Made by a program: the position numbers and the translations under genes. Under the pieces are notes generated by a model, which did not search any database, had not been told where the DNA came from, and worked only from the letters and a program-made list of their open reading frames with translations. Below, piece after piece: positions 1-24,000 of a DNA stretch of 24,000 nucleotides. Origin of the DNA: Serratia sp. UGAL515B_01. Its GTDB lineage: Bacteria > Pseudomonadota > Gammaproteobacteria > Enterobacterales > Enterobacteriaceae. The stretch spans positions 3,011,766 through 3,035,765 of the forward strand of contig NZ_CP109901.1 of assembly GCF_033095805.1 (NCBI RefSeq). The letters run 5' to 3'. Position 1 is the first letter of the stretch, and every line of letters starts with the position of its first letter.

Positions 1-873
1 GGTTCAGCAGGTGGAATGAAGCATATCCAAAATTTTTCGGGCTTTTTTGATGATACCTTCGTCGTCGTGTGTGGCGATGCACTGATTGATGTCGATTTCG
101 ATCAGGTACTGGCTTTCCACCGGGCAAGAAAAAGTGTCGCGACCCTGATTATGCGCCCGGTTCCACAGGATCAGGTCAGTAAGTACGGCATTGTCGTCAC
201 CGATGAACAAGGCAGGGTCAGTAAGTTCCAGGAAAAACCGAACACGGCAGAGGCATTGTCTAACAATGCTAATACCGGTATCTATGTTTTTGAACCTGAG
301 ATCTTTAATTATATTCCTGACGGTGTTGAATATGACATTGGTAGCCAGTTATTCCCTAAACTGGCAGAAGCAGGCGTTCCTTTCTATGGTATTGCTCTGC
401 CTTTCCAATGGGTTGATATTGGCTCTCTGCAGGATTTCTGGCATGTAAACCGTATGATCCTTAATCGGGAGTTACCTGACTACCCCATGCCGGGGATCCA
501 GATTGCGCCGCAAATCTGGTGTGGTTTAAACGTTAAAGCTGACTTCGCCAACCTGGATATTGAAGGCCCGGTGTATATTGGTAGCAGTACCGAAATACAA
601 CCCGGAGTGACCATTAGAGGGCCTTCGATTATCGGTGCTGGGTGTCTGTTGGAAGAAGGGGCCGTTGTAGAACAGAGTTTTATTGCTGATTATACCCGTG
701 TCGGTGGTATTGCGAATTTAAACCAGCAAATGATTTTTGCTGGTAAGGTGATTTCACCAGATGGGACAGCGATCGATTTATCGGAAGCAGGTTTGAACTG
801 GTTGATTGATGATAAACGGCGTAAAGACATTATTGCCGCCGAGAAATCATTGTTTAATGAATTTCTCTCCTGA
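1..873 (+). CDS. NDP-sugar pyrophosphorylase (nucleotidyltransferase domain plus left-handed beta-helix C-terminal domain); 5' end lies outside the window
   Basis: Frame 1 is open from nt 1 (GSAGGMKHIQ...), so the M at nt 16 is internal. The sequence has sugar-1-P nucleotidyltransferase motifs (VVCGDALIDVDF, KYGIVV..GRV.KFQEKP, NTGIYVFEPEIF). Hexapeptide-like repeats follow (GPVYIGSSTEIQPGVTIRGPSIIGAGCLLEEGAVVEQS). Confidence 0.8.
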   Translation, partial: GSAGGMKHIQNFSGFFDDTFVVVCGDALIDVDFDQVLAFHRARKSVATLIMRPVPQDQVSKYGIVVTDEQGRVSKFQEKPNTAEALSNNANTGIYVFEPEIFNYIPDGVEYDIGSQLFPKLAEAGVPFYGIALPFQWVDIGSLQDFWHVNRMILNRELPDYPMPGIQIAPQIWCGLNVKADFANLDIEGPVYIGSSTEIQPGVTIRGPSIIGAGCLLEEGAVVEQSFIADYTRVGGIANLNQQMIFAGKVISPDGTAIDLSEAGLNWLIDDKRRKDIIAAEKSLFNEFLS

Positions 874-915
874 TAAAAAGCTCTTAACTGCCTCAAGAAC
901 ACAAGATTGTTGGAG

Positions 916-1050
916 CATACATGCTCTAAATCATTCAAGTTGCATTGGAGACGGCAACGCAGTGAATCCCCAGTCGCTTACTCAAGTAAGCGACTGGGGT
1001 AAGCGAGAAAGCCGACACACATACAACTTAATTAAAGTATGGTGAGTGTG
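916..1050. repeat. ERIC (enterobacterial repetitive intergenic consensus) element, canonical length
   Basis: The core gtgaatccccagtcgcttactcaagtaagcgactggggtaagcg closely matches the ERIC1R/ERIC2 primer sequences as I recall them. It forms a perfect 14-bp stem (968-981 / 986-999) with a 4-nt loop. The flanking arms tcattcaagttgca ... tacaactt are inverted. The outer ends are approximate. Confidence 0.8.
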
Positions 1051-1123
1051 AGCGTATTGCCGCTTATTTTGCCCTCTCCTTCTCTAGGCCGTTCCTTAGC
1101 ACTCAAGCAACCCAGAATATCGT

Positions 1124-1702
1124 TTAGGCAATATCTTTACTGCTCACTACGGATTTTGATACCAGACCGTAATCGATCGCTTCAGCGACCGGCATCCAGA
1201 AATCGCGGTCAATATCCTTCATCACTTTCTCCAGTTTTTGTCCGGTTTCTTTGGCAATCAAGGTCCCTATTCTTTCACGAACACGGATGATTTCTCGTGC
1301 CTGGATCGCCACATCGGTAGCTTGACCACGGATACCACCACTAGGCTGATGGATCAGAAAACGCGTATTCTGTAAGCAGAATCGGCGCTCCTTGGGTACA
1401 GAAAGGAACACGTTAACAGCCGCGCTCCCCACCCAACCACTGCCTATCATATTAACCGGCGCTTCAATAAAGCGGACAACATCGTGGATCACATCACCGG
1501 ATTCCACGTGGCCACCGGGTGAACAAATCAAGAAGTTGATCGGCGCAGACGACTCGTCGGACAATGCTACCAGTTGTTTGACGACGTTGTACGCCACGGT
1601 ATCGTTTATTTGCCCAAATAGCAGGACCGTGCGGGACTTGAACGTTTTCTCATCCAGAAAGGCATCCCGTTGAGGAGAACTTGTTTCCGTTTTTTCTTCC
1701 AT
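1124..1702 (-). CDS. ClpP-family serine protease paralogue
   Basis: 192-aa ORF with ClpP-like blocks: FLICSPGGHVESGDVIHD, the catalytic Ser context GWVGSAA, the His context FLIHQPSGG, and the Asp context DRDFWMPVAEAIDYGLV. Confidence 0.85.
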   Translation of the reverse strand: MEEKTETSSPQRDAFLDEKTFKSRTVLLFGQINDTVAYNVVKQLVALSDESSAPINFLICSPGGHVESGDVIHDVVRFIEAPVNMIGSGWVGSAAVNVFLSVPKERRFCLQNTRFLIHQPSGGIRGQATDVAIQAREIIRVRERIGTLIAKETGQKLEKVMKDIDRDFWMPVAEAIDYGLVSKSVVSSKDIA

Positions 1703-1735
1703 TTTATACCTCAGCTAGTCAGTGCAAATCCGCCA

Positions 1736-1915
1736 TATACCCTCGCCATTCAAACAACTGCGGTGTCGGCTAAGGTTACTCGCCCCATCCGAGGGACGCC
1801 TCCCGAAAGGCCGCAGCTAGCATCATGCCCTCCCTCGGCAGGTTGCCCCCTGTAGCTGGTTTCTGAGGACTGACACACTGGCCATCTGCCTGCAACTTGA
1901 ATGAACCCGGGTATA
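1736..1915. repeat. Long ERIC-related MITE (ERIC-type termini with a different internal segment of about 100 bp)
   Basis: The termini are inverted: tataccctcgccattcaaacaactgcgg on the left and ctgcaacttgaatgaacccgggtata on the right. There is an internal hairpin CCGAGGGA...TCCCTCGG. The internal segment is homologous, in reverse orientation, to the internal segment of the 5284-5474 copy. Confidence 0.6.
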
Positions 1916-2009
1916 AAACGGAGACAATAAAATTGAATCGAACTCAATAGAGATTGGATTCATGTCGCTCAAGGATAGCAGACTTCACAGACAACGCTTG
2001 ACCGCATGA

Positions 2010-3131
2010 TTATTCGTCGAAGAACCAATAGCCTTGATTGACCAACGTGGTTAACTCAGCAATAAACCGTGGATTTTGGCATGCATTGCCCAACTCTTTT
2101 TTACCGATAACAGCATAACGACACAGGCAATCCGCCGCTACAGGATCGTGAATTTCCAACCGTTCGCTATTGATGAAAAAGCCACCACCAACTTGCAGCA
2201 CTTTCAGACCATTCAGCCGTGTCAGCACTTCGCCATTCATCAAAGCATCGGCAATCTCGTGCTGTTCAAAAGGGGGGCGCACTGGGGCAATGTCTAACTC
2301 GTGGCGCGGTGTTGTGACAAAGCAACCAAGCCAATTTTTAAAATCCTCTGGCTGATTAATCATGTCGATCATCATCGTACGTAAACGCTCGAGCTCATCA
2401 TCTTCAACTCGCCCCGGATGTTCGCGACAGGTAAGATCGGCATCGCTATAATGCTCACTACCGAGATCGTTTTCCAACACATAGTCAGCGAAGCTACTGA
2501 TCAAGTCCCTACTATTAGGCCCACGGAAACCTACAGAGTAGTTAAGCGCAGTTTCGTGAGTCAAACCGTCGTGTGGAAACCCCGGTGGGATATATAAAAT
2601 ATCACCCGGTTCAAGGTCTTCATCAATGATCGGTGTAAACGGTTCAACGTGTAACAACGCAGGATGTGGGCAAAACTGCTTGAGCGGCAGTTTGTCTCCA
2701 ACGCGCCAACGGCGACGCCCCATTCCCTGTATGATGAACACATCGTATTGATCAATATGTGGCCCCACTCCCCCACCAGGGACGGAAAAAGAGACCATTA
2801 GGTCATCCAGACGCCAATCTGGCAGCACTCGAAATGGGCGCACCAGCGCAGCAGAGGGAGTGTGCCAATGGTTAACAGCCTGGGCGAGCAGCGACCACCC
2901 TGTTTCCCCCAGATTATCAAAATGCTCAAACGGCCCATTGCTGGCATGCCACTGACCATTTCTCTGGCTTACCAGACGGCTATCCACCTCGGCTTCCATT
3001 GCCAGCCCCGCCAATTCGTCCGGTGTGATAGGATCGACGAAATCAGGGAAAGCATTCTTTAAAATAACGGGACGCTTTTGCCAGTATCTTTCTAAAAATT
3101 CAGGCCAATTAAGGTCAAGTCGATAAGACAT
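2010..3131 (-). CDS. roxA: Ribosomal protein uL16 arginine hydroxylase (JmjC/cupin-4 oxygenase, YcfD/RoxA)
   Basis: 373 aa, colinear with E. coli YcfD as I recall it (LNWPEFLERYWQKRPV, DELAGLAMEAEVDSRLV, the metal-binding GPHIDQYDVFIIQG, and YIPPGFPHDG). The length is the same. Confidence 0.9.
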   Translation of the reverse strand: MSYRLDLNWPEFLERYWQKRPVILKNAFPDFVDPITPDELAGLAMEAEVDSRLVSQRNGQWHASNGPFEHFDNLGETGWSLLAQAVNHWHTPSAALVRPFRVLPDWRLDDLMVSFSVPGGGVGPHIDQYDVFIIQGMGRRRWRVGDKLPLKQFCPHPALLHVEPFTPIIDEDLEPGDILYIPPGFPHDGLTHETALNYSVGFRGPNSRDLISSFADYVLENDLGSEHYSDADLTCREHPGRVEDDELERLRTMMIDMINQPEDFKNWLGCFVTTPRHELDIAPVRPPFEQHEIADALMNGEVLTRLNGLKVLQVGGGFFINSERLEIHDPVAADCLCRYAVIGKKELGNACQNPRFIAELTTLVNQGYWFFDE

Positions 3132-3407
3132 ACTTTCACACCATTGAGAAGATAAATGGGCTTGATTATAGGTAGGCTAACGCCCACACCGCCTTGTCAT
3201 TGGTCAAAAGTTTGTTTGCACAGTTACGGATTAGTGGTTCACATCCCGATGGAATGGGTTTTATTTTTGCGCCATTCGCAGGCGATCGTTTGAGCACAAA
3301 GCAAGAAGTGCCCCTAAAAACCTGACATCGCCGTTGTCGGGTTTGAACAAGGTGCACGCCTTCCACCCTGCGGTTTTTGGGGCTGTGATAGCAGGCATCA
3401 TCGGCAA

Positions 3408-4391
3408 TTAAGCGACACAGTCTAATAGGTGCGTAGCCGCGTCGATAACAGATTGAGATTTTATATCAGCCACTTGAGTACCTTCATGCAATAAGATGTG
3501 AGGTACGCCCAGCGGATACCAGCGCAAATATTTTTCTGGACGGTTTTCAAATAACGCCACCGTCGGAATGCGCAAGGCAGCACCTAGATGAACAGGTGCG
3601 CTATCTGCCGATATGACCAAATCCAACTGGCTCATTGCCGCAATGAGGTCGTTAACCGTTGGCGTAGAAAGACAACGGACAGGAAGATGGGCTAATTGTT
3701 CCTCGGTTGGTTTTTCTGCAGGATCATGGAAGATGTACAGCTCGGCTTTCTCTTGAAGAGCTTTCATCGTGTCTAGCCATTTTTGCCAATCCCAACGACG
3801 ATCGGCGGATTTATTAGAAATAAACAGGCCTACGCGAGGTTTACTCTTTTCGCCAAACCATTCACACCATTTATGCTGTAACGGTAGCGAGGGGTATACA
3901 TGCAACCGTAATGAACTCGGATCTACTGAGGCCAGTTCAGGCATCAGAGAAAAACCTGACAAAGCTTCGTGTTTTATTGGCCGGTTGGCAACATGTGAAG
4001 CCACCCGATCGTCAAATTCGCTCTGCTCATTGTGCCAACGAGAATCTGCAATATTCAGTTGCCGGATAAACTGGATGCTATTTTTATTCATCCCACCATT
4101 GGGAATAATAGCCATATCGAAATGTAATCCTCTCAAACGCCAAATCAGAGCAATACGGTCGATGAGTGCATTAAGTCGTCCGGGACGTTGGTTGCGTTCA
4201 CACTGCTTACTGTAAACATAAGTGTGTACGGTTGTGATATCTGGATTATGAGCGAGTACAGACATGTTGTATTTGTTAGCCAACACGTGGATTTCAGCCT
4301 CAGGCCAACGTTGCTTAAGAGCATGGATAAAGGCGGTGGTACAGACCATATCGCCAAGAAAATCAATCCGGACAACCAAGATACGTAACAT
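3408..4391 (-). CDS. Glycosyltransferase family 9 (LPS heptosyltransferase-like)
   Basis: The N-terminus MLRILVVRIDFLGDMVCTTAFIHALKQRWPEAEIHVL and the C-terminal DSAPVHLGAALRIPTVALF are the hallmark GT9 blocks. Confidence 0.8.
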   Translation of the reverse strand: MLRILVVRIDFLGDMVCTTAFIHALKQRWPEAEIHVLANKYNMSVLAHNPDITTVHTYVYSKQCERNQRPGRLNALIDRIALIWRLRGLHFDMAIIPNGGMNKNSIQFIRQLNIADSRWHNEQSEFDDRVASHVANRPIKHEALSGFSLMPELASVDPSSLRLHVYPSLPLQHKWCEWFGEKSKPRVGLFISNKSADRRWDWQKWLDTMKALQEKAELYIFHDPAEKPTEEQLAHLPVRCLSTPTVNDLIAAMSQLDLVISADSAPVHLGAALRIPTVALFENRPEKYLRWYPLGVPHILLHEGTQVADIKSQSVIDAATHLLDCVA

Positions 4392-4738
4392 TTGAATCGG
4401 ACTCTTTAAAGAAGAATGTCTACGCTATTATTCATGAGTTGATTGTTTTTGGGTAGTGGATGAAAAACAAAGGTCTTTTTGCCGGCAAAGCACAGTGATA
4501 TAAACAGTCTGAGAACCACTGGTGAATTTTTCTGATCTTGAGAGACCAAGCATATTACAGCCAGGTGGTATTCTTTGACTGCACATTAGATATGTGTCCT
4601 TTAATTGCCAGCGAGCACTGCTGGCGGCCATTTGCGCACGGCGAATGCATCCACTGCGCGATCATATGGACCAAACAAGCACTGGACAAAGCACTCATGC
4701 GCTCAAATGATCCAGCCCAGAAAGGAGCCTATGGGCAA

Positions 4739-5236
4739 TTAAGACATTGGCTGGTTGAGCCAAAAAATCGCCGCATTCAGTATCGTGGCGAATCCAATCC
4801 AAACGGCATAAGGAATAAACAGCCGTGAAGCTATCTTGTCGAACTTCTGCGCCTGAATGATGAAAAGTAGTACGGTGACCAACAATAGCGTGATAATCAC
4901 CAACGCCGTTCCTGGTTGATGCGCCACAAAAAACACCGGGGACCATAACCAGTTCAGTGCCATTTGCAGCGCCCATATCCCCATGGCGATGCTTCTTGGT
5001 GCCACTCGCCAGATCAACCAGCCAGCAACCGCAATCATGATATAGAGTATCGTCCAGACAGGAGCAAACACGGCATTAGGCGGATTGAAGGACGGTTTGA
5101 CCAAATTGGCATACCATGCGTCAGGCCCAGTTAAAAAACCAAGCACAAACCCTACCCCGATCACCACAACCAAAAAATAGACCAGCATAAGAAAATCAGC
5201 CGACCGTTTGCTGGCATTTTTTACTGCATGGGTCAT
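4739..5236 (-). CDS. tspO: TspO/MBR family tryptophan-rich sensory protein
   Basis: Five-TM pattern with Trp-rich motifs (WYANLVKPSFNPPNAVFAPVWTILY, ALNWLWSPVFF, YAVWIGFATILN). I moved the start to the ATG at 5236, which has AGGA 7 nt upstream. The longer ORF start at 5320 would run into the repeat at 5284-5474. Confidence 0.85.
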   Translation of the reverse strand: MTHAVKNASKRSADFLMLVYFLVVVIGVGFVLGFLTGPDAWYANLVKPSFNPPNAVFAPVWTILYIMIAVAGWLIWRVAPRSIAMGIWALQMALNWLWSPVFFVAHQPGTALVIITLLLVTVLLFIIQAQKFDKIASRLFIPYAVWIGFATILNAAIFWLNQPMS

Positions 5237-5283
5237 ATGAACAATTCCTAATTGCCTTATTAAATGAAGTCTCAAACATGCTT

Positions 5284-5474
5284 TATACCCAAGTTCATTC
5301 AAATTGCGGCTAGGCGGCAACGGAACGAAACCCGAGTAGCTTACTCAAGGGTAACCGACAAATCTGCCGGAGCAGATTTAAATGCTGCTTGCAGCGGCCC
5401 CGAAGGGCGAAGCCTACGGACAGACAGAGTAACGTAACCAACACCACTGCGGATTGGATGCCAATGAACATATA
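5284..5474. repeat. Long ERIC-related MITE (ERIC left half plus an internal insertion plus the ERIC right end)
   Basis: The left part tatacccaagttcattcaaattgcggctaggcggcaa...gaaacccgagtagcttactcaag matches the ERIC left half. The right end is aaccaacaccactgcggattggatgccaatgaacatata. The middle segment (ctgccggagcag...gccccgaagggcgaagcctacgga...) matches the reverse complement of the inner part of the 1736-1915 copy. Confidence 0.6.
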
Positions 5475-5492
5475 AGCATAGCGATACGATTT

Positions 5493-6407
5493 TTAAAACA
5501 TCGCCTGCGTGTGCTGCTGAATTTTTAGGCGTAACCAGCGGCGTAAACGATCATTATGCGTGCGTTCATGCCAGATCTGCATCATGTCGATATGCGGTAA
5601 GGAGAGTGGTAATGGGTAAAGACATAGCTCAGGATCGCGGGCAATAGCGTCCTCCCCGACTGAACGCAAACAAGTCAACAGCAAATCACTGCCTCTGATT
5701 AGACGGCTTGGCGCAAGAAAGCTAGACAGCCCTGCAACCACTTTACGTACCAGCCCCTGGCGCTGAAGTTCGCGATCAACGCGTCCGTTCAAATCGCCAG
5801 TCAATGTTGTCAAAACATGGTCGCAAGTGAGATAGGTATCCAGATCCAATCCTCCTTTCAGCAGAGGATTTCCTATCGCAGCCAATACCACAAAATCCTC
5901 ACTCAGAAGGCGCTGTTGATGAAAGGTGTCCGGTAATTGGTCATAAAAACCCGCAATAGCCAGGTCACACGTCCCTTTTTCAAGTTCTTCGCGCGGCAGC
6001 AATCCACGTGTGTTATGGGTTATCAACACTAGATTGGGTGCCTCATGGCGCAGTATCGGTAATAAACCCGGCAGCAGGATCTGTTCCATATAGTCGGTAG
6101 TGTAAATATGTATGCGCTCCGGGCGCGTAAGAAAATCCTGTCCTTCACACTGCTCGTAGAAGGTCTCGATATCTTCAACCAGTTTTTGAACCTGAGTCGC
6201 AAGCTGATGCGCTCGTGGCGTGGGGGTCAACCCACGAGCGGCTCTGACAAATAGAGGATCGCCGAACTCATGACGTAATTTACTGAGCTTGTGACTCATC
6301 GCGGGTTGGCTAAGTGACATCCGAACCGCAGCTTGAGAGGCATTACGTTCCTGGTACAACACATGAAAAAACAGCAACAGGTTAAAATCTTTGTTAGAAA
6401 TATTCAT
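5493..6407 (-). CDS. LysR-family transcriptional regulator
   Basis: N-terminal winged HTH (FNLLLFFHVLYQERNASQAAVRMSLSQPAMSHKLSKLRHEFGDPLFVR) followed by a LysR substrate-binding domain of typical length (304 aa in total). Confidence 0.9.
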   Translation of the reverse strand: MNISNKDFNLLLFFHVLYQERNASQAAVRMSLSQPAMSHKLSKLRHEFGDPLFVRAARGLTPTPRAHQLATQVQKLVEDIETFYEQCEGQDFLTRPERIHIYTTDYMEQILLPGLLPILRHEAPNLVLITHNTRGLLPREELEKGTCDLAIAGFYDQLPDTFHQQRLLSEDFVVLAAIGNPLLKGGLDLDTYLTCDHVLTTLTGDLNGRVDRELQRQGLVRKVVAGLSSFLAPSRLIRGSDLLLTCLRSVGEDAIARDPELCLYPLPLSLPHIDMMQIWHERTHNDRLRRWLRLKIQQHTQAMF

Positions 6408-6741
6408 TTTTTTAATGCCTTGAATGAAATATTTTTATTTTTTGAATTATAACAAGTCATCTAAGCTTAGTTCCAACTGAACGCTGCAGGTAGCGATTTG
6501 AGCACAGAGCAATGTATAGCCACTCCTTGGTTATTTTTGCTGTATAACATTGCTGATAAGTGGAGGAAACGGGTGATTTTTGCAGCTCAAAAGAGACTAT
6601 TTCTGCCTCACTCGTTTGAAAATCAGGAGCTAAACTCAGTAAGTTCTTATTTTGCTATACATCTGGTGGTTAAAAGCCGCTCCCAGTGTGGAGTCCAACG
6701 GAAAGTTGTGGGATGATTAGCCAGCTTTTTAGGGGGCGGAG

Positions 6742-7062
6742 ATGCGAAAACTTACGCTGCTATTGCTGATATTGCTCGGCTGGTTGCAGTACTCACTGTG
6801 GTTGGGGAAAAATGGCGTTCACGATTATGTGCGAGTCCATGAAGACGTAGTGGCTCAACAGAGCAATAATGCCAAACTAAAAGCGCGTAACGACCAACTG
6901 TTTGCCGAGATCGATGACTTGAATGACGGCTTGGAAGCGATAGAAGAACGCGCACGTGATGAGCTGGGAATGATTAAGCCCGGTGAAACTTTCTATCGCC
7001 TGGTTCCTGAACAATCCAGACGTAACAGTGCGTCCCCATCGCAAAATAACCTAAAAAAATAA
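6742..7062 (+). CDS. ftsB: Cell division protein FtsB
   Basis: 106 aa with an N-terminal TM segment ([17 protein letters not shown]) and a coiled coil ([43 protein letters not shown]). It sits immediately upstream of ispD, as in other enterobacteria. An SD (GGGGGCGGAG) precedes the ATG. Confidence 0.92.
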
Positions 7063-7065
7063 CGC

Positions 7066-7773
7066 ATGAAACATTCAGTAGACTCCTTGCCCCAGGTGAT
7101 TGCCGTCTTGCCCGCTGCCGGTATAGGCAGCCGCATGCAGGCTGATTGCCCAAAACAGTATTTAACTATCGGACATCAAACTATCCTCGAGTACGCGATC
7201 CACGCTTTGCTGCGCCATCCGCGTATTACCCAAGCGATCGTTGCTATTAGCCCCGAAGATCATCATTTTCAGTCATTGCCTATCGCACAAGATCCACGTG
7301 TGACCGTTACCGTGGGGGGAAATCAACGCGCACACTCTGTCATGGCCGGACTAAAACTGGCAGGCAATGCCGAATGGGTACTGGTCCATGACGCAGCACG
7401 CCCCTGCCTGCATGCTGACGACCTGGAACGTTTATTGGCGATCACCGATCACAGTGTAGTCGGAGGCATTCTTGCTGCGCCGGTGCGTGATACTATGAAG
7501 CGTTCAGAAGCCTGCCAAAGTGCCATCTCACACACCGTTGAACGCCAGGATCTGTGGCATGCACTGACACCACAGCTTTTTCCACTCGCGTTGCTGAAAT
7601 GCTGTCTGCAGCGTGCACTCGATGAAGGGGCGACAGTCACCGATGAAGCTTCAGCGCTTGAACATTGCGGCTATCATCCACTGCTGGTAGCCGGACGTTC
7701 GGACAACATTAAAGTGACGCGGCCAGAGGACTTGAAACTGGCGGCGTTCTATTTAACTCAGTTGAATCATTAA
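7066..7773 (+). CDS. ispD: 2-C-methyl-D-erythritol 4-phosphate cytidylyltransferase
   Basis: [21 protein letters not shown] and [10 protein letters not shown] motifs; conserved position between ftsB and ispF. Confidence 0.95.
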
Positions 7774-7782
7774 GGAGCGCAT

Positions 7783-8256
7783 ATGCGTATCGGTCACGGT
7801 TTTGACGTACATAAATTTGGTGGCGAAGGGCCTCTGGTGATCGGTGGTGTTCGCATTCCTTTCGATAAAGGCTTGCTGGCACACTCTGATGGCGACGTCG
7901 CACTTCATGCAGCTACCGATGCCCTGCTCGGTGCCGCGGCATTGGGTGACATAGGAAAACTTTTCCCAGATACCGATCCGGCATTCAAAGGAGCGGATAG
8001 CCGCGAGTTATTACGCGAAGCGTGGAAACGCATTCGGGCAAAGGGCTATCGTCTGGGAAATCTGGATGTCACCATCATTGCTCAGGCGCCGAAAATGGCA
8101 CCGCACATCCCTCAAATGCGTATTTTCCTGGCAGAGGATCTGCAGTGCCACATGGATGATATTAACGTAAAAGCGACCACAACCGAGCAACTGGGTTTCA
8201 CTGGGCGTGGAGAAGGCATTGCCTGTGAGGCAGTAGCCTTGCTAATCAAGGAGTAA
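7783..8256 (+). CDS. ispF: 2-C-methyl-D-erythritol 2,4-cyclodiphosphate synthase
   Basis: [13 protein letters not shown]...[10 protein letters not shown]...[11 protein letters not shown] are canonical IspF blocks; 157 aa. Confidence 0.95.
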
Positions 8257-8259
8257 CAG

Positions 8260-9306
8260 ATGGATATGGCAAATCTGACCTGGCTACATGGCAAGCCACA
8301 AGCCACCGGTGTGTTGAAAGCCAAACCAGAAGACTTTTTCGTCGTTGAGGATTTAGGCTTCGTACCAGATGGTAAAGGGGAACATCTGCTGGTGAATATC
8401 CGAAAAAACGGCTGCAATACCCAGTTTGTCGCCGACGCTCTGGCTAAATTCGCCAGTATACATCCCCGTTCGGTCAGCTACGCAGGATTGAAAGATCGTC
8501 ATGCGGTAACAGAGCAATGGTTTTGTCTCCACTTACCGGGTAAAGATTCACCGGATCTTACACAGTTTGTGCTCGAAGGTTGTGAAGTGCTGCAAGCTGC
8601 CCGCCATTTACGCAAGTTGCGTATTGGCACGTTGAAAGGTAATTATTTCACCGTGGTATTGCGACATATCAGCGACCGCAACGAGGTTGAACAACGTCTA
8701 CAAGCCATTGCTAAAAGTGGTGTACCCAATTATTTTGGCAGTCAGCGATTTGGCCACGGTGGAAATAACCTGACCTTAGCGAGACGCTGGGCTAAAGACG
8801 AGATCCGCGTCAAAGAGCGCAACAAACGCAGTTTCTATCTTTCAGCCAGCCGTAGCGCGCTGTTTAACGCTATCACCAGCCAGCGCCTGGCCAATAATCA
8901 GCAAAAAACGTTGATGGATGGGGATGTTTTGCAACTGGCTGGGCGTGGTAGTTGGTTTGTGGCCAAAACGGAAGAACTGAACAACTTGCAACAGCGGTTA
9001 GAAGCTGGCGAACTGATGATTACTGCCCCGTTACCTGGAGACGGTGAGCCAGGAACCGCAGCGGAAGCACTTAACTTTGAACAGCAGTGCTTATTACAAC
9101 AGCCAGAATTACTCGCGCTTTTAAAGCGCGAGCGCGTTGAGCCGGCTCGCCGTGCACTGTTGTTGCAACCGCAGAAACTGCTGTGGAACTGGTGGGATGA
9201 TGCCACCGTTGAATTGCGTTTTTGGTTACCAGCAGGCAGTTTTGCCACCAGCGTAGTGCGCGAAATCATACAACAGAACAATGGTGAAGCGGATATTACG
9301 GAATAA
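8260..9306 (+). CDS. truD: tRNA pseudouridine(13) synthase TruD
   Basis: Colinear with E. coli TruD as recalled ([69 protein letters not shown]). Confidence 0.95.
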
Positions 9307-9565
9307 TTTAGTTGATGTTATTGATGTGGTGATAGGCGTTATTAAACATGAGCACGAAATTTTTCATCGTCATTCCTTTAACCTGCAAAGGCAAATTTTA
9401 GGCGTCCATTTGCATGATACGCATCTGCATGCACGCTATCTGTCGGGGACAAAAGTACCTTCGCAGTTATGTGGCGTTATTCAGTTCGAGCACATCTGTA
9501 TGAGCGAATAGCGTTTTAAACGGGTAACGATTAAGAGCGTTAGAGCCTGTCTTGAGCTCATTTCT

Positions 9566-9783
9566 TCATGTCTGGGATAGCCGGCCATTGGGCCTACTTG
9601 GAACGTTAAACTTGACCAGTATACGAGAAAGCGTATTAACGTAAGTCTCTTCAACTGAATCGTACTTTTTCACGTCGTCAAATGAACGACTAAAGGCTTC
9701 TCTTAAATCTCGTTCTTTGCTAGAGATGTCGTCGTTACCAACTCTTTGATAAAAAAAACAAAGATTGATACCGACTCAATCAT
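9566..9783 (-). pseudogene. Remnant or frameshifted small ORF of unknown function inside the truD-surE insertion
   Basis: A 62-codon open frame (YQRVGNDDISSKERDLREAFSRSFDDVKKYDSVEETYVNTLSRILVKFNVPSRPNGRLSQT*) has no start codon. An ATG at 9783-9781 sits in another frame and would join it only if the A8/T8 run at 9751-9758 were 9 nt long. No SD and no recognisable family. Confidence 0.3.
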
Positions 9784-9970
9784 GTTGGTTACATAGCTTC
9801 AATGCCACAATAACTACAACGCTTGCCTTGCTGCCCCAACCTCATCACAATAAAGAAAAGGACATATTGGACTCACTCTTGAAAAGAACAATAAAAACAG
9901 ATACATATGTAAATACAGTTCGGAATGTAGTTTTCTTTTTTATTATGATAAAAAATCTTTTACATTCAAT

Positions 9971-10732
9971 ATGAAAATATTATTGAGTAATGATGACGGC
10001 GTCAGCGCACCGGGTATCCAGATACTGGCAGCGGCACTGCGTGAGTTTGCCGAAGTGCAGGTTATAGCCCCGGATCGTAACCGTAGTGGGTCCTCTAATG
10101 CGCTGACATTGGAGTCACCACTGCGTACCCAGTCTTTTCCTAATGGCGATATTGCAGTCCAGCATGGAACCCCCACCGACTGCGTTTACCTTGGAGTTAA
10201 TGCTTTGATGCTCCCAAAACCCGATATGGTGATTTCAGGAATCAATACCGGGCCTAATTTGGGGGATGATGTTATCTATTCCGGTACTGTGGCTGCCGCG
10301 ATGGAAGGCCGTCATTTGGGCTTGCCGGCTATTGCCGTATCACTTAATGGTGATCACCACTATGATACAGCGGCGGTGATCACCTGCCGCTTGCTGCGCG
10401 CATTACAGCGCAACCCATTGCCTTCAGGTAGAATCTTCAACATTAACGTACCCGATTTGCCTTTGACGCAACTGAAAGGAATACGCGTGACTCGCTGTGG
10501 AAGCCGATATCCCGCCAACAAGGTATTCAGCCAGAAGGACCCACACGGTCAGAAATTGTATTGGATAGGCCCTCCAGGAGAGAAATTTGATGCAGGTCCA
10601 GATACTGATTTCGCAGCAGTGGACCAAGACTACGTTTCCGTAACGCCCTTACAGGTCGATTTAACAGCTTATGGGACACAGAATGTGTTAGCAACTTGGT
10701 TAGCCGAGGCAGAGGTTTTCGGGGAATGTTAA
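9971..10732 (+). CDS. surE: 5'/3'-nucleotidase SurE
   Basis: [20 protein letters not shown]...[14 protein letters not shown]...[10 protein letters not shown]...[25 protein letters not shown]; colinear with E. coli SurE. Confidence 0.95.
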
Positions 10733-11352
10733 AAAAACACATGCAAAAATTGCTGACGCAGTTACGTCAGCAAGGGATAAGGGATGAACTGTTGCTTAAG
10801 GCAATTGAAGAAGTCCCCCGCGAACGTTTTGTTGACGAAGCGTTAGCCCACAAAGCCTACGAAAATACGGCATTGCCTATTGGTTCGGGGCAGACAATTT
10901 CCCAGCCTTATATGGTAGCGCGCATGACCGAACTGCTAAGTTTGCAGCCGACTTCCAGAGTTCTCGAAATCGGTACAGGTTCTGGATATCAGACTGCTAT
11001 CTTGGCACATCTGGTACAGCACGTCTGCTCTGTTGAGAGGATTAAGGGGCTTCAGTGGCAAGCAAAGCGCCGTTTGAAGCAACTTGATTTGCACAATGTC
11101 TCTACCCGCCATGGTGATGGCTGGCAAGGTTGGTCATCGCGTGGCCCTTTTGATGCAATCATCGTAACAGCCGCTCCCCCTGAAATTCCCCAAGCACTAA
11201 TGCAACAGTTAGATAACGGTGGTATTTTGGTGTTGCCTGTTGGCGAACAGACGCAGATACTTCAATGTATTCAACGGCGTGGTGATGATTTTTCTGTTAA
11301 TTCTGTTGAGGCCGTGCGCTTTGTTCCCCTGGTGAAAGGTGAACTGGCTTAA
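10726..11352 (+). CDS. pcm: Protein-L-isoaspartate O-methyltransferase
   Basis: Starting at the ATG at 10726 gives 208 aa, matching E. coli Pcm in length and N-terminal register ([18 protein letters not shown] vs MVSRRVQALLDQLRAQGI). It has the SAM motif [18 protein letters not shown]. The gene overlaps the surE stop by 7 nt. Confidence 0.93.
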
Positions 11353-11488
11353 AAACGATTCGATCCGGGCTGTGCCCAAGTTACCTGAAATTCAGCGGCA
11401 CCGCCAAGTAACAGACCCCATAAACACAGAACCTAAAATATCGCAGGTATGGTTTAAAAACGATGGGTAGTAATTGTTTTATTATGTA

Positions 11489-11525
11489 GCAGTACCAATA
11501 TGGTCACACAATTGGCACTGCTTTT
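11489..11525 (+). terminator. Rho-independent terminator candidate downstream of pcm
   Basis: GCAGTACCAAT (11489-11499) pairs with ATTGGCACTGC (11511-11521): 10 bp plus one A/C mismatch, with an 11-nt loop. TTTT follows at 11522-11525. Confidence 0.5.
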
Positions 11526-11687
11526 GAATCTCTGACGGGAAATCTACTGGTATTCAGTGATCGGTCAGGGAAACCCTTCTTCTTGAAGCTGAGGTAACAC
11601 TGTACTCCAAGAATTTGAAGTTGTAGCGAGAGGCAATTGGGTGCATGTTATCGCCATCCTCCAATACGCTAGGGCTTTAAAAGCACT

Positions 11688-11696
11688 TGGTATAAT
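11688..11696 (+). promoter_or_regulatory. Extended -10 promoter candidate for nlpD
   Basis: TGGTATAAT (the TGnTATAAT pattern) lies 64 nt upstream of the nlpD ATG. There is no good -35 hexamer, which is tolerable for an extended -10 promoter. Confidence 0.35.
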
Positions 11697-11759
11697 GCTC
11701 AGCTACGCTGTAAGGGTATTTTTTGGAAATAACACTGATATTGCTGTCATGGGGGAAGC

Positions 11760-12752
11760 ATGAATACGGGAAGCCCAATGATTACTTTAGGCCGGGTTGC
11801 GGTGTGTACGGTATTAAGTTTGTGGTTGGCAGGTTGTTCGAATAATAATTCTACCTCGGCACCTATTAGCAGCGTTGGTAGCGGCGGTAACGACGCTGCA
11901 ACAGTATCCAGTAATGCGGGGCGTATTGTTTACAATCGTAGTTATAGTGAGATCCCTAAGGGGAGCTACAGCGGTAACACCTATACCGTTAAGCGTGGAG
12001 ACACACTATTCTATATTGCGTGGATCACCGGTAACGATTTTCGAGATCTAGCACAGCGCAACAATATTCCTCAGCCGTATAACCTGGAAGTAGGTCAAAC
12101 CATTAAAATTGGTAATGGCTCTGCCGGGAGTAGTGGCGGTATGCTGGCTTCGACAAATTCGAGCAACGGGACTGTACCAAAGCCACCTTCAAGTCATCAG
12201 ATACAAACTACAACGGTTGATTCTCAATCAACTAACGCGTATTCTGGTAACTCAGGTAAACAGAATGTAGGTAAAATGTTACCTTCATCAGGTGCGGTCG
12301 TGACAGGTTCTGCCGCCGCTCCTGTTACCGCGCCAGCTGCGGCACCTCCGGTGAGCAGCACCGCCAGCAACAGCACTCCAGTGAGTAGTTGGAGATGGCC
12401 AACTGACGGTAAGATCATTGATAACTTCTCTTCATCGGAAGGAGGGAACAAAGGTATCGATATCTCTGGCACCCGTGGGCAGCCTATTTTTGCTACCGCC
12501 GATGGTCGTGTAGTTTATGCAGGCAACGCTTTACGGGGTTACGGTAACCTAATCATCATTAAGCATAATGATGATTACCTGAGTGCCTACGCCCACAACG
12601 ACACAATGCTGGTCCGGGAACAACAAGAAGTGAAGGCGGGGCAAAAAATAGCAACGATGGGAAGCACCGGAACCAGTTCAGTACGTTTGCATTTCGAAAT
12701 TCGCTACAAGGGGAAATCCGTAAACCCGCTGCGTTATCTTCCGCAGCGATAG
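11760..12752 (+). CDS. nlpD: Murein hydrolase activator lipoprotein NlpD (LysM plus degenerate M23 domain)
   Basis: Lipobox LWLAGCS, LysM domain ([29 protein letters not shown]), low-complexity linker, and M23 blocks ([59 protein letters not shown]). It sits directly upstream of rpoS. Confidence 0.92.
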
Positions 12753-12806
12753 ATTGGGCAGAGTGTGTTGCATTCTGCTTGTAGTATCACGGGTAGGAGC
12801 CGCTTT

Positions 12807-13805
12807 ATGAGCCAAAATACGCTGAAAGTTAACGAGTTACATGACGATGCAGATTTCGACGAGAATGCCATGGAAGCCGAATCACTCGACGAAAAAGAAC
12901 TGGTAGAAGACGACACCATCGAGAACGATTTAGCTGATGATGAGCTGTTGTCTCAAAGTGTTACCCAACGCGTATTGGATGCAACGCAGCTCTATCTGGG
13001 CGAAATTGGTTATTCACCTCTACTGACTGCAGAGGAAGAAGTCTATTTTGCACGGCGCGCTCTGCGCGGAGACGTACCATCACGCCGACGCATGATAGAA
13101 AGCAACCTGAGACTGGTAGTGAAAATTGCCCGTCGTTATGGCAATCGCGGCCTTGCACTGCTGGACCTCATTGAAGAGGGAAATCTCGGCCTGATACGTG
13201 CGGTTGAAAAGTTTGATCCAGAACGCGGTTTCCGTTTTTCTACTTATGCAACTTGGTGGATACGTCAAACAATAGAACGGGCAATCATGAACCAAACCCG
13301 GACTATTCGTTTGCCAATCCATATCGTTAAAGAGCTGAATGTTTATTTACGCACCGCGCGTGAGCTTTCTCACAAGCTGGATCACGAACCAAGTGCTGAA
13401 GAGATTGCGGAGCAACTCGACAAACCGGTTGATGATGTCAGCCGTATGTTGCGCTTGAACGAACGTATCACTTCTGTTGATACGCCGCTGGGGGGTGATT
13501 CAGAGAAAGCGCTGTTGGATATTCTAGCAGATGATAAAGACAATGGGCCTGAGGACGTGACTCAAGACGACGACATGAAACAAAGCATCGTTAAATGGTT
13601 GTTCGAATTGAATGCCAAACAGCGTGAAGTGCTGGCTCGTCGTTTCGGTCTGTTGGGTTATGAAGCGGCAACGCTGGAAGATGTGGGCAGTGAGATCGGT
13701 TTAACCCGTGAACGTGTCCGCCAAATCCAAGTTGAAGGTTTACGCCGTCTGCGTGAAATTTTACAACTGCAGGGTTTGAGCATCGAGGCACTGTTCCGCG
13801 AATAA
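12807..13805 (+). CDS. rpoS: RNA polymerase sigma factor RpoS (sigma-38)
   Basis: The ATG at 12807 is preceded by AGGAG and gives 332 aa beginning [14 protein letters not shown]. Sigma-70 family regions are present: 2 ([19 protein letters not shown]), 3 and 4 ([28 protein letters not shown]). The 14-codon extension from 12765 was rejected. Confidence 0.96.
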
Positions 13806-13829
13806 ACTTTCCTTAGCCAAAGTAAAAAT

Positions 13830-13852
13830 CCACCTCTTGAAGAGGTGGCTTT
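13830..13852. terminator. Bidirectional hairpin, either the rpoS terminator or the right-end subterminal hairpin of the IS
   Basis: CCACCTCT (13830-13837) pairs with AGAGGTGG (13841-13848) across a 3-nt loop. It is flanked by aaaaat on one side and cttt on the other, so a U-run follows on either strand. It starts 24 nt after the rpoS stop. Confidence 0.55.
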
Positions 13853-13886
13853 AAATGGGGCTCCCTAGAAGGGAGCCTTGTCCGTT

Positions 13887-14324
13887 TTAATCCCGCAACA
13901 ACCCCATCTGCTGTTCGTATTCTTGGTCCTTCTTATCCTGATGCCTCACATAACGCCTTATAATTTCTTCGTTCACACCAACCGTGTCAACAAAGTAGCC
14001 CCTTGCCCAAAAGTGATTCCCCCAAAGTTTCTTCCGTATATGTGGGAATTTGTTGTAAAGGCGAATTGCACTGCGTCCTTTCAGGACGCCCATTAACGTG
14101 GATATCGAGAGTTTAGGGGGCACCATCACAACCAGATGAACATGATCTGATTGCACATTCAATTCCAATATCTCGCAATCTTTCATATTGCACAGTATGT
14201 AAATTGAACGATAAAACTCTTTCCCTACTACTCCTGTGAGGATTTTGTAACGATACTTTGGCGTCCAAACCAAGTGGTATTTACAACGCCAGAACACATG
14301 TGCTGAACTTCTATAACTGCTCAT
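13887..14324 (-). CDS. tnpA: IS200/IS605-family Y1 (HUH) transposase TnpA
   Basis: HUH motif SDHVHLVV and catalytic Tyr context HFWARGYFVDTVG. The N-terminus MSSYRSSAHVFWRCKYHLVWTPKYR is typical of IS200/IS1541 TnpA. I prefer the ATG at 14324, which has AAGGA upstream; the ORF-track start at 14375 adds 17 unlikely residues. Confidence 0.92.
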   Translation of the reverse strand: MSSYRSSAHVFWRCKYHLVWTPKYRYKILTGVVGKEFYRSIYILCNMKDCEILELNVQSDHVHLVVMVPPKLSISTLMGVLKGRSAIRLYNKFPHIRKKLWGNHFWARGYFVDTVGVNEEIIRRYVRHQDKKDQEYEQQMGLLRD

Positions 14325-14412
14325 GTCAGTGATTTCCTTCTTACTTGTGGTGAGTAAGCTGGAATTTTCTGGCATGGGCTTTCTTCAGGCTAGAGCCTCA
14401 CAGGAACAATCA

Positions 14413-14431
14413 CCACCTCCCAAGGAGGTGG
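14413..14431. other. Left-end subterminal hairpin of the IS (terminator-like)
   Basis: CCACCTCC caa GGAGGTGG, lying 89 nt upstream of the tnpA ATG. It differs by one base pair from the hairpin at 13830-13848. Confidence 0.55.
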
Positions 14432-14516
14432 TTTAGGGCTGACAACACTTAATACCAAACAAAACTGTTTATCCCTTATCTTGCGGGAAATTTGTGTTTC
14501 TTATGCCTGATTTAAC

Positions 14517-17072
14517 CTAAACTAGACTTTTCAGTCGGTAAATCCACTCCAGTGCTTGCCGTGGCGACAGAGCGTCAGCATCTAATGCCTCCAATGCTTC
14601 TAATGCCGGGGAAACCTCTTCATTCAGTAGCGTCATCTGAGTAGTATCCGCCTTACCGGCAGCAGCTTGGCTGGACATCGTCTCCAGTTCACGTAACTTC
14701 TGGCGCGCACGCTTAATCACATCACGAGGCACACCGGCCAATGCCGCAACTGCCAATCCATAACTTTTACTGGCTGCGCCATCTTGCACACTGTGCATAA
14801 AAGCAATCGTATCACCATGTTCCAGAGCATCTAGATGTACATTGACCACGCCTTCTATTTTTTCTGGCAGCGTTGTCAGTTCAAAGTAATGGGTAGCAAA
14901 TAATGTCATCGCTTTGATCCGGCCCGCCAGATTTTCGGCACAAGCCCAAGCAAGGGAAAGCCCATCATAAGTTGAAGTACCGCGACCAATTTCGTCCATT
15001 AGCACTAGGCTGTTCTCAGTAGCATTGTGAAGGATATTAGCAGTTTCGGTCATCTCAACCATGAAGGTAGAGCGACCAGAGGCTAAATCATCAGCAGCGC
15101 CCACGCGAGTAAAAATACGATCCACCGGACCGATAGTCGCTTTGACTGCTGGCACAAAACTACCAATATGTGCCATCAAGACAATCAACGCAATTTGCCG
15201 CATATAGGTACTTTTTCCGCCCATATTGGGTCCGGTAATGATCAGCATACGGCGCTGCGGAGAAAGTGAAACCGGGTTGGCAATAAACGGCTCGCTCAAA
15301 ACCTGCTCGACCACTGGATGACGACCATCAACAATGTGGATACCCCGTTGTTCACTGATGGTTGGGCAAGCGTAATTCAGCGTTTCCGCACGTTCGGCAA
15401 GATTAACCAGTACATCCAGTTCCGCCAATGCCCCTGCGCTCTGCTGTAATGCCTCAAGATGAGGTAACAACAAATCAAACAGTTCGTCATACAACCCTTT
15501 TTCTATCGACAGTGCCTTCCCTTTTGACGTCAGCACTTTGTCTTCATATTCCTTCAACTCAGGAATGATGTAACGCTCCGCATTCTTCAGAGTTTGGCGG
15601 CGAACATAGTGGATCGGGACCAGATGACTTTGCCCGCGACTGACCTGAATATAATAACCGTGCACGCCGTTAAAACCGACCTTAAGGGTGTCCAGGCCCA
15701 ACTTCTCACGTTCACGGATCTCCAGGCGGTCAAGATAATCGCTGGCGCCGTCTGCAAGTGCACGCCACTCATCCAGTTCTTCGTTATAGCCAGGGGCAAT
15801 TACACCGCCGTCACGAACCAGAACAGGAGGCGCTTCAACAATAGCACGTTCAAGTAGCGTCTTCAGTTCATCAAAATCACCGATCTGAGACAGAAGTTTT
15901 TGTACATGGGCCGTTTCTGTACTTTTCAGCAATGCGCAGATATCCGGCAATTGCTGAAAGGCATGGCGCATACGGGCAAGATCACGAGGACGCGCGGTGC
16001 GCAATGCCAATCGTGCAAGAATTCGCTCAAGATCGCCAACCTGACGCAGCGGTTGCTGTAGGTCAGCGCTTAGATTCTGCAGTGTGATGATCGCCTGCTG
16101 TCGATTGTTCAGTACAGCCATGTCGCGCGTAGGCATATGCAGCCAGCGTTTGAGCATTCGGCTACCCATTGGGGTAACGGTGCGATCAAGTATCGCAGCT
16201 AGAGTATTTTCACTTCCCCCGGAAAGGTTTTGAGTAATCTCCAAATTACGACGTGTTGCCGCATCCATGATAATACCGTCTTGCTGGCGCTCCATGGAGA
16301 TACCACGGATATGTGGCAGTGAAGTGCGCTGAGTGTCTTTGACATACTGCAATAGACAGCCCGCTGCACGTAATGCAAGATCGGCCTGTTCGACACCAAA
16401 TCCGTTGAGATCACGGGTACCAAATTGTAGATTCAGCTGTTGGCGTGCAGTTTCCAGCTCAAACTCCCACAGTGGACGACGGCGAAGGCCATGGCGCTGT
16501 TCAATCAGCACCATTTGTTCGAACGTTTCTGGATATAGTAATTCAGCCGGGTTAGTGCGTTGCAATTCAGCTGACATAGTTTCGAGATCTTCCGGTTCGG
16601 CAACTCTGAAACAGCCAGAACTGAGATCCAAAGTGGCATAACCAAAACCGCGACTATCTTGCCATATAGCTGCCAGCAAATTATCTTGGCGTTCTTGCAG
16701 CAAGGCTTCGTCGGTGATCGTGCCTGGCGTCACTATGCGTACAACTTTACGCTCTACCGGACCTTTACTGGTAGCAGGATCGCCAATCTGTTCACAAATC
16801 GCAACCGACTCACCAAGTTGAACTAACTTGGCGAGATAGTTTTCCACGGCATGGTGCGGAACGCCTGCCATTGGAATAGGTTCCCCTGCTGAAGCACCGC
16901 GCTTGGTCAGAGAGATATCCAACAATTGGGATGCACGTTTAGCATCGTCGTAAAACAGCTCGTAGAAATCCCCCATACGATAGAAGAGTAAGATTTCTGG
17001 ATGTTGCGCCTTAAGGCGCAGGTATTGCTGCATCATTGGCGTATGCGAATCGAAAGTTTCGGTTTTTGTCAT
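14517..17072 (-). CDS. mutS: DNA mismatch repair protein MutS
   Basis: 851 aa with the mismatch-binding motif [12 protein letters not shown], Walker [14 protein letters not shown], Walker [17 protein letters not shown] and C-terminal dimerisation region. Confidence 0.97.
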
Positions 17073-17137
17073 AACGCTACCGCTTCTAATCCATTGAATT
17101 TAAATTTCATTGTGATTCTGATTGTTATCATTAGGTA

Positions 17138-17431
17138 TCACTTAGTCTCATTAAAAACCACTAAACGTTGCTTGCTGTTAGCACAAGCCTGAACGCAGGC
17201 TGCTATGTTGGCTATCGTATAATGTCTCCACTCAAACTCAAAACCTACGCCTAACGAGCTAAAAATGGATTTATAACTAATAAGATCAATATATTGACCA
17301 TAAAAATGGATAGCAGACGCAGAGTAGGGCAAATCTTTAGCATTCAAAGCAGTAAAAATGATGAAGCCAACGGACAAAAGCCAAACTGATATCAGTGAAA
17401 ATCGAGGCTTGCTTATTTTCACTACGATCAT
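17138..17431 (-). CDS. Hypothetical small protein with a signal-peptide-like N-terminus
   Basis: 97-aa ORF in AT-rich DNA. The hydrophobic N-terminus (LISVWLLSVGFIIFTALNA/KD) looks like a Sec signal. No SD, no recognisable family. It ends 65 nt upstream of the mutS ATG. Confidence 0.3.
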   Translation of the reverse strand: MIVVKISKPRFSLISVWLLSVGFIIFTALNAKDLPYSASAIHFYGQYIDLISYKSIFSSLGVGFEFEWRHYTIANIAACVQACANSKQRLVVFNETK

Positions 17432-17473
17432 TACGACTTTTTTCTAACGCTATACTAGCCCAGTGAGCAATAG

Positions 17474-18734
17474 GCTGTCGTAGGTAAAAATTGGAAGCTT
17501 CCCGCAACTACGCTTGCAACGGCTCAAGTTAGGTTGCAAGAACTGAAGCAAATCAGAAATGAAGGACGCTGTCCGGCCACTGAGTTGAAAGAAAGGAAGC
17601 AAAGGCTGTTAGAGGAAAGCCATTCGCGGTATCTAAGCAGTTCCTGCACGATTTATTCACCCGAGATCGTACCAAGTATCTCAGTCGAACTGACCGTGTA
17701 AGTTACTTGACCAACATTTTCAACAAACGTAAACGTATGACCTTTGATGACATGATCGGGCAGGCGATCAACCGTGGCTGTCAGGTGAAGCATCAATGGT
17801 CAAAACGCGATATACCAAACAAGCCATTCCGAAACTTGTTGAAAACAGTATGGGGCAATCTAGAACCGCTGCATATCAACCTTGATGCGTTGCGGCAATA
17901 TGTGGACACTCACCACTCAGCTAAAAATATGATGTTCTACCGCAATTTCCTGTCTCATTTGGCAGAGGTAGGCGTAGATCTGATTTCAGACACGCCACTG
18001 GTTGTTGCGTACCGGCAGTCATATAAATCAGCTAAAATAGGTGGTCGCTCGTTCGAAATCGGCACTAGCTTCCAAAGTTTGCCCTCCAAGATGAAATGGG
18101 CGTGTCTTGCTCGTGGTTACAACTACGATATAAAGAGGTGCCAGCTTGAGATCCTGCGCCATGAACTACAGTCTATCGACGTTTCAGACCGTAACTTACG
18201 GCTTCTGGATTCAAAAGTGATCTGCAAGGTTTTAGGGGTAGATGAAGCGTTGGTTAAGCAGTTTAGGTATGCCAGTGTGTTCAACTCTGGTTATGTCAGC
18301 CTTTCCTTCAGAAGTGCGACTGTCCGCCTGCTGAGAAAGGAGTTCGGACGCTCTAAAGCCAAACTATTCTCCTGCGCTGGCTTGAACACTTGGAGCCACT
18401 CAAGCACGATCTGGCTAGGTTACTGGACGTTTATGAAGCTACTGGTAAAACTAACCGCTATGGAAAGTGTGTTACAAATGCGGTGGGGCAGACCTTCAAA
18501 TGTACTTACAAGTGCGTGGCAACAGGTACACGGCGGAAGAGTGATGTAATGCGCCGCAAGCTGCTGGCTCATATGCTGCAAGGGTTGGAAAGCTTGGCGG
18601 TCTACCAATTTGTACGCGATCATCCAGGTCTGATATGCGCGTTAGAGCACGATGGGTTTATTTCTTACCGCTTGATTGATGAAAGTTGGCGGCATCCATA
18701 TTTGAAGATTGTCTTGAAAAATCAAGCATCGTAG
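17474..18734 (+). pseudogene. Frameshifted gene for a minimal family-A-like (Pol I/T7-type) polymerase; candidate mobile-element replication protein
   Basis: Three consecutive open frames overlap: frame 2 at 17474-17701, frame 1 at 17584-18549 and frame 0 at 18357-18734. The first has no start codon. The motifs occur in PolA order: A-like YNYDIKRCQLEILRH (18121-18162), B-like FRYASVFNSGY (18265-18297), YGKCVTNAVG (compare GYVxTxxG), LAHMLQGLES (compare the QGxAAD region) and C-like ALEHDGF (18639-18659). The spacings are about 47 aa from A to B and about 127 aa from B to C, close to Pol I. Confidence 0.55.
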
Positions 18735-18938
18735 CAATTTACCTTGGATGAGCAACGACTAGATCGCTGTCCCCCGTCATACTACAAGTTACAGGGGTTT
18801 TGGCTGCATTTTTGGCCTATCCAAGGGCCTAGTACCTTTGGGGGAGGTGCCACTGCAAGCGGTGTTAAACTCGTTTCCCGACAAAGCACCTATCCGCCCT
18901 AATTACAGAGGAAAAAGGAAAGATTTAAAAGCCATAAC

Positions 18939-18973
18939 CCCGGTCAATTCAGTTTTTACCGGGCTTTTACTTT
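18939..18973. terminator. Weak bidirectional hairpin between the polymerase-like pseudogene and the convergent immunity-like ORF
   Basis: CCCGGT (18939-18944) pairs with ACCGGG (18958-18963) across a 13-nt loop. cttttacttt follows on the + strand and ttatggctttt on the - strand. Confidence 0.35.
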
Positions 18974-19322
18974 AAAGTTGTTGATAACGCTCATCTTGTA
19001 AAATAAGTGGTTGTATTTCTTCCTCCCACATACGCTTCTGATATGATTGTCCCTCCGTTGGCTCTGTTCGGTTATGAATACAGTCCTTAATCGCTTTTAC
19101 AGCCAAATTAAACTCTTCTTTACTCAACTCACTAAAACTTATCTGATCCAAGGGTAGGTACATCATTATCTTTTCGTGTATATCCGGATGATTCGCCTGC
19201 AATGCCTCATCGAACAATGTTTCTAAAGCATTAGAGGCCGTTCGGTTAAGTCCTACCGTAAGACCCCTTTCACCATAGTTGTTATTATATGCCTTGCACC
19301 CTATATCAAAAAAAGAACCCAT
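18972..19322 (-). CDS. Small acidic protein, immunity/antitoxin-like partner of the upstream 402-aa ORF
   Basis: The ATG at 19322 lies 2 nt after the upstream TGA (19327-19325). It is preceded by GAGGTG embedded in the last codons of the upstream gene. An alternative GTG at 19328 would overlap the stop. The product is 116-118 aa, rich in Glu/Asp, with predicted helical character and no family I can name. Confidence 0.6.
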   Translation of the reverse strand: MGSFFDIGCKAYNNNYGERGLTVGLNRTASNALETLFDEALQANHPDIHEKIMMYLPLDQISFSELSKEEFNLAVKAIKDCIHNRTEPTEGQSYQKRMWEEEIQPLILQDERYQQL

Positions 19323-19324
19323 AA

Positions 19325-20533
19325 TCACCTCATAATAATAAATTTTTCTTGTTGATTTTTAGGTAATGTTTTTATGTAATCCATAAACACTTTCTGGTTA
19401 GATGGTGTCAATACACTAAAATCAACAGGAACTATGTCCGCTTTCCCTAAATGGTCAAGGATTTGTTTTTGACCAATTGGGATTTCCCCATCAGTTCTCG
19501 TCACAGTCATGTTTTTCTCAAAGAACTTGTTTAGTCCATCAACTTCTTTTTGGGATAAGTTCTTTGTTGTATACATAAAATCAACAGTTTTTCCTGCATT
19601 AGGACCACTACTTATAATAAAATCAGCAGTTTTCCCCCCAGTATCAGGTGCTCTTTCTAGGGGCCCTAGCTTATTTTCCAGTCTTGCCGCAGCCGCGGCT
19701 TCTGCTGGATTGTACTTCCCATTGCCATTTATATCTGGTGTATTCAAGCGTTTTTGGCTTTCCAGAGGAGTGGAGTTTATTTTTGTTTCATTAATCCCAT
19801 CGGCATTCTTGGTGAGTGATAGCTTTGAACCCATGCGCCTTGCACCAAGTAGGGCACTAGCAGCCACTGCAGCACCTGCCGTTTTCTCATTCAGTACCTG
19901 ATCGAACCCTTTAGCAGCATCACCCCCCAGCTTTTTAGCAGTATCTGCAAACATTTCAGGGTTCTGGTTATAAATGCCTCCAGCAGCCAGTAAGCGACCT
20001 GCATTAGCGCTGTTTATCGTTCTCAACGGCGCTTGTGCTTGTACTGGGCTTTCTCCGCGCCTGAATTGATTCATTGGTGTTGGACGCGGTTTTCCGTTTG
20101 TTGTCCGGTAGTCTCGCCTAAGGACTGACTGATCGTATTGAGCAATAATCTTTTTTGTCCCCTCAAAACGAAAAGCCATAGGGTCAGTGCAAACCAGCTT
20201 ACCGCCTTCATTGATATAAAACAGGTTTGCCGGGCCGTAGATATCACTCAACATCACCACATCACCGGAAAACACCATTTTTTCCAGTTTCTCTTTTTCA
20301 CGTAGGCCGCGTGAAGCAGTGCGGTGCTGAACAGTACGATCTTCACGCATATTGATGATATAGCGACCCGTACCATAACCCTCATCAAACACATACTCTC
20401 GACAAATCCGTGACCAAGCCCTATGAGCACTGATTATGCGTTCAAACTCTTCAGGGGCAAGATTATCGTTCGGTAGATAGTACAAATAGATACCGGGCAA
20501 ACTCAGGCTCACTGTTACCTCCGTGTTAAGCAT
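19325..20533 (-). CDS. Three-part protein of unknown function (globular N-domain, Ala/Gly/Asn-rich linker, about 100-aa C-terminal toxin-like module)
   Basis: 402-aa intact ORF. An in-frame stop at 20581-20579 limits any upstream extension, and no SD precedes the ATG. The C-terminal module (EAAAAARLENKLG...TADFIISSGPNAGKTVDFMYTTK...) has an E / D / D...K layout reminiscent of PD-(D/E)xK-type toxin domains (weak). It is coupled to the downstream small ORF. Confidence 0.7.
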   Translation of the reverse strand: MLNTEVTVSLSLPGIYLYYLPNDNLAPEEFERIISAHRAWSRICREYVFDEGYGTGRYIINMREDRTVQHRTASRGLREKEKLEKMVFSGDVVMLSDIYGPANLFYINEGGKLVCTDPMAFRFEGTKKIIAQYDQSVLRRDYRTTNGKPRPTPMNQFRRGESPVQAQAPLRTINSANAGRLLAAGGIYNQNPEMFADTAKKLGGDAAKGFDQVLNEKTAGAAVAASALLGARRMGSKLSLTKNADGINETKINSTPLESQKRLNTPDINGNGKYNPAEAAAAARLENKLGPLERAPDTGGKTADFIISSGPNAGKTVDFMYTTKNLSQKEVDGLNKFFEKNMTVTRTDGEIPIGQKQILDHLGKADIVPVDFSVLTPSNQKVFMDYIKTLPKNQQEKFIIMR

Positions 20534-20634
20534 TCGTAAAATGGACTTAACACTAGCACACTCAGAAAGCCTGGAAAATCATAAAACATCGTTAGGGTAT
20601 CAGGTAGTAACACGCTGTCATTAGTCCTGCTGCG

Positions 20635-20662
20635 AGTCAATGACCTTCTTAACTCATTGACT
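20635..20662. promoter_or_regulatory. Perfect 9-bp inverted repeat (operator or hairpin candidate)
   Basis: AGTCAATGA (20635-20643) and TCATTGACT (20654-20662) are separated by 10 nt. The repeat lies 20 nt downstream of the integrase-remnant stop and about 100-130 nt upstream of the 402-aa ORF. No U-run follows on either strand. Confidence 0.3.
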
Positions 20663-20681
20663 TAAACACATCAACACAAAA

Positions 20682-20870
20682 TCACTTTTTCAACGTATCG
20701 AGATAATCCGCCCATTTTTGCAGCCAAACCTTACACTCAGCCTCGTAGCGGTAGAGATCGTAAGTGCCTTCGATACCCTTACGTGAATGGCCTAAAACGG
20801 CTTCAGCGACCTCACTGGGACATCCAAGACGTGCCAAGCCAGTACGCACTGTTCGGCGTATGTTCTGATA
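20682..20870 (-). pseudogene. C-terminal remnant (about 62 codons) of a P4/CP4-57-type tyrosine integrase
   Basis: The minus-strand translation is QNIRRTVRTGLARLGCPSEVAEAVLGHSRKGIEGTYDLYRYEAECKVWLQKWADYLDTLKK*. This is the R-box, the LGH-box and the catalytic-Tyr tail of P4-type integrases. There is no start codon, and the frame is closed by a stop at 20880-20882. It is not in the ORF track. Confidence 0.8.
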
Positions 20871-20882
20871 TGTAGAGTTTTA

Positions 20883-21269
20883 TTATATATTACCAATCAT
20901 CTGTGATATCTCATGTATTCTTTTTTCAGTCATGTCAGAAATGCAGTTGTTTATTGCAAATGAATGAGTTCGGCTGTTTTCTTCTATATGAAAAGCGTAA
21001 ACATCACATGTGGAATTCATGTATTCAATCCATTTTGATTGTGACATCTTAACTTTTTCCAGTAATTTATTTCCTAAAACAATATCCGCAGAATAGCTTT
21101 TGTTTATCTCACTAATATATAACTCGTACTCTTTTTTTAGCTTTAAACTAACCTCATCTTTTTTTTGATAAGAACATACATAAGCCTGATTGGAATCAGT
21201 AATGTTATTACAATCGTCTTGAGCGTAAACCCCAAAGGAAAAAAAGCATATAATTATAAATTTCTTCAT
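20883..21269 (-). CDS. Secreted DUF1311 / LprI-like (lysozyme-inhibitor family) protein
   Basis: Signal peptide MKKFIIICFFSFGVYA/QDD. The four-Cys pattern and the helix signature (C..I.....AYVC ... LKKEYELYISEI ... QSKWIEYMNSTC ... NNCISDMTEKRIHEI) are typical of DUF1311. The SD GGAGAG lies 7 nt upstream. The gene is very AT-rich. Confidence 0.75.
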   Translation of the reverse strand: MKKFIIICFFSFGVYAQDDCNNITDSNQAYVCSYQKKDEVSLKLKKEYELYISEINKSYSADIVLGNKLLEKVKMSQSKWIEYMNSTCDVYAFHIEENSRTHSFAINNCISDMTEKRIHEISQMIGNI

Positions 21270-21330
21270 CTCATACTCTCCAAGTATTTAATTCTTTGCC
21301 TTCCCGGTTCATCATTTAGTGGTAGCGTAC

Positions 21331-21924
21331 TCAAACCGGAGTAACAATGATGCGTGAGCAGATCTGCCTCATTAATGCCATTTGATGACTGAAAATAATT
21401 ATGCTCAGCTTGCGCTGCTGGGATTCGATAATCAATCGCTGCCAGATGTCTTTTTGAATAGGGGGATCGAGTTGCGCAGTGACTTCATCAGCAATCAGCA
21501 ATCGCGTACGCGGATCAAGTGCACGCAAAAGCGCTATGCGTGCCAGTTCACCGCTAGAAAGCTGGGCGGGTTTACGCATCAACCACTCTGGTTTGACATG
21601 GAGATATCCCATCTGCTTCTCATCTGGATGCCAGGCGTCGCCTAGCGCCTCTCCTGTGGTGCGATAGGGATTAAATGTCTGTTCAGGATGCTGGGGTACT
21701 AACTGGACGGGACAATAACCTTGCTTCGGCAAAGGGAGACCATCCAGAGTAATTTGTCCCTGTCGATATGTCTGCCAGCCCGCTAACACGCGGCCTAAAA
21801 TTGTTTTTCCGTAACCGCTCGGTGCGGAAATACCTAACCGCTCACCGGTTGCTAAACTAAAAGAAAAATTTTGCCAGAGCAGGCGTTCATCCTGCTCAAT
21901 TGTTAGTTGAGAAACACAAAACAT
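21331..21924 (-). CDS. ABC transporter ATP-binding protein (short DppF/NikE-like subunit)
   Basis: Walker A APSGYGKT, signature LSSGELARIALLRAL, Walker B LLIADEVTAQLD. I prefer the ATG at 21924, which shares one base with the upstream TAA (TAATG coupling). The product is 197 aa. Confidence 0.9.
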   Translation of the reverse strand: MFCVSQLTIEQDERLLWQNFSFSLATGERLGISAPSGYGKTILGRVLAGWQTYRQGQITLDGLPLPKQGYCPVQLVPQHPEQTFNPYRTTGEALGDAWHPDEKQMGYLHVKPEWLMRKPAQLSSGELARIALLRALDPRTRLLIADEVTAQLDPPIQKDIWQRLIIESQQRKLSIIIFSHQMALMRQICSRIIVTPV

Positions 21925-22730
21925 TACGTACTCCCTGCACAACCTGACAGGCTCTCATCAGGAAACAAGCTGTAGTATTCCGGTAGGGCCAACCAGTGCC
22001 GACGTAGCGTCACACTTCCGCCTCCGTTTTTTAATTCAGAAATCGAGATATCATCGCTAATCCGACCTCCATTGAGCGCGACGATGCGGTCGGCATAACG
22101 CGCCGCCAATGACAAATCATGTGTTACCCATAATACGCCTGCCCCTTGAGCACTCAGATCGCGTAGTTGTTGTAATAGCTGGCATGCCAATGGTTCATCA
22201 AGCCATGCGGTAATTTCATCCGCCAGGATGTAGTGCGCGCCACCTAATGCTGCATTACAGGCCAACACACGCTTTGCCATTCCACCGGATAACTGCTTGG
22301 GATATTTCAGCAGAATATCTGTCTGAAGCTGAAAGTGTTTGATCTGTTGCTCAAGCGCTAGCACGCAAGAATGCTTTCCGCTCAATTGCAGACTACGCTT
22401 CAACTGGGTGCCCACTTTCAGTAAAGGATTGAGCGAACTTACCCCTTGTGGTACGTAGCACAGCGTGTTTCCACGTAGCTTTTTACACTGCTCCAAATTA
22501 AGTAATTTACCTTCGAGCCTGATCTCTCCGCTCATACGCAAATTTTCCGGCAGTAGGGCCAAAGCACTTTGCAGCAAGAGGCTTTTGCCTTCGCCACTGC
22601 CGCCCACCAAGGCTGTAATTTCACCGCGCTCTAAGCTCAGATTAATATCGCTGAGGATCGGTGATAGCTGTTTATGTCCGAACCAGTTGTAGTAAACATT
22701 TTCAACAGAGACATGCCTGAAATTTAACAT
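21924..22730 (-). CDS. ABC transporter ATP-binding protein (DppD/NikD-like subunit)
   Basis: Walker A GGSGEGKS, signature LSGGMAKRV, Walker B YILADEITAWLD. I prefer the ATG at 22730 (MLNFRHVSVENV), which overlaps the permease stop by 7 nt. Confidence 0.9.
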   Translation of the reverse strand: MLNFRHVSVENVYYNWFGHKQLSPILSDINLSLERGEITALVGGSGEGKSLLLQSALALLPENLRMSGEIRLEGKLLNLEQCKKLRGNTLCYVPQGVSSLNPLLKVGTQLKRSLQLSGKHSCVLALEQQIKHFQLQTDILLKYPKQLSGGMAKRVLACNAALGGAHYILADEITAWLDEPLACQLLQQLRDLSAQGAGVLWVTHDLSLAARYADRIVALNGGRISDDISISELKNGGGSVTLRRHWLALPEYYSLFPDESLSGCAGST

Positions 22731-23536
22731 GATTGATTCCTCAACCACAGGTAGTGGATCGCACGAACACATTGATCAAACAGTAAAACAATCAACAAAA
22801 GCATCAGGCCGGGAAACACAGCCAACCACCAGCTCCCATTACTGAGAAAACGCAAAGCATCTGACAGCAAAATCCCCAGCGATGGTTCATGAGGAGCCAG
22901 CCCGAAACCCAGAAAACTTAGCGCGGCACTATGCAAGACCGCATGAGGGAACATCAGAAGAGTGCCAACGAACCACTGCGCCGATAACGCCGGTAGATAA
23001 TGAGTTCGCCAACAGTACCAACGACTATTCCCTATCCGCTGAGCCAGCGTTATGTAATCACTGGTGCGAATGCGTTGTGCTTCTGCACGAAGTATTAACG
23101 CCAGCTTTGGCCAGTGGGTTAAGGCGACGGCTATAACCACGCCTTGCTTACCGCCACCAACGGTAAAGCAGATTAAGACAAGTAATAATAAATGAGGTAA
23201 TGAAAGCAAAGTGTCGATAACTAACCGTAGCGTCTGATCGATAGAGTGATGGATTAAGGTAAGGCTGGCGGCCAACATCGCAATGATCCCGCTGCATAAT
23301 GCTGCGCCAATACCAATTTGCAAACTGGTCAATGTGCCCTGAAAGCAACGCAACCACAGGTCACGTCCCATATTGTCGGTGCCAAACCAGTGCGCAGCAC
23401 TCGGTGGCTGATAGCGCGCTAGAAGATCGATCGGTATGTCTGCTGACAGCAAAGAAATACCATATGCGGTCAACAGACAGAGCAGTAAGGCGGACAAAGT
23501 AACGCGTAGCAAGGCTGGAACGGGATTATTTAACAT
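22724..23536 (-). CDS. ABC transporter permease (DppC/NikC-like)
   Basis: 270 aa, polytopic. It has the N-terminal HWFGTDNMGRDLW motif and the EAA-loop region (ITLAQRIGNSRWYCWRTHYLPAL) typical of peptide/nickel/opine-family permeases. The start shares one base with the upstream stop. Confidence 0.9.
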   Translation of the reverse strand: MLNNPVPALLRVTLSALLLCLLTAYGISLLSADIPIDLLARYQPPSAAHWFGTDNMGRDLWLRCFQGTLTSLQIGIGAALCSGIIAMLAASLTLIHHSIDQTLRLVIDTLLSLPHLLLLVLICFTVGGGKQGVVIAVALTHWPKLALILRAEAQRIRTSDYITLAQRIGNSRWYCWRTHYLPALSAQWFVGTLLMFPHAVLHSAALSFLGFGLAPHEPSLGILLSDALRFLSNGSWWLAVFPGLMLLLIVLLFDQCVRAIHYLWLRNQSC

Positions 23537-24000
23537 TATTTATGTTCCAAGATGCGGTTCATTCTTGCCAATAACCGCGTGGCGAGAGTATTGCCACAAA
23601 ATACCAACAAGGTACTAAACAGCACGATCCCCATTAGCAGAGGAATATCGCCGCGTAGCCCTGCGTCAATAGTGGCTTGCCCTAAGCCGGGATAGGCAAA
23701 TATTTTTTCTGCCAGTAAAGATCCGCCGAAAAATTCACCTATCGAAGCAAACTGCAGGCACAAAGCAGGAGTCAGCGCGTGGCGAAATACTTGCACGCGT
23801 AATAATGACCAACCTTTATCGCCCTGAGCCCGAGCATAGTGCACAAAATCACTGCTCATTACTTCAGCAATTTTTTCCCGTGTATGTAGCGCGATTTGTC
23901 CGAAGCCCATCAAGCTCAGCGCAATCATTGGTAGAATTAAATGATGGATGCGGTCGCTAATACTGGCGTCCTGCGCGTTACTGCCCGGTTGCCAAGCGCA
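23536..24000 (-). CDS. ABC transporter permease (DppB/NikB-like); 5' end outside the window
   Basis: The frame stays open upstream of the listed M at 23928 to the window edge (...ISDRIHHLILPMIALSLMGFG...). The EAA-loop-like region is DFVHYARAQGDKGWSLLRVQVFRHAL. Confidence 0.9.
   Translation of the reverse strand, partial: CAWQPGSNAQDASISDRIHHLILPMIALSLMGFGQIALHTREKIAEVMSSDFVHYARAQGDKGWSLLRVQVFRHALTPALCLQFASIGEFFGGSLLAEKIFAYPGLGQATIDAGLRGDIPLLMGIVLFSTLLVFCGNTLATRLLARMNRILEHK

Follow-up and report, generated by a model that had tools for sequence, protein, structure and literature searches.

A probable remnant of a mutS-targeting integrative island with an intact three-part toxin and immunity module in Serratia sp. 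UGAL515B_01

Some integrative islands, among them those specific for dusA, have tyrosine recombinases that insert into a conserved protein-coding gene at its 5′ end, which they restore. In such islands, as in those found at mutS, the integrase gene is located at one edge and points away from the target gene, repeats made up of the first codons of that gene flank the island, and a new 5′ end comes with the element. The fhlA/mutS locus is an island hotspot that houses Salmonella SPI-1 and has been called a 'highly variable mutS-proximal region', at which no att-like features were apparent (PMC7232297); our literature search found no paper on a mutS-specific integrase. Among toxins, the PIX orphan effectors (Pse3 and Pse4 of Pantoea agglomerans) consist of an N-domain, a dispensable homologous segment and a polymorphic toxin, with an adjacent immunity gene, and experiments have shown PIX to bind VgrG and to mediate type VI delivery (Carobbi et al., bioRxiv 10.1101/2023.07.16.549128). 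The Hcp-ET proteins (Hcp fused to extended toxins, ~380–400 aa) are type VI effectors of Enterobacteriaceae, and the CdiA-CT/CdiI pair of Burkholderia pseudomallei E479 (PDB 5J4A, PF18664) represents the PD-(D/E)XK tRNases of contact-dependent inhibition (CDI).

Here we analyse a window of 24,000 nt (the whole stretch of DNA; all coordinates are window positions unless another locus is named) in which the interval next to mutS matches the location of this hotspot. With a probability of roughly 0.7, we read the interval as the immobilised remnant of a mutS-targeting integrative island whose cargo is an intact three-part toxin with its immunity gene (Table 1). Judging from sequence comparison, 17026–21270 is foreign DNA: the two closest relatives compared (L081 and L082; MutS 92% and 90% identical to that of the window) share nothing of its gene set upstream of mutS. 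Their synteny with the window is confined to the rpoS-nlpD-pcm-surE-truD side, while upstream of mutS they carry unrelated genes that differ completely from one relative to the other. The gene set was likewise found in none of eight more distant mutS loci (seven from Enterobacterales and one from Gilliamella). The first-pass annotation had placed the variable cargo on the non-rpoS side of mutS, which is correct, and had set this apart from the known hotspot between mutS and rpoS, whereas the cargo side has itself already been described as one, fhlA/mutS (PMC7232297).

Table 1. Features of the interval upstream of mutS (window positions)
Feature	Position	Strand	Remarks
First ~15 mutS codons	17026..17072	-	Presumed attL core and island left edge; by homology
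mutS–integrase spacer	17073..17305	.	Presumably island-derived, with the present mutS promoter
97-aa ORF ('small signal-peptide ORF')	17138..17431	-	Probably spurious
P4-type tyrosine recombinase, N-terminal fragment	17306..17617	+	Residues ~1–105, Arm DNA-binding region; degenerate, frameshifted
Pseudogene of conserved ~490-aa island protein	17611..18734	+	5′-truncated at codon ~124, frameshifted near 18357–18399
GC-rich hairpin CCCGGT...ACCGGG	18939..18963	.	Between the convergent pseudogene and immunity gene; read from the sequence
Immunity gene, 116 aa	18972..19322	-	ATG 4 nt after the toxin stop
Toxin C-terminal domain, residues 235–402	19325..19831	-	E479-type CdiA-CT PD-(D/E)XK tRNase
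Conserved linker/pre-toxin segment, residues ~166–234	19832..20038	-	TINS.AGRLLAAGG.YN.N...LGGDA..GFDQVLNE.TAG
Toxin N-terminal DUF8093 (PF26362) domain	20039..20512	-	Start GTG at 20512, GGAGG 6 nt upstream
Tyrosine recombinase, C-terminal fragment	20685..20873	-	Residues 367–430; keeps the R, H and catalytic Y region
LprI/DUF1311 periplasmic protein, 128 aa	20883..21269	-	Signal peptide; PF07007, E = 1e-8

The description of an AT-rich island holds in part. The interval is compositionally distinct (GC 0.426 versus 0.482 for the remainder of the window), and 31% of its 60-nt lines fall below 40% GC compared with 8% outside (Mann–Whitney p = 4e-7), but low GC is patchy rather than general. It is concentrated in the LprI gene (0.29, the most AT-rich gene of the interval), the C-terminal domain of the toxin (0.38), its immunity gene (0.39) and the 544 nt next to mutS (17073–17616; 0.40). 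Genome-level values were found for the pseudogene (0.47), the DUF8093 part of the toxin gene (0.46) and the integrase's C-terminal fragment (0.50). One could regard the interval as ancestral, fast-evolving intergenic or accessory DNA of the lineage, its resemblance to integrases being incidental. L082 does retain, upstream of its mutS, a 62-nt block of the N-terminal integrase fragment (17447–17507), and Proteus has a similar fragment; some of the DNA must therefore be old. As an account of the whole interval, this reading is very improbable and is contradicted by integrase matches at E = 6e-24 and 6e-10, by intact islands bounded by att repeats at the equivalent site in E. coli, by the complete turnover of genes upstream of mutS between relatives, and by a chimeric toxin cassette with separate donors for its 5′ and 3′ parts. 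Acquisition of the interval and its decay from an integrative island, both proposed earlier, are thus upheld by the missing gene set in the nearest relatives, by the integrase fragments and broken island gene, and by the intact relatives that E. coli carries at this chromosomal position.

These E. coli islands also point to the attachment site. They are bounded by repeats of the mutS start, 32–46 nt long and including the ...HTPMMQ codons, and the attachment site is therefore placed at the mutS 5′ end. In strain 536, a 46-nt repeat (43/46) takes in the ATG of mutS and its first 14 codons, with ...CCCATGATGCA as its exact end, and its two copies flank the island at 15945–15990 and 1129–1174 of locus L091. 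The STEC434 island has a 32-nt direct repeat of the mutS start (29/32). Repeat identity in the E. coli islands stops exactly after ...CATGATGCA, and the window has the homologous TGCTGCATCATTGGCGTATG at 17026–17045. The first-pass annotation had found neither a tRNA nor a direct-repeat att site, and we likewise detected no tRNA, Rfam family or flanking direct repeat in or around the interval. By comparison with the E. coli islands, the att site that it missed is presumably the first ~15 codons of mutS, which puts the left edge of the island inside mutS, at ~17026–17072, and not at 17073. Because the window holds no second copy, the attL assignment is one by homology. The geometry of the spacer is similar elsewhere: mutS and the integrase are 234 nt apart both in the window and in the Oceanospirillum locus L028, and 220 nt apart in E. 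coli STEC434. The spacer aligns with that of L082 over its first ~78 nt only.

The window keeps two pieces of the recombinase. The C-terminal ~62 codons reported earlier were recovered by tblastn as 63 codons, 62% identical to residues 367–429 of int430 (E = 6e-24), an intact 430-aa integrase of E. coli STEC434 that is divergent from mutS and has Arm-DNA-bind_3, Phage_int_M and Phage_integrase domains; the similarity to a bona fide tyrosine recombinase is thus significant. This piece also matches PHROG 17497 (E = 4.5e-12), the PHROG 1 integrase, the last 35 positions of PF00589 and 124 plasmid records labelled 'site-specific integrase' or 'DUF4102'. It had been taken for the only piece, but a second, N-terminal fragment that had been overlooked adjoins mutS: residues 66–105 of int430 match 17501–17617 at 68% (tblastn, E = 6e-10), residues 1–82 match 17310–17531 weakly in another frame (E = 0.002), and the E. 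coli 536 DUF4102 coding sequence matches at 67% over 36 aa (tblastx). Homologous integrases occupy the same place and orientation at mutS in HTCC2143, in a Pseudomonadales metagenome-assembled genome and, as a full-length match at 52%, in Oceanospirillum; Proteus faecis and Mixta have fragments.

Since the two pieces are on opposite strands, a single element would require an inversion and a deletion; otherwise, the C-terminal piece belongs to a second element. Two successive integrations at or near mutS are a possibility to which we give somewhat less than even odds. A 536-type island would have collapsed by internal deletion, fusing the integrase N-terminus to the C-terminus of the ~490-aa island protein (hyp490), and a second, inverted element would have left only its integrase C-terminus. 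The N-terminal fragment and the hyp490 remnant do share a strand and meet within 7 nt, the junction falling inside 17611–17617, and exactly this arrangement would result if an island of the STEC434 type (int(+) ... hyp487(+)) underwent one deletion. Several distinct hyp490-bearing island types exist, and Shigella has been reported with two integrases between ygbA and mutS (PMC7232297). However, a single E. coli integrase matches both fragments at comparable identity (68% and 62%), and they cover separate stretches of its residues, the pattern that the two halves of one gene would give. Tandem site-specific integration would place the second integrase on the same strand rather than inverted, and an island of the type found at ychF has convergent hyp490 and int around its cargo, from which a single inversion also gives the layout of the window.

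The hyp490 remnant comes from a conserved gene of these islands. In the E. coli ygbA–mutS islands (536, STEC434 and GPEC389) a homologue occupies the far end, and another lies in an integrase-bounded island at ychF. Residues 126–368 of the E. coli protein hyp487 match 17611–18363 at 51%, and residues 367–487 match 18357–18719 at 64% in a different frame (tblastn); the VREC0864 homologue gives the same two-frame picture. The gene had been called polymerase-like and broken by at least two frameshifts. It is indeed broken across two frames, but with one clear frameshift (~18357–18399) in addition to the truncation and an upstream in-frame stop. The polymerase label found no support, as neither the pseudogene nor its intact E. 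coli homologue matched anything in Pfam, NCBIfam, PADLOC or PDB, their sole match being PHROG 30690, of unknown function. The 97-aa ORF once listed as a small signal-peptide ORF is probably not a gene because it runs opposite to the mutS–integrase spacer and to the degenerate 5′ part of the integrase and has no homologue in Pfam, NCBIfam, PHROGs, PADLOC or the related loci. The hairpin downstream of the pseudogene is a possible bidirectional terminator, which a consensus terminator scan did not call.

The toxin/immunity-like pair noted earlier is real and intact. The toxin gene (19325–20512, minus strand) is a 402-aa ORF in three parts that follows the PIX plan of a ~140–150-residue N-domain, a homologous ~60–70-residue segment and a polymorphic toxin; like PIX effectors, it is an orphan with an immunity gene immediately downstream. 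Its N-domain is the uncharacterised, ~150-residue DUF8093, which precomputed Pfam lists for the window's own toxin protein. Homologues all begin MSLSLPG, the family comprises 60 clusters among 1.84 billion representatives, and the domain is almost always N-terminal. AlphaFold2 predicts an alpha/beta fold (pLDDT ~90 or above for residues ~10–150) with no PDB or BFVD match. The linker (~65 residues) is conserved throughout our alignment (A1) and is 62% identical to that of a Citrobacter Hcp–toxin fusion and 53% identical, over 85 aa, to that of a PIX-HNH effector from IncHI2 plasmids, the middle segments of PIX and window toxin belonging to one sequence family. The C-terminal domain matches PF18664 (E = 8.5e-44) and 5J4A (E = 1.2e-20), and the active-site E204, D229, D243 and H275 of 5J4A correspond to identical residues E278, D304, D318 and H361, so the window toxin is a putative tRNA-cleaving enzyme.

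The toxin domain and the immunity gene form one 845-nt cassette (18966–19810) with 83% nucleotide identity to an orphan cdiA-CT/cdiI of Dickeya fangzhongdai, whereas the 5′ part of the toxin gene resembles Yersinia DUF8093 genes, which sets the cassette junction near 19810–19840. The cassette, common to the window and enterobacterial CdiA proteins, has been exchanged between proteins. Against the Dickeya copy, dN/dS is 0.058 for the toxin domain and 0.063 for the immunity gene; strong purifying selection of about 0.06 thus bears out the earlier suggestion that surviving intact genes are under selection. The immunity gene has a Shine–Dalgarno sequence, AGGTGA, that overlaps the toxin stop. Its product has no Pfam or PDB match, including the CdiI chain of 5J4A, and differs in this from the E479 pair. 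Given that the toxin domain is 88% and the immunity protein 86% identical to the Dickeya orphan VENN-CdiA-CT and the gene directly downstream of it, which lie downstream of a filamentous-haemagglutinin-type cdiA, the pair might be thought an orphan cdiA-CT/cdiI module of CDI (two-partner secretion), kept as a recombination reservoir. The architecture of the toxin contradicts this, and we consider it highly unlikely. The protein has no VENN/PT-VENN motif, DUF6862 cytoplasm-entry domain or haemagglutinin-repeat homology, its similarity to CdiA begins at residue 235, and it has its own start codon, a strong Shine–Dalgarno sequence and a complete folded N-domain unrelated to CdiA. No cdiB or cdiA is among the ORFs listed for 13000–24000, and 6661–13806 aligns to core genes of the relatives.

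What the exchanged modules suggest instead is delivery by a type VI system. An Enterobacter DUF8093-HNH protein and a Citrobacter Hcp-ET are 65% identical over linker and HNH toxin, the N-domain alone differing, and DUF8093 toxins are similar in length to Hcp-ET, with DUF8093 in place of Hcp (PF05638). The C-termini of DUF8093 relatives include Tse6-type NADase (Ntox46), Tle1/DUF2235, HNH and colicin-DNase domains, a repertoire that overlaps with that of PIX (HNH, colicin-type nucleases, CdiA-CT-like, DUF2235 and NADase). The Ntox46-bearing relative is followed by three Tsi6 genes, all three relatives checked are orphans with an adjacent small gene, and in one partial protein DUF8093 is joined to DUF6531 and RHS repeats. 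DUF8093 is nonetheless a distinct domain. A DUF8093 profile of 132 sequences was not significantly similar to the first 44 residues of Pse3, taken from the structure file of the PIX preprint, or to two full PIX domains (hmmsearch 1.2 bits; hhalign probability 0.2–1.6%), no homology to Hcp was detectable, and the predicted fold is not an Hcp-like beta-barrel. The genus list in the accessible part of that preprint names Serratia and not Yersinia, Erwinia or Mixta, and six DUF8093 accessions are not among the matches listed in the accessible part of its dataset (bioRxiv 10.1101/2023.07.16.549128). Because DUF8093 is not detectably homologous to PIX or Hcp, type VI delivery, experimental for PIX, is for DUF8093 a proposal from shared modules, and our searches of the literature found no secretion data for any DUF8093 protein.

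The toxin occupies the slot of ordinary toxin–antitoxin genes in the E. coli islands, and an addiction or defence role would fit too. The pair could then act unexported, within the cell that makes it; as a toxin–antitoxin, addiction or abortive-infection module, it would have kept the island stable or would counter phage. The slot downstream of hyp490 holds, in E. coli mutS islands, a convergent toxin–antitoxin-like two-gene module (an Xre/MbcA/ParS-type antitoxin and a weakly TacA1-like neighbour) and, in other island versions, retrons or reverse transcriptases; a recent preprint finds orphan effectors and defence systems alternating in shared hotspots (bioRxiv 10.64898/2026.08.01.741415). 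Secretion genes are absent nearby, the window contains no type VI genes, and the source genome may lack a type VI system. Even so, we consider an unexported role unlikely, because a 230-residue N-domain and linker carried across at least six unrelated toxin domains is a hallmark of exported polymorphic toxins and not of toxin–antitoxin systems, linker and toxins are swapped with Hcp fusions and PIX effectors, one relative has the Ntox46–Tsi6 type VI effector–immunity pair, another is fused to Rhs repeats, and PADLOC gave no hits.

The DUF1311 gene at the far end is also genuine by its PF07007 match. Its product is 38% identical to an LprI-family protein of the Enterobacter plasmid pJBIWA005_5, on which the LprI-family gene and the stop codon of a gene for a pesticin-C-terminus-like muramidase overlap; the window gene is possibly an orphan immunity gene against such muramidases. 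The LprI gene, and even the ABC operon beyond, could be island cargo or unrelated.

Under the mutS-island reading, a P4-type (Arm-DNA-binding) tyrosine recombinase would have integrated into the first ~15 mutS codons, at the conserved HTPMMQ stretch, the element replacing the mutS start and the region upstream of it while the original start was displaced to the far end of the island. The recombinase would then have been destroyed, its N-terminal piece (plus strand) staying beside mutS and its C-terminal piece (minus strand) ending 3 kb away; the ~490-aa gene would have lost its 5′ part and acquired a frameshift, and the interior of the island and, from the window, the distal att copy would have disappeared, in an order that we infer. 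Erosion from both ends, as once suggested, does not fit entirely: the distal att copy is absent from the window, but the mutS-proximal end, with its att-like 5′ codons of mutS, the spacer and the 5′ part of the integrase, is kept and losses fell on the split integrase and the interior. With recombinase, interior and distal att gone, the element would no longer be mobile and, in contrast to dusA-type islands, has mutS as its target and survives here as a non-functional remnant. The spacer presumably carries the current mutS promoter, and the island would thereby drive mutS expression. The surviving cargo would be a two-gene interbacterial toxin module of DUF8093, linker and E479-type tRNase with a downstream cognate immunity gene. 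Its N-domain would load the toxin onto one of the components that a type VI system secretes (VgrG, PAAR or Hcp), and the tRNase would be injected into neighbouring cells and cleave their tRNA while the immunity protein shields siblings.

The DNA upstream of mutS (approximately 17026-21270 of the window) was described in the first-pass annotation as an acquired, decayed AT-rich island, and the comparison with related genomes supports and sharpens this interpretation into that of a dead island carrying one live, putative weapon. The nearest reachable MutS relatives, Serratia sp. S1B (92%; locus L081) and GCA_033995365.1 (90%; locus L082), can be aligned with the window over rpoS-nlpD-pcm-surE-truD-ispF-ispD-ftsB and mutS, and in both the alignment stops at the mutS start. 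Upstream of mutS, their gene sets differ from that of the window, and the ABC operon is found in neither. Because the interval genes are absent from both relatives and from eight more distant mutS loci (seven from Enterobacterales and one from Gilliamella), this DNA is accessory, and an ancestral origin is rejected. Its GC content is 0.426 vs 0.482 across the remaining window, and 60-nt lines with <40% GC make up 31% of the interval and 8% outside it (p = 4e-7). The AT-rich label holds only in part, since the deficit is patchy: it lies in the LprI gene, which has the lowest GC of any gene here (0.29), in the C-terminal domain of the toxin (0.38), in the immunity gene (0.39) and in the 544 nt adjacent to mutS (0.40), whereas values typical of the genome are seen in the pseudogene (0.47), the N-domain of the toxin (0.46) and the C-terminal piece of the integrase (0.50). 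Searches of the flagged region for tRNAs and Rfam families were negative, a promoter/terminator scan returned fewer sites than in shuffled controls, and the spacers at 17073-17320, 18720-18975, 20520-20700 and 21260-21340 do not resemble the E. coli islands or the Yersinia/Dickeya loci.

Features of the interval upstream of mutS and of its flanks
Feature	Position	Strand	Evidence or remark
rpoS	12765-13805	+	
IS200/IS605-family tnpA, intact, 162 aa	13887-14375	-	PF01797, E = 1.6e-41
mutS	14517-17072	-	
Integrase N-terminal fragment	17501-17617	+	residues 66-105 of the E. coli STEC434 integrase, 68%, E = 6e-10; end of PF13356 region
Pseudogene of ~490-aa island protein	17611-18734	+	
Immunity gene, 116 aa	18972-19322	-	
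Toxin gene	19325-20512	-	
Integrase C-terminal fragment	20873-20685	-	residues 367-429 of the E. coli STEC434 integrase, 62%
LprI/DUF1311, 128 aa, signal peptide	20883-21269	-	PF07007 36 bits vs cut-off 22, residues 26-120
Nik/Dpp-type ABC operon	from 21331	-	beyond flagged interval

Elsewhere in the window, the tnpA insertion falls between rpoS and mutS, a spacer that is otherwise only ~700 nt here and corresponds to the classical mutS-rpoS polymorphic spacer. A second AT-rich dip (GC 0.37) occupies 9501-10000, amid the conserved surE-pcm-nlpD genes. An ERIC-like intergenic repeat at ~930-1029, with the core AGTGAATCCCCAG...CTGGGGTAAGCG, matches at 78% a non-coding stretch of a Dickeya locus (L086, 9246-9345).

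Comparison islands were reached by searching the interval DNA against E. coli genomes, where matches to the pseudogene led to islands between ygbA and mutS. The STEC434 island encodes an intact 430-aa integrase, divergent from mutS and 220 nt upstream of it, with Arm-DNA-bind_3 (PF13356 region, residues 10-95), Phage_int_M and Phage_integrase (PF00589, E = 8e-23) domains. Against this query, the similarity of the window's C-terminal fragment to tyrosine recombinases is significant (E = 6e-24), as the earlier claim of an integrase remnant had held. The fragment keeps RRTVRTG, LGH and the Y-containing segment, which by alignment correspond to the catalytic Arg, His and nucleophilic Tyr of a P4-type recombinase, and it also matches the last 35 positions of PF00589; the 55-aa ORF at 20682-20849 scores weakly against Pfam because it is short. 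That claim recognized a single remnant and overlooked a second, N-terminal piece representing the Arm DNA-binding region, which also matches an annotated DUF4102 CDS of E. coli 536 and is preceded by a weaker, frame-shifted match to residues 1-82 beginning at 17310. The gene is incomplete, with residues ~106-366 absent, the pieces on opposite strands and the N-terminal fragment frameshifted. A 97-aa ORF (17138-17431, minus strand), earlier listed as a small signal-peptide ORF, lies antisense to the degenerate integrase 5' region, has no homologue in the searched libraries and loci, and is rejected as probably spurious.

The implied start of the window integrase is separated from that of mutS by 234 nt, a spacing like that in E. 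coli, and a divergent integrase ~220-340 nt upstream of mutS recurs in other Gammaproteobacteria. Homologues in the same position and orientation occur in Oceanospirillum beijerinckii (52% over the full length; 234 nt), the marine gammaproteobacterium HTCC2143 (339 nt) and a Pseudomonadales MAG (315 nt), and the integrase-mutS junction is present in 35 of 5426 complete E. coli genomes. Integrase remnants just upstream of mutS were also observed in the 90%-MutS relative (L082, 9772-9833), in Proteus faecis (L005, 9664-9801) and in Mixta mediterraneensis (L002, 9337-9528); the Proteus locus also has a 14-nt ACACCAATGATGCA core copy 1.7 kb upstream, which is possibly an old attR.

We define a family of mutS-5'-end integrative islands from E. 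coli 536 and STEC434. In E. coli 536, a 46-nt sequence spanning the start codon of mutS and its first 14 codons is present as two direct copies (43/46 identical), once at the real mutS start and once at the far island end adjoining ygbA, and identity ends exactly after ...CCCATGATGCA. STEC434 follows the same pattern, with a 32-nt core (29/32) within 59 nt that resemble the mutS start of a foreign gene. Judged against the K-12 sequence, the distal copy presumably carries K-12-like codons and the native upstream region, and the functional mutS carries island-derived codons and upstream DNA. With a K-12-like distal copy and an island-derived functional start, the repeats indicate an element that apparently integrates into the mutS 5' end and rebuilds the mutS start. 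The window holds one homologous copy, within mutS at 17026-17045. A second copy of the mutS start (the TGCATCATNGGNGT...ATG region, a candidate attR) is absent from 17100-24000, where pattern matches at two mismatches occur at chance level only, and the window contains no att-like direct repeats; since no second copy lies up to position 24000, the distal end of the island has either been lost or is located past the end of the window.

The region upstream of mutS is a classic hotspot that hosts Salmonella SPI-1 and variable E. coli islands, and att-like features were described as 'not apparent' at the fhlA/mutS locus (PMC7232297). We found no description of a mutS-specific integrase in the literature searched. 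Such a recombinase makes the integration signal at the mutS hotspot a testable question, and a possible further consequence is that these islands alter how mutS is expressed or favour its loss. In E. coli GPEC389 (NZ_CM142810.1, 1062000-1084000), pphB directly adjoins the interior of a mutS-type island, and mutS and the integrase are both absent within 22 kb by tblastn; this strain may have undergone an island-associated mutS deletion, which would make it a candidate mutator strain.

The layout of the remnant can be compared with two E. coli arrangements. The pseudogene aligns in two frames (51-64%) with the E. coli 487/490-aa protein, 17611-18363 corresponding to residues 126-368 and 18357-18719 to residues 367-487; it lacks the first ~124 codons, and its match starts no more than 7 nt from where the integrase N-terminal fragment ends. 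In E. coli mutS islands, the ~490-aa gene occupies the ygbA-proximal end and is followed by a convergent pair, an Xre-type antitoxin gene and a weakly TacA1-like neighbour; the window has the same order, in that the pseudogene precedes two genes convergent with it, those for immunity and toxin. In another E. coli strain (VREC0864), the ~490-aa gene lies in an integrase-bounded island at ychF, adjoining a retron. Two inferred routes fit the window layout. An STEC434-type island could have suffered one deletion fusing integrase codon ~105 to codon ~124 of the ~490-aa gene, in which case the inverted integrase C-terminus would come from another element; alternatively, a ychF-type layout (integrase, cargo, convergent ~490-aa gene) could have undergone an inversion between integrase and ~490-aa gene, followed by deletion. 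That the two integrase fragments cover separate parts of the protein and show comparable relatedness to a single E. coli integrase mildly favours one original integrase gene.

The 'polymerase-like' label previously given to the broken gene finds no support, as neither the window fragment nor the intact E. coli protein matches anything in Pfam, NCBIfam, PADLOC or PDB; it stays a motif reading of the first pass. Phage matches of the pseudogene are weak and are to jumbo-phage hypothetical proteins. In the VREC0864 ychF island and at two mutS loci (L091, from E. coli 536, and L093), the ~490-aa gene recurs beside variable cargo, including retron St85, reverse transcriptases, HipA and a restriction enzyme. 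This recurrence suggests that the ~490-aa gene marks the cargo hotspot of these islands.

The intact cargo of the window is a toxin/immunity pair, and the 5' and 3' parts of the toxin gene have separate affinities. Although its ORF spans 19325-20533, the toxin starts at the GTG at 20512, with GGAGG 6 nt upstream, and its homologues all begin MSLSLPG. Residues 235-402 form a CdiA_C_tRNase domain (PF18664, E = 8.5e-44, 149 bits vs cut-off 26.5) homologous to the Burkholderia pseudomallei E479 CdiA-CT (5J4A, E = 1e-20). Mapped by spacing, the active-site residues E204, D229, D243 and H275 of 5J4A correspond to identical residues E278, D304, D318 and H361; D285 was not placed in the chain numbering, and a nearby aspartate is conserved in the toxin (D366). 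The domain is 88% identical to an orphan VENN-CdiA-CT of Dickeya fangzhongdai, and the 116-aa protein is 86% identical to the product of the gene following that CdiA-CT, as expected of a cognate immunity protein. Compared with Dickeya, the toxin domain has a dN/dS of 0.058 and the immunity gene one of 0.063. In nucleotide comparisons, 18966-19810 is 83% identical to Dickeya, and 19840-20506 matches a Yersinia enterocolitica DUF8093 gene at 68%; the Dickeya match covering the 3' part and the Yersinia match the 5' part place an apparent recombination junction at the linker/toxin boundary. Unlike contact-dependent inhibition (CDI) systems, the window cassette does not include the CdiA entry domain and VENN motif: the toxin has no match to PF04829 or PF13332, and its similarity to Dickeya CdiA begins only at residue 235. 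The toxin was thus rejected as a CDI orphan module, being without the VENN/PT-VENN motif and the FHA-type CdiA body.

Residues 8-155 of the toxin are DUF8093 (PF26362, precomputed Pfam assignment), a domain predicted to be alpha/beta with pLDDT of about 90 or above; the toxin model, in which the C-terminal domain has low confidence, gave no fold match at E <= 0.001 in PDB or BFVD. A phmmer search of 1.84 billion representatives retrieved a small family of 60 clusters (50% identity) in which the domain is almost always N-terminal; members with names belong to Yersinia, Serratia, Erwinia, Mixta, Pantoea, Enterobacter and Atlantibacter. The following linker (residues ~166-234) is conserved family-wide and shares 62% identity with the linker of a Citrobacter Hcp-toxin fusion. 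Similarly, an Enterobacter DUF8093-HNH protein is 65% identical to an Hcp fused to an extended toxin (Hcp-ET) from the linker on. The C-termini joined to DUF8093 include Ntox46, accompanied by three Tsi6 genes in Yersinia pseudotuberculosis, DUF2235/Tle1, HNH, colicin DNase and Endonuclease_NS_2, a repertoire that, by analogy, is typical of type VI effectors. The Y. pseudotuberculosis module (L094, 10001-12632), a Tse6-type NADase gene followed by three tandem immunity genes, is an orphan between core genes and displays immunity-gene amplification. Serratia sp. UGAL515B_01 appears to encode a second DUF8093 toxin (P0032), in which the linker is longer and the C-terminus is Endonuclease_NS_2. 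In an 812-aa partial protein from an Enterobacteriaceae MAG (P0310), DUF8093 stands at the N-terminus of a DUF6531/RHS-repeat protein, at the site usually held in Rhs toxins by PAAR or other loading domains.

The closest organizational parallel is the PIX domain, for which experiments demonstrated binding to VgrG and a role both necessary and sufficient in secretion by the T6SS; the effectors that bear it are orphans whose C-termini are polymorphic and whose immunity genes lie next to them (bioRxiv 10.1101/2023.07.16.549128). Co-occurrence of PIX with T6SS clusters reached 92%. The DUF8093 accessions and genus names looked for in the available part of the dataset of that preprint did not appear there. 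DUF8093 proteins share this plan and the same linker, that of the window being 53% identical to the linker of a PIX-HNH toxin on IncHI2 plasmids. The window toxin is likewise an orphan with a conserved post-domain segment, a polymorphic toxin and an immunity ATG 4 nt after the toxin stop (within the <=25 bp used as the limit), and all three DUF8093 relatives checked stand alone between core genes. However, the window N-domain shows no significant similarity to PIX. The PIX authors require an RPS-BLAST E <= 1e-9 with >= 70% coverage of Pse3 residues 1-140 (bioRxiv 10.1101/2023.07.16.549128); our comparison used the first 44 Pse3 residues, from the preprint structure file, and two full PIX domains from plasmids. 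A protein search seeded with the 44 residues returned only a 32-aa fragment, and the DUF8093 profile scored insignificantly against PIX N-domains (hmmsearch 1.2 bits; hhalign probability 0.2-1.6%, E = 0.03-0.34). The weak co-linear motifs IIxP and G.VV.L would be compatible with a very remote relationship. The toxin also differs from Hcp-ET proteins: it has no PF05638, its similarity by BLASTP is limited to linker residues 170-238, and its N-domain fold is predicted to be alpha/beta. Since DUF8093 is not detectably PIX, we treat it as a putative third carrier for a shared cassette pool.

By these analogies, type VI delivery of the window toxin seems to us somewhat better than an even bet. The listed ORFs between 13000 and 24000 include no T6SS genes, and 6661-13806 can be aligned with core genes of the relatives. 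The main rival, that the pair is an intracellular toxin-antitoxin or defence module, draws its strength from the E. coli islands, because these hold toxin-antitoxin genes and defence systems in the same slot.

The PIX-HNH toxin WP_000902298.1 was observed on an Enterobacter cloacae IncHI2 plasmid (NZ_CP123599.1; L087, 3001-4578) and in 446 other plasmid records, with a YrhA-family gene 10 nt downstream. The conjugative plasmids that carry it number 433 and come from Enterobacter, Salmonella, Klebsiella, Citrobacter and E. coli; it is a type VI-style effector riding large plasmids, with an IncHI2A replicon in the one record inspected.

The LprI gene at the operon-proximal end is 38% identical to an LprI-family gene on the small Enterobacter plasmid pJBIWA005_5, which overlaps the stop of a pesticin-like muramidase gene. 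By analogy, the window LprI may be an orphan gene for immunity to a bacteriocin or effector.

For this genome the significance is modest: an ordinary dead island with one putative competitive weapon, plus a possible orphan immunity gene. Of broader interest are the attachment site at the mutS start and DUF8093 as a carrier, and both can be tested. The boldest reading, a tentative one with a probability of roughly 0.4, is that in an unrecognised, widespread family of islands a tyrosine recombinase takes the universally conserved HTPMMQ-coding mutS start as its attachment site and replaces the mutS promoter and first codons, and that DUF8093 is a third carrier, beside Hcp and PIX, for a shared type VI linker-toxin pool. 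As the toxin shows, one linker-plus-toxin pool is common to three N-terminal carriers, and a CDI tRNase/immunity cassette has moved into it; DUF8093 is thus a candidate marker with which effectors not yet discovered in Yersinia, Serratia, Erwinia, Mixta and Enterobacter might be found. If true, the island side of the boldest reading would provide a concrete mechanism for the long-noted plasticity at fhlA/mutS, the site of Salmonella SPI-1, and would couple the expression of mismatch repair to island carriage.

Follow-up and report, generated by a model that had tools for sequence, protein, structure and literature searches.

TV-Pols are small polymerases related to superfamily A that carry no fused nuclease and are predicted to be primase-polymerases (Iyer, Abhiman and Aravind 2008, PMC2579912). 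CcPol is the sole relative of the TV-Pol kind that has been characterised biochemically (PMC7581432). In SCCmec, the site at which the A-family polymerase CcPol-MP primes lies downstream of the helicase gene (PMC7581432), and the DUF927 helicase of SCCmec, Cch, pairs with LP1413, not with CcPol (PMC7581432; Rice 2023, PMC10061031). CcPol-MP pairs have been described from Bacillota (PMC7581432; PMC10061031).

Here we analyzed a stretch of 24,000 nucleotides of Serratia sp. UGAL515B_01 (the window), in which positions 17617-18734 (+ strand) are virtually certain to be the remnant of a gene of an island polymerase family: the 3' ~75% is left, and the intact protein has ~490-500 aa. We give a probability of about 0.6 to the reading that this gene derives from a divergent family-A, TV-Pol-like polymerase of Enterobacterales islands, including the replication role that we infer for it. 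The sequence-only reading of this DNA had proposed a family-A-like polymerase core, with no recognisable exonuclease domain, on a mobile island, and this central claim was upheld.

The remnant consists of two pieces in different frames. The first (17617..18365, +; codons ~124-373, frame of 17476) carries the thumb region, the motif-2 Arg (CGC 18046-18048), the motif-A Asp (GAT 18127-18129) and the O-helix Lys (AAG 18256-18258), with residue equivalences taken from hhalign. It was 82-83% identical to the intact homologues P0001 and P0002 (tblastn) and scored 408 bits against the family HMM. The second (18366..18734, +; codons ~374-499 and the stop, frame of 17475) carries the QG motif (CAA GGG 18579-18584) and the motif-C His-Asp (CAC GAT 18648-18653), and was 78-80% identical to the same proteins with an HMM score of 187 bits. 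The two are separated at 18365..18366 (+) by a 1-nt deletion relative to intact genes. When the remnant was aligned with the intact gene of S. oryzae using blastn (83% DNA identity over 1101 nt), one base was absent after 18365, where the remnant reads GCCAAAC followed directly by TATTC and S. oryzae reads GCCAAACGTATGA. A switch from frame 1 to frame 0 had indeed been predicted within 18357-18390.

The second predicted switch, from frame 2 to frame 1 within 17584-17701, was not a frameshift of the polymerase gene. Homology to intact genes began abruptly at 17622 in the DNA and at 17617 in the protein (codon ~124-125), and the family HMM with all filters off gave no match upstream of the remnant in the frame of 17474. 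The segment from 17474, which had been read as polymerase, lies in a region (17328..17605, +) that encodes the decayed N-terminus (aa ~7-112) of a P4-like tyrosine integrase, contains in-frame stops and adjoins the start of mutS. This region matched the island integrases of S. oryzae and Morganella (E 1e-16 and 2e-9, respectively; tblastn), with 58-63% identity at 17498-17605; the reference island integrases carry Arm-DNA-bind_3 and Phage_integrase domains. Between 17486-17626 and polymerase residues 70-121 there was a weak collinear match (28-30% identity, E 0.1-1); this candidate trace of a second frameshift in 17584-17701 was rejected as chance because the matching stretch is integrase. Integrase similarity stops at 17605, and the interval 17606..17622 is a rearrangement or deletion joint that links integrase codon ~112 to polymerase codon ~124-125. 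The gene was thus damaged by one frameshift and a 5' truncation or rearrangement, instead of two frameshifts. The absence of a start codon, which had been recognised, was confirmed: the start and the first ~124 codons are missing because the remnant is fused to the decayed integrase fragment.

On the other side of the island remnant lie the C-terminal 61 aa of a P4-like integrase (20691..20873, - strand; 93% identical to aa 376-436 of the S. oryzae integrase, E 3e-33, tblastn). The element had been called integrase-bearing, which holds for the two integrase fragments at 17328-17605 and 20691-20873 but not for an intact integrase, none being present in the window. Between the polymerase remnant and the second fragment, the cargo comprises a gene for a toxin with a CdiA-CT tRNase domain (19325-20533, -; Pfam PF18664, E 8.5e-44) and an overlapping probable immunity gene (18972-19328, -). 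This pair occupies the position of the PAAR/pyocin toxin and CdiI_5 pair downstream of the intact S. oryzae gene. Rfam gave no match in the window and none in three intact loci; the islands are therefore not marked by a tRNA or a known RNA at these sites. In Serratia sp. L9, the same integrase fragment lies next to mutS (76.6% nt identity) and is followed by an integrase-polymerase joint that resembles the one in the window and falls at almost the same codon; the polymerase copy there is also frameshifted.

The dead copy led, as had been anticipated, to intact relatives. The repaired conceptual product matched ~186 proteins (best E 1e-208), the polymerase ORFs matching far beyond chance, and full-length homologues were found across Enterobacterales, E. 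coli WP_023063265.1 among them. Intact proteins of ~490-500 aa consist of an N-terminal domain of ~120 aa followed by a thumb-palm-fingers polymerase domain of ~380 aa; the earlier description of a minimal protein of 340-420 aa therefore suits the polymerase part but not the whole protein with its extra N-terminal domain. A profile search collected 350 clusters (50% identity) at E<=1e-3. Copies are present in many Enterobacterales genera, and the narrow family is nearly confined to this order. Remnants of the gene are also common; 516 of the 5426 complete E. coli genomes (~10%) retain only its last ~185 nt, beside cargo. All family records and look-ups examined were labelled "hypothetical protein". 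The repaired protein had no match in Pfam, NCBIfam or PADLOC and a single one in PHROGs (phrog_30690, function unassigned, E 4.5e-25). No exonuclease family was found in it using Pfam, NCBIfam and PHROGs, and its N-terminal domain of ~120 aa has no assigned fold. When 88 distant relatives were scanned against Pfam (E<=0.01), none reached any model, PF00476 included, and no fused helicase, exonuclease or other domain was detected. Two peptide patterns recovered no relative from IMG/VR viral contigs.

The neighbourhoods of the intact relatives are island replication modules. The core gene order is DUF2787, RadC, a short tyrosine recombinase, AlpA, an initiator or helicase part, a leader and the polymerase, and this synteny is common to most of ~25 species-representative loci with a full-length gene. 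The polymerase is the last gene of the conserved core, after which comes variable defence or toxin cargo. The part between AlpA and the leader is either a RepD-like rolling-circle initiator or a protein of 264 aa, of no known function, with a Cch-like DUF927 helicase; the helicase lies upstream in a subset (loci L002, L009, L016, L024 and L052), and the other loci have the RepD-like initiator. The DUF927 neighbour matched the SCCmec Cch1 helicase (1e-10) and also phage primase-helicases in their C-terminal half. The RepD-like neighbour, which lies outside the window, was modelled with a pLDDT of 80 and matched 4cwe, 4cwc and 4cij in Foldseek (E 8e-12 to 4e-8); its RxDxAxD, YxK and RxExR motifs are invariant, and it matched Pfam Rep_trans weakly (E 0.036). 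We also considered whether the 264-aa protein is a relative of the Rep-like protein, and rejected this.

A non-coding leader of ~400 nt precedes the polymerase and is conserved in cross-locus alignment with either initiator. It contains an AT-rich block, a hairpin and an expandable CCATTAT unit, and on these features of its sequence it looks origin-like. A repeat search revealed no obvious iterons in the gaps, and the leader was found only through the cross-locus alignment. The gap between the initiator gene and the polymerase is 0.5-0.75 kb, and in one E. coli cargo and an IS are inserted between them; the two genes may lack a common transcript. A small OB-fold partner resembling MP was not found, the upstream gap containing no conserved ORF and cargo following directly downstream.

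True homologues are also carried by jumbo phages of Erwinia, Dickeya and Yersinia (e.g. Alexandra gp224 and vB_DsoM_JA29; phrog_30690). Of 42 matching records, 41 cover at least 80% of the length, with E down to 1e-41 (tblastn). These proteins are 25-28% identical to the island family (Foldseek TM 0.69) and are encoded in genomes of 250-267 kb, where they are surrounded solely by hypothetical genes. The Erwinia jumbo phages with a homologue also encode a canonical PolA, and the family is thus not the sole polymerase in these phages. Distant members in phage-like contigs adjoin genes for a UvrD helicase and RNase H, or for a 5'-3' exonuclease.

The context of AlpA, an initiator or helicase and the leader suggests a polymerase or primase for island replication, of the TV-Pol/CcPol kind, and a role of the family in island replication seems to us slightly favoured. 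AlpA-driven induction and excision would come first. The initiator would then open or nick the island origin, and the island's own Pol I-like enzyme would extend from the nick or from a primer; alternatively, this enzyme might itself make DNA primers, as CcPol of SCCmec does. The element would then replicate independently of host Pol I or primase.

The polymerase gene, however, sits where the conserved core gives way to the variable cargo, and this position, the cargo and IS that can intervene between it and the helicase gene, and the E. coli genomes in which just its last ~185 nt survive beside cargo would also suit an enzyme with a Pol I-like fold that is not the island replicase or primase. 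Such an enzyme could repair DNA or fill gaps, act against phages or against defence systems, or help to maintain the cargo hotspot next to it; its presence in jumbo phages that have their own PolA and its non-canonical active site (HDG, and RxxxK without the Arg; see below) are consistent with this. We consider such a role unlikely. There was no PADLOC match, across genera the gene stays in tight synteny with AlpA and either of two replication initiators, the distant phage members lie among replication genes, and the conserved leader looks like an origin.

It is highly likely that the family folds as a family-A polymerase and that the two Asp of its active site are intact. The AlphaFold model of the intact S. 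oryzae homologue (P0002, 83% identical) had a pLDDT of 84.9. When it was compared with PDB using Foldseek, all 55 matches at E<=1e-3 were family-A polymerases (probability 1.00), among them KlenTaq, Klenow, Bst, Pol theta and similar enzymes, and no unrelated fold appeared; the TM-scores to solved polymerases were low (0.3-0.41). In BFVD, uncharacterised jumbo-phage proteins came first (TM 0.69), followed by virophage helicase/primase/polymerase proteins and phage PolA; the virophage replication proteins matched at E 7e-5 to 4.5e-4.

Profile comparison pointed the same way. A profile of 88 sequences, which reaches relatives down to 17% identity, aligned with E. coli Pol I (hhalign, E 3e-4) and with a nine-sequence Pol I/T7 (PolA) alignment (95.6% probability, E 1.1e-8). 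The match needs this broad profile, the close family alone failing against PolA (E 0.18). The kinship with Pol I was recovered by profile alignment and not by any Pfam model. When PDB sequences were searched, T7 DNA polymerase and Pol gamma were the best non-spurious matches of the broad profile, but with E ~1, and the close-family profile gave chance matches only. Further, the alignment with T7 RNA polymerase was not significant (hhalign, E 0.26), and we make no claim of closer kinship with RNA polymerases.

In the hhalign register against Pol I, R267 corresponds to R668, Q276 to Q677, D294 to D705, K337 to K758, Y341 to F762 and F345 to Y766; in the C-terminal part, Q445-G446 corresponds to Q849-G850 and H468-D469 to H881-D882. 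These residues are invariant or at least 90% conserved among 50 close homologues and 88 relatives. The motif-A residue D294 also aligns with T7 D475, and H468-D469 lies between model strands 463-467 and 470-473. The motifs reported from the letters alone were all present where they had been placed, including the Asp of YNYD (GAT 18127-18129) and that of EHDG (GAT 18651-18653). Of these two proposed catalytic residues, Asp294 is invariant and Asp469 at least 90% conserved in the 50 close homologues, and both are at least 90% conserved in the 88 relatives. The motif spacing had been estimated approximately correctly: it is 43 aa from Asp294 to Lys337 and 132 aa from Lys337 to Asp469, compared with 53 and 124 in E. 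coli Pol I. Two positions depart from Pol I. The residue after the motif-C Asp is Gly470 (at least 90% Gly), which replaces E883 of HDE and gives HDG. In the O-helix motif RxxxKxxxFxxxYG, Lys337 is invariant and the aromatic positions are kept (Y341, F345), but there is no Arg at K-4 (Arg754 of Pol I). The catalytic activity might therefore be changed or low.

These two losses, the lack of a Pfam match and the low TM-scores might instead mean that the likeness to family A is structural only and that the protein is an inactive or non-polymerase derivative, for example a DNA-binding scaffold. There is some precedent in that some Pol partners of Pol-SSB pairs are little beyond a possibly vestigial RRM core (Rice 2023, PMC10061031). 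We regard this as very improbable, because both Asp, the O-helix Lys, the motif-2 Arg and QG are invariant or at least 90% conserved in relatives down to 17% identity, and conserved metal-binding Asp together with Lys, Arg and QG is the pattern expected for an active enzyme. Further, T7 RNA polymerase also lacks the Glu and has His-Asp and a small residue at this site (HDS in IHDSFG).

An active enzyme of the family, as we prefer to read the intact genes, is not made from the window, where the locus is a pseudogene without a function of its own. There is no start codon near the joint, the first ATG being at 17737 (codon ~163) and the longest ORF opening with TTG at 17707. The conserved leader and presumed promoter of intact loci are absent from the window, and the initiator, AlpA and the remaining core module are gone from the locus. 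The deletion at 18365/18366 parts the section with motifs A and B from the catalytic Asp of motif C, and with the 5' loss the remnant is therefore unable to make an active enzyme. Further, it differs at two invariant positions (G274S and N418K), compared with an average of 0.6 in intact homologues. Its dN/dS was 0.12, compared with 0.13 between intact genes, and at so low a value either the remnant decayed recently or the loss of the single base is an assembly artefact. The NCBI annotation of Serratia sp. UGAL515B_01 has a 270-aa ORF at the remnant (100% identical). It is hardly credible that this copy still functions, with the deletion as a long-read assembly error and an internal start yielding a bare polymerase domain: its dN/dS matches that of intact genes, all catalytic residues are intact, the truncation takes only the ~120-aa N-terminal domain so that nearly the whole polymerase domain remains, NCBI annotates an ORF and a second Serratia species has a similar joint, but the lack of a nearby start codon, of leader and promoter and of the core module, the changes at invariant positions, the frameshift in the Serratia sp. 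L9 counterpart and the commonness of such remnants all argue against it.

The dead copy points to a widespread family, hitherto "hypothetical protein", with a Pol I-type fold and conserved active-site residues, which would justify a new domain model in genome annotation. Should the enzymes prove active, common defence-carrying islands of E. coli, Salmonella, Serratia, Yersinia and relatives would supply a polymerase or primase of their own and replicate autonomously after induction, which would affect the island-borne spread of immunity and toxin genes. Easily cultured hosts would also allow study of how A-family polymerases are adapted to starting DNA synthesis. A bolder picture, which we hold to be rather doubtful, is that the intact family would be a self-contained primase-polymerase that starts replication at its own leader with interchangeable initiators, a RepD-like nickase or a Cch-like helicase, and that the islands would form a new class of Enterobacterales satellites that replicate and carry defence genes. 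Pseudomonas islands of the AlpA/RadC/Gp2-like type are transduced by a jumbo phage (PMC12595487), and by analogy the homologue-encoding jumbo phages might mobilise such satellites.

Among solved structures, Pol I (Klenow, KlenTaq and Bst) provided the best matches, although the family is only 12-16% identical to it. The residues of motifs 2, A, B, 6 and C are in register with Pol I, and the A-to-B and B-to-C spacing is similar. Unlike Pol I, the family has no detected 5'-3' or 3'-5' exonuclease domain, has HDG in place of HDE, is missing the equivalent of Arg754, and has two additional residues separating the motif-A Asp from the QxE helix.

Like CcPol, the family belongs to the replication module of an integrative element and has a polymerase domain of the A family. 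In the subset of loci with a Cch1-like DUF927 neighbour it shares its module with a self-loading type of helicase, as in SCCmec, whose gene is followed by a probable origin; the other loci have the RepD-like initiator. However, CcPol is recognisably Pol I-like by sequence, whereas the family has no Pfam match. Unlike CcPol-MP, it has no adjacent gene for a small MP-like OB-fold protein, the partner that confers priming, and its gene order is helicase and then polymerase, with a gap of 0.5-0.75 kb.

The family differs from TV-Pols in that it keeps only the Lys of RxxxK, in that its partner can be a RepD-like rolling-circle initiator, and in that the modelled N-terminal domain is mixed alpha/beta, compared with the all-helical domain described for TV-Pols. 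The thumb is of the coiled-coil type in TV-Pols, and thumb helices are present in the family model. Like TV-Pols, the family has the hairpin Arg (R267, invariant), two palm Asp and the fingers Lys; it is found on integrase-bearing mobile elements and in viruses, beside replicative helicases; and virophage proteins of the TV-Pol kind are among its named structural matches. It is plausible that the family belongs to the TV-Pols.

The polymerase remnant occupies 17617-18734 of the window, and a 270-aa ORF within it matched a Serratia sp. UGAL515B_01 "hypothetical protein" at 100% identity. The conceptually repaired product had about 186 homologues, all labelled "hypothetical" and none with a Pfam domain. 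The best homologues (490-501 aa) were from Serratia, Yersinia, Pectobacterium, Pantoea, Salmonella, E. coli, Klebsiella, Proteus, Morganella and Providencia. Further, Pfam, NCBIfam and PADLOC gave no match for the repaired product, PHROGs matched it only to a family of unknown function, and a sequence search of the PDB returned chance matches only. The structure of P0002, an intact Serratia oryzae homologue 83% identical to the remnant, was predicted with AlphaFold2 using 50 homologues (mean pLDDT 84.9). When this model was compared with the PDB by Foldseek, 55 matches were obtained at E ≤ 1e-3, all 55 of them family-A polymerases at a probability of 1.00 (including KlenTaq, Klenow, Bst Pol I, M. 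smegmatis Pol1, Pol theta and apPol), with modest TM-scores of 0.3-0.41. Among predicted viral structures, the best matches were uncharacterised Dickeya and Erwinia jumbo-phage proteins (TM up to 0.69), followed by virophage "helicase/primase/polymerase" proteins and annotated phage PolAs. For the family, the predicted structure of P0002 was decisive on the polymerase question.

An exhaustive profile search yielded 350 cluster representatives at E ≤ 1e-3, and a broad family profile was derived from an 88-sequence alignment reaching down to 17% identity. In this alignment, R267 and K337 (numbering of the intact protein) were invariant, and G266, Q276, K283, N292, D294, N411, G446, E448, H468, D469 and G470 were at least 90% conserved. 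The profile aligned with residues 654-887 of E. coli DNA polymerase I (Pol I; E 3e-4) and with a nine-sequence PolA alignment comprising Pol I, T7 DNA polymerase and seven phage PolAs (probability 95.6%, E 1.1e-8). In the register with Pol I, GGRSFE..GFQSLP corresponded to TGRLSS..NLQNIP, with R267 at R668, D294 at D705, K337 at K758, Y341 at F762, F345 at Y766, QG445-446 at QG849-850 and HD468-469 at HD881-882. Comparison of single sequences placed the family closer to DNA polymerases (E 1e-3) than to T7 RNA polymerase (E 0.26). The fold matches and the conserved register therefore uphold the sequence-only reading of a family-A-like polymerase: Foldseek indicated no different fold, and the Asp residues were conserved in the 88-sequence alignment. 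None of the relatives in the 88-sequence set reached PF00476, and the family therefore escapes routine annotation. Unlike Pol I, the family has Gly at the position of E883, lacks the Arg four residues before the O-helix Lys, has two extra residues past the motif-A Asp and carries a ~120-aa N-terminal domain without an assigned fold.

The motifs listed in the sequence-only reading were present in the three-frame translation, and the two proposed catalytic Asp codons were located at 18127-18129 and 18651-18653, where it had placed them. When intact homologues were used in tblastn, residues ~117-373 matched 17593-18363 in a single frame and residues 372-496 matched 18357-18731 in a different frame. 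At the DNA level, 17622-18718 aligned to the intact S. oryzae gene (83% identity), the alignment being broken by a single 1-nt gap after 18365 and by a single 3-nt gap that keeps the frame. The second of the two frameshifts that had been claimed is therefore real and is pinned to a single missing base after 18365. This missing base could be an assembly error; the 5' truncation is structural. The first claimed frame switch proved to be a rearrangement joint at ~17606-17622, with loss of the start codon and the first ~124 polymerase codons. Alignment to the S. oryzae gene showed no DNA similarity to the polymerase gene upstream of 17617-17622, and the family HMM, with all filters off, gave no match in the frame of 17474. 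The region 17328-17605 (plus strand) contained in-frame stops and instead matched the P4-like integrases found at the flanks of intact islands (integrase residues ~7-112); LPATTLATAQVRLQELKQIRNEGRCPATELKERKQ within it was 58-63% identical to integrase residues 66-112. Thus, the segment that had been taken as the polymerase N-terminus is a decayed integrase N-terminus. Opposite this fragment, on the minus strand, lies an overlapping 97-aa hydrophobic ORF without a family match (17138-17431), which is unlikely to be a real gene. An 18-nt direct repeat (17370-17387 and 18348-18365; 11 nt exact, AAAGCCAAACT) has its first copy inside the integrase fragment and its second terminating exactly at the frameshift site, and is probably a chance occurrence.

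All key residues are still encoded in the window copy. Its dN/dS against intact genes was 0.12, compared with 0.13 between two intact genes, and 2 of 66 invariant positions were altered (G274S and N418K; leave-one-out mean 0.6). These sequence comparisons suggest that inactivation was recent relative to divergence, or that the block was replaced lately by recombination. The conserved upstream leader and the entire partner module were absent from the window. Further, the longest ORF of the copy stops short of motif C, and therefore no active polymerase can be made; with its 5' truncation, lost start codon and frameshift, the copy is dead, as had been held. Elsewhere in the same genome there is a second partial copy (P0011; annotated 268 aa, 86% identical), which spans residues ~229-499 with every motif present.

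The window is part of an enterobacterial chromosome, with the ORF order ispD-ispF-truD-surE-pcm-nlpD-rpoS, IS200-type tnpA and mutS (14517-17072, minus strand). The probable IS200/IS605-type TnpA ORF (13887-14375, minus strand; motifs judged by eye only) is an insertion separating rpoS from mutS, and part of this region was 84% identical to a Serratia aquatilis locus (L037). From the mutS start to ~21300, the G+C content was 36-47%, versus 48-51% in the flanks. This stretch contains the polymerase remnant, a gene pair for a CdiA-CT tRNase toxin and its probable immunity protein (18972-20533, minus strand; PF18664, E 8.5e-44) and an LprI-like gene. The toxin (402 aa) has its tRNase domain at the C-terminus, preceded by 275 aa without a family assignment; an overlapping 118-aa gene that follows has no family match and presumably encodes the immunity protein. 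Neither CdiB nor full-length CdiA was present in the window. The pair occupies the same place as a PAAR/pyocin and CdiI_5 pair in S. oryzae.

An intact integrase on the element was not borne out. The window holds two integrase fragments, the second being the C-terminal 61 aa (20691-20873, minus strand; 93% identical to the S. oryzae integrase), and these oppositely oriented fragments bracket the remnant, toxin and immunity block. The core polymerase interpretation stood, and the proposed gene anatomy, with its two frameshifts, N-terminal segment and intact integrase, requires revision. The order of elements is int-N(+), pol 125-499(+), immunity(-), toxin(-), int-C(-). An S. oryzae-like layout would yield this order after a single inversion between int and pol. 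Two superimposed islands are equally possible, because the integrase pieces differ greatly in decay: the N-terminal fragment is heavily decayed and common to the window and Serratia sp. L9. The latter has the same overall layout adjoining mutS, and its joint lies at almost the same codon of the polymerase, which is of a different subfamily and also frameshifted.

The polymerase gene is the final gene of a conserved core in S. oryzae, E. coli and Morganella loci, as well as in 34 loci drawn from species-representative genomes. DUF2787 and RadC come first, then a tyrosine recombinase of ~309 aa, a 166-aa gene on the opposite strand and AlpA. AlpA is followed either by a single protein of 383-406 aa or by a 264-aa protein and a 548-aa DUF927 protein. 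A 0.5-0.75 kb gap without a conserved ORF, the polymerase and variable cargo come next. The cargo includes type I R-M, HNH, and toxins of the PAAR/pyocin or CdiA-CT type accompanied by immunity genes. The Morganella island lies directly upstream of mutS with a P4-like integrase adjoining mutS, like the window. The DUF927 protein resembled the helicase half of phage primase-helicases (E 5e-39) and the SCCmec Cch1 replicative helicase model (E 1e-10). The 383-406 aa protein, which is unannotated (L003:8119-9339 in E. coli, L007:8360-9511 and equivalents, all outside the window), has invariant RIDWLS, VTRxDIALD, IYxK and FLRxExR-type motifs. Its model (pLDDT 80) matched only staphylococcal and Geobacillus RepD/RepDE rolling-circle initiators (E 8e-12 to 4e-8), and its Pfam Rep_trans score was sub-threshold. 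Thus, two unrelated initiator types substitute for each other ahead of the same polymerase gene.

Irrespective of the preceding initiator, ~400 nt ahead of the polymerase start codon is conserved across genera (L002, L003, L009-L016 and L024; e.g., L003:9600-10000). Within it, CTATAGCCATTATCCAG, a GAGGCT(C)AGCCTC hairpin, an AT-rich run and GTAATTCAGTTGTAAATAAATGGGG form invariant blocks; a CCATTAT unit is expanded sevenfold in one genome (L013). The leader may act as an origin, as a priming site or in regulation.

Distant members in phage-like contigs adjoin UvrD helicase and RNase H, and others a separate 5'-3' exonuclease, a DHHA1 protein and ThyX. Homologues are also encoded by jumbo phages of Erwinia, Dickeya and Yersinia, where they lie amid hypothetical genes (e.g., Erwinia phage Alexandra, L043, 182342-183919; pEa_SNUABM_22, L050, 143617-146784). 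Of these phages, at least pEa_SNUABM_22 has a canonical PolA-like protein as well, itself annotated as hypothetical. A jumbo phage is reported to transduce Pseudomonas islands that carry AlpA, RadC and a Gp2-like protein (PNAS 2025, PMC12595487), a possible parallel. Among 5426 complete E. coli genomes, 516 matched the polymerase gene only over its final ~185-190 nt, where no feature is annotated (e.g., NZ_CP098219.1, 2161066-2161258), and only two carried the full-length gene at megablast sensitivity. This persistent common 3' scar is perhaps a recombination boundary for cargo exchange.

With homology, fold, conserved active-site residues, synteny and decay of the window copy established, we infer that the enzyme may serve as the island's own polymerase or primase-polymerase. 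AlpA-driven induction would come first, the helicase would open the origin or the Rep protein would nick it, and the enzyme would act at that origin. We put the probability of such a replication role at about 0.55. Against it, a gap, sometimes with cargo, separates initiator from polymerase, no MP-like partner was seen, the HDG is non-canonical and the Arg is lost, and a canonical PolA coexists with the family homologue in jumbo phages.

The Enterobacterales and jumbo-phage family appears unannotated to date: it has no Pfam model, is "hypothetical" in PGAP and of unknown function in PHROGs, and has no name in the cluster look-up sources. Further, no description of its pairing with a RepD-like initiator and conserved leader was found in the literature searched. 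Small A-family-related polymerases of mobile elements are already known from TV-Pol in 2008 (PMC2579912) and CcPol-MP in 2020 (PMC7581432); the family appears to be of this general kind, plausibly within TV-Pol, and the window locus is its dead remnant. TV-Pols were predicted to be primase-polymerases by the same contextual logic (PMC2579912). CcPol-MP of SCCmec, an A-family polymerase whose DNA primers are made downstream of the helicase gene (PMC7581432; PMC10061031), is by analogy the nearest experimental precedent for the proposed role of the island polymerase.

Follow-up and report, generated by a model that had tools for sequence, protein, structure and literature searches.

Organisation of the locus

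We have analysed a 24,000-nt stretch of contig NZ_CP109901.1 of Serratia sp. UGAL515B_01 (positions 3,011,766 to 3,035,765), hereafter the window. It carries on its minus strand a toxin gene (19325..20512) followed by a small gene for a putative immunity protein (18972..19322). The underlying open reading frames were confirmed (19325..20533, 402 aa, and 18972..19328 or 18972..19322, 118 or 116 aa), as was the in-frame stop at 20581-20579 that blocks any upstream extension. Both genes are full-length ORFs with strong Shine-Dalgarno sequences, and the pair is real and intact.

The toxin had been read from the ATG at 20533, with the remark that this codon has no Shine-Dalgarno sequence. The remark is correct, but translation almost certainly begins at the GTG at 20512, codon 8 of the 402-aa ORF, which yields a protein of 395 aa, 7 aa fewer than the ATG reading. 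A GGAGGT Shine-Dalgarno sequence (20517..20522, minus strand) can be read directly 4-5 nt 5' of this GTG, which would explain why the ATG has none. In BLAST alignments all N-terminal homologues place their own residue 1 at query residue 8, and the window toxin is a 100% match to NCBI entry WP_317693250.1 (395 aa, Serratia sp. UGAL515B_01). Residue numbers below follow the 402-aa ORF, in which the GTG is residue 8. At the other end of the gene, the toxin stop codon (TGA, 19325-19327) is separated by 2 nt from the ATG of the 116-aa immunity ORF, and the GAGGTG Shine-Dalgarno sequence of the latter (19326..19331, minus strand) lies inside the last codons and the stop of the toxin, a junction that had been described accurately.

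Directly 5' of the toxin gene lies the C-terminal remnant (55 aa; 20682..20849, minus strand) of a tyrosine integrase (phrog_17497, E=4.5e-12); the window holds no full-length integrase ORF. Downstream of the pair, on the plus strand, a phage-like gene (17707..18734) is frameshifted and truncated into two overlapping ORFs, which match phrog_30690 in two frames (profile positions 245-411 and 479-562). These remains mark a decayed mobile element between mutS, at 851 aa the longest ORF in the window, and the gene pair. No tRNA gene was found in the window and no consensus promoter in a scan 5' of the pair.

Toxin module and immunity protein

The C-terminal ~165 residues of the toxin are assigned to the PD-(D/E)XK tRNases of the CdiA-CT E479 family (residues 237-402; 19328..19825, minus strand). 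The Pfam domain PF18664 (CdiA_C_tRNase) covers residues 276-401 over the complete profile (positions 1-116 of 116; E=8.5e-44, 149 bits, curated cutoff 26.5), and residues 235-401 match PDB chain 5J4A_A (E=1.2e-20), from CdiA-CT/CdiI of Burkholderia pseudomallei E479. With this Pfam E-value and 100 homologues found, the observation goes far beyond chance. The toxin module had been placed at residues 303-402; PF18664, 5J4A_A and the alignments with CdiA proteins agree on an extent of about 235-402, and residues 237-275 form its first stretch rather than linker.

Toxins of the E479 type within PF18664 are defined by Mg-dependent cleavage of tRNA (T-loop). The tip of the window toxin is basic (pI 9.0) and shares its fold family with the E479 toxin, whose catalytic residues are E204, D229, D243, H275 and D285 (PMC9086364). 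In a phmmer alignment the first four of them correspond to identical residues E278, D304, D318 and H361, while the counterpart of D285 is ambiguous, so that four of five were mapped and all four appear intact.

The 116-aa protein is acidic (computed pI 4.78), as had been read from the sequence. It has no family match in Pfam or NCBIfam and no match in PDB, and differs from the CdiI of E479 in showing no detectable sequence similarity to it. It is, however, 86% identical to a 115-aa ORF in the same arrangement after a Dickeya orphan CdiA-CT tRNase, where the small ORF also begins 2 nt beyond the CdiA-CT stop. As a companion of an E479-type toxin it is the predicted cognate immunity protein. Taken alone, the toxin and immunity pair is an ordinary member of known families.

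Import of the toxin/immunity cassette

The toxin tip is 87% identical at the protein level to the C-termini of Dickeya and Pectobacterium CdiA proteins. In blastn, positions 18966..19810 (minus strand) align as one contiguous stretch of 845 bp, at 82.8% DNA identity, with an orphan cdiA-CT/cdiI module of Dickeya fangzhongdai; the match runs across the 2-nt junction and the whole immunity gene and stops 6 nt past the immunity stop codon. The GC content of this segment is 0.38-0.39, against 0.46-0.52 in the 5' part of the toxin gene. This similarity in DNA and the low GC content together argue for a recently swapped cassette: toxin tip and immunity gene were imported as one piece from a CDI-type cdiA-CT/cdiI module and joined to the scaffold just after residue 236. 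Of the idea of an orphan toxin cassette, entertained in the original prediction, the origin from an orphan cdiA-CT/cdiI-type module therefore stands, but the cassette is not free-standing: it continues the reading frame of a complete N-terminal scaffold.

Homology to CdiA proteins begins only at about residue 235, downstream of their VENN and DUF6862 regions, the latter of which may be the entry region of the Dickeya CdiA fragment; an imported piece without VENN and DUF6862 fits delivery by a different route. A Pfam search of the 395-aa protein found neither VENN (PF04829) nor haemagglutinin repeats nor a TPS domain, and PAAR, Rhs and LXG families likewise gave no match, in agreement with what had been noted by eye. 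Whereas CDI exoproteins are multi-thousand-residue proteins, the window toxin sits on a 230-aa scaffold of cytoplasmic type. No cdiB is present among the annotated neighbours (mutS, the integrase remnant, LprI and an ABC ATPase), a scan that ended before the ORFs upstream of nlpD. The locus records how a toxin/immunity cassette with sharply defined borders recently passed from a type V (CDI) module to a different delivery scaffold, and is an example of toxin tips moving between secretion systems.

The DUF8093 scaffold

The N-terminal part of the toxin deserves special attention. It had been considered to hold no motif that could be placed and no delivery domain, yet residues 8-150 (20084..20512, minus strand) belong to a catalogued Pfam family, DUF8093 (PF26362), according to the Pfam annotation already available for this protein and its homologues; we propose it as a loading or delivery domain. 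The domain is conserved in 40 or more homologues. It is modelled by AF2 as a globular alpha+beta domain with pLDDT of 87-92 over most blocks, and this model has no fold match in PDB. In the literature we found neither an experimental characterisation of DUF8093 nor secretion data on any DUF8093 protein.

Comparison of homologues supports the view that the pair is a polymorphic toxin/immunity system, and the survey of homologues called for in the original prediction returned the expected pattern of a constant N-terminus, variable C-termini and cognate small ORFs. Two homologues, P0002 and P0003, are 96% and 90% identical to the window protein over residues 8-236 only and diverge sharply after residue 236, where the N-terminal homology block ends. 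At least seven different C-terminal Pfam families occur among the homologues, including PF13930, PF15538, PF14414/PF12639, PF11429, PF09994 and HNH; in terms of toxin types, the tips comprise HNH, EndoNS, Ntox46 (NADase), colicin D, Tle1-like and tRNase. In nearly all intact loci a small ORF begins between -8 and +24 nt from the toxin stop, and where the immunity family is known it suits the tip: Ntox46 is followed by Tsi6 genes, three in all, and the Tle1-like tip by two DUF2931 genes. DUF8093 and the helical module that follows it thus form a constant scaffold with variable tips and their own immunity genes, always in orphan loci.

The hosts belong to the Enterobacterales. The main one is Yersinia (including Y. 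pestis, Y. pseudotuberculosis and Y. enterocolitica), with further members in Serratia, Erwinia and Mixta; the genes are chromosomal apart from two plasmid records. A search with the alignment of the N-terminal domain alone retrieved fragments only. None of 50,697 phage records contains a DUF8093 gene, and none of 5,426 E. coli genomes contains similar DNA. The UGAL515B_01 genome itself encodes a second DUF8093 toxin (P0032).

A conserved helical module between DUF8093 and the toxin

Between DUF8093 and the toxin, residues 151-236 (19826..20083, minus strand; AF2, BLAST and hhalign) had been taken for part of a low-complexity linker of 140 aa. Only residues ~151-170 are a short disordered stretch. 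They are followed at ~172-236 by a strongly conserved module of ~65 aa, modelled by AF2 as three helices, with the motif TINSxxAGRLLAAGGIYNxN..F..TA..LGGDA..G.DQVLNEKTAG. The supposed linker thus holds a conserved module that also occurs in PIX effectors and in the Hcp-toxin fusions of type VI systems: BLAST aligns it with Hcp-ET, the hhalign probability for the same pair reaches 100% from column 164 on, and PIX proteins carry the same helical motif. The region also matches phrog_31266. That three unrelated or barely related N-terminal domains share this module suggests a common junction or translocation element.

Comparison with Hcp-ET and PIX effectors

Hcp-ET proteins are described as Hcp fused to extended toxin domains in E. 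coli and Citrobacter (Ma et al. 2017, as cited in PMC8262886). They resemble the window protein in the position of the helical module (~165-235), in length (~381-388 aa) and in the HNH tips of many members. The difference lies in the N-terminal domain, which here is not Hcp: PF05638 (Hcp) gave no match in the window protein at E<=1, and the AF2 model is alpha+beta with no beta-barrel. That DUF8093 might be a degenerate Hcp, as the colinear Hcp-ET matches could suggest, was rejected on an hhalign probability of 0.3% and on the different AF2 fold.

PIX-domain proteins are orphan type VI cargo effectors, exemplified by Pse3/Psi3 and Pse4/Psi4 of Pantoea agglomerans (Carobbi et al., bioRxiv 10.1101/2023.07.16.549128). 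According to that work, PIX is both required for type VI secretion and sufficient for it, binds VgrG and is encoded in orphan loci, with a toxin repertoire that includes 'CdiA-CT-like' tips; Yersinia is not among the genera named in that preprint (bioRxiv 10.1101/2023.07.16.549128). Neither Yersinia nor the accessions of our matches occur in the ~15% of the PIX dataset rows that were examined. Of the genomes that encode PIX, 92% have at least 9 of 11 type VI core genes. Both families show a globular N-terminal domain of ~140 aa, then the same helical module, then a polymorphic toxin. In both, the immunity gene lies no more than 25 bp away, the loci are always orphan and often border on debris of mobile elements, and the distribution is limited to Enterobacterales; they share NADase, HNH, colicin D, DUF2235 lipase and 'CdiA-CT-like' tips. 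They differ in setting: PIX is a frequent cargo of conjugative plasmids in Enterobacter, Salmonella and Klebsiella (447 records), and the DUF8093 genes are chromosomal.

They differ also in the sequence of the N-terminal domain, since Pse3 begins MLHHYQAKSVDDIYLDDIPNIIHP and the window protein MSLSLPGIYLYYLPNDNLAPEEFERII. As PIX proxies we used proteins identified by the Pse3 N-terminus, as read from the authors' model file. The two profiles are colinear and weakly similar, and have the motifs D-D/E-x-P..I..P..A, G-x-V-V-x-L and G-x-L in common; cross-scoring of the HMMs yields 2-11 bits. An initial hhalign probability of 93.7% for PIX was discarded as inflated by the shared pre-linker tail; trimmed to the globular parts, the comparison gave P=0.002, at a score reached by only one of 260 column shuffles, and a probability of 13.6%. 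The PIX protein P0100 bears no PF26362 annotation, its AF2 model (pLDDT 45) is too poor for a comparison of folds, and a homologue search with the PIX N-terminus found nothing. Identity of DUF8093 with PIX was rejected, given the mismatch with the Pse3 N-terminus and the low scores against the proxies; the authors themselves define the domain by a PSSM of Pse3 1-140 (E<=1e-9, coverage >=70%).

Delivery and mode of action

We consider the pair to be, more likely than not, an orphan effector/immunity module of the Enterobacterales polymorphic toxins, fired by a type VI secretion system and killing neighbours with its tRNase. Type VI delivery of the window toxin is here inferred by analogy. DUF8093 would act like the PIX domain of Pantoea Pse3 and Pse4 and attach the protein to a component of the type VI spike or tube, for which VgrG is the probable candidate. 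Once injected into adjacent bacteria, the tRNase would cleave tRNA and bring translation to a stop. The producer and its kin would be spared through binding of the toxin by the immunity protein. Tips of the Tle1-like and Tse6 types, both present on the DUF8093 scaffold, are typical of type VI toxins. The tip of the window toxin is uninformative on the route of delivery, since CdiA-CT modules also move among systems other than type VI. Inspection of the neighbours of homologues, advised in the original prediction, found type VI genes near none of the loci examined; the same is true of PIX loci, and there is thus no positive genomic link to type VI.

Among the alternatives, the best placed, though unlikely, is a genuine interbacterial toxin/immunity module that DUF8093 directs to a route other than type VI, be it another secretion system, release in the manner of colicins, vesicles or a link to phages. 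It is consistent with a domain that by sequence is neither PIX nor Hcp and has no PDB fold match, with the lack of type VI genes near the loci examined, and with matches to PHROG families of unknown function for a pair in a decayed integrative element. Against it, the module behind DUF8093 also stands behind Hcp and PIX in effectors whose type VI secretion is proven or reported, the Tle1-like/DUF2931 and Ntox46/Tsi6 combinations point to type VI, and the absence of the domain from the phage records speaks against a phage link. A colicin-like operon finds no match either: downstream of 18972 there is no minus-strand ORF of at least 40 aa that could be a lysis gene, no signal peptide had been noted on first reading, and the N-terminus, in place of a disordered translocation domain with a Tol or Ton box, is modelled with confidence as a globular fold (AF2).

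Slightly less probable still is a stranded module that is not deployed and is kept briefly or for its immunity gene alone, for example in a host with no compatible type VI system. The integrase remnant and the frameshifted phage-like gene at its flanks, the missing consensus promoter and the decay of many family members to pseudogenes or fragments (L021, L026, L028, L037 and L048) would fit such a fate; Y. pestis and Y. pseudotuberculosis, for instance, carry DUF8093-family fragments of 77 aa. The full length of both ORFs, their strong Shine-Dalgarno sequences and the conservation of the catalytic residues argue otherwise, as does the second DUF8093 toxin retained in the same genome, and a recent cassette fused in frame suggests selection for use.

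An intracellular toxin-antitoxin or abortive-infection system on a mobile element, an option raised earlier, would fit a translationally coupled two-gene operon of a nuclease and a small acidic antidote beside a mobile-element remnant, but is very improbable: neither protein has a PADLOC match or such a family in Pfam/NCBIfam, toxin domain and immunity protein are 86-87% identical to a CdiA exoprotein module, a conserved N-terminal scaffold of 230 aa is atypical of such systems, and the reading makes no sense for a scaffold that also bears periplasm-acting lipase tips with immunity genes of periplasmic type, Tle1-like lipase/DUF2931 and Tse6-type NADase/Tsi6 being interbacterial weapons and not intracellular toxin-antitoxin toxins.

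Within the favoured reading of a type VI effector, we tentatively suggest, as a possibility with somewhat poorer than even prospects, that DUF8093 is a third type VI loading domain and a distant sister of PIX, and that the helical module of ~65 aa is a functional unit of its own. If DUF8093 is such a loading domain, it would mark orphan effectors by the dozen in Yersinia and its relatives, effectors that searches based on gene neighbourhood miss, as PIX effectors in Pantoea and Enterobacter were missed. Found behind three types of N-terminal domain, the helical module is a candidate junction or translocation element. It could serve as a recombination handle for the swapping of toxin/immunity cassettes, and its hydrophobic third helix could also help nuclease and NADase tips to cross the inner membrane of the target cell. 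The Tle1-like lipase member P0066 carries no helical module, and Tle1-like lipases act in the periplasm.

A tRNase tip and its immunity gene

We have identified the C-terminal tip of the toxin as a predicted, intact tRNase of the E479 type. Residues 276-401 (numbered on the 402-aa version of the protein) match PF18664 (CdiA_C_tRNase) end to end (E=8.5e-44; 149 bits, Pfam cutoff 26.5), and residues 235-401 match the E479 CdiA-CT tRNase of Burkholderia pseudomallei (PDB 5J4A, chain A; E=1.2e-20). The latter was reviewed as a Mg-dependent PD-(D/E)XK tRNase cleaving the T-loop, with E204, D229, D243, H275 and D285 in the active site (PMC9086364). The first four are aligned with identical residues of the window toxin (E278, D304, D318 and H361); the placement of D285 is ambiguous in this alignment. 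The closest homologues of the C-terminal part (residues ~235-402, 80-88% identity) are VENN-containing CdiA fragments of Dickeya, Pectobacterium, Erwinia and others.

The 116-aa small ORF matched no family in the profile search and no solved structure, and context provided the decisive evidence for its role. The Dickeya fangzhongdai homologue is an orphan cdiA-CT (VENN, DUF6862 and tRNase) located downstream of a full CdiA/barstar pair, and a 115-aa ORF, whose product is 86% identical to the 116-aa protein, starts 2 nt past its stop. At the DNA level, an 845-bp stretch (18966-19810), running from codon ~241 to 6 nt past the immunity stop, is 82.8% identical to the Dickeya module. The GC content of the toxin tip (0.38) and immunity gene (0.39) is lower than that of the N-domain (0.46), linker (0.52) and mutS (0.50). 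For these reasons, tip and immunity gene are evidently a single, recently imported cassette. The PF18664 match and the Dickeya ORF support the original prediction of a toxin/immunity pair and identify the 116-aa product as the predicted cognate immunity protein, co-transferring with the E479-type tRNase. In the Dickeya CdiA fragment, a VENN motif and a DUF6862 region precede the part that was imported; the transfer thus omitted the upstream elements specific to CDI, in keeping with delivery by another route.

Organisation and genomic context of the gene pair

Both ORFs were found on the minus strand where they had been placed: the toxin ORF at 19325..20533 (402 aa from the ATG) and the small ORF at 18972..19328 (118 aa from a GTG, 116 aa from the ATG at 19322). 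Across the junction the sequence is ATG AGG TGA TT ATG, with 2 nt between the toxin stop and the second ATG and with GAGGTG within the last toxin codons, as described originally; the upstream in-frame stop at 20581-20579 and the acidity of the small protein (pI 4.78, versus 9.0 for the basic toxin tip) were likewise confirmed. The toxin ATG indeed lacks a Shine-Dalgarno (SD) sequence, but the likely start is the GTG of codon 8 at 20512, preceded by GGAGGT. Since this GTG has an SD, the identical database protein (WP_317693250.1, Serratia sp. UGAL515B_01) has 395 aa, and query residue 8 pairs with residue 1 of every N-terminal homologue, the toxin is most likely 395 aa long, which accounts for the ATG at 20533 without an SD.

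The pair sits in a core chromosomal region, in which nlpD (11760), rpoS (12765) and mutS (14517-17072, minus strand) were identified by Pfam; the ORFs upstream of nlpD are presumably ftsB-ispD-ispF-truD-surE-pcm, judging by their sizes and order. The mutS-rpoS interval holds an IS200/IS605-type (Y1) transposase gene (13887-14375, minus strand; PF01797, E=1.6e-41). A small patch of foreign DNA, holding a 97-aa ORF, a phage-like gene, the pair itself and an integrase remnant, lies between mutS and the LprI-like and ABC transporter genes. Adjoining the pair is a frameshifted, 5'-truncated remnant of a phage or satellite gene (17707-18734, plus strand), whose two overlapping ORFs in different frames match positions 245-411 and 479-562 of phrog_30690, a 629-position profile of unknown function. 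Of a tyrosine integrase, only the last 55 aa are left (20682-20849, minus strand; phrog_17497, E=4.5e-12), and the window yielded neither a tRNA gene nor an attachment site. The LprI-like gene (lysozyme inhibitor, PF07007; 20883-21269, minus strand), flanked on one side by the integrase remnant and on the other by the ABC transporter genes, has the lowest GC of the region (0.345) and a signal-peptide-like N-terminus, and is probably foreign DNA too.

The polymorphic DUF8093 family

The N-terminus, in which no motif had been placed, does belong to a catalogued domain: precomputed Pfam annotation assigns PF26362 (DUF8093) to the identical protein and to about 45 homologues from Yersinia, Serratia, Erwinia, Pantoea, Mixta, Enterobacter, Atlantibacter, Kluyvera and Yokenella. 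Residues 8-236 are common to the homologues, with divergence beyond; even in the closely related P0002 and P0003 (96% and 90% identical) similarity drops sharply past residue 236. The tips comprise Endonuclea_NS_2, Ntox46, WHH/colicin-DNase, Colicin_D, HNH, T6SS_Tle1-like and E479-type tRNase domains. In five Pfam-annotated neighbourhoods small genes directly follow the toxin gene: three Tsi6 genes after the Ntox46 tip, two DUF2931 genes after the Tle1-like tip and unannotated ORFs of 113-166 aa after the others. A one-genome-per-species scan returned 40 loci, all in Enterobacterales and several of them pseudogenes; in nearly all intact ones the small ORF begins -8 to +24 nt from the toxin stop. 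The survey thus recovered a constant N-terminus, variable C-terminus and cognate small ORF, the pattern originally put forward as a test, and shows a polymorphic scaffold on which cassettes are exchanged just past residue 236. The toxin domain, immunity arrangement and general logic were already known; for DUF8093, Pfam has no more than a DUF entry, and our literature search found no paper naming DUF8093/PF26362.

In Yersinia pseudotuberculosis (L001:10001-12632) a DUF8093-Ntox46 toxin gene precedes three tandem Tsi6-family immunity genes. Y. pestis and certain strains of Y. pseudotuberculosis have cluster members that are 41-131-aa fragments, some labelled 'type IV secretion protein Rhs', which points to decay and misannotation. 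On plasmid pJZ2-01 of Pantoea sp. JZ2 (L005:2047-3942) an IS110 insertion removed the 5' end of a DUF8093-HNH toxin gene, beside which the YrhA-family immunity gene is intact. The Serratia genome itself encodes a second DUF8093 toxin (P0032, WP_317695213.1; 447 aa, Endonuclea_NS_2 tip) with a different, longer linker without the TINSK...GRLLAAGG module. Residues 65-223 of the window toxin (19328-20512, minus strand) match two PHROG families of unknown function, phrog_14497 (E=7.6e-64) and phrog_31266 (E=3.5e-26), and relatives are therefore present in prophage-derived protein sets; no DUF8093 gene was found among 50,697 phage genome records.

A shared helical module

The supposed low-complexity linker turned out to hold, at residues ~172-236, a conserved motif (TINSxxAGRLLAAGGIYNxNxExFxxTAxKLGGDAxKGxDQVLNEKTAG, then a hydrophobic helix), across which AF2 predicts three helices. 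Hcp-toxin fusions of E. coli, Citrobacter and Enterobacter have this module at the corresponding position; profile comparison of these with DUF8093 proteins gave 100% probability from the linker onward, not across the N-domains. Together with its presence in PIX proteins (below), this points to a helical junction common to three effector classes (DUF8093, Hcp and PIX). The module found in the DUF8093 members with nuclease and NADase tips is absent from P0066 of Candidatus Pantoea floridensis (L008:10001-13593), which has a Tle1-like lipase tip; this would fit, if not prove, a module role in reaching the target cytoplasm.

DUF8093, PIX and delivery

PIX is the N-terminal domain of the orphan type VI effectors Pse3 and Pse4 of Pantoea agglomerans, in which the first 140 residues bind VgrG and are required for type VI secretion, for which they also suffice (bioRxiv 10.1101/2023.07.16.549128). 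PIX proteins are confined to Enterobacterales and always orphan-encoded; their immunity genes lie no more than 25 bp away, and they bear NADase, HNH, colicin-like, 'CdiA-CT-like' or DUF2235 tips (bioRxiv 10.1101/2023.07.16.549128), an architecture closely resembling that of DUF8093 proteins. The Pse3 start (MLHHYQAKSVDDIYLDDIPNIIHPDMAARY, the first 30 residues in the PIX authors' model file) matches an HNH protein of a Salmonella IncHI2 plasmid (MLHHCQAKSLDDIYLEDIPNIIHP...) and P0100 of Mangrovibacter, both bearing the helical module, and does not match the window toxin N-terminus, MSLSLPGIYLYYLPNDNLAPEEFERII.

N-domains of 102 module-containing proteins fell into three BLAST clusters: DUF8093 (79), Hcp (13) and PIX (10). 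DUF8093 is not Hcp: a PF05638 match is absent, hhalign probability is 0.3%, and the AF2 model has an alpha+beta fold instead of a beta-barrel (pLDDT 87-92 across most of residues 8-150); Foldseek searches of this model against PDB gave no fold match (best E of 5). Nor is it a sequence member of PIX, with cross-HMM scores of 2-11 bits and an hhalign probability of 13.6% for the globular parts (score 25.1, P=0.002); a value of 93.7% was discounted as inflated by the common pre-linker tail. The globular parts are nevertheless colinear over 91 columns with three motifs in common, and 1/260 column shuffles reached the score, which suggests, but does not prove, remote homology; the AF2 model of a PIX protein (pLDDT 45) was too poor for structural comparison. 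Functionally, DUF8093 occupies exactly the place of PIX and Hcp, and PIX is the closest characterised class to the window toxin. The missing delivery domain of the original prediction is largely supplied by analogy, making the finding less strange than first thought.

By this analogy, DUF8093 would load the toxin onto a spike or tube component of a type VI system, as PIX does onto VgrG; the effector would be injected into neighbour cells, where the tRNase would cut tRNA and stop translation, and the immunity protein would guard the producer and its kin. We consider this whole chain reasonably probable. DUF8093 is also an uncharacterised candidate marker for effectors in Yersinia and relatives that lends itself to testing. 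No type VI gene or cdiB was found among annotated window neighbours, nor type VI genes within 10 kb in five annotated homologous loci, nor a type VI family matched by at least two ORFs among 145 neighbour ORFs of 13 further loci. PIX loci likewise have no type VI genes nearby (bioRxiv 10.1101/2023.07.16.549128), so that this absence is expected under type VI delivery, to which it lends no positive support; that DUF8093 serves another, unknown delivery route is rather unlikely. The pair could also be a stranded, unexpressed module, as the promoter scan upstream of it found no promoter, it lies amid decayed DNA and the family includes many pseudogenes; we hold this to be unlikely. An intracellular toxin-antitoxin or abortive-infection system, one of the options first proposed, is very improbable given the absence of PADLOC matches, the derivation of the cassette from CdiA, and the periplasm-acting lipase tips in the family.

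As regards PIX itself, relatives occur in 447 plasmid records, DUF8093 in only 2; the hosts (Enterobacter, Salmonella, Klebsiella, Citrobacter, Escherichia, Pantoea and others) agree with the published genera (bioRxiv 10.1101/2023.07.16.549128). The Salmonella IncHI2 plasmid CP082630.1 (L006:2974-4551) encodes a PIX-HNH effector accompanied by a YrhA-family immunity gene. This combination is found in 447 plasmid records, 433 of them conjugative, with large conjugative plasmids in Enterobacter, Salmonella, Klebsiella, Citrobacter and Escherichia; resistance-type plasmids are therefore spreading a type VI cargo effector.

Follow-up and report, generated by a model that had tools for sequence, protein, structure and literature searches.

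Analysis of a 24,000-nt stretch of the Serratia sp. UGAL515B_01 chromosome (NZ_CP109901.1:3011766-3035765), hereafter the window, indicated that it carries a chimeric toxin gene, in which a C-terminal tRNase domain and its immunity gene appear to have been recombined as one cassette onto a DUF8093-containing N-terminal scaffold at codons 233-240. The G+C content falls sharply downstream of this junction, and the step is an inherited internal trait of the cassette, caused largely by amino-acid composition and not a recombination scar. We consider this account as a whole, that is, a three-part toxin, a swapped CDI cassette and a step internal to that cassette, to be highly probable. The gene product would be a three-part polymorphic antibacterial toxin of an ordinary kind with an unusual combination of domains. 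Residues are numbered according to the 402-aa ORF from ATG 20533 (19325-20533, minus strand). The features of the locus are as follows.

19325..20512, minus strand: toxin gene (395 aa from GTG 20512), with a DUF8093 domain, a linker and a predicted CdiA-CT-type tRNase
20039..20512, minus strand: globular N-domain DUF8093 (PF26362), residues 8 to ~165, placed by identity to PF26362 proteins; presumed delivery or loading domain
19835..20032, minus strand: helical pre-toxin linker, residues 168-233 (RLLAAGG...LNEKTAG...ALLGARR), placed by alignment with Hcp-ET
19812..19838, minus strand: putative recombination junction, codons 233-240 (RMGSKLSL), placed by the breakpoints of scaffold and cassette homology
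19328..19813, minus strand: predicted PD-(D/E)XK tRNase domain, residues 241-402, placed by PF18664 and 5j4a_A
19700-19702, 19622-19624, 19580-19582 and 19451-19453, minus strand: predicted catalytic codons E278, D304, D318 and H361, respectively, from the E479 alignment
19622..19635, minus strand: G+C step, codons 300-304, from the change-point scan, separating the catalytic helix with E278 from the first catalytic strand with D304
~18953..19811, minus strand: probable imported cassette, delimited by blastn and consisting of the tRNase domain, the immunity gene and a few bases past its stop
18972..19322, minus strand: predicted immunity gene, 116 aa (MGSFFDIG...), from ATG 19322

The toxin gene almost certainly starts at GTG 20512 (codon 8). 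Its homologues begin with MSLSLPG, which corresponds to codon 8, the representatives of the N-domain family align from their own residue 2, and a GGAGG lies 5 nt upstream of GTG 20512. The database gene call is also 395 aa long and carries a precomputed Pfam annotation of PF26362 and PF18664. The PF18664 (CdiA_C_tRNase) match covered residues 276-401 and the full profile (1-116) with an E value of 8.5e-44 and 149 bits against a gathering score of 26.5, and the toxin of Burkholderia pseudomallei E479 (5j4a_A) matched residues 235-401 (E value, 1.2e-20). The active site of the E479 toxin is formed by E204, D229, D243 and H275 (PMC9086364). These residues aligned with E278, D304, D318 and H361 of the window toxin, and both proteins have an unusual His at the position of the PD-(D/E)XK lysine. 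D366 aligned with a conserved Asp five residues past this His, and whether it corresponds to the published D285 is uncertain. Homology therefore assigns the toxin to the predicted PD-(D/E)XK nucleases with an E479-type Glu/Asp/Asp/His site. It has been reported that the E479 toxin performs Mg-dependent tRNA cleavage at the T-loop and that its immunity protein occludes the active site (PMC9086364). By analogy with E479, the window toxin would cleave the tRNA of target cells.

Residues ~235-402 were 79-88% identical to the C-terminal tips of CdiA proteins annotated as 'VENN motif pre-toxin' from Pectobacterium, Dickeya, Pseudomonas graminis, Serratia and Erwinia. The window protein itself was rejected as a CdiA, as it has no TPS domain, FHA repeats or VENN motif, its length is 395-402 aa, and PF18664 is the sole match in the Pfam set that lacks PF26362. 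Compared with E479, the window toxin thus sits off the CdiA filament, with no TPS, FHA repeats, VENN/ELYN motif or entry domain. Among the 100 best database matches, only the protein of this genome combined PF26362 with PF18664. It belongs to a known class, the polymorphic toxins, with a domain combination that is unique so far within that set. No PADLOC or NCBIfam match was found at the toxin/immunity locus, and a scan of the locus revealed no promoter or terminator above shuffle expectation.

The immunity gene most likely starts at ATG 19322, which sits 2 nt past the toxin TGA and is preceded by an AGGTGA Shine-Dalgarno sequence that overlaps the toxin stop. Its translation is probably coupled to that of the toxin. 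A homologous ORF followed the homologous toxin at each of the loci fetched (L003, L004, L005 and L019), and the 2-nt gap recurred in L003, L004 and L005. The family comprises 22 database proteins, all annotated as 'hypothetical', from Pectobacterium, Dickeya, P. graminis, Serratia, Kosakonia and Pantoea, the best homologues being 80-81% identical. Searches with the immunity protein gave no Pfam, NCBIfam or PADLOC match, and phmmer against the PDB returned only noise. An AF2 model built from the 22-protein family reached a pLDDT of 89.7 and a pTM of 0.82, and its top PDB fold match was 5j4a_B, the CdiI of E479 (prob 1.00; TM 0.61/0.67; 116 aligned columns). The next match had a TM of 0.26, and all other matches had TM <=0.32. 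The 116-aa ORF is thus, according to its modelled fold, a putative CdiI-like immunity protein, even though its sequence shows no detectable similarity to that of CdiI-E479. The closest solved relatives of the toxin and the small ORF are the two chains of one complex, 5J4A, and the order of toxin followed by immunity gene is the same in both systems. As in E479, the immunity protein would act by blocking the active site of the toxin.

The N-domain of the window protein was 96% identical to P0002, 90% identical to a Y. kristensenii protein and 66% identical to another PF26362 protein. Residues 1 to ~232, which include the linker, shared 54-96% identity with Yersinia PF26362 proteins that are annotated as 'HNH endonuclease' or 'polymorphic toxin type 46'. 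In a set of 1.84 billion proteins the family was very small, with 59 representatives at the 50% identity level, and the domain was N-terminal in all of them. Its C-terminal partners were Endonuclease_NS_2/HNH, Ntox46, WHH, colicin DNase, colicin D, deaminase, Tle1-like hydrolase and RHS. Those found in Yersinia were HNH/Endonuclease_NS_2, Ntox46, colicin D, deaminase, WHH, Tle1 and RHS, in contrast to PF18664 in the window. The fusions to RHS repeats with DUF6531 (P0144), to a Tle1-like phospholipase (P0066), to colicin D and to a deaminase are typical for type VI effectors. The match of the N-domain to P0155, a 1788-aa repeat protein, was apparently spurious. An AF2 model of the N-domain region had a mixed alpha/beta fold with a pLDDT of 75 overall and 84-95 over most of residues 10-150, and no PDB match with an E value below 1 was obtained for it. 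A literature search returned no mention of DUF8093. The linker was predicted to form four helices and was 49% identical (BLASTP) to that of the Hcp-ET protein P0087 over residues 168-264 of both proteins, with the conserved part at ~168-233.

The position of the junction was determined by comparing both halves of the gene with their closest relatives at the DNA level. The scaffold DNA shared 97.7% identity with L007, a Logan contig, and 91.5% with L006, an island gene of Y. kristensenii. The homology to these Yersinia DUF8093 genes starts upstream of the start codon (window 20624 for L007 and 20756 for L006) and stops at 19839, codon 232, in both. In blastn comparisons with the four best cassette relatives, the identity was 82.8% for Dickeya fangzhongdai (L003), 82.1% for P. 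graminis (L004), 76% for Erwinia rhapontici (L005) and 76.3% for a 3465-aa full-length CdiA of the same genus as the window (L019). The cdiA-CT/cdiI homology began at 19810-19817, codons 239-242, in three of the four (L003, L004 and L019) and later, at 19784 (codon 250), in E. rhapontici. In all four it was collinear and ended at 18953-18977, within a few bases of either side of the immunity stop at 18972. A base-by-base comparison showed that ~28 nt at the junction (19812-19841, ...RRMGSKLSLT) resemble neither parent class. Since the nearest cassette relatives share merely 76-83% DNA identity, the actual donor of the cassette probably lies outside the sampled relatives.

The junction falls at two known modular boundaries, the end of the DUF8093 linker and the switch between entry domain and nuclease in CdiA. 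In the DUF8093 family, conservation collapses past ...ALLGARR, from residue 220-230 onward, which is the swap point of the family. In CdiA proteins, the same nuclease is preceded by at least three unrelated regions after VENN, where the entry domains of CdiA-CTs are located, and each of these regions gives way to the nuclease at KN(A/S/T)DGI. Only the nuclease half of the CdiA-CT was captured, and the entry domain was left behind. The original prediction had proposed that a toxin and immunity cassette was swapped onto an N-terminal scaffold with a junction at codon ~303. The swap is borne out by the homology breakpoints, but they place the junction at codons 233-240, and the break in identity that had been sought near codon 300 was found at codons 232 and 241.

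From the junction to the G+C step is a distance of ~190 nt, which puts the step ~65 codons downstream of the splice point. Across the junction the G+C content is flat, at 0.477 in the scaffold and 0.472 in codons 241-300, and GC3 is 0.42 in the scaffold (0.37 in the linker) and 0.38 in codons 241-300. The genome has a G+C content of 48.7%, with a GC3 of 0.52 ± 0.07 in long genes. As both the scaffold (GC3 ~0.42) and the cassette (GC3 ~0.26-0.38) consist of AT-leaning island DNA, the junction leaves no trace in the base composition.

The toxin/immunity pair belongs to a decayed integrative island that is flanked by mutS and an ABC-transporter operon, and a C-terminal integrase fragment adjoins the pair. 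A DUF8093 paralogue in the same genome (P0032, at G000:C1:945079) consists of an Endonuclease_NS_2 toxin with a 113-aa immunity gene. DUF8093 pairs are isolated two-gene cassettes, some of them beside integrase remnants, and the Yersinia genes, like that of the window, form toxin and immunity cassettes that are scattered over chromosomes or islands. DUF8093 was absent from all 15 of the other species of the window's genus that were searched, several of which have the tRNase on CdiA, and it was present in several Yersinia species and in Erwinia typographi. Because of this distribution, the scaffold itself looks horizontally acquired.

As for the delivery route, the toxin may be exported by one of the three type VI secretion systems of the genome, with DUF8093 as the loading domain. 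This route was inferred because the linker is common to Hcp-ET and because DUF8093 is fused elsewhere to Rhs and Tle1, and we regard it as plausible, though just short of probable. The genome has three TssC/Hcp loci, ~2.6 Mb from the toxin gene, and separate CDI systems, with PT-VENN matches at other loci. No type VI genes adjoined DUF8093 at any of six DUF8093 loci.

Hcp-ET proteins are specialised type VI effectors of Enterobacteriaceae, as the work of Ma et al. (2017) is summarised in PMC11148199 and PMC8262886. Like the window gene, they combine a ~165-aa N-domain, a conserved linker, a variable nuclease and an immunity gene, and the lengths are the same. The N-domain of the window protein differs from Hcp, however. 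An Hcp-like N-domain was rejected, since there was no PF05638 match (P0087 does match), no PDB match to the AF2 model and no sequence similarity. As the linkers align at the same residue numbers, DUF8093 fills the place and length of Hcp. It is plausible, though somewhat less likely than not, that DUF8093 is an unrecognised type VI loading domain that replaces Hcp, and that the orphan cassettes are fired by a machine encoded elsewhere. If this is true, nucleases captured from CDI without their entry domains would be fired by a type VI machine. DUF8093 is a tractable candidate for a new effector-loading domain and for studying the movement of toxins between secretion systems.

The main functional rival to export is an intracellular toxin-antitoxin module, serving addiction or abortive infection, that stabilises the decayed island beside mutS. 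Such a module would fit the solitary position of the two genes in an island that bears an integrase and lacks secretion genes around them, the isolation of the other DUF8093 pairs, and an N-domain without a recognisable delivery fold. However, no PADLOC match was found, and the layout is that of polymorphic toxins, with a conserved N-terminus and linker, hypervariable C-termini and matched immunity genes. Moreover, fusions to RHS, Tle1 phospholipase and the Hcp-ET linker typify type VI effectors, and the toxin domain otherwise occurs at CdiA tips. An addiction module is thus considered unlikely, and a polymorphic toxin delivered to target cells is preferred.

The G+C step was measured line by line and by a change-point scan. 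In consecutive 60-nt lines of the toxin gene, the G+C content was 0.533 at 19681 and 0.483 at 19621, followed by 0.283 at 19561, 0.333 at 19501, 0.417 at 19441, 0.383 at 19381 and 0.183 at 19321, and two such lines in the immunity ORF had 0.317 and 0.467. The values counted by hand in the original prediction were accurate to within two points. A maximum-likelihood single change-point scan of the toxin and immunity genes (20533..18972, minus strand) located the step at 19622-19635, codons 300-304, with a G+C content of 0.477 upstream and 0.358 downstream, in line with the earlier estimate of ~19620-19627, codon ~303; A303 is also the first residue of ADFIISSG, as had been claimed. A sliding G+C profile, the check proposed for the step, likewise displayed it and agreed with the change-point position, and the low G+C content persisted through the immunity gene. 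The log-likelihood ratio (LLR) of the step was 11.05, compared with a maximum of 10.55 among 500 base shuffles. When 4000 segments of 1562 nt were drawn at random from the same chromosome, 7.75% had a change point at least as strong, so that the step, although real, is unexceptional against the heterogeneity of the genome.

The step does not coincide with the start of the C-terminal module, at which it had been said to fall 'exactly'. The PF18664 match begins at residue 276, the 5J4A match at residue 235 and the DNA cassette at codon 241. The step instead splits one catalytic fold, with E278 upstream, D304 on the step, and D318 and H361 downstream.

When the codon positions were analyzed separately, the first and second positions together (GC1+2) dropped from 0.51 to 0.33 in the window gene, which was significant (p=0.001), and the GC3 change after codon ~291, from 0.42 to 0.26, was non-significant (LLR 4.6, p=0.063). 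We also calculated the G+C content expected from the amino-acid sequence and the genome codon usage, the latter taken from 573 long ORFs. The expected value fell from 0.519 in codons 241-300 to 0.420 in codons 301-402, so that amino-acid composition alone predicts a drop of 0.10, and the observed value fell from 0.472 to 0.324 over the same codons. Comparing the expected with the observed fall, about two thirds of the step is driven by amino acids. The first ~60 residues of the nuclease domain are rich in Ala, Gly and Pro (NPAEAAAAARLENKLGPLERAPDTGG; an AEAAAAARLE helix; GPLERAPDTGG), and the beta-sheet core downstream of the step is rich in Lys, Asn, Ile and Phe. This difference in residue make-up shifts codon positions 1 and 2, to which the small, non-significant drop at position 3 adds.

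The same profile was found in the orphan cdiA-CT/cdiI modules of D. fangzhongdai, P. graminis, E. rhapontici and Pectobacterium, which are 76-83% identical to the window cassette in DNA and share its 2-nt gap and internal G+C profile. These modules differ from the window in what precedes the nuclease: they have VENN and one of at least three entry domains and lie downstream of a full-length cdiA, whereas the window has the DUF8093 scaffold and linker. The 60-nt G+C profiles of L003, L004 and L005 were collinear with that of the window, with values of 0.45-0.64 upstream of the step and 0.23-0.48 downstream. Each of the three fetched orphan modules had its GC1+2 change point exactly 99 codons from the stop, the position of codon 303 in the window gene. 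The step had been offered as independent support for a swap, a role it loses, as it lies inside both the cassette and the fold and recurs in the modules of three other genera.

An older event might still account for the step, if codons 301-402 and the immunity ORF had been derived in the family ancestor from a source of lower G+C content than codons 241-300, and all members had inherited this mosaic. GC3 goes from 0.38 to 0.26 across the step, and the identity to relatives is 0.6-0.8 in codons 241-300 against 0.84-0.93 in the core, as such an origin would predict. But the GC3 change is the non-significant one noted above, the shift in identity is gradual and fits stronger constraint on the core, and amino-acid composition alone predicts the 0.10 drop. 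Furthermore, the distant B. pseudomallei E479 toxin is collinear over residues 235-401, with E278 inside the same PD-(D/E)XK core. An ancient mosaic is accordingly judged very unlikely beside an internal trait set largely by residue composition. The remaining reading, in which the step at codon ~303 is the scar left where a ~100-aa toxin and immunity cassette was joined to a resident protein, draws on a step that beats the shuffles, on low G+C running through the immunity gene and on the abrupt G+C fall across CT and immunity regions for which CDI loci are known (PMC4725963), but it is exceedingly improbable, since the blastn breakpoints at codons 232 and 241 rule out a junction at codon 303, the scar would cut a single catalytic domain between E278 and D304, codon positions 1+2 carry most of the step, and an identical step occurs in the cdiA-CT modules of three other genera.

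A G+C step is commonly read as a transfer junction, and here that reading would misplace the junction by ~65 codons; codon-position-resolved profiles together with homology breakpoints are required for calling it. So resolved, the locus documents what appears to be a clean transfer of a CDI tRNase and its immunity gene, minus the entry domain, onto a small uncharacterised scaffold. In the three orphan modules, the GC3 change points lay elsewhere than the GC1+2 step, 183-308 codons from the stop, with that of Dickeya close to the VENN motif, and these are real signatures of horizontal transfer in the Dickeya, P. graminis and Erwinia hosts.

The tRNase domain of the toxin was also found in CdiA proteins at loci of Dickeya fangzhongdai (L003), Pseudomonas graminis (L004), Erwinia rhapontici (L005) and the genus of the window's own strain (L019). 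In these CdiA proteins, the post-VENN stretch ahead of the domain, in which the entry domain of a CdiA-CT is located, was of at least three kinds unrelated to one another. The switch to the tRNase domain occurred at KN(A/S/T)DGI in every case. This common switch point indicates a second recombination hotspot within CdiA-CTs. Several orphan CT/immunity modules were arrayed at the P. graminis locus, and likewise at that of E. rhapontici.

The toxin gene of the window comprises the following elements upstream of the tRNase domain:
20039–20512, minus strand: DUF8093 N-terminal domain
19835–20032, minus strand: helical linker (RLLAAGG...LNEKTAG...ALLGARR)
19812–19841, minus strand: junction stretch

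The approximately 28 nt at the recombination junction had no match in the Yersinia scaffold genes or in the cdiA-CT relatives fetched, and may be a remnant of the unsampled donor. The ORF of annotated length starts at an ATG at 20533; homologues and a GGAGG Shine–Dalgarno sequence point to the GTG at 20512 as the real start, giving a product of 395 aa.

The same helical linker was present at identical residue numbers in Hcp-ET type VI effectors, in which Hcp is fused to an extended toxin (aligned over residues 168–264, the proteins were 49% identical). The linker may be a pre-toxin or translocation element common to two different carrier domains. The DUF8093 domain was modeled confidently by AF2, and a PDB fold search with this model returned no match. 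Among 1.84 billion proteins, its family comprised 59 representatives at 50% identity, and other fusions joined DUF8093 to RHS repeats, a Tle1-like phospholipase, colicin D or a deaminase. DUF8093 is a candidate new effector-loading domain.

A second toxin of this type is encoded elsewhere in the same genome (L002, G000:C1:943579–947109):
1507–2850 of L002: DUF8093 toxin, 447 aa
2847–3188 of L002: immunity gene, 113 aa

This toxin ends in Endonuclease_NS_2 and has a longer, different linker; a YgfB-like gene adjoins the pair. In a genus-level search covering 16 species, DUF8093 genes were found only in the window's genome, which is also the smallest (4.26 Mb; the rest, 4.6–6.2 Mb). The closest scaffold relatives came from Yersinia, which suggests that the scaffold was acquired across genera.

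One neighboring gene was also noted:
20883–21269, minus strand: secreted LprI/DUF1311-like lysozyme-inhibitor gene, 128 aa (PF07007; E value, 9.7e-9)

This gene is a second compositional island, distinct from the toxin cassette. It is very AT-rich (approximately 29% G + C) and adjoins an integrase remnant.
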